26,277 nt of DNA from Myxococcota bacterium (lineage in GTDB: Bacteria > Myxococcota > JACRCW01): positions 1 to 26,277 of the forward strand of contig JBFMGU010000148.1 in NCBI GenBank assembly GCA_040752415.1. The letters are read 5' to 3'. The position numbers were made by a program, and so were the translations under genes. This document shows, piece after piece, positions 1 to 26,277 of the stretch. Every line of letters begins with the position of its first letter. Position 1 is the first letter of the stretch. The notes below the pieces were generated by a model. The model worked only from the letters and a program-made list of their open reading frames with translations. It was not told the origin of the DNA and did no database searches.

Positions 1-492
1 GGCCTGGCTCACCTGGGGCGCGGGCGCGCTGGGGGGCGGCGGAGGCGGGGGCGGCGGGGCCTTGCTGTAGGTGATCCCGCGCGCGGCCAGCGCGGCCTTG
101 GCCTCCGCGTTGTCCGGCTCGGCGTCAATGGCGGCCTTGAACGCGGCCACGGCGTCGTCGGGCTTGCCGCCGCGCTCATGCAGCCGACCCAGCATCACGT
201 GGCTGGCGGCGTGGTTGGGGTCCATCTTCAGGATGGCCTGGACCTCTTCCACCGCCTTGGGGAGCTTGCCCTGGTCCGCGTACACGCGTGCCAGCAGGAT
301 GCGCCGGGCCTTGTCTTCCGGCTTGGCCTTGACCGCCTTGCGGCCCAGCACCATGGCCTCCATGTGGCGGCCCTGGGCGAGGTAGGCGTCAAGCAGCGGG
401 AGGCACGCGTCGGACGTGGGGTCCCGTGCAAAGGCCATCTCCAACTCGGTGATGTTGACCGGGGGTTGAGATGTGCCGGGCTTGTCCGACAT
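1..492 (-). CDS. TPR-repeat protein, 5' part (continues beyond window start)
   Basis: Translated by hand, absent from the ORF track. ATG at 492 with GGAGG upstream; MSDKPGTSQPPVNITELEMAFARDPTSDACLPLLDAYLAQGRHMEA...LLARVYADQGKLPKAVEE...MLGRLHERGGKPDDAVAAFKAAIDAEPDNAEA, a TPR-like helical pattern followed by poly-Pro; no stop before position 1. Confidence 0.85.
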   Translation of the reverse strand, partial: MSDKPGTSQPPVNITELEMAFARDPTSDACLPLLDAYLAQGRHMEAMVLGRKAVKAKPEDKARRILLARVYADQGKLPKAVEEVQAILKMDPNHAASHVMLGRLHERGGKPDDAVAAFKAAIDAEPDNAEAKAALAARGITYSKAPPPPPPPPPSAPAPQVSQA

Positions 493-614
493 GAACGGGC
501 CGCCTCCACAGCGGGTGCTTGGGTGGTCCATCCCGTACGCGCGTCCGCGCCCGGGAGGAGCGATCAGACCGTTGGCGGTGGTACCGCGACGTCGGCCGGG
601 CGGTCAAATCTGCG

Positions 615-1667
615 TCAGCCCTGCACCTCGCGTTCACGGTTGGCCAGCCTCAGGGCCAGCTTCAGCGCCGCCGCCATGCTCCGCGCGTCCACCCGATCGG
701 TGCCGGCCACGTCGTACGCGGTGCCATGGTCGCAGCTGGCGCGCGGGACGGACAGGCCCACCGTCATCTGGCAGCCGCGCCCGCGCTCCCACAGCTTGAA
801 CGGCCCCAGGCCCTGGTCGTGGTAGAGCGCCAGCACCGCGCCCGGCGGCGTCCGCTCCCGGTAGCGCGCGAAGTAGCCGTCGGCGGGGAAGGGTCCCTCC
901 ACGTCCAGTACCTCGGCGCGCGCCGCCGCCACCGCCGGGGCCACCACGTCCACATCCTCCCGCCCGATCCGCCCGCCCTCCGAGGCATGCGGGTTCAGCC
1001 CCAGCACGTGCACGGACGGCGTCTTCACACCCAGTTGATCCCGCAGCCCCCCCGTCAGCGTGCGCAGCGTCGTCAGCAGGCCCGGCACCGTCACCGCCGC
1101 GGGCACCCGCGAGAGGGGCAGGTGGATGGTGTGCAGCGCCAGCCGCATCCCCGACGCCACGAACAGCATCACCGGCGCGGGGGACACACCCAGGCGCGCG
1201 TGGAAGAGCTCGGTGTGGCCGGGCCAGGGGCCGCCGGGGATCCGGGAGAAGCTGGCCTTGCGCGCCGGCCCCGTCGCCACCGCGTGGATCCACCCGGCCT
1301 GCGCGGCGTGCAGCGCGTCGGTGAGGGCGCGGGCGGAGGCGCGGTCGGCGCGTGCGGTGGGGTGGCCGGGGGTGAAGCGCTCGTCGGGCGGGGCGCTGGG
1401 GACCAGGCTGAGGGGTGCGGTGGTCGTCGCCACGTCCAGGGCGCGGATCAGGGGCGCCTTCAGGCCCAGCGGCCCGCCCGCACGACGCCACGCCTCGGGC
1501 GCGCCGTAGATCACCCAGCGCGCGGCGGTGCGGAGCTTCTCGTCGGACAAGGCCTGGGCCACCACCTGCGGGCCCACGCCGCAGGGGCAACCCAGGGTGA
1601 CGCCAATGCGGGGAAGATCGCGTCCCACCCCACGGGACGCGGAGGGGCGCGGGACGGCGCGGCTCAC
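615..1667 (-). CDS. pdxA: 4-hydroxythreonine-4-phosphate dehydrogenase (PdxA family)
   Basis: Motifs GHTE, LNPHASEGGRIGRED, GPFPADGYF, YHDQGLGPFK, DHGTAYDVAG. Start probably GTG 1667 (GTGA overlap with the upstream stop) or GTG 1628. Confidence 0.92.
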   Translation of the reverse strand: MSRAVPRPSASRGVGRDLPRIGVTLGCPCGVGPQVVAQALSDEKLRTAARWVIYGAPEAWRRAGGPLGLKAPLIRALDVATTTAPLSLVPSAPPDERFTPGHPTARADRASARALTDALHAAQAGWIHAVATGPARKASFSRIPGGPWPGHTELFHARLGVSPAPVMLFVASGMRLALHTIHLPLSRVPAAVTVPGLLTTLRTLTGGLRDQLGVKTPSVHVLGLNPHASEGGRIGREDVDVVAPAVAAARAEVLDVEGPFPADGYFARYRERTPPGAVLALYHDQGLGPFKLWERGRGCQMTVGLSVPRASCDHGTAYDVAGTDRVDARSMAAALKLALRLANREREVQG

Positions 1668-2161
1668 GGGGTGGTGGCGGAGGGTGGATCCCGGTGCGGG
1701 AAGAGCTTGATGTCCACGCGGTGGTTCGCGCCGCCGGTCACGGCCATCTCCTCGCACCCCACCGCCAGCGGCTGCCCGGGCACGTCCACCTCTTCCCGAC
1801 GGTCCGTGGTGCAGGCGCCCGGCGTGCGCGTGCCGATCACCAGGATGACGCGCTGCCCCTCGGTGACCTTGCCCAGCACGCGGCTGACCGCCTCCGCGGA
1901 GTCCTGGTCCACGCACTTGCGGGCGCGCTCGTTGGTGGCGTCGCGCTTGAGGTCCAGGGCCAGGTTGGTCTGCAGCAGGCGGGCGCAGTTGAAGGTGTCG
2001 CTCTTCTCGAAGGCGAAGAAGTCAAACGCGGTGATGAGGTTGAAGCGCTCATCATCCAGCAGCGCGGCGCTGACCGTGGCGTGCTCCGTCTCCACCACCG
2101 GCTCCCGGCACGCGCACAACGCAAGCAGGCCGCAGAGGGCAGGCAGGTGTCGCTTCATCAT
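1664..2161 (-). CDS. Hypothetical lipoprotein
   Basis: MMKRHLPALCGLLALCAC lipobox-like signal; ATGA overlap with upstream stop; four further Cys in the mature part. Confidence 0.75.
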   Translation of the reverse strand: MMKRHLPALCGLLALCACREPVVETEHATVSAALLDDERFNLITAFDFFAFEKSDTFNCARLLQTNLALDLKRDATNERARKCVDQDSAEAVSRVLGKVTEGQRVILVIGTRTPGACTTDRREEVDVPGQPLAVGCEEMAVTGGANHRVDIKLFPHRDPPSATTP

Positions 2162-3138
2162 CGCTCCACCACCACGTTGACGCGGCCAATCCGGTTGGGC
2201 GTCTGCGTGCCGCACCGGGTCTCATCCACCAGGTAGCAGTACGCCGCCGCGCCGCCGCCCACCGCCGCGCCGGTGCCACCGCCCACCACCAGCAGCCCCA
2301 CCACCAGCACCGCCGCCACGCCCACGCCGCCCACCACCGCCAGCGGGACAATGGGCGGACCGCCCTCGTCCTCCTCCGCCTTGCTGCCCGACGGGGGACG
2401 CGTGGTGGCCGCGGCGGAAGGATCCCCCACCGTGACGCGGTAGATGGGCTTGCCGCCCTGCACCTCGACGGGGTCGCCCACCATGTTCTGGAAGACGAAG
2501 CTGTACTCGATGAAGTAGCCCGCCGGTTTCTCGCCGGGGATGGAGGCGGCGGGGTCGGGGAGCTTGCCCTTGTAGACGCGCACGCCCTCCTTGGTGCCCG
2601 CGCTCTGCAGCGGCACGTTGACGAAGGCGCCCTGCTGTCCACCCACCACCGCGCGCACCTTGGCGGCGGCCTGCGCCGCGCGACCGAAGGTGTCCTTGAG
2701 GCTGACCTGCACTTCCAGGTCCTGTCCCGTCTGCAGCGTGTCCACCGGCGGCGTGTGCTCCAGGCTGACCGCGCTGTTCTTGCGGAAATCCTTCTTCACC
2801 TCCGCGAACACGCCGCGGAAGCGCGGGCTGACCGAGGCGTCCATCTCGTGGTTCGGGTCCACGATGAGCAGACGGATGAAGGCCTCGCGCGCCTTCTGGC
2901 TGTCGCCCAGCACGGTGTAGGTGAAGCCCTGGAGCTTGTAGATCTCCAGGTATTCCTCCCGCGTGGTCTCCGGCTGCAGCACCGCTTCGGCCAGCAGCGC
3001 CGGCAGCGCCTGGTAGTCCAGCTCCTGGTACTTCTGCCGCGCCTGCTCCAGGTAGACGTTGGCGGCGTGCGCCTCCACGGCCGCGCCGGAGAGCAGCAGG
3101 ACGAGCACGAGGCGGCGCAGCGTGAGGATCATGGTCAC
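2158..3138 (-). CDS. Exported protein with TPR-like N-terminal domain, beta-rich middle and C-terminal Gly-rich hydrophobic segment
   Basis: Signal peptide ending AHA; IYKLQGFTYTVLGDSQKAREAFIRLLIVDP is TPR-like; hydrophobic VVGGVGVAAVLVVGLLVVGGG near the C-terminus; GTGA overlap with upstream gene. Confidence 0.75.
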   Translation of the reverse strand: MTMILTLRRLVLVLLLSGAAVEAHAANVYLEQARQKYQELDYQALPALLAEAVLQPETTREEYLEIYKLQGFTYTVLGDSQKAREAFIRLLIVDPNHEMDASVSPRFRGVFAEVKKDFRKNSAVSLEHTPPVDTLQTGQDLEVQVSLKDTFGRAAQAAAKVRAVVGGQQGAFVNVPLQSAGTKEGVRVYKGKLPDPAASIPGEKPAGYFIEYSFVFQNMVGDPVEVQGGKPIYRVTVGDPSAAATTRPPSGSKAEEDEGGPPIVPLAVVGGVGVAAVLVVGLLVVGGGTGAAVGGGAAAYCYLVDETRCGTQTPNRIGRVNVVVER

Positions 3139-3791
3139 GGTTCACACGCCGGCACGCCGACCGCGTTGAGGGAGCAGGGACAGCCTCCGGCGTCGGGGGT
3201 GCAGCGCTGGGGGGCATACGGCACGCCGAGGTTGTCCAGCAGGTCTGGCGGCGGGGAGACGGGGCGCGCGTAGAGGTGGAAGGACACGGGCGCGGACTGG
3301 TTGCCGCACTGGATGCTCAGGGTCTCATTGCCGCCAAACGCCCCGGTGCACGGCGTGGGCGCCCCGGCGAAGGGCGGATTGGAGAACCCGCTGAGGCCGC
3401 CCAGCCGTTCCACGGTGGCGGTGAAGGGCACGCCGCCGCTGCTGGCGCGCGAGATCTCGCAGTCCGCGCTCTGCTGCAGGGTGATGGTGCCCAGGTGGCC
3501 GCCGTCGGCGCCCGTCAGGCGGTCCTGCCAGGCTTCCCAGCTCCCCGCCAGGTGCATGCACGCGGGCGCAAACGCGCATCGACCATCCACGCACGCCCGG
3601 CCGTCCGCGCAGTCCCCGTTGCCGCCACAGCTCTGCGGGCCGGGGAAGGTCTTCTCCTCGCAGCGACGGGTGAGGCGGTTGCACTGCTGCGTCTCGGAGC
3701 ACATCAGGTCCGAGTCACAGGTGCTGCTGCACGCCGAGGCGAGCGCCGCGGACAGCAGGCAGAGCAGGGACAGCAACGCGGGATACCGCAT
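3135..3791 (-). CDS. Cys-rich lipoprotein
   Basis: MRYPALLSLLCLLSAALASAC lipobox; repeated C-x5-C-x5-C modules (CDSDLMCSETQQC, CGGNGDCADGRACVDGRC). Confidence 0.75.
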   Translation of the reverse strand: MRYPALLSLLCLLSAALASACSSTCDSDLMCSETQQCNRLTRRCEEKTFPGPQSCGGNGDCADGRACVDGRCAFAPACMHLAGSWEAWQDRLTGADGGHLGTITLQQSADCEISRASSGGVPFTATVERLGGLSGFSNPPFAGAPTPCTGAFGGNETLSIQCGNQSAPVSFHLYARPVSPPPDLLDNLGVPYAPQRCTPDAGGCPCSLNAVGVPACEP

Positions 3792-3847
3792 GCGGGGGCG
3801 CACGCTAGCACAGCGCCCATGGGGGGAGCGCAAGGGCTGAGATGCCC

Positions 3848-4768
3848 TCAGGTTGGCGGAGCCCATTCCCCCTCCAGCCAATTCGTGGGTTTCAGCGCGT
3901 CCACCAGCTTCCGCTCCGGCGTGCCCGGCGCGGGCTGGTAGTTGTACGCCCAGCGCACCAGCGGCGGCAGGCTCATGAGGATGCTCTCGGTCCGGCCCTG
4001 CGTCTCCAGCCCGAAGAGCGTGCCGCGGTCATAGATCAGGTTGAACTCCACGTACCGCCCACGACGCAAGAGCTGGTGGGTGCGGTGCCTTGGCTCATAG
4101 GCCAGGTTCGCCCGCCGCTCGACGATGGGGAGGTACGCGGGCAGGAACGCGTTGCCGGCGGTCTCCAGGAAGCGGAGGTGGGCGGCCATGTCGGAGCCGT
4201 CGCGGCCCAGGTGGTCAAAGAAGATGCCGCCCACCCCGCGCGTCTCACCGCGGTGCTTGAGGAAGAAGTACTCGTCGCACCAGGCCTTGAAGCGCGCGTA
4301 GCAGTTGGGATCGTGACGGTCGCAGGCGCGACGCAGCGTGCGGTGGAAATGCGCCGCGTCCTCGCGGAACAGGTAGTAGGGCGTGAGGTCCGCGCCGCCG
4401 CCCACCCAGCGCACGCCGCCCTGCTCGAAGTAGCGGAAGTTGGCGTGGGTGGTGGGGCAGAAGGGATTCTTGGGGTGCAGGACCAGGCTCACGCCGGTGG
4501 CAAAGAACTCTCGACCCTGCCCGCCCACCTTCTTGGCGAACTCCTCGGGCAGCTCACCGTGGACGGCGGAGAAGTTCACCCCGGCCTTCTCGAAGACCCG
4601 GCCGTCCTCCAGCACCCGGCTGCGACCACCCCCGCCGCCCGGGCGCTCCCAGGCATCCTCGACAAAGCGGCCTCTTCCGTCGGCGGCTTCCAGGCCGCGA
4701 CAGATGGCATCCTGCAGGCGCTGCACCAGGGACTGGGCTTGAGCGGCAAACTCGCTGGTCTGCATCAT
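3848..4768 (-). CDS. hemF: Oxygen-dependent coproporphyrinogen-III oxidase
   Basis: FEKAGVNFSAVHG, GVSLVLHPKNPFCPTTHANFRYF, GGGADLTPYY, WCDEYFFLKHRGETRGVGGIFFD, RRGRYVEFNLIYDRGTLFGL, RTESILMSLPP. Real start is MMQTSEF at 4768. Confidence 0.97.
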   Translation of the reverse strand: MMQTSEFAAQAQSLVQRLQDAICRGLEAADGRGRFVEDAWERPGGGGGRSRVLEDGRVFEKAGVNFSAVHGELPEEFAKKVGGQGREFFATGVSLVLHPKNPFCPTTHANFRYFEQGGVRWVGGGADLTPYYLFREDAAHFHRTLRRACDRHDPNCYARFKAWCDEYFFLKHRGETRGVGGIFFDHLGRDGSDMAAHLRFLETAGNAFLPAYLPIVERRANLAYEPRHRTHQLLRRGRYVEFNLIYDRGTLFGLETQGRTESILMSLPPLVRWAYNYQPAPGTPERKLVDALKPTNWLEGEWAPPT

Positions 4769-4873
4769 GGGCCCCCCACTAGTACGACTGCGCCGCCACA
4801 GGGTAGGGGCCCTGCCACGCGAGGCGACGTATCCTGCGCCGCGGCAGGTCCATGTTGTGAAGGAGGAACGGAA

Positions 4874-5098
4874 ATGCCCATCTACGAGTACGTGTGCAAC
4901 AGCTGTGAGCATCACTTCGAGACGCTGGTGAGCGGGAGCCACAAGCCGGAGTGTCCGTCGTGCCAGGGCAAGGAGCTGACGAAGAAGCTGAGCGTGTTCG
5001 CGGTCAGTGACGGGAGCAGCACGTCGAGCGGAGGGCCGTCCGCGTGCGGGAGCTGCGGGGATCCGCGCGGGCCGGGCGCGTGCCGGATGGCGAACTGA
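4874..5098 (+). CDS. FmdB-family zinc-ribbon protein
   Basis: MPIYEYVCNSC...FE...CPSC...KKLSVF with a C-terminal CGSCG; strong RBS AGGAGG at 4861-4866. Confidence 0.93.
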   Translation: MPIYEYVCNSCEHHFETLVSGSHKPECPSCQGKELTKKLSVFAVSDGSSTSSGGPSACGSCGDPRGPGACRMAN

Positions 5099-5200
5099 AG
5101 AGGCGCGGCGGGACGATGGTGTCGTCGTCGTAGGCGTGGCCATGGCCGCTGACGGGGCCTTGGCTGGACTTCCGCCCCATCCCGATGCGAGGGGACAGGC

Positions 5201-7609
5201 ATGCGCAGACCGTGGATGTCGTGGCTCCGGGTGGCGGTCGCCGTGGCGGTGGTGGGCACCCTCCCGCTCAACTGCGGCACCGACCGTCGCGTCTGTGAGG
5301 CGCTGGACCTGAGCGGCACCTGGACCGAGCAGGGCCGCCCCGACGGCGAGAACAGCACCCTCGTTGTCCAGAACACCAACGGCAAGAACGACGTCACCGT
5401 GACCTGGAACCGCACCACGCCCTACCCCAAGGAGAACGTGGTGCTGGACAGCTTCATCTGGCCGCCCGAGCGCAACGACGCGATGGGCAACCTCCGCTTC
5501 GGCGAGAACGACAAGCGCGACCCCGCCGGCGACAACCTCGCCCCGCAGACCGGCACCACCCGGCTGCACGTCATGAGCCGCAAGTTCGGGTGTCGGCCCA
5601 GCTTCCCGCAGACGTTGTGCGAGGTCCGCTACGAGCTGGTCCTCACCGGGCGCTCGGCGCAGAACGCGCTGTCCGGCACCGTCGAGATCTGGCGCGACCT
5701 GCGCGTGGGCCCCGACCGCACGCTGGACCGCATCCGCAGCTTCCCCGTCACCTTCGTCCGCACCGAGCCGCTGGAGTCCGTGCCCGACTGCGACGGCGTC
5801 GAGGACAACAACTCCGACAACGGCGGCGGCTGCACGCCCGTCCTCGACGGTCCCGCCGACGGATCGACGGAGGGCACCGGCTCGTCCTCGTCGTCAGGCA
5901 CGGCCAGCGGGTCCACCAGCTCGTCGGGGGGAAGCTCGTCGGGAGGGAGCGGCGCGCCGGGGTTGGGGCCCATGCAGGTGGACCGCCTCAGCATTGGCCA
6001 GAACCTCGCCTCCCCCGACGGAGACAGCGACCATCCCGTCATCAGCGCCGACGGCCGCTACGTGGCGTTCTCCTCCGCCGCCACCAACCTGGTTCCCTCC
6101 GACATCAACGGCGCCGTCGACGTCTTCCTGCACGACCGCGTGCTCGGCACCACCTCGCGCGTCAGCGCTGGTGAAGGCGGGGTCGAGGCCAACGGCTCCT
6201 CCAACCAGCCCGCCATCAGCGCCGACGGCCGCTATGTGGCGTTCTCCTCCGCGGCCACCAACCTCGTCCCCGACGACGACAACGGCGTGGCCGACATCTT
6301 CATCAAGGACTGGCACACCGGCGCCGTGCAGCGCGTCACCGCCTCCGCCAACGCGGATTGCACCGAGCCCGCGATGAGCGCGGATGGTCGCGTGGTGGCG
6401 TTCGTCTCCGCCTCGGACAGCCTGGTGACCGGCGACGACAACGCGCTCCCCGACGTCTTCGTGCATGACACGGTCACCGTCACCACCACCCGCGTCAGCG
6501 TCTCCTCCGACGGGACGGGCGCCCTGGGCGGCGCGAGTGGCACGCCGGTGCTGAGCGGGAGCGGCCGACTGGTGGCCTTCGCCTCCGACGCCACGAACCT
6601 GATCGCCGACGACACCAATGGCGTCACCGACGTCTTCCTGCACGACCGCCTCACGGGCACCACCACGCGCATCAGCACCGGCCCGGCGCGCTCGCACAGC
6701 CCCGCGCTCAGCGCCAACGGCCGCACGCTGGCCCTGGTGACGACGGTGAGCGGGACCGCGGTGGAGACCCTGCAGGTGTTCGACCTGTGGACCGGCGCCC
6801 CGCCCACCGGCGTGCACACCGTCGATGGCGCGCCACCGAATGGTCCGCTGCTCGCTCCGTCGCTGAGCGCGGGCGGACGCTACGTGGCCCTGGCGTCCAC
6901 CGCCAGCAACCTGCTCTCCGACGACACCGTGGCCCGCCTGGTCTACGTGCAGGACCTGGGCAACGGGCAGACCGAGCAGGCCTCCGCCTCCCGCCTCAAC
7001 CAGTCCCCCGACGACGACAGCGACACCCCCGCCCTCAGCGGCGACGGCCTGCACGTGGCGTTCACCTCGCGCGCGGGCAACCTGGTGCTGGGGGATGGAC
7101 CCGGGACGCTGGACGTGTTCGCCGCCTCCGCGGTGCCGCTCGTCGACGGGGACCGGGATGCCCGCGCCGCGCTGCAGGCGCTGGTGGAACTGGTGGCGCC
7201 GCAACGCGACCGGCTGCGCGACGCGGTGGAGGCGTTCGAGGCCGCGGGCGGGTCCACGCAAAACTCCCTCCTCGTGGAGGCGCGCTTCGGGCTCGCGCTG
7301 CTGGATCCCTCGTTGACGTCGGCGCGGGCGCTGCTGGGCCAGCCGGTGAGTCCCTCGGTGATCGCCCTGCGGGACGCCCACAGTGAGCTGCGCGCCCGCG
7401 CCCTGGTGGCCGACGCGCCCATGTGGTCCTACGCGCTGGAGGCCGCCACCGGGCAGATCCCTCCCGCCGACGCCGGCGTGACCGTGGACGCCAGCGCGGA
7501 CGCCGCCATCCCCGACGCCGCCCCGCCCACCGACGCCGCCACCGACGCAGGCGAGGGCGGAGATGCCGGCGTGGACGGTGGCGCCAGCGACGCGGGGGCG
7601 CGGGACTGA
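5201..7609 (+). CDS. Lipoprotein with TolB/PD40-like beta-propeller repeats
   Basis: Signal peptide ending LPLNC; Ser/Gly linker; several blades of the type PxISADGRYVAFSSAATNLVPxDxNGxxDVF; acidic DAG-rich tail. Confidence 0.85.
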   Translation: MRRPWMSWLRVAVAVAVVGTLPLNCGTDRRVCEALDLSGTWTEQGRPDGENSTLVVQNTNGKNDVTVTWNRTTPYPKENVVLDSFIWPPERNDAMGNLRFGENDKRDPAGDNLAPQTGTTRLHVMSRKFGCRPSFPQTLCEVRYELVLTGRSAQNALSGTVEIWRDLRVGPDRTLDRIRSFPVTFVRTEPLESVPDCDGVEDNNSDNGGGCTPVLDGPADGSTEGTGSSSSSGTASGSTSSSGGSSSGGSGAPGLGPMQVDRLSIGQNLASPDGDSDHPVISADGRYVAFSSAATNLVPSDINGAVDVFLHDRVLGTTSRVSAGEGGVEANGSSNQPAISADGRYVAFSSAATNLVPDDDNGVADIFIKDWHTGAVQRVTASANADCTEPAMSADGRVVAFVSASDSLVTGDDNALPDVFVHDTVTVTTTRVSVSSDGTGALGGASGTPVLSGSGRLVAFASDATNLIADDTNGVTDVFLHDRLTGTTTRISTGPARSHSPALSANGRTLALVTTVSGTAVETLQVFDLWTGAPPTGVHTVDGAPPNGPLLAPSLSAGGRYVALASTASNLLSDDTVARLVYVQDLGNGQTEQASASRLNQSPDDDSDTPALSGDGLHVAFTSRAGNLVLGDGPGTLDVFAASAVPLVDGDRDARAALQALVELVAPQRDRLRDAVEAFEAAGGSTQNSLLVEARFGLALLDPSLTSARALLGQPVSPSVIALRDAHSELRARALVADAPMWSYALEAATGQIPPADAGVTVDASADAAIPDAAPPTDAATDAGEGGDAGVDGGASDAGARD

Positions 7610-7692
7610 GAACGCGTCCGTCGCCCGCCGGTTGACCACACCGGCACAAAAGGTTGAGCCTGCGCCTCCTGTGACCCTGATCCGGGAGGAGT

Positions 7693-9144
7693 GTGGCAAT
7701 GGCCAAGGTGCACGATGGGCCCATCACCAAGGACACGCTGGTGGAGGAGACCCGCTTCCTCCTCAAGACGCTCCTGCGTGACGACCTGTTCGGCGAGGAG
7801 GTCTCCCTCACCGAGGCCGAGAAGCTCCTCGAGGCGAGCCTGACGCTGGGCTTTGTGGACTACGCCGCGTTCCTCAAGAAGCGCGAGTACGTGGTCATTG
7901 ACCGCACCCGCAACAGCGTCCGCGTCACCGCCAAGGGTCGCCTCATTGCCGACGGCATGGACGACGCGGAATTCCACCGCGAGCTGACCGCGCACTTCTC
8001 CTCCCGCCTCAACGCGCCCGCGCGGGAGCCGGTGGTGGCGCCGGTGGCCAACAAGGTGGCGCCGCGCCCGGTGACGGCGGCCGCGGAGGATCTGCGGGAT
8101 GGTCGCTACACGCGGCTGGATCCCATGGGCCAGGGTGGCCTGGGCACGGTGTTCCGCGGCAAGAACATCTACCTGAGCCGCGACGTGGCGATTAAGGAGT
8201 TCCGCCACCTCTTCGACTACCTGACCTACCTCCAGCGCGACGAGGTGCTGCGCAAGCTGCGCGCCGCGGTGATGGCCCAGAGCGGCCTGCACCATCCCTT
8301 CGTGCTGGAGATCCTGGACCTCAACTTCGACAAGGACCCGCCCTACGTCATCCTGGACCTGGCTTCCGGCGGGAACCTGCGCGCGCGCCTGGACCGTGCC
8401 AAGGCCGCCGGCGGCCAGCTGCCCATGCCCTTTGCCACGCGCCTGCTCTTCCAGGTGGCCTACGCGCTGCACCACGCGCACAGCGTGGGGGTGGTCCACG
8501 GCGACCTCAAGCCGGAGAACATCCTGTTTGACCGCGCCGGCAACGTGAAGGTGGGTGACTTCGGCGTGGCGGGTGTCGTCGAGAAGGCGCCGGGGCAGGG
8601 ACCGCCGGTCTACGTGGGCGTGGGCAACCCCAGCTACCTGGCGCCGGAGCAGCTGCACGGGACCTCGTCGGCGGTGCCGGCCTCCGACGTGTATTCCTTC
8701 GGCATCGTCATGTACCACGTGCTCACCGGGAACCTGCCGGGCCGTCGCTCGCCCATGCCTTCCGAGGTGAACGCCGGCTGTCCCAAGGCCATCGACAGCC
8801 TCTTCGACATGATGACCCGCGACCGCCTGGAAGAGCGCATTGGCACCATGGCCGAGGTGCTGGACGGTCTGTACCAGGCCTTCCCCAAGGAGGAGGTGCT
8901 GGAGCGCGGTCACCTCATCCTCTTCGAGAAGGACCCCTATCCACCGCCCGCGCCCGTCGAGCAGCCCGCGCCCGCCAAGCAGAACGACTCCGTGCCGCCC
9001 CCGCCCGCCAATGGACCGGTGCTGGTGGCGGCGGGCGCGCCCGCGGGCAATGGCGCTCCGGCGGCGTCGGCGGAGAGCGGCCGCAGCTTCATGAGCCCGG
9101 GCAACACCGAGGAAGTCACCGACCCCGGCGCGCAGAAGCGCTGA
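7693..9144 (+). CDS. Cytoplasmic Ser/Thr protein kinase with N-terminal winged-helix-like extension
   Basis: GQGGLGTV, VAIKE, HGDLKPENIL, DFG, YLAPEQ, SDVYSFG; no transmembrane segment; GGAGGAG upstream; start is GTG 7693 or ATG 7699. Confidence 0.92.
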   Translation: MAMAKVHDGPITKDTLVEETRFLLKTLLRDDLFGEEVSLTEAEKLLEASLTLGFVDYAAFLKKREYVVIDRTRNSVRVTAKGRLIADGMDDAEFHRELTAHFSSRLNAPAREPVVAPVANKVAPRPVTAAAEDLRDGRYTRLDPMGQGGLGTVFRGKNIYLSRDVAIKEFRHLFDYLTYLQRDEVLRKLRAAVMAQSGLHHPFVLEILDLNFDKDPPYVILDLASGGNLRARLDRAKAAGGQLPMPFATRLLFQVAYALHHAHSVGVVHGDLKPENILFDRAGNVKVGDFGVAGVVEKAPGQGPPVYVGVGNPSYLAPEQLHGTSSAVPASDVYSFGIVMYHVLTGNLPGRRSPMPSEVNAGCPKAIDSLFDMMTRDRLEERIGTMAEVLDGLYQAFPKEEVLERGHLILFEKDPYPPPAPVEQPAPAKQNDSVPPPPANGPVLVAAGAPAGNGAPAASAESGRSFMSPGNTEEVTDPGAQKR

Positions 9145-9156
9145 AAGCCCGCCGCG

Positions 9157-9768
9157 TCAATCCTCGCGACACAGCGTGAAGTAGTGGTCCAGCGCCTTCT
9201 CGCCCTTGTACGCGGTGCCAATGGTGACGTGCTGGGAGACGCCGCGCAGGAAGTCGCGCGTGCCCTTGAAGACGAACATCTGCAGGCCCTTGCTGTTGGG
9301 CACCACGGTGGGCCAGCCGGGCACCACCTCGACGTCGGGGACCTGGAAGTAGTCCACCACCACGTCGCCACGCGCGGCCCACTCCGGCTTGTCCGTGCAG
9401 CGGTACGCCACGAAGTACCCCGGCCCGACGATGGGCCGCGAAGCGCCCTCGTTGAAGCCGAACAGGCGCGCGCTCCCGTCCTTGGGACGACACATGGGCT
9501 TCTGGAAGAAGCGGAACGCACGCGGCAGCGGCAACGTGTTGCGCCCGTGATGCTTCACCTCCGTGACCGCGCCGCGTGACGACGGCACCAGGTCCTCCAG
9601 CGTCAAGGACACCTTCCGCTCCGCCAGTTGGTAGAGGCGACGCTGCTGCGCGCGGTTGGTGGCGCTGAGCGCGCTCATGCGCCCCGCGTGGTCCAGGCCG
9701 TCCAGCAGCGTGCGCACCTGCTCGAAGGTGGAGGTGGAGGAATCCAGGAGCTCGGACAACGTCGTCAT
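9157..9768 (-). CDS. Hypothetical cytoplasmic protein
   Basis: MTTLSELL start coupled by ATGA to the upstream stop; globular-looking sequence (HHGRNTLP, GPGYFVA, RDFLRGVSQHVTIG); no recognised family. Confidence 0.75.
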   Translation of the reverse strand: MTTLSELLDSSTSTFEQVRTLLDGLDHAGRMSALSATNRAQQRRLYQLAERKVSLTLEDLVPSSRGAVTEVKHHGRNTLPLPRAFRFFQKPMCRPKDGSARLFGFNEGASRPIVGPGYFVAYRCTDKPEWAARGDVVVDYFQVPDVEVVPGWPTVVPNSKGLQMFVFKGTRDFLRGVSQHVTIGTAYKGEKALDHYFTLCRED

Positions 9769-10277
9769 GGGGTTCCTGCGTCGGGGGTGGCGGGCGCGGT
9801 CTTCTTCTTGAGCTCGTCGCGGACCTGGGCCTGGTAGGCCTCGAATCCCGGCGAGAGCGAGGTGTGCTCCATCAGCATGGCCTCGGTCTCGCAGTGCGGC
9901 TTGAGCGGCCCGTGTTTGTCCCAGAGGTAGACCACGGCGCGGTAGCCCGTGCCCTTCACTGCGCTCTTCCACAGCGGTCGCGCCGAGAACTGCGGGTGGC
10001 TCTTCACCCACGCCTTCAGCTGCTGCTTGGACGGGAGACACAGGCCCAGCCAGGCCGCCTCCGGTTTCACCTCGCCGGAAGCGGGCGCCTGCAGCGTCTC
10101 CACCAGCGTCACGCTGTCGGGGTGCTTGCCCTTGCCAAAGGTGACTTCCACCAGCGCCACCGCAGTGCTGCGCCCGACGAGCTGCGGCACGTTGAGCCGT
10201 TCACCGGCATGGAGGCTGGAGGTGAGGAGCAGCGCGGCAACGAAGGGGGTTGCCCCGCGCAGGCGAGACAGGAGCAT
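9765..10277 (-). CDS. Small secreted protein (candidate immunity protein)
   Basis: Sec signal ending SLHA; two Cys; starts 10 nt after the upstream gene's stop. Confidence 0.7.
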   Translation of the reverse strand: MLLSRLRGATPFVAALLLTSSLHAGERLNVPQLVGRSTAVALVEVTFGKGKHPDSVTLVETLQAPASGEVKPEAAWLGLCLPSKQQLKAWVKSHPQFSARPLWKSAVKGTGYRAVVYLWDKHGPLKPHCETEAMLMEHTSLSPGFEAYQAQVRDELKKKTAPATPDAGTP

Positions 10278-10287
10278 GGAAGCGGGA

Positions 10288-11145
10288 TCAGAACGCCTGC
10301 TTGGGACGCAGCACGTACACCTCGGTGCCGCCCGGCTGCGTGAAGCTCTTGTTCTGCGCGTTGTAGGTGGTGCCGGCGAGCCAGTCGTTGTTGGACTCGT
10401 AGGCGCCGTCGTGGTGCGCGCCGGTGACCTTCATGGGGTTGGTGCCGGTCACCACCTCGGTGTGCGCGGTGGACTCGCCGCTGCCCGGGTAGTCCTTCAC
10501 CAGCACGTCGCCCGGGCGGATCTGGGAGGGGTCGGTGATGCGGTCAAAGAGCTGGCTGTGCTTGGGCCAGTCCTCGGCCTTGGCGTAGTGCACCGTGCCG
10601 TCGGCCATCTTGACCGTGGGGGCCTTCACGCCCGCCTGGGTCAGCGTGTCGCCCACGAACTGGTTGCACTTGTTGTTGTTCTTCAGCCAGCTCAGCTCGG
10701 TGCGGTTGGGGATGCCACGGTTGCCCGAGAGGTTGGGGTGCGGGCTCTTGGGCGCCGAGTCATAGGCGTACTTCTCACCCTGGCGCTCCACCCGGTCCGC
10801 CGCGGCCTGCACAATGGCCTGGCCAAAGCGGCTCTCATTGGTGTTGCCCTGCACTTGGCCCGCGCCGCCCACGCGGCCGGCGTTGAACGCGTCAAACAGC
10901 TGCCCCGACTTGCCGGTGCGGGAGAAGCTGCTGCCCGAGCCGTTGCGGTCAAATGAGTCCACCAGCTTGAAGGCCGCGTCCAGCTCCGCCTGGCCCTTGA
11001 TCGTGCCGTCGCCATCCAGGTCCGCCTTCTTCACGTCGGCGGTGCTCACGCCGCTGCCCTGCAGCTTGTTGGCCAGGTCCGGGCTGTTGGTGTTGATGCC
11101 GTTCTGGAAGTGCTGGTTGAAGTTGCCGCGGTTGATGGTGGTCAT
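10288..11145 (-). CDS. EF-hand-like N-terminus plus NlpC/P60/CHAP-like Cys-His hydrolase domain
   Basis: DLDGDGTI loop; KCNQFVGDTLTQAG...IRPGDVLV...AHTEVV pattern typical of papain-like peptidoglycan amidases; RBS AGGAG; no signal peptide. Confidence 0.7.
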   Translation of the reverse strand: MTTINRGNFNQHFQNGINTNSPDLANKLQGSGVSTADVKKADLDGDGTIKGQAELDAAFKLVDSFDRNGSGSSFSRTGKSGQLFDAFNAGRVGGAGQVQGNTNESRFGQAIVQAAADRVERQGEKYAYDSAPKSPHPNLSGNRGIPNRTELSWLKNNNKCNQFVGDTLTQAGVKAPTVKMADGTVHYAKAEDWPKHSQLFDRITDPSQIRPGDVLVKDYPGSGESTAHTEVVTGTNPMKVTGAHHDGAYESNNDWLAGTTYNAQNKSFTQPGGTEVYVLRPKQAF

Positions 11146-11219
11146 GGCGTGGGCGCTCCTGGGCGAAGGACGTGATTATCGTACGTCATCCGTCGGATGT
11201 TGCGAAGGGATCCGCCGTC

Positions 11220-11365
11220 ATGGGTTGTCGGGAATTCCCAAAAGGAAGTCAGGAGTCAGAAGTCAGGAGTCAGAAGGTGGTCTCGCGACGACGACGGGCG
11301 AGCGCCTTCTGACTTCTGCATTCTGACTCCTGACTTCCTTCCCTGGGGATCATCCGACAGCCCAT
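11220..11365. repeat. Long intergenic hairpin built from heptamer repeats (RAGTCAG / CTGACTY)
   Basis: Arms 11242-11277 and 11305-11340 match at 33/36 positions as inverted repeats; outer stem 11220-11231/11354-11365 matches 11/12; inner stem ctcgc/gcgag. Confidence 0.9.
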
Positions 11366-12885
11366 CAGAACTCGATGGGGCAGAAGGACACGTCGAAGGT
11401 GCCGCTGAACGCGGAAACCCGCAGCGGAGGTGAGTGGTAGAGGAACTGGTAACACATCTCCTCCTCGGTCCTCTCGCCGAAGTTCACCGGCTGGTCGCCG
11501 TCAAAGCCGGTGTAGGTGCAGGTCACTCGGATGGTGTCGCCGTTGCGGAAGTGCACGTCGGTGGGGAGGTTGGGCTGGGAGTCAAAGGCCCAGTTGTCCA
11601 CGGCGCCGAACGTCTCCTGCAGCTGCCCGCCGCGCCACCGCTCCGCGCGGATGTTGAGCCCGTGATTGTGCATGTGCGGGAACGCCGCGAAGATCCACGT
11701 GTCCGGCATGGTGACCGGGAAGCCGGAGACGGTGGCCGGGTTGCTGCAATCCGCGCTGACGGCGGGCTGGGCCGCGGTGGCCGAGAAGCCCGTGGGACCC
11801 ACCGCCACCATGCCCGCCTCGTTGGGGCGCAGCTCGGTGGTGGCGTAGATGCGCACGCCGCTGCGGTCCACGGTGCTGGCGCCGGGAGTGGGGTGGTAGT
11901 GCACCTGCAGCACCAGGCGCGCGCCGGGGGCCATGGGCATGCCCACGTCGGCGGGGAAGGAGAAGTTGGTGGTGCCGGGAGCCCAGCCGTACATGAAGCT
12001 CCAGTCCGCCTGCATGCTGCCGTCGTCGTCACCGCAGCCGAAGGGACCGTCCGGGACGTTGGTGCCGTCCCAGCCCTGGTCCCGGTAGAGCACCATGTGG
12101 TGCACCACCTCCGCGGCGTCGAGCTCCGGCTCAAAGCGCGTGATGTGCTGCATGGCTCCGTCGGGGACGGTGAAGCCGAAGCAGCTGTAGACGTTGCGGT
12201 CGGGGTCGTCGGGGACGGGGTAGGGGGCGTTCACGTCGGTGTCGTGCGCGCGGATGACCAGCGTGGGCGGGCCGGCGTCGGGGGCGTCATGGTTGCAGTC
12301 CGGGGGAGGCTGGGGGCCGCCGCTCACCGGGGTTCCCTCCGGCGCACCGGCCTCGGCCCAGCGACGGATGATGTCGCGCGTGGCGCTGTCCAGCGGGGCG
12401 CCGGGAGGCATGGCGTTGGAGACGGCGCTCGTGCGCTCGGCCATGCGCTCGTAGACGAAACCGAGGCCGCTGGGGGCGTCTTCCTGCGTGTCGGCGTAGG
12501 TCACCAGGCTCATCGGCGCGCCGTAGCAGCGCTGCGTGCCGTGGCACATCCAGCAGTGCTCCGCGAGGATGGGACGGATGTCCTGGTGGAAGGTGGGCGT
12601 GCCGCTGGAACCACCCGACGAGGACCCTGCGCCCGACGACGAAGACGACGCGGCGCCCGAGGAGCTGGTGTTGGCCGCGCCGGATGACGACGAGGACGCG
12701 CCGGATGACGACGAGGAAGCGCCGCCGGTGCTGGAGGACGAGGTGCTCCCCGCGCCGTTGGACGACGAGGAGCCGACGGTGCCGGGACCGGCGTCCAGGC
12801 CGCCCGAGGAGGAGGCGCTGGGTGTCGACGGAGTGCAGGCCGCGGCGAACAGGCCGCAGGAAAGGGCGAGGGCAGGCAGGCGCAT
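11365..12885 (-). CDS. Lipoprotein: monoheme cytochrome c domain fused to copper type II (PHM/DBH-like) monooxygenase
   Basis: Lipobox AAAC; SSSSG linker; TFHQDIRPILAEHCWMCHG...MPP (CxxCH plus candidate Met ligand); VHHMVLY, LQVHYH, FPHMH and EEEMC copper ligands. Confidence 0.85.
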   Translation of the reverse strand: MRLPALALSCGLFAAACTPSTPSASSSGGLDAGPGTVGSSSSNGAGSTSSSSTGGASSSSSGASSSSSGAANTSSSGAASSSSSGAGSSSGGSSGTPTFHQDIRPILAEHCWMCHGTQRCYGAPMSLVTYADTQEDAPSGLGFVYERMAERTSAVSNAMPPGAPLDSATRDIIRRWAEAGAPEGTPVSGGPQPPPDCNHDAPDAGPPTLVIRAHDTDVNAPYPVPDDPDRNVYSCFGFTVPDGAMQHITRFEPELDAAEVVHHMVLYRDQGWDGTNVPDGPFGCGDDDGSMQADWSFMYGWAPGTTNFSFPADVGMPMAPGARLVLQVHYHPTPGASTVDRSGVRIYATTELRPNEAGMVAVGPTGFSATAAQPAVSADCSNPATVSGFPVTMPDTWIFAAFPHMHNHGLNIRAERWRGGQLQETFGAVDNWAFDSQPNLPTDVHFRNGDTIRVTCTYTGFDGDQPVNFGERTEEEMCYQFLYHSPPLRVSAFSGTFDVSFCPIEF

Positions 12886-12934
12886 GGTAGCGCGAAGTCT
12901 AGCAGCGCGTGGTGGGGAACGCTGCAAACGCGAT

Positions 12935-13071
12935 GTCCGAGCCAAAGCGGTACTTCATACCGCAGTCCGAAGGGCGCGGACGCTCATCCGCCGCGCGCAA
13001 TTCCGCGCCTCAGCGCGCGTGGGCCAGTCCCACCTTCGGACTGCGGCATGAAGTACCGCTTTGGCTCGGAC
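12935..13071. repeat. 137-bp element with 39-bp terminal inverted repeats (MITE/REP-like)
   Basis: gtccgagccaaagcggtacttcataccgcagtccgaagg (12935-12973) matches the reverse complement of 13033-13071 at 38/39 positions. Confidence 0.85.
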
Positions 13072-13078
13072 CACGACG

Positions 13079-14746
13079 TCAGTTGCGTCGCAGCACGCCG
13101 CCCACCGCGGTGCCCAGCACCTTCATCGAGAGCAGCTTCTGCGGCTCCGCCGTCGTCGGGTCGGCCTCCAGCCAGGTGAAGTCCGCCAGCGTCCCCACCT
13201 TCAGCGTGCCCAGCTCGTCCTCGTGACCCACCGCGTACGCTGCGCCCTGCGTGAAGCCCTTCAACGCGGTGACGCCGTCCAGCAGCTCCTGCGCCTGCCA
13301 ACCGCCCTTGGGTTTGCCGGTGTGGTCGGTGCGCGTGCGCGCGGCGTAGAGGCCCCACAACGGCTTCTCGCTCTCGACGGGCGCGTCGCTGCCAAACGCA
13401 AGCACCGCCCCCGCGCCCAGCAGGCTCTTCCACGCGTACGCTCCGGCGAGGCGCGCCTTCCCCAGCCGGGCTTCCGCCCAGGGCATGTCGCTGGTGCAGT
13501 GCGTGGGCTGCATGGACGCAATCACGCCCAGGTTCTTGAACGCGCGCCAGTCCGCGGGGTCCACCACCTGCGCGTGCTCCACGCGGTGACGACGTTGCGC
13601 CGTCTGCGGACCCAGCCGCCCGAACATCTCCAGCACCTCGCGGTTGGCGCGGTCGCCAATGGCGTGGATGGCCACCTGGAAGCCGCGGTCATGCACCGCG
13701 CGCGAGCGCTCCTCCAGCACCTTGGGCTCGGTGACCAGCAGTCCCACGTGGCCCTTCTCGTCGGAATACGGGGCCAGCAGCGCCGCGCCGCGTGAGCCCA
13801 GCGCACCATCCGCAAACAGCTTCACGCCGCGGATCTCCACCCTGCGCTCCGCGCGCTGGATGCCACCCGGCGGCAGGTGATCCAGCACGCCCTCCTCCAT
13901 CCCGGCGAGATAGGCGTAGATGCGCAGCGGCAGCTCGCCACGACGATCCAACGCCAGCATCGCCGCCAGCTCGTTGTTGCTCACGCCCATGGCGTGCACG
14001 GCGGTGAGCCCGGCGGCGGCGGCGCGCTCGGCGCCCAGGCGCACCATGTCCTCCAGCGCCTTGTCCTCGGGACGCGGCAGCGTCACCAGGTCCATCGCGG
14101 TGTCGACGAGGACGCCGGTGGGCTCACCCTTCGCGTCGCGCAGGATGCGACCGCCCTCCGGGTCCTTCCCAAGATCCCGCGCGTGCCCCAGCGCCGCGGA
14201 GTTGAGCCAGGCCGCGTGGCCATCAATGCGCTCCAGGAACACCGGCGTGTCCGGCGCCACCACGTCGAGCAGCTGGCGCGTGGGCATCTGTCCGCCGCAC
14301 GGGGGCTTGCCGCAGGCCCAGTCGTTCTGGTCCCAGCCGCGACCCACCAGCCAGGCGCCCTTGCTGTGCGTGGCCAGTCGCGCCTTGACGCGCTCCACCA
14401 CCTCGGCGGCGCTGCGCGTCCCGGTGAGGTCCACGTTGGTGAGCGCCTCCCCCAGCCCGCCAACGTGGAAATGCGCATCATGCAGCCCCGGCACCACCAC
14501 GCCGCCCTTGAGATCGACGAGACGCGCGCCCCTGGGCGCCTCCGCGGGCGCCTTGGCGTGCACCGCGCGGATGCGTCCCCCGTCGACGAAGATGGCCGCG
14601 GCAGTGGGTTGCGCGGGGTCCAGGGTGATGAACTGCGCCCCGGTGTACAGCACCGCGCTCCCGGCGGGTTCGGCCTGCAGCGGATACGTCAACCAGACCG
14701 CGAGCAAAGGAAGCAGACCCAGGCCACACGAGAAGGGAACACGCAT
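13079..14746 (-). CDS. Secreted amidohydrolase 3 family protein (YtcJ-like)
   Basis: PGLHDAHFH, GRGWDQNDW, RIDGHAAWLNS, KLFADGALGSRGAAL, IHAIGDRAN, RVEHAQ, SMQPTH, FGSDAPVE. Confidence 0.93.
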   Translation of the reverse strand: MRVPFSCGLGLLPLLAVWLTYPLQAEPAGSAVLYTGAQFITLDPAQPTAAAIFVDGGRIRAVHAKAPAEAPRGARLVDLKGGVVVPGLHDAHFHVGGLGEALTNVDLTGTRSAAEVVERVKARLATHSKGAWLVGRGWDQNDWACGKPPCGGQMPTRQLLDVVAPDTPVFLERIDGHAAWLNSAALGHARDLGKDPEGGRILRDAKGEPTGVLVDTAMDLVTLPRPEDKALEDMVRLGAERAAAAGLTAVHAMGVSNNELAAMLALDRRGELPLRIYAYLAGMEEGVLDHLPPGGIQRAERRVEIRGVKLFADGALGSRGAALLAPYSDEKGHVGLLVTEPKVLEERSRAVHDRGFQVAIHAIGDRANREVLEMFGRLGPQTAQRRHRVEHAQVVDPADWRAFKNLGVIASMQPTHCTSDMPWAEARLGKARLAGAYAWKSLLGAGAVLAFGSDAPVESEKPLWGLYAARTRTDHTGKPKGGWQAQELLDGVTALKGFTQGAAYAVGHEDELGTLKVGTLADFTWLEADPTTAEPQKLLSMKVLGTAVGGVLRRN

Positions 14747-14773
14747 GAGGGATACCTGTGGGGAAGAGGGTGA

Positions 14774-17700
14774 TCAGCCCGGCGGCTGCAGCTCCTGGGC
14801 GCCGGCCTGCAGGTTCTCCTGCCACTTGAGGGCCTTCTGTCCACCCACGAGCTCGAACACGTAGCGCCCCGGCGGCAGCTTGAAGTCGGTGACCGGGAGG
14901 TCCAGCCCGGTGTCCATGTTGTCGACGAAGAGACGCGCGCCCGCGGGCTCCTTCAGCGTCACCGAGGAGTCCATGGGCTTGCAGGTCAAGGTCACCGAGC
15001 GCGTGAGCTCCTCCTCGCCCCTGGGCGTGATCTCCAGCTGCTCCGGCTCACAGCCCGGGCGGGTGACGCGCAGCGTGCCCTTCTGGCCAAACGGGATGCG
15101 CGGAATGCTGACGGCACCGCGACCCTTGAACTCGTTGTTCCACAGCACCCCGGCGTCGTCGGGCTGCGGGGCGACGGTGATCTTCGTCAGCGCGAACTCC
15201 ATCTGCACGTCGACGCTGTAGACCTCATTGGCAATGGCCTTGATCTGCTTCTTCGCCATGCGCGCGTCGGGGTGGGTCAGCACCAGCTCATGCACCGAGC
15301 CGGGCTCCACGTCGGAGATCACCATGGGCGTGGCGCCGGGACGGGGCTTCCCGTCGATCTTCACCAGCGCGCCCGAGGGGTTGGAGGTGATGCGCAGCGC
15401 GGTGCTCATGGGCTTGCCGCCAAAGGTGACGACGAGCGGCTCCCCCGGATTCAGCTCCACCTGCCTGATGTCCGGCTGGTAGCCATCCTGCGTGATGGTC
15501 AGCTTGTGTCCTCCGCTGGGCAGCACCAGCGCGGCGTGGGGCCCGGGCACCGCTTCCCCGTCGTCGACCTGGATCTTCGCCTCCGGCATGGCGCCCACCA
15601 CCACCAGCGTCCCGCGGCCCAGCAGGGGCGTGCGTTGCAGCAGGATGAGGGTGGCCGCGCCCAGCGCCAGACCGCCCATCAGCGCCAGCAGCATCGTCGT
15701 CACCTGCTGCTTGCGTGTGATGCCCACGGTCATGGCGGGACCGGTGGGGGCGCTGTGCAGGTCCTTGTGCGCGCTCGTGCGGACCAGCTCCACCGGCGAG
15801 GCGGAGGCCGCGGGAAGGGACGCGCGACCGCCACTGGTGCCGCCGGTCTTCTTGCCCTCGAAGGACTGCTCGTCGGTGATGACTTCCGCGGCCGACTTCT
15901 CGACGGCAACGCTGCGCTCCCGCATGGGCGCAACCGGCTCCTCCCGACGGATCTCCTTGCGCGCCGGCGTCTTGATGGAGACCTCGGTGGCCTTCAGCGC
16001 GTTGACCGCCTCGTCGAGCTTGCGGCGGACGGAGATCTCCAGGGAGGGCTGCAGCGCCGCGGCCTCCGAGCCGTCCATGGTGGGCAGGTCCTCGATGGGC
16101 GGTGCGCCCGCGGGGGCGCGGCGGGGATCGGGACCGCGTTTCTCGTCGGGACGCTTGTCCGCCACCGGGGCCGAGGCGCTGGTGGGCGGACGGTCGGGAC
16201 GCTTGTCGCTGGGCTCCCGCACGCTGGTGGGTGGACGGTCGGGACGTTTGTCGCTGGCCTCGCGCACGCTGGTGGGCGGACGGTCGGCCTTGCGCGCGCC
16301 ACCCTCGCTGCGCGGGTTGCCGAACGAGGGCGGCGGGGTCTCTCCCTTGCGCGCGCCAGCCTCGCTGCGCGGGTTGCCGAACGAGGGTGCCGGGGCTTCC
16401 CCCTTGCGCGCGGACAGGCTCGCCACCTGGCGGGTGGGCAACTGCTCGCTCTCGTCCTCGTCGTCATCGTCGGGGAGGATCTGGCGCGGGTCGGTCTGCC
16501 CGTCACCCACCAGCGTGGCGGAATCCACGTCCGGCTTGTCGTCAAACTCGCCGCGCGCCATGCGCGGGTCGGTCATCCCGTCGTCGTGCGGGGCCTGGAT
16601 GATCGCGGTGTCGGAGCGACGCGCGGGTTTGGCCTTGCGGGGCGGCTCGTCGGGAACGCGGCCGTCCACCGCGGTGCCGCTGGTGGGAGGCCGACGGGGC
16701 CCGGGCCGCGCGCCCTCCGGCGGAGGAACGGCGTCCAGGTCCACCGCGGGCTGGTTCACCAACGTGTTGCCGCGGCCATCGTCGTCGTCGTCGCGGCCGC
16801 CGGTGCGCTCGTCCTCGTCCTGGTCCTCGTCTTCTTCGTCCTCCGCCTGGGACTGGATGGACGTGGGCTCGGAGTGCTCGTCGGAGGCATCCCCGGTCTC
16901 GGTGGGCTGCATGAAGCTCTGCACCTTGCCGGTGAGCGGCTCCACCTCGCCGGTGTCGAACAGCACCGTGCCTTCACCCTTCTTCACCGGCTGCTGCTTG
17001 CGCGCCTCGTCGGCATCCTTCTGCGCGTCCTCCCAGCTCACGCGTTGGAAGAGCTGCTGGCGCTGCTGCTCCAGGCGGGCTCCCTCGGGGAAATGGTCGC
17101 GCACGTATTCGGCCAGCTCTTCCCGGGAGGGCTGCTTGCGCGAGGAGACCAGGTACCGCTCCAGGTCCGCCTGCATGTTGCTGGCCCACGGGTAGCGGTC
17201 CTCCGGCTTGGCGGCCAGCGCCTTCATCACCACGCGCTCCAGGTCGGGCGGCGTGTCCGCGCGCAGCGCCCGCGGCGGGATGAACTCCGCCTTGCGCACC
17301 TTCTCCAGGAGCGAGAAGTCGCTGTCCGCCTTGAACAGCCGCTCGCCGGTGATGAGCTCATGCAGGATCACGCCAATGGCGAAGATGTCCGCGCGGTGAT
17401 CCATCTGCTGCCCGCGCGCCTGCTCCGGCGCCATGTACGCGAACTTGCCCTTGAGGATGCCGGTCTGCGTGCGCACCAGGCGGTTGGCGGCGCGCGCAAT
17501 GCCAAAGTCGATGATCTTGACGTCGCCGTCGAAGCTGCACAGCACGTTCTGGGGACTGACGTCGCGGTGCACAATGGCCAGCGGCTTGCCCCGGCTGTCC
17601 TTGCGGCGGTGCGCGTAGTCCAGGCCCTCACAGATGCGCGTGGTGATGTGCACGGCGAGGGGGAGCGGGAAGCCGCCGCGGGCGCGCGCCCGGTCCCACA

Positions 17701-18013
17701 GTGCCCGCAGGTCCACGCCGGGCACGTATTCCATGGCGATGTAGTAGCTGTTGTTGATGCGCCCGAGGTCGAAGATCTGCGCAATGGAGGCGTGCGCCAG
17801 CTGCCCGGCGATCTTCGCCTCGTCGATGAACATGTTGATGAACTCGGAGTCCTCGCTGATCGTGGGGAGGATCCGCTTCACCGCCACCAGCTTCTCGAAG
17901 CCGGCCGCGCCCTGGGTCTTGGCGAGGTAGACCTCCGCCATGCCGCCAATGGCCAGCCGCTCCAGCAGCAGGTAGGGGCCAAAGGGGATGGGCTTGGGGA
18001 GCTTCGGGTCCAC
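14774..18013 (-). CDS. Membrane Ser/Thr protein kinase with C-terminal PEGA-like domains
   Basis: FGPYLLLERLAIGGMAEVYLA, VAVKRILP, HRDVSPQNVL, DFGIA, GKFAYMAPEQ; long acidic/Pro linker; TM LLALMGGLALGAATLILL; ITSNPSGALVKIDG PEGA-type repeats. Probable start GTG 18013. Confidence 0.93.
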   Translation of the reverse strand: MDPKLPKPIPFGPYLLLERLAIGGMAEVYLAKTQGAAGFEKLVAVKRILPTISEDSEFINMFIDEAKIAGQLAHASIAQIFDLGRINNSYYIAMEYVPGVDLRALWDRARARGGFPLPLAVHITTRICEGLDYAHRRKDSRGKPLAIVHRDVSPQNVLCSFDGDVKIIDFGIARAANRLVRTQTGILKGKFAYMAPEQARGQQMDHRADIFAIGVILHELITGERLFKADSDFSLLEKVRKAEFIPPRALRADTPPDLERVVMKALAAKPEDRYPWASNMQADLERYLVSSRKQPSREELAEYVRDHFPEGARLEQQRQQLFQRVSWEDAQKDADEARKQQPVKKGEGTVLFDTGEVEPLTGKVQSFMQPTETGDASDEHSEPTSIQSQAEDEEDEDQDEDERTGGRDDDDDGRGNTLVNQPAVDLDAVPPPEGARPGPRRPPTSGTAVDGRVPDEPPRKAKPARRSDTAIIQAPHDDGMTDPRMARGEFDDKPDVDSATLVGDGQTDPRQILPDDDDEDESEQLPTRQVASLSARKGEAPAPSFGNPRSEAGARKGETPPPSFGNPRSEGGARKADRPPTSVREASDKRPDRPPTSVREPSDKRPDRPPTSASAPVADKRPDEKRGPDPRRAPAGAPPIEDLPTMDGSEAAALQPSLEISVRRKLDEAVNALKATEVSIKTPARKEIRREEPVAPMRERSVAVEKSAAEVITDEQSFEGKKTGGTSGGRASLPAASASPVELVRTSAHKDLHSAPTGPAMTVGITRKQQVTTMLLALMGGLALGAATLILLQRTPLLGRGTLVVVGAMPEAKIQVDDGEAVPGPHAALVLPSGGHKLTITQDGYQPDIRQVELNPGEPLVVTFGGKPMSTALRITSNPSGALVKIDGKPRPGATPMVISDVEPGSVHELVLTHPDARMAKKQIKAIANEVYSVDVQMEFALTKITVAPQPDDAGVLWNNEFKGRGAVSIPRIPFGQKGTLRVTRPGCEPEQLEITPRGEEELTRSVTLTCKPMDSSVTLKEPAGARLFVDNMDTGLDLPVTDFKLPPGRYVFELVGGQKALKWQENLQAGAQELQPPG
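16145..16412 (-). repeat. In-frame tandem repeats in the kinase linker (57 bp x2 and about 45 bp x3)
   Basis: ARKGE[A/T]P[A/P]PSFGNPRSE[A/G]G twice; DRPPTS..DKRP three times; ccttgcgcgcg recurs at 16288, 16345 and 16402. Confidence 0.9.
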
Positions 18014-18213
18014 GGCTCGTCGGTGGCTGGCGTCAGGGGGCCGGACGTTAGGGCAGGACGGGAGCCGCTGGAAGAGGTCATTCAACGGTGACACGGCCGT
18101 GGGCTTTGAGCCCGGGCATCCCCCGGCACCGCTGGCGTCCATGCTCGGGACGGTGGGCGGCGGTCAGGAACGCCCCAGGTGAGGCGGCGCGGGCAAGTGT
18201 CGTCGGGACGCGC

Positions 18214-18282
18214 TCAGCGCCGCGGCTCGGACGCGCGCACCGACCACACCACCAGCAACGCAAGCACGTCAGCGTGGGCAGG
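18214..18282 (-). repeat. Direct-repeat copy of the last 70 bp of the matrixin gene (22067-22136)
   Basis: 66/70 identical with one 1-nt deletion; still encodes VLALLVVWSVRASEPRR-stop. Confidence 0.95.
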
Positions 18283-18427
18283 GGGATGCGCGACAGCCTT
18301 CGGCACGCCGCCGCGTGTCCAGCGTCGAGCCACATGGAGTGCGCGACCTACCGCCGGCTTCTGCGCCGCGGCATTCGGAGCGAGCCGGGTGGGCGCGAAG
18401 AGCGGCGCCGCCCGTCGCGCGAACGCG

Positions 18428-20986
18428 TCAAACCTTCCGCAGCGAGCAGACCGTGTCGTACCACGACTGCATTCCCGTGATTGGCGAGGGCTGGATGGGC
18501 AGGATGGCGTTGATGTTGAACCCCGCGCCGCTGCCGTCGCGCTTGGGGTCCCACCACAGCGCGTCGGTCAGGTCGGCGTCCTCGGCGAGCACCGACTCGT
18601 CGTAGCCGGGGCCCTGCGGACGGGGGCCGCGGTTGGCGGTGGCCGCGCGCCCGTGGAACTGCTGCCCGAGGCTGTTGCTGACCGCGAGCACCCGCGGGTG
18701 AATCCCCTCGGTGACAAAGGCGCGAATCCGGGCCGACCCGAGCTTCTCCCCCGTGGCGCGCCACGTATTCCCGCGCGGTCGCCACGTCGTGATCTCCACC
18801 ATGTCTCCGGTGCGGATTCCGAGGCGCTTCGCTGTGGCCGCATTGATCCACATCGGGTTGTCGTGAACGATCTCGGACAGGTACTTCTGTTGTGCGGTTC
18901 GGCCCTGGGTGTGCACGTTCCATTTGAACGTCACCAGGAAGAAGCGGTCCGGCGGAAGGTGCTGATGCGTCGGAATCGGAACGTACGCGGGCCAGCCGTC
19001 GTCCTTGACGTTGACCTTCCCCGCGGCGGCGCTCACCGTCGAGCTGCGGACTTCGAAGCGGCGTGATGGCGTCTTGAAGCCGCGCAGGATGCGCTCCCCC
19101 TTGCGCAGGCCCACGGCCTCCTCGGTCCCCTTCACGGGGTCCTTGCGGTACGCGATGCCAGTGCGCTCGTCGACGCGGAGCTCCTCGAGCGCACCAGTCA
19201 CCGGGCGGGCGTAAATCTGATACGCCTTGGGCGTGCTCGCGTCGACGTAGACGCCCCGCTGGCGCATGAAGTCGAACCCGTCGGCGCAATCGCCCGGCGG
19301 GATGTTCCGGCACTGGTGGCGCACGTAGTCCTCGTGGTCGCGGAATGCGAAGTACCGCGCCACGTCGGGTCCCAGGCGCTTTCCCAGCGTGATGAGCACG
19401 TCGGCGAAGCTCACGCACTCCGCGGGCGGCGGAACCAGGGGCTGTCGCAGCGCAAGGTACGGCTGCAGCTCGTAGGAGTTGCGGGTGTCCAGGCCCCAGC
19501 GCTCCGTATAGGTCGCGTCCGGCAGGAGGAGGTCCGCGTAGTGGGCGGTCTCCGAATAGACGACGTCGCTGCACGCGTGGAACGGAATCAGCGACTCGTC
19601 CTTGAGCACCTCCACGGCGAGGCTCCGGCCTTCCGGCCACGTCGTGGGGGAGGCGAGCGTATAGGTCAGATACACCTGCAGGCGCGCCCGCTTCTCCTTG
19701 AGGTACGCGTAGACGAGCTGGCCGACCTTCATCTTCTGCCAGTGGTTGGCCAGCGGGTATTCGGGCGGGTCTTCGAGGTCCGTCCGGATCTCCGGCTTCG
19801 GCGGGACGGGCTGCGGCGGAGGATACTTGACCGGGTCGATGCGCTCGGACTCGCCGTAGCAGTAGCCACCGGGCCTGCCGATGCTTCCCACCAGCGCGTT
19901 CAGGGTCACCACCGCGCGATCGTTGTTGAAGCCGTTGTAATGCGCATGGCTACCGCGATTGGTGAACGCCGCGCACCGCGGGCGGGCGCGCGCGAACTCC
20001 AACGCAATGCGCTCGATGTCCCGCGCGGCGATGCCGCTGACCTTCTCCGCCCAGGCCGGCGTGTAGGGCTTGTAGAACTCCCGGAGCTCCTCGGGTGAGA
20101 CGTTGACCCACTCCGCAATGAACTCCCGATCAATCTCGTTGGCGGCGAGGATGACGTGACCCATCGCCAGGGCGATTGCGCCTTCCGTGCCGGGCAGGGG
20201 TGCCAGCCACTCATCGCTGCGCCCCGCGGTGTTGGAGAGGCGGACATCCAGCGTGACGAGGCGAGCGCCATTGTCGTACCGACCGCGCACGACGCGGCGC
20301 AGGAAATGGATGTGCCCCTGGTGCCCCTCGTAGAAGTTGGAACCGAAGTTGAGCAGGTACCTGGTGTGCTCGGCATCCACCGTCTCCCAATCCGAGTCAC
20401 CGAGGCACGCGTAATTCGCCGCGCGCTTGTTGAGCGAACACAAGGCGCGGTGGTTGAGCACGACGGGAGAGCCGATGGCGTTCATGAAGCGATCCACCAC
20501 GTCGGAGATGCGCGAGCGTCCGTAGTGGATGGCGACCTGCTCGGGGTGTCCGGCGTCCATGGTGGCGCGGATGCGGGTGCTCAGCTCGCGGTAGGCTTCC
20601 TCCCAGGTCACACGCCGCCACAGCCCCTCGCCCCGTTGTCCCACGCGCTTCAAGGGATGGAGCAGGCGCTCCGGATAGGTGTTGATCGTCACGCCACTCT
20701 GACCCTTGGCGCACAGGTGCTGCCCGTTGTTCGGATCACGCGGGTTCCCGGAGAGCTTCACGAGCCTCCCGTCGATGACGTGGCCGATGATTCCGCAGAC
20801 CGACGAGCAATTGAGGCAGACGCCCGGTACCTGGGTGGCGCGCCGGTAGTCGTTGGGCGCGGTGACACTCGTGGTGGCGGCGGCTGCCAAAGCCACCGTC
20901 TCGCCGGGAGTGAGGCGGATGACGTCCCCGAGGGAGAGGCCCGCCAACGCACCGATTCCCGACGTGATGAATTCTCGCCGATCCAT
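18428..20986 (-). CDS. Tat-exported molybdopterin oxidoreductase catalytic subunit, DMSO reductase family (PsrA/ArrA/AnrA-like)
   Basis: MDRREFI twin-arginine signal with GAGG RBS; C-x2-C-x3-C-x27-C-AK [4Fe-4S] motif; PLKRVGQRGEG; candidate Cys Mo ligand in NHRALCS; SETAHYADLLLPDATYTER; C-terminal molybdopterin dinucleotide-binding domain. Confidence 0.93.
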   Translation of the reverse strand: MDRREFITSGIGALAGLSLGDVIRLTPGETVALAAAATTSVTAPNDYRRATQVPGVCLNCSSVCGIIGHVIDGRLVKLSGNPRDPNNGQHLCAKGQSGVTINTYPERLLHPLKRVGQRGEGLWRRVTWEEAYRELSTRIRATMDAGHPEQVAIHYGRSRISDVVDRFMNAIGSPVVLNHRALCSLNKRAANYACLGDSDWETVDAEHTRYLLNFGSNFYEGHQGHIHFLRRVVRGRYDNGARLVTLDVRLSNTAGRSDEWLAPLPGTEGAIALAMGHVILAANEIDREFIAEWVNVSPEELREFYKPYTPAWAEKVSGIAARDIERIALEFARARPRCAAFTNRGSHAHYNGFNNDRAVVTLNALVGSIGRPGGYCYGESERIDPVKYPPPQPVPPKPEIRTDLEDPPEYPLANHWQKMKVGQLVYAYLKEKRARLQVYLTYTLASPTTWPEGRSLAVEVLKDESLIPFHACSDVVYSETAHYADLLLPDATYTERWGLDTRNSYELQPYLALRQPLVPPPAECVSFADVLITLGKRLGPDVARYFAFRDHEDYVRHQCRNIPPGDCADGFDFMRQRGVYVDASTPKAYQIYARPVTGALEELRVDERTGIAYRKDPVKGTEEAVGLRKGERILRGFKTPSRRFEVRSSTVSAAAGKVNVKDDGWPAYVPIPTHQHLPPDRFFLVTFKWNVHTQGRTAQQKYLSEIVHDNPMWINAATAKRLGIRTGDMVEITTWRPRGNTWRATGEKLGSARIRAFVTEGIHPRVLAVSNSLGQQFHGRAATANRGPRPQGPGYDESVLAEDADLTDALWWDPKRDGSGAGFNINAILPIQPSPITGMQSWYDTVCSLRKV

Positions 20987-20993
20987 GTCGACC

Positions 20994-21668
20994 TCAACCC
21001 TTGCGCGAGGGGGGATCGAAGTTGGCCTGGAGGAGCGCCCAGGTCTCAATCTCATACGAGCGCGGGTCGTGGTTCCGTCCCTCGGGAACTTTTCTTTCCA
21101 GGTCCCGATCCACGCCCCGATAGACGACCTGGGGCTTGGTCCCCTTGTCGGGTTTGAGCGGGGTCAGCTCCGCGTCGTAGCGGCGACGGAATGCGCTGAT
21201 GCGGCTCGCTGGATCGTTGAGGTCTCCGAAGATGATGGTGCCGCCGGGACAGGTCTCGACGCACGCGGGCTCCATGCCCACCGCAACCCGGTGCGAGCAG
21301 AAGTCGCACTTGTCCGCCACTTCGGACGCCGGGTCGACGTAGATTGCTCCGTAGGGGCAGGCGTCTTCGCAGGCCCCGGTGCCATCGCACGTGGCCTTGT
21401 TGATCCGCACCACACCGTCGGCGCCGCGCTGGATGGACCTGGTCGGGCATGACGTGACGCAGGGGGCGTCCTCGCACTGCTGGCACACCACCGGCAGGAA
21501 CTGGCGAACCACGCGTGGGAACGTGCCCTTGTCCCGGTAGTACACCTTCGTCCGGAAGTGCCCCAGGGGAACGTGGTTCTCGACCTTGCAGGCGACGGAG
21601 CACGCGTGACAGCCCGTGCACCGTTCCAGGTCGAATGCCATGCCGTAGCGCGGGGATGGGTTGGTCAC
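20994..21668 (-). CDS. Four-cluster Fe-S electron-transfer subunit (DmsB/PsrB/TtrB-like)
   Basis: CTGCHACSVAC, CQQCEDAPCVTSCP, CDGTGACEDACP, KCDFC...PACVETCP; GTG 21668 preceded by GGGAG. Confidence 0.93.
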   Translation of the reverse strand: MTNPSPRYGMAFDLERCTGCHACSVACKVENHVPLGHFRTKVYYRDKGTFPRVVRQFLPVVCQQCEDAPCVTSCPTRSIQRGADGVVRINKATCDGTGACEDACPYGAIYVDPASEVADKCDFCSHRVAVGMEPACVETCPGGTIIFGDLNDPASRISAFRRRYDAELTPLKPDKGTKPQVVYRGVDRDLERKVPEGRNHDPRSYEIETWALLQANFDPPSRKG

Positions 21669-21790
21669 GGCTGTCTCCCTGTTGTGACGGGGCAACACCA
21701 TCCTCCACGGTGCAGGGGCGACTCAACTCCAGGCCGGCGCACTTCCGCGTTGACCGAATCCCACGTGCTCCACCAGCGTTCCGTTCGGAC

Positions 21791-21947
21791 GGTTGCGCTG
21801 CGCGGGGCTCCCCAGCTTGGGCCCGCTGTACATCACCGAGGCGCGGTGGTCGGTGTGGCAGCCCCAGCACGCGACCCACCTCGTGCAGCACCACGGTTTG
21901 CAGGTCCACCGCGTCTTCAGGCGGGGGCGTGTCGCCGAGAAACGGTA
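21791..21947 (-). pseudogene. Degenerate fragment of the matrixin catalytic region
   Basis: Aligns to 22213-22372 at roughly 85% by eye, with small deletions causing frameshifts; DAVDLQTVVLHEVGRVLGL versus DAVDLQSVVLHEVGHVLGLRH. Confidence 0.9.
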
Positions 21948-22066
21948 ATGGCGCGCTGTTTTCCGGAATGGCGTGGCTCAATGACCCTCAGTCTACCGCT
22001 CCGCTGGCCATGTGCACACGGCCCGAGCGGCCGCTTCTGCCGACCTTTCCCTCAGTCGGAAACCGT

Positions 22067-22750
22067 TCAGCGCCTCGGCTCGGACGCACGCACCGACCAC
22101 ACCACCAGCAACGCAAGCACGATCAGCGAGGGCAGGAGCACCGCGCGGGGTGAGGGGTCGGCCGGTGGCGCGGGGTACAGCGTGCACACCGCGGTGACGT
22201 CGTCCGGTTGCAGGTTGCGCTGCGCGGGGCTTCCCAGCTTGAAGCCGCCGTACATCACCGAGGCGCGGTGCCCGGTGTGGCGCAGTCCCAGCACGTGACC
22301 CACCTCGTGCAGCACCACGCTCTGCAGGTCCACCGCGTCCTTGGGCGGGGGGAGTGTCGTCGAGAAACGGTAGGTGCCGTTGAGCAGCAGGGTGGCACCG
22401 CGGATCTCGCCGCTGTTGGGATCCGCGTCCACGTTGGTGTGCGCCACCAGCGAGGCATCAAAGGGCCACCCCTCCGTCACCACGCGCACCACCACCGGCG
22501 CGTCCGACGTCACCGCGAAGCGCAGCGACGTGCAGGGGGGCGTGGCCCAGGCCTGGAACCCGGCGGTGACGGCCGCCTCCGCATCCGGCGACAACGACGA
22601 CAGCGACACATCCGCGCGCCAGGTGAGGGCGGGCGTGCGCCAGCGCAGGCGTGCGCCGTGGGGCGACACCTCCTGCTCAAAGGCATGCACGGGTGAGAAG
22701 GAGAGGAGGAGTCCCAGTGGGATGAGGAAGCGAGGGAAGGCCGCCATCAT
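22067..22750 (-). CDS. Matrixin-family (M10) zinc metalloprotease with C-terminal membrane anchor
   Basis: Signal peptide ending VHA; HEVGHVLGLRH zinc motif; SVMY Met-turn; hydrophobic tail followed by RR. Confidence 0.9.
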   Translation of the reverse strand: MMAAFPRFLIPLGLLLSFSPVHAFEQEVSPHGARLRWRTPALTWRADVSLSSLSPDAEAAVTAGFQAWATPPCTSLRFAVTSDAPVVVRVVTEGWPFDASLVAHTNVDADPNSGEIRGATLLLNGTYRFSTTLPPPKDAVDLQSVVLHEVGHVLGLRHTGHRASVMYGGFKLGSPAQRNLQPDDVTAVCTLYPAPPADPSPRAVLLPSLIVLALLVVWSVRASEPRR

Positions 22751-22771
22751 CCCACCGGGAAGCCGGGGCAA

Positions 22772-24178
22772 TCAGCCCTCGGGGTCCGTCTCGACGTTGG
22801 CGTCGGCCTCGGTGATGTCATCCGCGCCGGTCTCGGCCAGCAGCGCGTCGAGCTCGGGGTCGGCGTCGGCCTGGGCCGGGTCCGCCGCGGTCTCCGGCAG
22901 CGTCTCCTCCGCCAGGCCGAAGCAGGTGGAAGTGTCGCCCTCGTTGAACTCGAAGAACCCGGGGCCGCCACCGTCGCTGGCGCCGGCGTCACCCACGCCA
23001 CCGTCGGGCGGGTCGTTCTGCGCGATGGTGTCCAGGTACGCGGTGCGCAGGCCGCCCGGACCCCAACACTCATGCAGGTGGCCCAGCACCTCCACGGGGA
23101 GCGGACGCAGGTGCACCGCAATGGCGTCGGCGCGACCACCCAGCCCGGCCGCCCAGCGCGCGCGCAGCGCGAACAGCTCGATGCCCGCGAGCGGCCAGAA
23201 GTCGCCCACGGCGCGCGTGCGCAGGTGACCACCCACGCCCGGTCGACGGAAGAAGTCCACCGCCCAGTCACGCGGGATGGCCTGGGGATCGTCGATGGGA
23301 CGGACGTTCCGGTAGACCACGCGTCGACCGCGCGCGTCGGTGCGGTGGTTGGCCCAGAGCACGTGCACGCCGCCGGACTTGCCGGGGCCGTTGGGGAACA
23401 CCTCACTGACCGCGCCCAGGTTCATGTGGAAGCGGCCACCGCCGGAGTTGGGGCCCATCTTGAGGAACACGCCGGTGAGCAGGATGCGGGGCGGCGGGAG
23501 CGTTCCGCCGTCGGAGGCGCCACCGTCGTCCGCCACGCCACCGTCGGGACGCGGGGGCAGGGCCACCACCAGGTAGCGCAGGCGGTTGGGCCCCACGCGG
23601 GTGATGGTCAGGCGCACCATGGTGCCATCCACCGGGCGCTGCCAGGAGGCGTAGGGATGACCCTCCAGCGTGGTCCCGCGACGATCCGGGGGGACGGTCT
23701 GGGCCACGTCGCGGATGAAACGCATCACCGCGCGCGCGTCGGCGGTGGCCTCCCGGCCGGCGGTGGCGGCGCGGTACAGCAGCACGGCGGGGTCACCAAT
23801 GCGGGCCGCCGCGGCCTCCGGGCTGTCATCCTCGAACAGGATCTCGTCGACGTTGATGACGTCCGTGGCGTCCACCTCCGCGGGTGCGCCGCTGCTGGTG
23901 GAGCTGCTGCTGCTGGATGACGACGTGCCGCCCGTGGAGCTGCTGGACGAGGAGCTGCTGGCCGAGGAGGTGGTGGCCCCCGACGACGAGCTGCTCGACG
24001 ACGAGCTGGTCGTGCCGCCGTTGGACGACGACGAGGAGGACGAGGACGACGACGAGGACGAGGAGCTCGACGAGGTCGTGCCCGTGGTGGTGGTTCCTTC
24101 GCCCGTCGTGGTGCAGGCGGTGCCGAGCGCCGTGGCCAGCGCCAGCATCCCGAGAGGACGTGCAACAGCCCGAGTCAT
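22772..24178 (-). CDS. Hypothetical lipoprotein with long poly-Ser linker
   Basis: ATG 24178 with GGAGG 6 nt upstream; lipobox LGTAC; about 70-residue Ser/Thr/Gly tract; beta-rich domain; acidic C-terminus. Confidence 0.8.
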   Translation of the reverse strand: MTRAVARPLGMLALATALGTACTTTGEGTTTTGTTSSSSSSSSSSSSSSSSSNGGTTSSSSSSSSSGATTSSASSSSSSSSTGGTSSSSSSSSTSSGAPAEVDATDVINVDEILFEDDSPEAAAARIGDPAVLLYRAATAGREATADARAVMRFIRDVAQTVPPDRRGTTLEGHPYASWQRPVDGTMVRLTITRVGPNRLRYLVVALPPRPDGGVADDGGASDGGTLPPPRILLTGVFLKMGPNSGGGRFHMNLGAVSEVFPNGPGKSGGVHVLWANHRTDARGRRVVYRNVRPIDDPQAIPRDWAVDFFRRPGVGGHLRTRAVGDFWPLAGIELFALRARWAAGLGGRADAIAVHLRPLPVEVLGHLHECWGPGGLRTAYLDTIAQNDPPDGGVGDAGASDGGGPGFFEFNEGDTSTCFGLAEETLPETAADPAQADADPELDALLAETGADDITEADANVETDPEG

Positions 24179-24245
24179 TACCAACCTCCATGGTGGGGTT
24201 GTTGGTGGAGGATGCGCATAGGCCCCACCCCGATGCGCGGGCTAA

Positions 24246-24296
24246 AGCATCGGCGCGGCCAGGGCGAGGGTCAACGAATTTTTTTTGCAAAACAAA
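24246..24296 (-). promoter_or_regulatory. Candidate sigma70 promoter with AT-rich UP element
   Basis: Minus strand: TTGACC (24274-24269), 17-nt spacer, GATGCT (24251-24246), preceded by TTTGTTTTGCAAAAAAAATT, which stands out in this high-GC DNA. Confidence 0.5.
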
Positions 24297-24361
24297 CGCG
24301 TGTGATGAGGCGCACGGACAACGAGAGCGGGACCCGGGCGCAAACTCGTGCGTTTGTTGGC

Positions 24362-25129
24362 TCAGGCGGCGCCGCCGGGGAAATAGCGCGGGTCCAGCTC
24401 GGCGGGCGTGAGGCCCATCTGGCGCGCCAGCGCGCTGTTGTGCTCGCGGACGATGCGCGCGTAGTCCTCGGGTTTCAGCTCGTTGTTGCTCAGCGCGTCG
24501 AGCACGGTGTTGGCGGCCAGGGACAGCGGCAGGAGCAGCACGCCCACCAGCGCGCCCATGCAGCCGCCCGCCAGCAGCCCGGACACAAAGCCCGAGACGG
24601 ACGCGTTGGTGGCGTTGCCCAGGAAGCCCTGGGAGAGGCTGTAGGCGGTGAAGCTGATGGCCCCGACGATGCCACCGCCGAGCGCGAAGCACGCCGGTGC
24701 TCCCAGGCATCCGCCCAGGCCCAGCTTGTTCACCGTCTCGTGACGGCGCTCGTCGTTGTCCAGCGCCTCGAACTTCTCGCGGATGTCCGGGCTGATGTTG
24801 ATGGCGCGCAGCTCGGCGTCGTGGACCTTCGCCCCGTCGCCGCGGACCACCCGCACCGACGAGCCGGTCACCTTGAGCAGCAGCGCACGCTCCTCGAAGA
24901 GCCGGATGCGCTCCTCGTGCGTCTGCGCGCCCGGCGTGGCGGGAGGCTGCACTTCACCCACGGGCTCGGTGGCCGGCGGCGTGGGCGGCACGGTGGGGAT
25001 GGGCGGCTCGTCGACGGGCGCGGGCACCGCGGGCGGGGCTTCCGGCGCGGGAGGGACCGGCGGCGCTTCCTGTGCGCGCAGCACGGACGACGACAAGAGG
25101 AGCAGGGAGCACAGACACCAGCGGGACAT
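24362..25129 (-). CDS. Hypothetical exported/membrane protein
   Basis: MSRWCLCSLLLLSSSVLRA signal with GGAGG RBS; Pro-rich linker; two Gly-rich hydrophobic segments. Confidence 0.75.
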   Translation of the reverse strand: MSRWCLCSLLLLSSSVLRAQEAPPVPPAPEAPPAVPAPVDEPPIPTVPPTPPATEPVGEVQPPATPGAQTHEERIRLFEERALLLKVTGSSVRVVRGDGAKVHDAELRAINISPDIREKFEALDNDERRHETVNKLGLGGCLGAPACFALGGGIVGAISFTAYSLSQGFLGNATNASVSGFVSGLLAGGCMGALVGVLLLPLSLAANTVLDALSNNELKPEDYARIVREHNSALARQMGLTPAELDPRYFPGGAA

Positions 25130-25239
25130 GAGGGCCTCCGAGGCCGCGCATCCGACGCAATGACCTCGGGTGGTGTCAAGGTGCGGGCCCGGTTGTCTCC
25201 GCGTCCTCGTCGACCCACATTGGGCCACGGGAGCGGACC

Positions 25240-26217
25240 ATGGTGCGACGGGGCAGGGTGGCCTTCTGGTTGTTCGTGGGCATGGTGACGACGGTGGGAA
25301 GCCTTCACGGGATGGTTGCGGGCGGCTATTCCGCGCTGGTTTCCGACGGGGACGGCGGCTGGCTCGCACTCTCCGACGACAAGAACCATCCCCGCATCTA
25401 CCACCTGGCCATCCCGCTCTCCCGCACCGACGGAGGCGTGGCCCACGTGACCGGCGTAACGCCGTTGCGCGACGAAATGGGTGAGCCGCTGGCCGAAGGG
25501 ACGGTGGACCCGGAAGGCCTGGCGCTGCTGCCGCCCCACGCGCTGCTGGTCTCCAGTGAGGGGTTTACGAAGCACGGTGTGCCGCCGAGGATCTGGCGCG
25601 CGGACCGCAAGACCGGTCGCACCCTGGAGCGCCTCCCGCTGCCTCCCGACGTCATTCCGGACCACAAAGTCTCCGAGGAACAGACCCGCGGCGTGCTGGA
25701 CAACTACGGCTTCGAGGGGCTCACGCTCTGTCCCGACGGGCGCACGTTGCTCGCCGCCACCGAGGCGCCGCTGAAGCAGGACGGTCCGTGGCCGGCGGCG
25801 GGAGGCCGTGGTCGCGTGCTGGTCTACGACGTGAAGAGCGCACCCGCGCGCCTGACCGGCGAGCACCGCTACCCGCTCCAGGCTCCTTCCGCCGGCGCGT
25901 GGGTGCACGGGCTCACCGCCATGCTGTGCCTGGACGACGGACGCGTCCTCACCCTGGAGCGCTCCTGGGGGCGCGACGTGGGCTTCGACATCTCGCTCTT
26001 CCTCGGACGCCTGCCCGCCAAGGGGCCCGGTCTCGTCGAGAAGAAGCTGCTGGCGCGCATCAATGACCTGGGCGTGCGCATGGACAACTTCGAAGGCCTG
26101 GCCCCCGGCCCGCGTCTCCCCGACGGACGCCACACCGTGCTCATCATCAGCGACGACAATTTCCTTCCCGACCAGGTGAGCGAGGTGGTGTGGGTGGCCT
26201 GGCGGGATCCGGGCTGA
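25240..26217 (+). CDS. Esterase-like activity of phytase family protein (phytase-like beta-propeller)
   Basis: GGYSAL...ALSDD, DPEGL, VSSEG, NYGFEGLTLCPDG, LTLERS, DNFEGL, IISDDNF...Q; N-terminal signal or hydrophobic segment. Confidence 0.88.
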   Translation: MVRRGRVAFWLFVGMVTTVGSLHGMVAGGYSALVSDGDGGWLALSDDKNHPRIYHLAIPLSRTDGGVAHVTGVTPLRDEMGEPLAEGTVDPEGLALLPPHALLVSSEGFTKHGVPPRIWRADRKTGRTLERLPLPPDVIPDHKVSEEQTRGVLDNYGFEGLTLCPDGRTLLAATEAPLKQDGPWPAAGGRGRVLVYDVKSAPARLTGEHRYPLQAPSAGAWVHGLTAMLCLDDGRVLTLERSWGRDVGFDISLFLGRLPAKGPGLVEKKLLARINDLGVRMDNFEGLAPGPRLPDGRHTVLIISDDNFLPDQVSEVVWVAWRDPG

Positions 26218-26239
26218 GCCAACAGGTGGTCAGGTCCAC

Positions 26240-26268
26240 CAAATCCCCCGGTTTTCCGGGGTGATTTG
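26240..26268 (+). terminator. Hairpin downstream of the phytase-like gene
   Basis: caaatcccccgg-tttt-ccggggtgatttg forms a 12-bp stem with one bulge, 22 nt after the stop; no clear U-tract. Confidence 0.4.
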
Positions 26269-26277
26269 ACGCCGCCT

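What the first reader, a model, noticed from the sequence alone, without database searches (positions are those of the whole stretch)
18428..21668. Orphan periplasmic Mo-enzyme (B then A) of the Psr/Arr/Anr-like group: candidate oxyanion or sulfur respiration in a myxobacterium-like host
Seen: Tat signal on the catalytic subunit only, CX2CX3CX27C motif, active-site segment NHRALCSLNKRAAN, gene order B then A, and no NrfD/PsrC anchor, TorD chaperone or regulator nearby. Established: this Fe-S spacing with a Cys Mo ligand characterises the polysulfide/thiosulfate (PsrA/PhsA), arsenate (ArrA/ArxA) and selenite (SrrA) reductase branch. The active-site string does not match canonical ArrA (SHSSICAE, from memory). 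From recall only, antimonate reductase (anr) clusters also place B before A. Inference: an uncharacterised or Anr-like soluble periplasmic reductase that borrows its electron donor from elsewhere, in a genome that also carries O2-dependent hemF.
Basis: partly seen in the sequence, partly recalled or inferred. Interest (0 to 1): 0.75.

Follow-up and report, generated by a model that had tools for sequence, protein, structure and literature searches.

The report
Anchorless periplasmic molybdoenzyme, probably selenium-linked
Two adjacent genes encode an exported molybdenum enzyme of an uncharacterised, widespread and highly conserved family that in other bacteria often sits inside selenium-uptake and selenoneine gene clusters, so it may be the missing step that makes selenate usable as a selenium source.

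Summary
Window 18428-20986(-) encodes a Tat-signal MopB catalytic subunit (A) with a CX2CX3CX27C cluster motif and a Cys Mo-ligand segment. Window 20994-21668(-) encodes a ferredoxin (B) with no signal peptide, 7 nt upstream of A. No anchor, chaperone or dedicated regulator lies in the window.

It belongs to no curated family. PhsA scores 331 bits against a cut-off of 694; ArrA, TtrA, YnfE and DmsA score far lower. It is a tight family: 57-73% identity across phyla, with nearest other clades at 46% or less. Named hosts are mostly genera I know as aerobes. B-then-A is kept in 73 of 80 loci.

B has a three-Cys third motif, as in PcrB and EbdB and unlike PsrB and ArrB. This predicts a [3Fe-4S] cluster.

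In 18 of 80 loci, BA adjoins a TIGR04553 'putative selenate' ABC importer, SelD, an OprP-like porin or a TupA-like binding protein. In one locus it lies directly after senA in a selenoneine cluster. The importer occurs in 38 of 50 BA genomes, against 43 of 201 background genomes. The window's genome carries SelD and this importer on other contigs.

Best reading (about 0.45): a soluble periplasmic selenium-oxyanion reductase, most likely selenate to selenite, serving assimilation rather than respiration. This is untested biochemically.

The parts
18428..20986 (-). A: Tat-exported Mo/W-bisPGD catalytic subunit, 852 aa. The longest ORF would start at 21055.
20876..20986 (-). Twin-arginine signal region of A (MDRREFITSGIGALAGLSLG...ALAAAA).
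   Evidence: Sequence. The RR pair is invariant in 74 family sequences. The cleavage site was not predicted by a tool.
20711..20818 (-). FS0 [4Fe-4S] motif of A, C57-x2-C60-x3-C64-x27-C92.
   Evidence: Pfam Molybdop_Fe4S4 at E 6e-11.
20414..20455 (-). Active-site segment NHRALC183SLNKRAAN. C183 is the predicted Mo ligand, and basic residues H179, R180, K187 and R188 flank it.
   Evidence: Aligned to the Cys-ligand column of PsrA 2vpw and ArrA 6cz7. The segment is conserved across the family.
20994..21668 (-). B: ferredoxin-like electron-transfer subunit with no signal peptide. The start is GTG 21668 (AGGGAG upstream) or ATG 21641.
21354..21389 (-). Third Cys motif of B, C85-DG-T88-GA-C91-EDA-C95-P. 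It has three Cys instead of four, which predicts a [3Fe-4S] cluster.
   Evidence: It aligns with CKGHRHC...CP of EbdB (2ivf_B) and CKGAQAC...CP of PcrB (4ydd_B), against CIACGAC of PsrB and CIGCKKC of ArrB. A non-Cys residue fills this position in 70 of 74 family B ORFs.
21669..22066 (-). Upstream intergenic region, the presumed promoter of the BA operon. No recognisable element was found.
   Evidence: No Rfam family, no sigma-70-like site, and no conserved coding flank.

Best explanation
B and A form a soluble heterodimer. It is exported folded by the Tat pathway on A's signal, with B carried along. A holds Mo-bisPGD ligated by Cys183 plus one [4Fe-4S] cluster. B holds three [4Fe-4S] clusters and, at the end far from A, a predicted [3Fe-4S] cluster.

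The pair belongs to an uncharacterised, strongly conserved family that has lost the NrfD-type membrane anchor still present in a related B-NrfD-A-TorD clade about 40% identical to A. I infer that the enzyme takes electrons from a periplasmic carrier, most likely a c-type cytochrome. In a few lineages the donor may be an FdnI-like cytochrome b.

I further infer that it reduces a high-potential selenium oxyanion, most likely selenate to selenite, in the periplasm. The selenite would then be taken up by the PhnD-type ABC importer (TIGR04553) and passed to SelD. The role would be selenium acquisition, not energy conservation.

Shown: the anatomy, family membership, neighbourhood links and co-occurrence. 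Inferred: the substrate, the direction of the reaction and the electron donor.
For: 1. Anatomy.

2. Not a member of any curated family. PhsA scores 331 of 694 bits, ArrA 123 of 1600, TtrA 80 of 1750, dmsA_ynfE 218 of 778 and TtrB 185 of 416.

3. A discrete family.
- In the 50%-identity library it collapses to one representative at 69% identity. The next hits are at 46% or less.
- Of 62 neighbouring representatives, only one (29% identical) passes the PhsA cut-off.
- In a 67-row FastTree the 11 family rows form one group with support 100 on a 0.45 stem, apart from the PhsA and ArrA-like rows.
- 221 of 852 positions are invariant in 74 sequences.

4. Architecture. B-then-A is kept in 73 of 80 loci. 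The B subunits of the NrfD-anchored clade (3 of 3 checked) and of the genome's own anchored enzyme on C73 have the four-Cys third motif. The family B has three Cys in 70 of 74 ORFs. PcrB and EbdB share the three-Cys pattern.

5. Neighbourhood in the 80 loci.
- TIGR04553-type binding protein with its ABC genes: 13 loci.
- SelD: 5 loci.
- OprP-like porin: 7 loci.
- TupA-like binding protein: 3 loci.
- Any of these: 18 loci (14 of the 47 loci with at least 5 kb on both sides).
- The arrangements differ between lineages. Dechloromonas has SBP-B-A-ATPase-permease (L028, L031). An Acidobacteriota MAG has B-A-porin-SelD-SBP-ATPase-permease (L011). A Polaromonas MAG has senC, senB | senA-B-A | egtD | SBP-ABC (L086).
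- The named neighbours pass NCBIfam cut-offs: SelD, TIGR04553, SenA, SenB and EgtD.

6. Co-occurrence. TIGR04553 scores over its cut-off in 38 of 50 BA genomes, against 43 of 201 in a sample of the order that holds most of them. That sample includes the unpublished genome G276.

7. The window's own genome has a SelD with an in-frame TGA (C171). It also has a porin-SBP-permease-ATPase cluster whose SBP scores 348.7 against a cut-off of 250 (C505).

8. From my own knowledge. Selenate/selenite lies near +0.48 V, so a cytochrome c can donate electrons, as for SerABC and PcrAB. Selenate does not react with thiols, so it needs an enzyme. PhnD/PtxB-type binding proteins take phosphite-like pyramidal anions, a shape that selenite shares.

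9. A tungstate-sensitive, unidentified aerobic Se(VI) reductase is on record in Comamonas testosteroni S44 (PMC4236595, passages read).
Against: - In this window, and in 62 of 80 loci, no selenium gene is adjacent.
- The window protein's nearest relatives are in Planctomycetota and Armatimonadota. Those genomes (G002-G008) showed no TIGR04553 hit in 7 of 7.
- SelD co-occurrence is uninformative: 47 of 50 BA genomes against 157 of 201 background genomes.
- The co-occurrence and neighbourhood counts are not corrected for relatedness. The 50 BA genomes span several phyla, while the background is a single order.
- The substrate of TIGR04553 has itself never been tested.
- The nearest solved or curated relatives act on polysulfide or thiosulfate, and SrrA on selenite. 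Known selenate reductases (SerA, YnfE/F, SrdA) lie in other clades.
- No electron donor was identified.
- The [3Fe-4S] assignment rests on sequence pattern alone.
Confidence: 0.45

Rival explanations
1. A dissimilatory or detoxifying reductase for a sulfur or metalloid compound (thiosulfate, polysulfide, tetrathionate, arsenate or antimonate). It would use an anchor or cytochrome encoded elsewhere.
For: - The best curated and solved matches are PhsA (331 bits) and PsrA 2vpw (E 1e-57) for A, and TtrB and PsrB for B.
- A sister clade about 40% identical has the respiratory layout B-NrfD-A-TorD with a sensor kinase.
- One family locus (L061) has an FdnI-like cytochrome b directly upstream of B.
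- The genome has two NrfD genes on other contigs.
Against: - Every curated score is far below its cut-off.
- No NrfD or TorD was seen in the 26 family loci scanned by Pfam.
- The NrfD on C73 sits with its own ferredoxin and MopB.
- The named hosts are mostly genera I know as aerobes.
- A predicted high-potential [3Fe-4S] exit cluster and the lack of a quinol site fit poorly with couples such as polysulfide or thiosulfate (about -0.26 to -0.40 V, from my knowledge).
- This reading does not explain the links to the selenium importer, SelD and the sen cluster.
Confidence: 0.2
2. A periplasmic selenite reductase (SrrA-like) or other selenium or tellurium detoxifying enzyme. It would convert selenite to Se(0) or selenide and be linked to selenium handling, but not to selenate.
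For: - The family lies in the PsrA/PhsA/SrrA-like radiation. SrrA is placed in that lineage by PMC10100899 (passages read).
- It shares the same selenium neighbourhood evidence.
Against: - Producing insoluble Se(0) outside the cell does not feed an ABC importer.
- Selenite is already reduced by thiols without an enzyme (my knowledge).
- In Dechloromonas, BA sits inside the importer operon, which suggests that the enzyme's product is the transported species.
- No SrrA reference was available, so this was not tested directly.
Confidence: 0.12
3. The enzyme works as an oxidase or dehydrogenase. It would oxidise a reduced oxyanion (hypophosphite or phosphite, arsenite, sulfite) and pass the electrons to cytochrome c. 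The PhnD-type importer would take up a phosphorus-type product.
For: - The adjacent binding proteins also match phosphite/phosphonate families: TIGR01098 at 228-242 bits and PhnD at 172-208 bits.
- OprP-like phosphate-selective porins are adjacent.
- A soluble BA with a high-potential cluster could feed cytochrome c, as arsenite oxidases do (my knowledge).
Against: - The binding proteins pass the TIGR04553 cut-off but not the PhnD cut-off of 261.
- SelD, SenA, SenB and SenC adjacency points to selenium, not phosphorus.
- No ptxD or htx genes were seen in the 26 loci scanned.
Confidence: 0.1
4. A horizontally acquired but idle or decaying gene pair in this genome.
For: Within the window's phylum the family was found only in this genome among 201 searched, apart from one 43% paralogue. 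No selenium genes are adjacent.
Against: - Both frames are intact, and B and A are translationally coupled.
- 255 of 257 near-invariant family columns are kept.
- All cluster and ligand Cys residues are present.
- G+C is 0.66-0.70, close to the rest of the window at 0.66-0.75.
Confidence: 0.03

Closest known systems
Polysulfide/thiosulfate reductase PsrABC/PhsABC (Thermus thermophilus 2vpw; NCBIfam NF012032)
   Same: - It is the best solved and curated match for both subunits: A at E 1e-57 and B at E 7e-44.
- Both have a Tat signal on A only, a Cys Mo ligand and an N-terminal [4Fe-4S] motif.
   Different: - A scores 331 bits against a cut-off of 694. A true PhsA representative is only 29% identical.
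- There is no NrfD/PsrC anchor.
- B has 15 Cys rather than 16, which predicts a [3Fe-4S] cluster.
- A is about 90-100 residues longer.
- The hosts are mostly aerobes.
Perchlorate reductase PcrAB and selenate reductase SerABC (type II DMSO-reductase enzymes)
   Same: - All are soluble periplasmic enzymes without a membrane anchor.
- B carries the same three-Cys third motif (PcrB 4ydd_B and EbdB 2ivf_B).
- They are fed by periplasmic cytochromes and reduce high-potential oxyanions (my knowledge).
- This is what the enzyme most likely works like.
   Different: - A is not type II. It has a Cys rather than an Asp ligand and an all-Cys FS0 motif.
- TIGR03479 scores 144 bits against a cut-off of 985.
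- There is no heme-b gamma subunit and no TorD-like chaperone gene beside it.
Respiratory selenite reductase SrrABC and selenate reductase SrdBCA
   Same: - They are selenium-oxyanion reductases of the Cys-ligand chalcophile clades (PMC10100899, passages read).
- SrdBCA also places B before A (recalled).
   Different: - Both are anchored respiratory enzymes of anaerobically growing Bacillota.
- No reference sequences could be obtained, so the relationship was not measured.
Arsenate reductase ArrAB (Shewanella 6cz7)
   Same: - It is a soluble AB heterodimer with a Cys ligand.
- The His before the ligand Cys and the basic residues after it align.
   Different: - A matches at only E 3e-34. NF041714 scores 123 bits against a cut-off of 1600.
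- ArrB has the four-Cys third motif.
- The RGRY arsenate-binding motif reads YGRS here.
TIGR04553 'putative selenate' ABC importer with SelD, and selenoneine (senABC) clusters
   Same: - These are the recurrent neighbours of the family.
- The selenoneine preprint notes the transporter beside sen clusters (10.1101/2022.04.13.486033, passages read).
   Different: - That preprint has no occurrence of 'reductase' or 'molybd'.
- In this window's genome the importer and SelD lie on other contigs.

Membership tests
MopB / DMSO-reductase superfamily, Cys-ligand branch with N-terminal [4Fe-4S] | The three Pfam domains, the CX2CX3CXnC motif, and a Cys in the ligand column. | tested here: met
Thiosulfate reductase PhsA (NF012032) | Score at or above the curated cut-off of 694 bits. 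| tested here: not met
   331.3 bits. Family members L011 and L056 score 349 and 327 bits.
Psr/Phs-type complex | An NrfD/PsrC (or PhsC) membrane anchor gene in the operon. | tested here: not met
   None in the window. None in the 26 family loci scanned by Pfam, except an FdnI-like cytochrome b in L061.
Psr/Arr-type B subunit | Four CxxCxxCxxxC(P)-type motifs with 16 Cys, giving four [4Fe-4S] clusters. | tested here: not met
   15 Cys. The third motif is C-x2-T-x2-C-x3-CP.
Arsenate reductase ArrA/ArrB (NF041714, NF041715) | Curated cut-offs of 1600 and 450 bits. | tested here: not met
   123.3 and 141.8 bits.
Tetrathionate reductase TtrA/TtrB (NF011567, NF011569) | Curated cut-offs of 1750 and 416 bits. 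| tested here: not met
   80 and 185.1 bits.
DmsA/YnfE/YnfF selenate/DMSO reductases (TIGR02166, NF041885, NF041884) | The curated cut-offs, and a Ser ligand. | tested here: not met
   218, 158 and 143 bits against 778, 1675 and 1650. A Cys occupies the ligand column.
Type II enzymes (SerA, PcrA, NarG; TIGR03479) | The A subunit cut-off of 985 bits. | tested here: not met
   143.7 bits.
Type II B subunits (PcrB, EbdB, NarH) | A three-Cys third motif, giving a [3Fe-4S] cluster. | tested here: met
   Aligned columns. However, TIGR03478 scores 112.7 bits against a cut-off of 480.7, so B resembles these proteins in this one feature without being a member.
Antimonate reductase AnrA | Clustering with the Desulfuribacillus stibiiarsenatis AnrA sequence. 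| not testable with these tools
   No reference sequence or model was available. Only passages mentioning anrA were read (PMC12183865).
SrrA / SrdA / ArxA / SoeA | Clustering with the reference sequences. | not testable with these tools
   No models for these in NCBIfam hits and no reference sequences in hand.
Selenium-acquisition gene module (TIGR04553 importer, SelD, porin) | Physical linkage of BA to these genes. | tested here: inconclusive
   Not linked in this window; the genes lie on C505 and C171. Linked in 18 of 80 family loci.
Functional Moco enzyme in this host | Moco-bisPGD biosynthesis genes in the genome. | tested here: inconclusive
   MoeA is present at 167.7 bits and there are 7 other MopB loci. 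The MobA model reaches only 45.7 bits against a cut-off of 151.85, but only 1 of 14 control genomes passes that cut-off.

The most novel reading that the evidence does not exclude
This family is a dedicated assimilatory selenate reductase: a periplasmic, cytochrome-fed Mo enzyme that converts unreactive selenate to selenite. A selenite-specific PhnD-type ABC importer would then take up the selenite. This would be the first committed step of selenium acquisition for selenoproteins, selenouridine and selenoneine in oxic habitats. The 'putative selenate transporter' of the databases would then really be a selenite transporter.
Probability: 0.35. Interest if true: 0.8.

Novelty: new variant of a known kind. 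Interest (0 to 1): 0.62.

Why it matters
How aerobic bacteria obtain selenium from selenate, the main form in oxic water and soil, is not settled. The routes usually cited are side reactions of sulfate assimilation or of respiratory nitrate and DMSO-type reductases.

A conserved, anchorless periplasmic Mo enzyme wired into the selenium importer, SelD and a selenoneine cluster would give a specific gene for that step. It would also correct a widespread annotation: sources call these proteins 'thiosulfate/polysulfide reductase chain A'. It would make the question directly testable in cultured Duganella, Massilia, Kushneria or Polaromonas.

The combination of a Psr-type catalytic subunit with a PcrB/NarH-like three-Cys ferredoxin motif is an architectural variant. 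I did not find it described in the papers I searched.

Tried and rejected
- Rfam scan of the whole window: 0 families at gathering score.
- Promoter and terminator scan of 18100-22100: 0 promoter-like sites, and 3 terminator-like sites against 2.0 expected, none placed usefully.
- Public sequencing runs: none was listed, and no RNA holder was listed, so expression could not be examined.
- Earlier-findings look-up by sequence: nothing.
- Conserved small genes or coding flanks next to BA: tblastn of the window's two flanks against the 80 loci gave no hits.
- SelD co-occurrence as a test: rejected as uninformative, because SelD is in 157 of 201 background genomes.
- Search of the window's own phylum for the family: only this genome among 201, plus one 43% paralogue. 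The phylum therefore could not serve for a profile test.
- Naming neighbour clades through NCBIfam: 61 of 62 representatives pass no curated cut-off, so the tree has few named anchors.
- Literature: no paper was found that ties a MopB enzyme to the selenium importer, SelD or sen clusters. Most subscription papers, including the published Nature version of the selenoneine paper and the AnrA and SrdBCA papers, were not read. The supplementary figure of the selenoneine preprint was not seen and may show neighbouring genes.
- Structure prediction and complex prediction were not run. A-B pairing is textbook, and a model would not identify the substrate.


Full report
**What is there**

The window is the whole contig C55 of an 11.0 Mb, roughly 70% G+C genome in 520 contigs.

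On the minus strand, a ferredoxin gene B (20994-21668, or from the ATG at 21641) is followed after 7 nt by the catalytic gene A (18428-20986). Both have Shine-Dalgarno-like motifs.

- A starts MDRREFITSG, a twin-arginine signal.
- A carries C57-x2-C60-x3-C64-x27-C92 and the segment NHRALC183SLNKRAAN.
- A matches Pfam Molybdop_Fe4S4, Molybdopterin and Molydop_binding.
- HMMER aligns C183 with the ligand Cys column of PsrA (2vpw) and ArrA (6cz7).
- B has no signal peptide and matches Fer4_11.

The flanking genes are a Ser/Thr kinase with a PEGA domain (14774-18142, minus strand) and a matrixin-like peptidase (22067-22771, minus strand). None of the 36 window ORFs scanned matches NrfD, TorD or a two-component regulator.

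**It fits no curated family**

Against NCBIfam, A scores as follows:

| Model | Score (bits) | Cut-off (bits) |
|---|---|---|
| PhsA | 331 | 694 |
| dmsA_ynfE | 218 | 778 |
| ArrA | 123 | 1600 |
| TtrA | 80 | 1750 |

B scores 185 bits for TtrB (cut-off 416) and 142 bits for ArrB (cut-off 450). The best solved relatives are PsrA (E 1e-57) and ArrA (E 3e-34).

**It is a member of a large, tight family**

- The word-indexed protein search listed 120 proteins of 841-899 aa at 57-73% identity. Their sources call them 'molybdopterin-dependent oxidoreductase' or 'thiosulfate/polysulfide reductase chain A'.
- The species-genome scan found 332 encoding loci, and the best 80 were returned. They come from Acidobacteriota, Planctomycetota, Armatimonadota, Alpha-, Beta- and Gammaproteobacteria. 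Named genera include Duganella, Massilia, Rugamonas, Pseudomonas asuensis and luteola, Kushneria, Roseomonas, Methylotenera, Dechloromonas, Zoogloea, Polaromonas and Azohydromonas. From my own knowledge these are mostly aerobic or facultative heterotrophs.
- In the exhaustive 50%-identity library the family collapses to one representative at 69% identity. The next hits are at 46, 45, 42 and 41%.
- Of 62 full-length neighbouring representatives scanned, only P0249 (29% identical to A) passes the PhsA cut-off. None passes any other cut-off.
- In a FastTree of 67 rows the 11 family rows form one group with support 100 on a 0.45 stem. This group sits inside a 16-row unnamed clade and apart from the PhsA group and two ArrA-like rows. 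FastTree gives local support only, and no named PsrA, SrrA, SrdA, AnrA, ArxA or SoeA reference was available.
- 221 of 852 positions are invariant in 74 sequences, including the RR pair and most of the ligand segment.
- The window protein keeps 255 of 257 near-invariant columns. It is therefore under the same constraint as its relatives.
- Within the window's own phylum the family was found only in this genome among 201 searched, plus one 43% paralogue. In a 201-genome sample of the order holding Duganella it was found in 4. The distribution is patchy, which suggests horizontal spread.

**Architecture**

- The only conserved unit is B then A. B lies directly upstream in 73 of 80 loci; several of the rest are contig-edge fragments. 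No conserved coding flank exists.
- A clade about 40% identical in Betaproteobacteria has a PhnD-like binding protein next to a histidine kinase, then B, NrfD, A and a TorD-like chaperone. This is a classical anchored layout. The family therefore looks like a descendant that lost the anchor, which would explain the B-before-A order.
- B has 15 Cys. Its third motif is C-DG-T-GA-C-EDA-CP, aligned column for column with CKGHRHC..CP of EbdB and CKGAQAC..CP of PcrB. PsrB and ArrB have CxxCxxCxxxCP there.
- Across the family the second position is a non-Cys residue in 70 of 74 B ORFs, Cys in 1, and the motif was not matched in 3.
- The B subunits of the anchored clade (3 of 3) and of the genome's own anchored enzyme on C73 keep four Cys. 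The B of the 43% paralogue, where I saw no NrfD, has three.
- From established knowledge of NarH, EbdB and PcrB, this pattern gives a [3Fe-4S] cluster at the end of the wire distal to Mo. That cluster typically has a positive potential. Here this is a prediction from sequence only.

**Selenium links**

Pfam and NCBIfam scans of neighbours in 26 family loci and phmmer over all 80 loci found one recurrent theme across phyla.

| Neighbour | Loci of 80 |
|---|---|
| TIGR04553 'putative selenate ABC transporter substrate-binding protein' with PhnC/PhnE-type partners | 13 |
| SelD | 5 |
| OprP-like porin | 7 |
| Orphan TupA-like oxyanion-binding protein | 3 |
| Any of these | 18 |

Among the 47 loci with at least 5 kb on both sides, 14 have at least one of these neighbours.

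For 12 of the 13 SBP loci, the adjacent binding protein is the genome's own TIGR04553 hit over the cut-off. I established this by matching coordinates. The thirteenth genome was not among the 50 searched.

The arrangements differ between lineages:

- SBP-B-A-ATPase-permease in two Dechloromonas MAGs (L028, L031).
- B-A-porin-SelD-SBP-ATPase-permease in the Acidobacteriota MAG whose A is the closest relative, at 73% identity (L011).
- B-A-SBP-ABC in Burkholderiales MAGs (L038, L053, L073).
- Divergent operons in L048 and L054.
- SelD and SBP upstream and a porin downstream in Methylotenera (L032, L035).

In a Polaromonas MAG (L086) the layout is a complete selenoneine cluster:

| Gene | Model | Score (bits) | Cut-off (bits) |
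|---|---|---|---|
| SenC-type SelD fusion | TIGR03169 | 518 | 310 |
| SenB | TIGR04348 | 443 | 300 |
| SenA | NF041186 | 433 | 420 |
| EgtD | TIGR03438 | 351 | 291 |
| SBP | TIGR04553 | 364 | 250 |

There, B and A lie on the same strand directly after senA.

Co-occurrence:

- TIGR04553 scores over its cut-off in 38 of 50 holder genomes.
- It does so in 43 of 201 genomes in the order-level sample.
- 3 of the 4 holders in that sample have it. In one of them (G311) it lies 1.3 kb from A.
- A plain Fisher test (38/12 against 40/157) gives p = 3e-13. It ignores relatedness and mixes taxa, so it only shows the direction of the effect.
- The 201-genome tallies include one unpublished genome, G276. 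Without it they are 42 of 200 for TIGR04553 and 156 of 200 for SelD.
- SelD itself is present in 47 of 50 holders but also in 157 of 201 background genomes, so it does not discriminate.

The window's genome:

- It has a SelD with an in-frame TGA on C171. I read this as a selenocysteine codon, which would imply the Sec machinery.
- On C505 it has a cluster of OprP-like porin, TIGR04553 SBP (348.7 bits), permease and ATPase.
- The module is therefore present but dispersed.

**How it most likely works**

Shown:
- A Tat-exported AB heterodimer with no anchor.
- A Cys-ligated Mo site flanked by basic residues (H179, R180, K187, R188).
- Genetic coupling of the family to a periplasmic binding-protein importer and to SelD and sen genes.

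Inferred:
- A periplasmic enzyme placed inside an importer operon most simply converts the environmental form of a nutrient into the transported form.
- For selenium that conversion is selenate to selenite. Selenate is the dominant oxic species and is inert to thiols. Selenite is pyramidal like phosphite, the kind of ligand PhnD/PtxB proteins bind.
- The selenate/selenite couple (about +0.48 V) can be driven by c-type cytochromes. This matches an anchorless enzyme with a predicted high-potential exit cluster, as in PcrAB and SerABC.
- Cytochrome c genes lie near BA in three loci (L032, L035, L073). An FdnI-like cytochrome b precedes B in L061 (TIGR01583, 151 bits against a cut-off of 116). No donor is conserved.
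- A tungstate-sensitive aerobic Se(VI) reduction by an unidentified enzyme has been reported in Comamonas testosteroni S44 (PMC4236595, passages read). I could not check whether that strain holds a family member.

**Against this reading**

- 62 of 80 loci, and this window, show no selenium neighbour.
- The Planctomycetota and Armatimonadota holders, which are the window protein's nearest relatives, mostly lack TIGR04553. None of the 7 genomes G002-G008 had a hit.
- The transporter's substrate is itself only a database guess.
- Known selenate reductases belong to other clades.
- Nothing has been measured.

I put about 0.55 on a selenium-linked role and about 0.35-0.45 on selenate reduction for assimilation. 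The rivals are a dissimilatory sulfur or metalloid reductase (0.2), a selenite or detoxification reductase (0.12), an oxidase of a reduced oxyanion such as phosphite (0.1) and an idle acquisition (0.03).

**Comparison and novelty**

By descent it is a new subfamily inside the PsrA/PhsA/SrrA-like radiation. It is not a member of PhsA, ArrA, TtrA, YnfE/DmsA or type II families, because the defining cut-offs, the anchor and the Cys count were all tested and not met.

By predicted working it resembles PcrAB and SerABC. Anr, Srd and Srr relationships remain untested.

In the papers I could search, no MopB enzyme is tied to selenium assimilation:
- Lin et al. 2015, PMC5322559, passages.
- The 2022 review PMC9312934, passages.
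- The selenoneine preprint, passages.
- A search for selenoneine together with reductase names.

The MopB survey PMC10100899 mentions unnamed Cys-ligand lineages with PsrA-like best hits (passages). The family may belong among them.

**Verdict**

The 'orphan respiratory reductase' reading is only partly right. The more interesting and testable reading is a conserved periplasmic selenium-oxyanion reductase serving selenium acquisition.

Noticed in passing
L086 (Polaromonas MAG) 4601-17322: A complete selenoneine cluster: a SenC-type SelD fusion, SenB, SenA and EgtD, all over NCBIfam cut-offs. The BA genes lie directly after senA, and the TIGR04553 ABC importer lies next to EgtD.
   Followed up: yes
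L102-L104 (Betaproteobacteria genomes G442, G275, G268): A clade about 40% identical to A has a classical layout: a PhnD-like binding protein with a histidine kinase, then B, NrfD, A, a TorD-like chaperone and further ferredoxins. Its B keeps the four-Cys third motif. Its substrate is unknown.
   Followed up: partly
L061 8486-9322 (+), Hyphomicrobiaceae MAG: An FdnI-like cytochrome b (TIGR01583, 151 bits against a cut-off of 116) lies directly upstream of B. This may be a membrane anchor in this one lineage.
   Followed up: partly
L026, L027, L029 just downstream of A: An orphan TupA-like oxyanion-binding protein (239 bits, below the TupA cut-off of 400) is followed by an OprP-like porin. No ABC permease or ATPase was seen within 4 kb.
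   Followed up: partly
L068 9279-10619 and L078 12566-13858, just downstream of A: EgtB/SenA-like (FGE-sulfatase type) ORFs with weak similarity to the L086 SenA (E 8e-18 and 1e-15). Their identity was not examined.
   Followed up: no
G000 C171:7395-8327 (+): The genome's SelD has one in-frame TGA, as expected for a selenocysteine-containing SelD.
   Followed up: partly
G000 C73 (L100 4406-12796): A separate anchored molybdoenzyme set: a MopB of 802 aa on one strand and, divergently, a Fer4_11 ferredoxin, NrfD, a histidine kinase and a sigma-54 response regulator.
   Followed up: partly
window 11365-12945 (-): A 526-aa ORF with both domains of copper type II ascorbate-dependent monooxygenases (PHM/DBH-like; E 8e-15 and 3e-12). 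This is an uncommon family in bacteria.
   Followed up: no
window 14774-18142 (-) and 7693-9144 (+): Two Ser/Thr protein kinases, the first 1122 aa with a C-terminal PEGA domain. I did not verify that guess by name.
   Followed up: no
window 22772-24184 (-), 24212-25288 (+), 9949-10956 (+), 2222-3217 (-): Long ORFs with no Pfam or NCBIfam match. In DNA this G+C-rich, some may not be genes.
   Followed up: no
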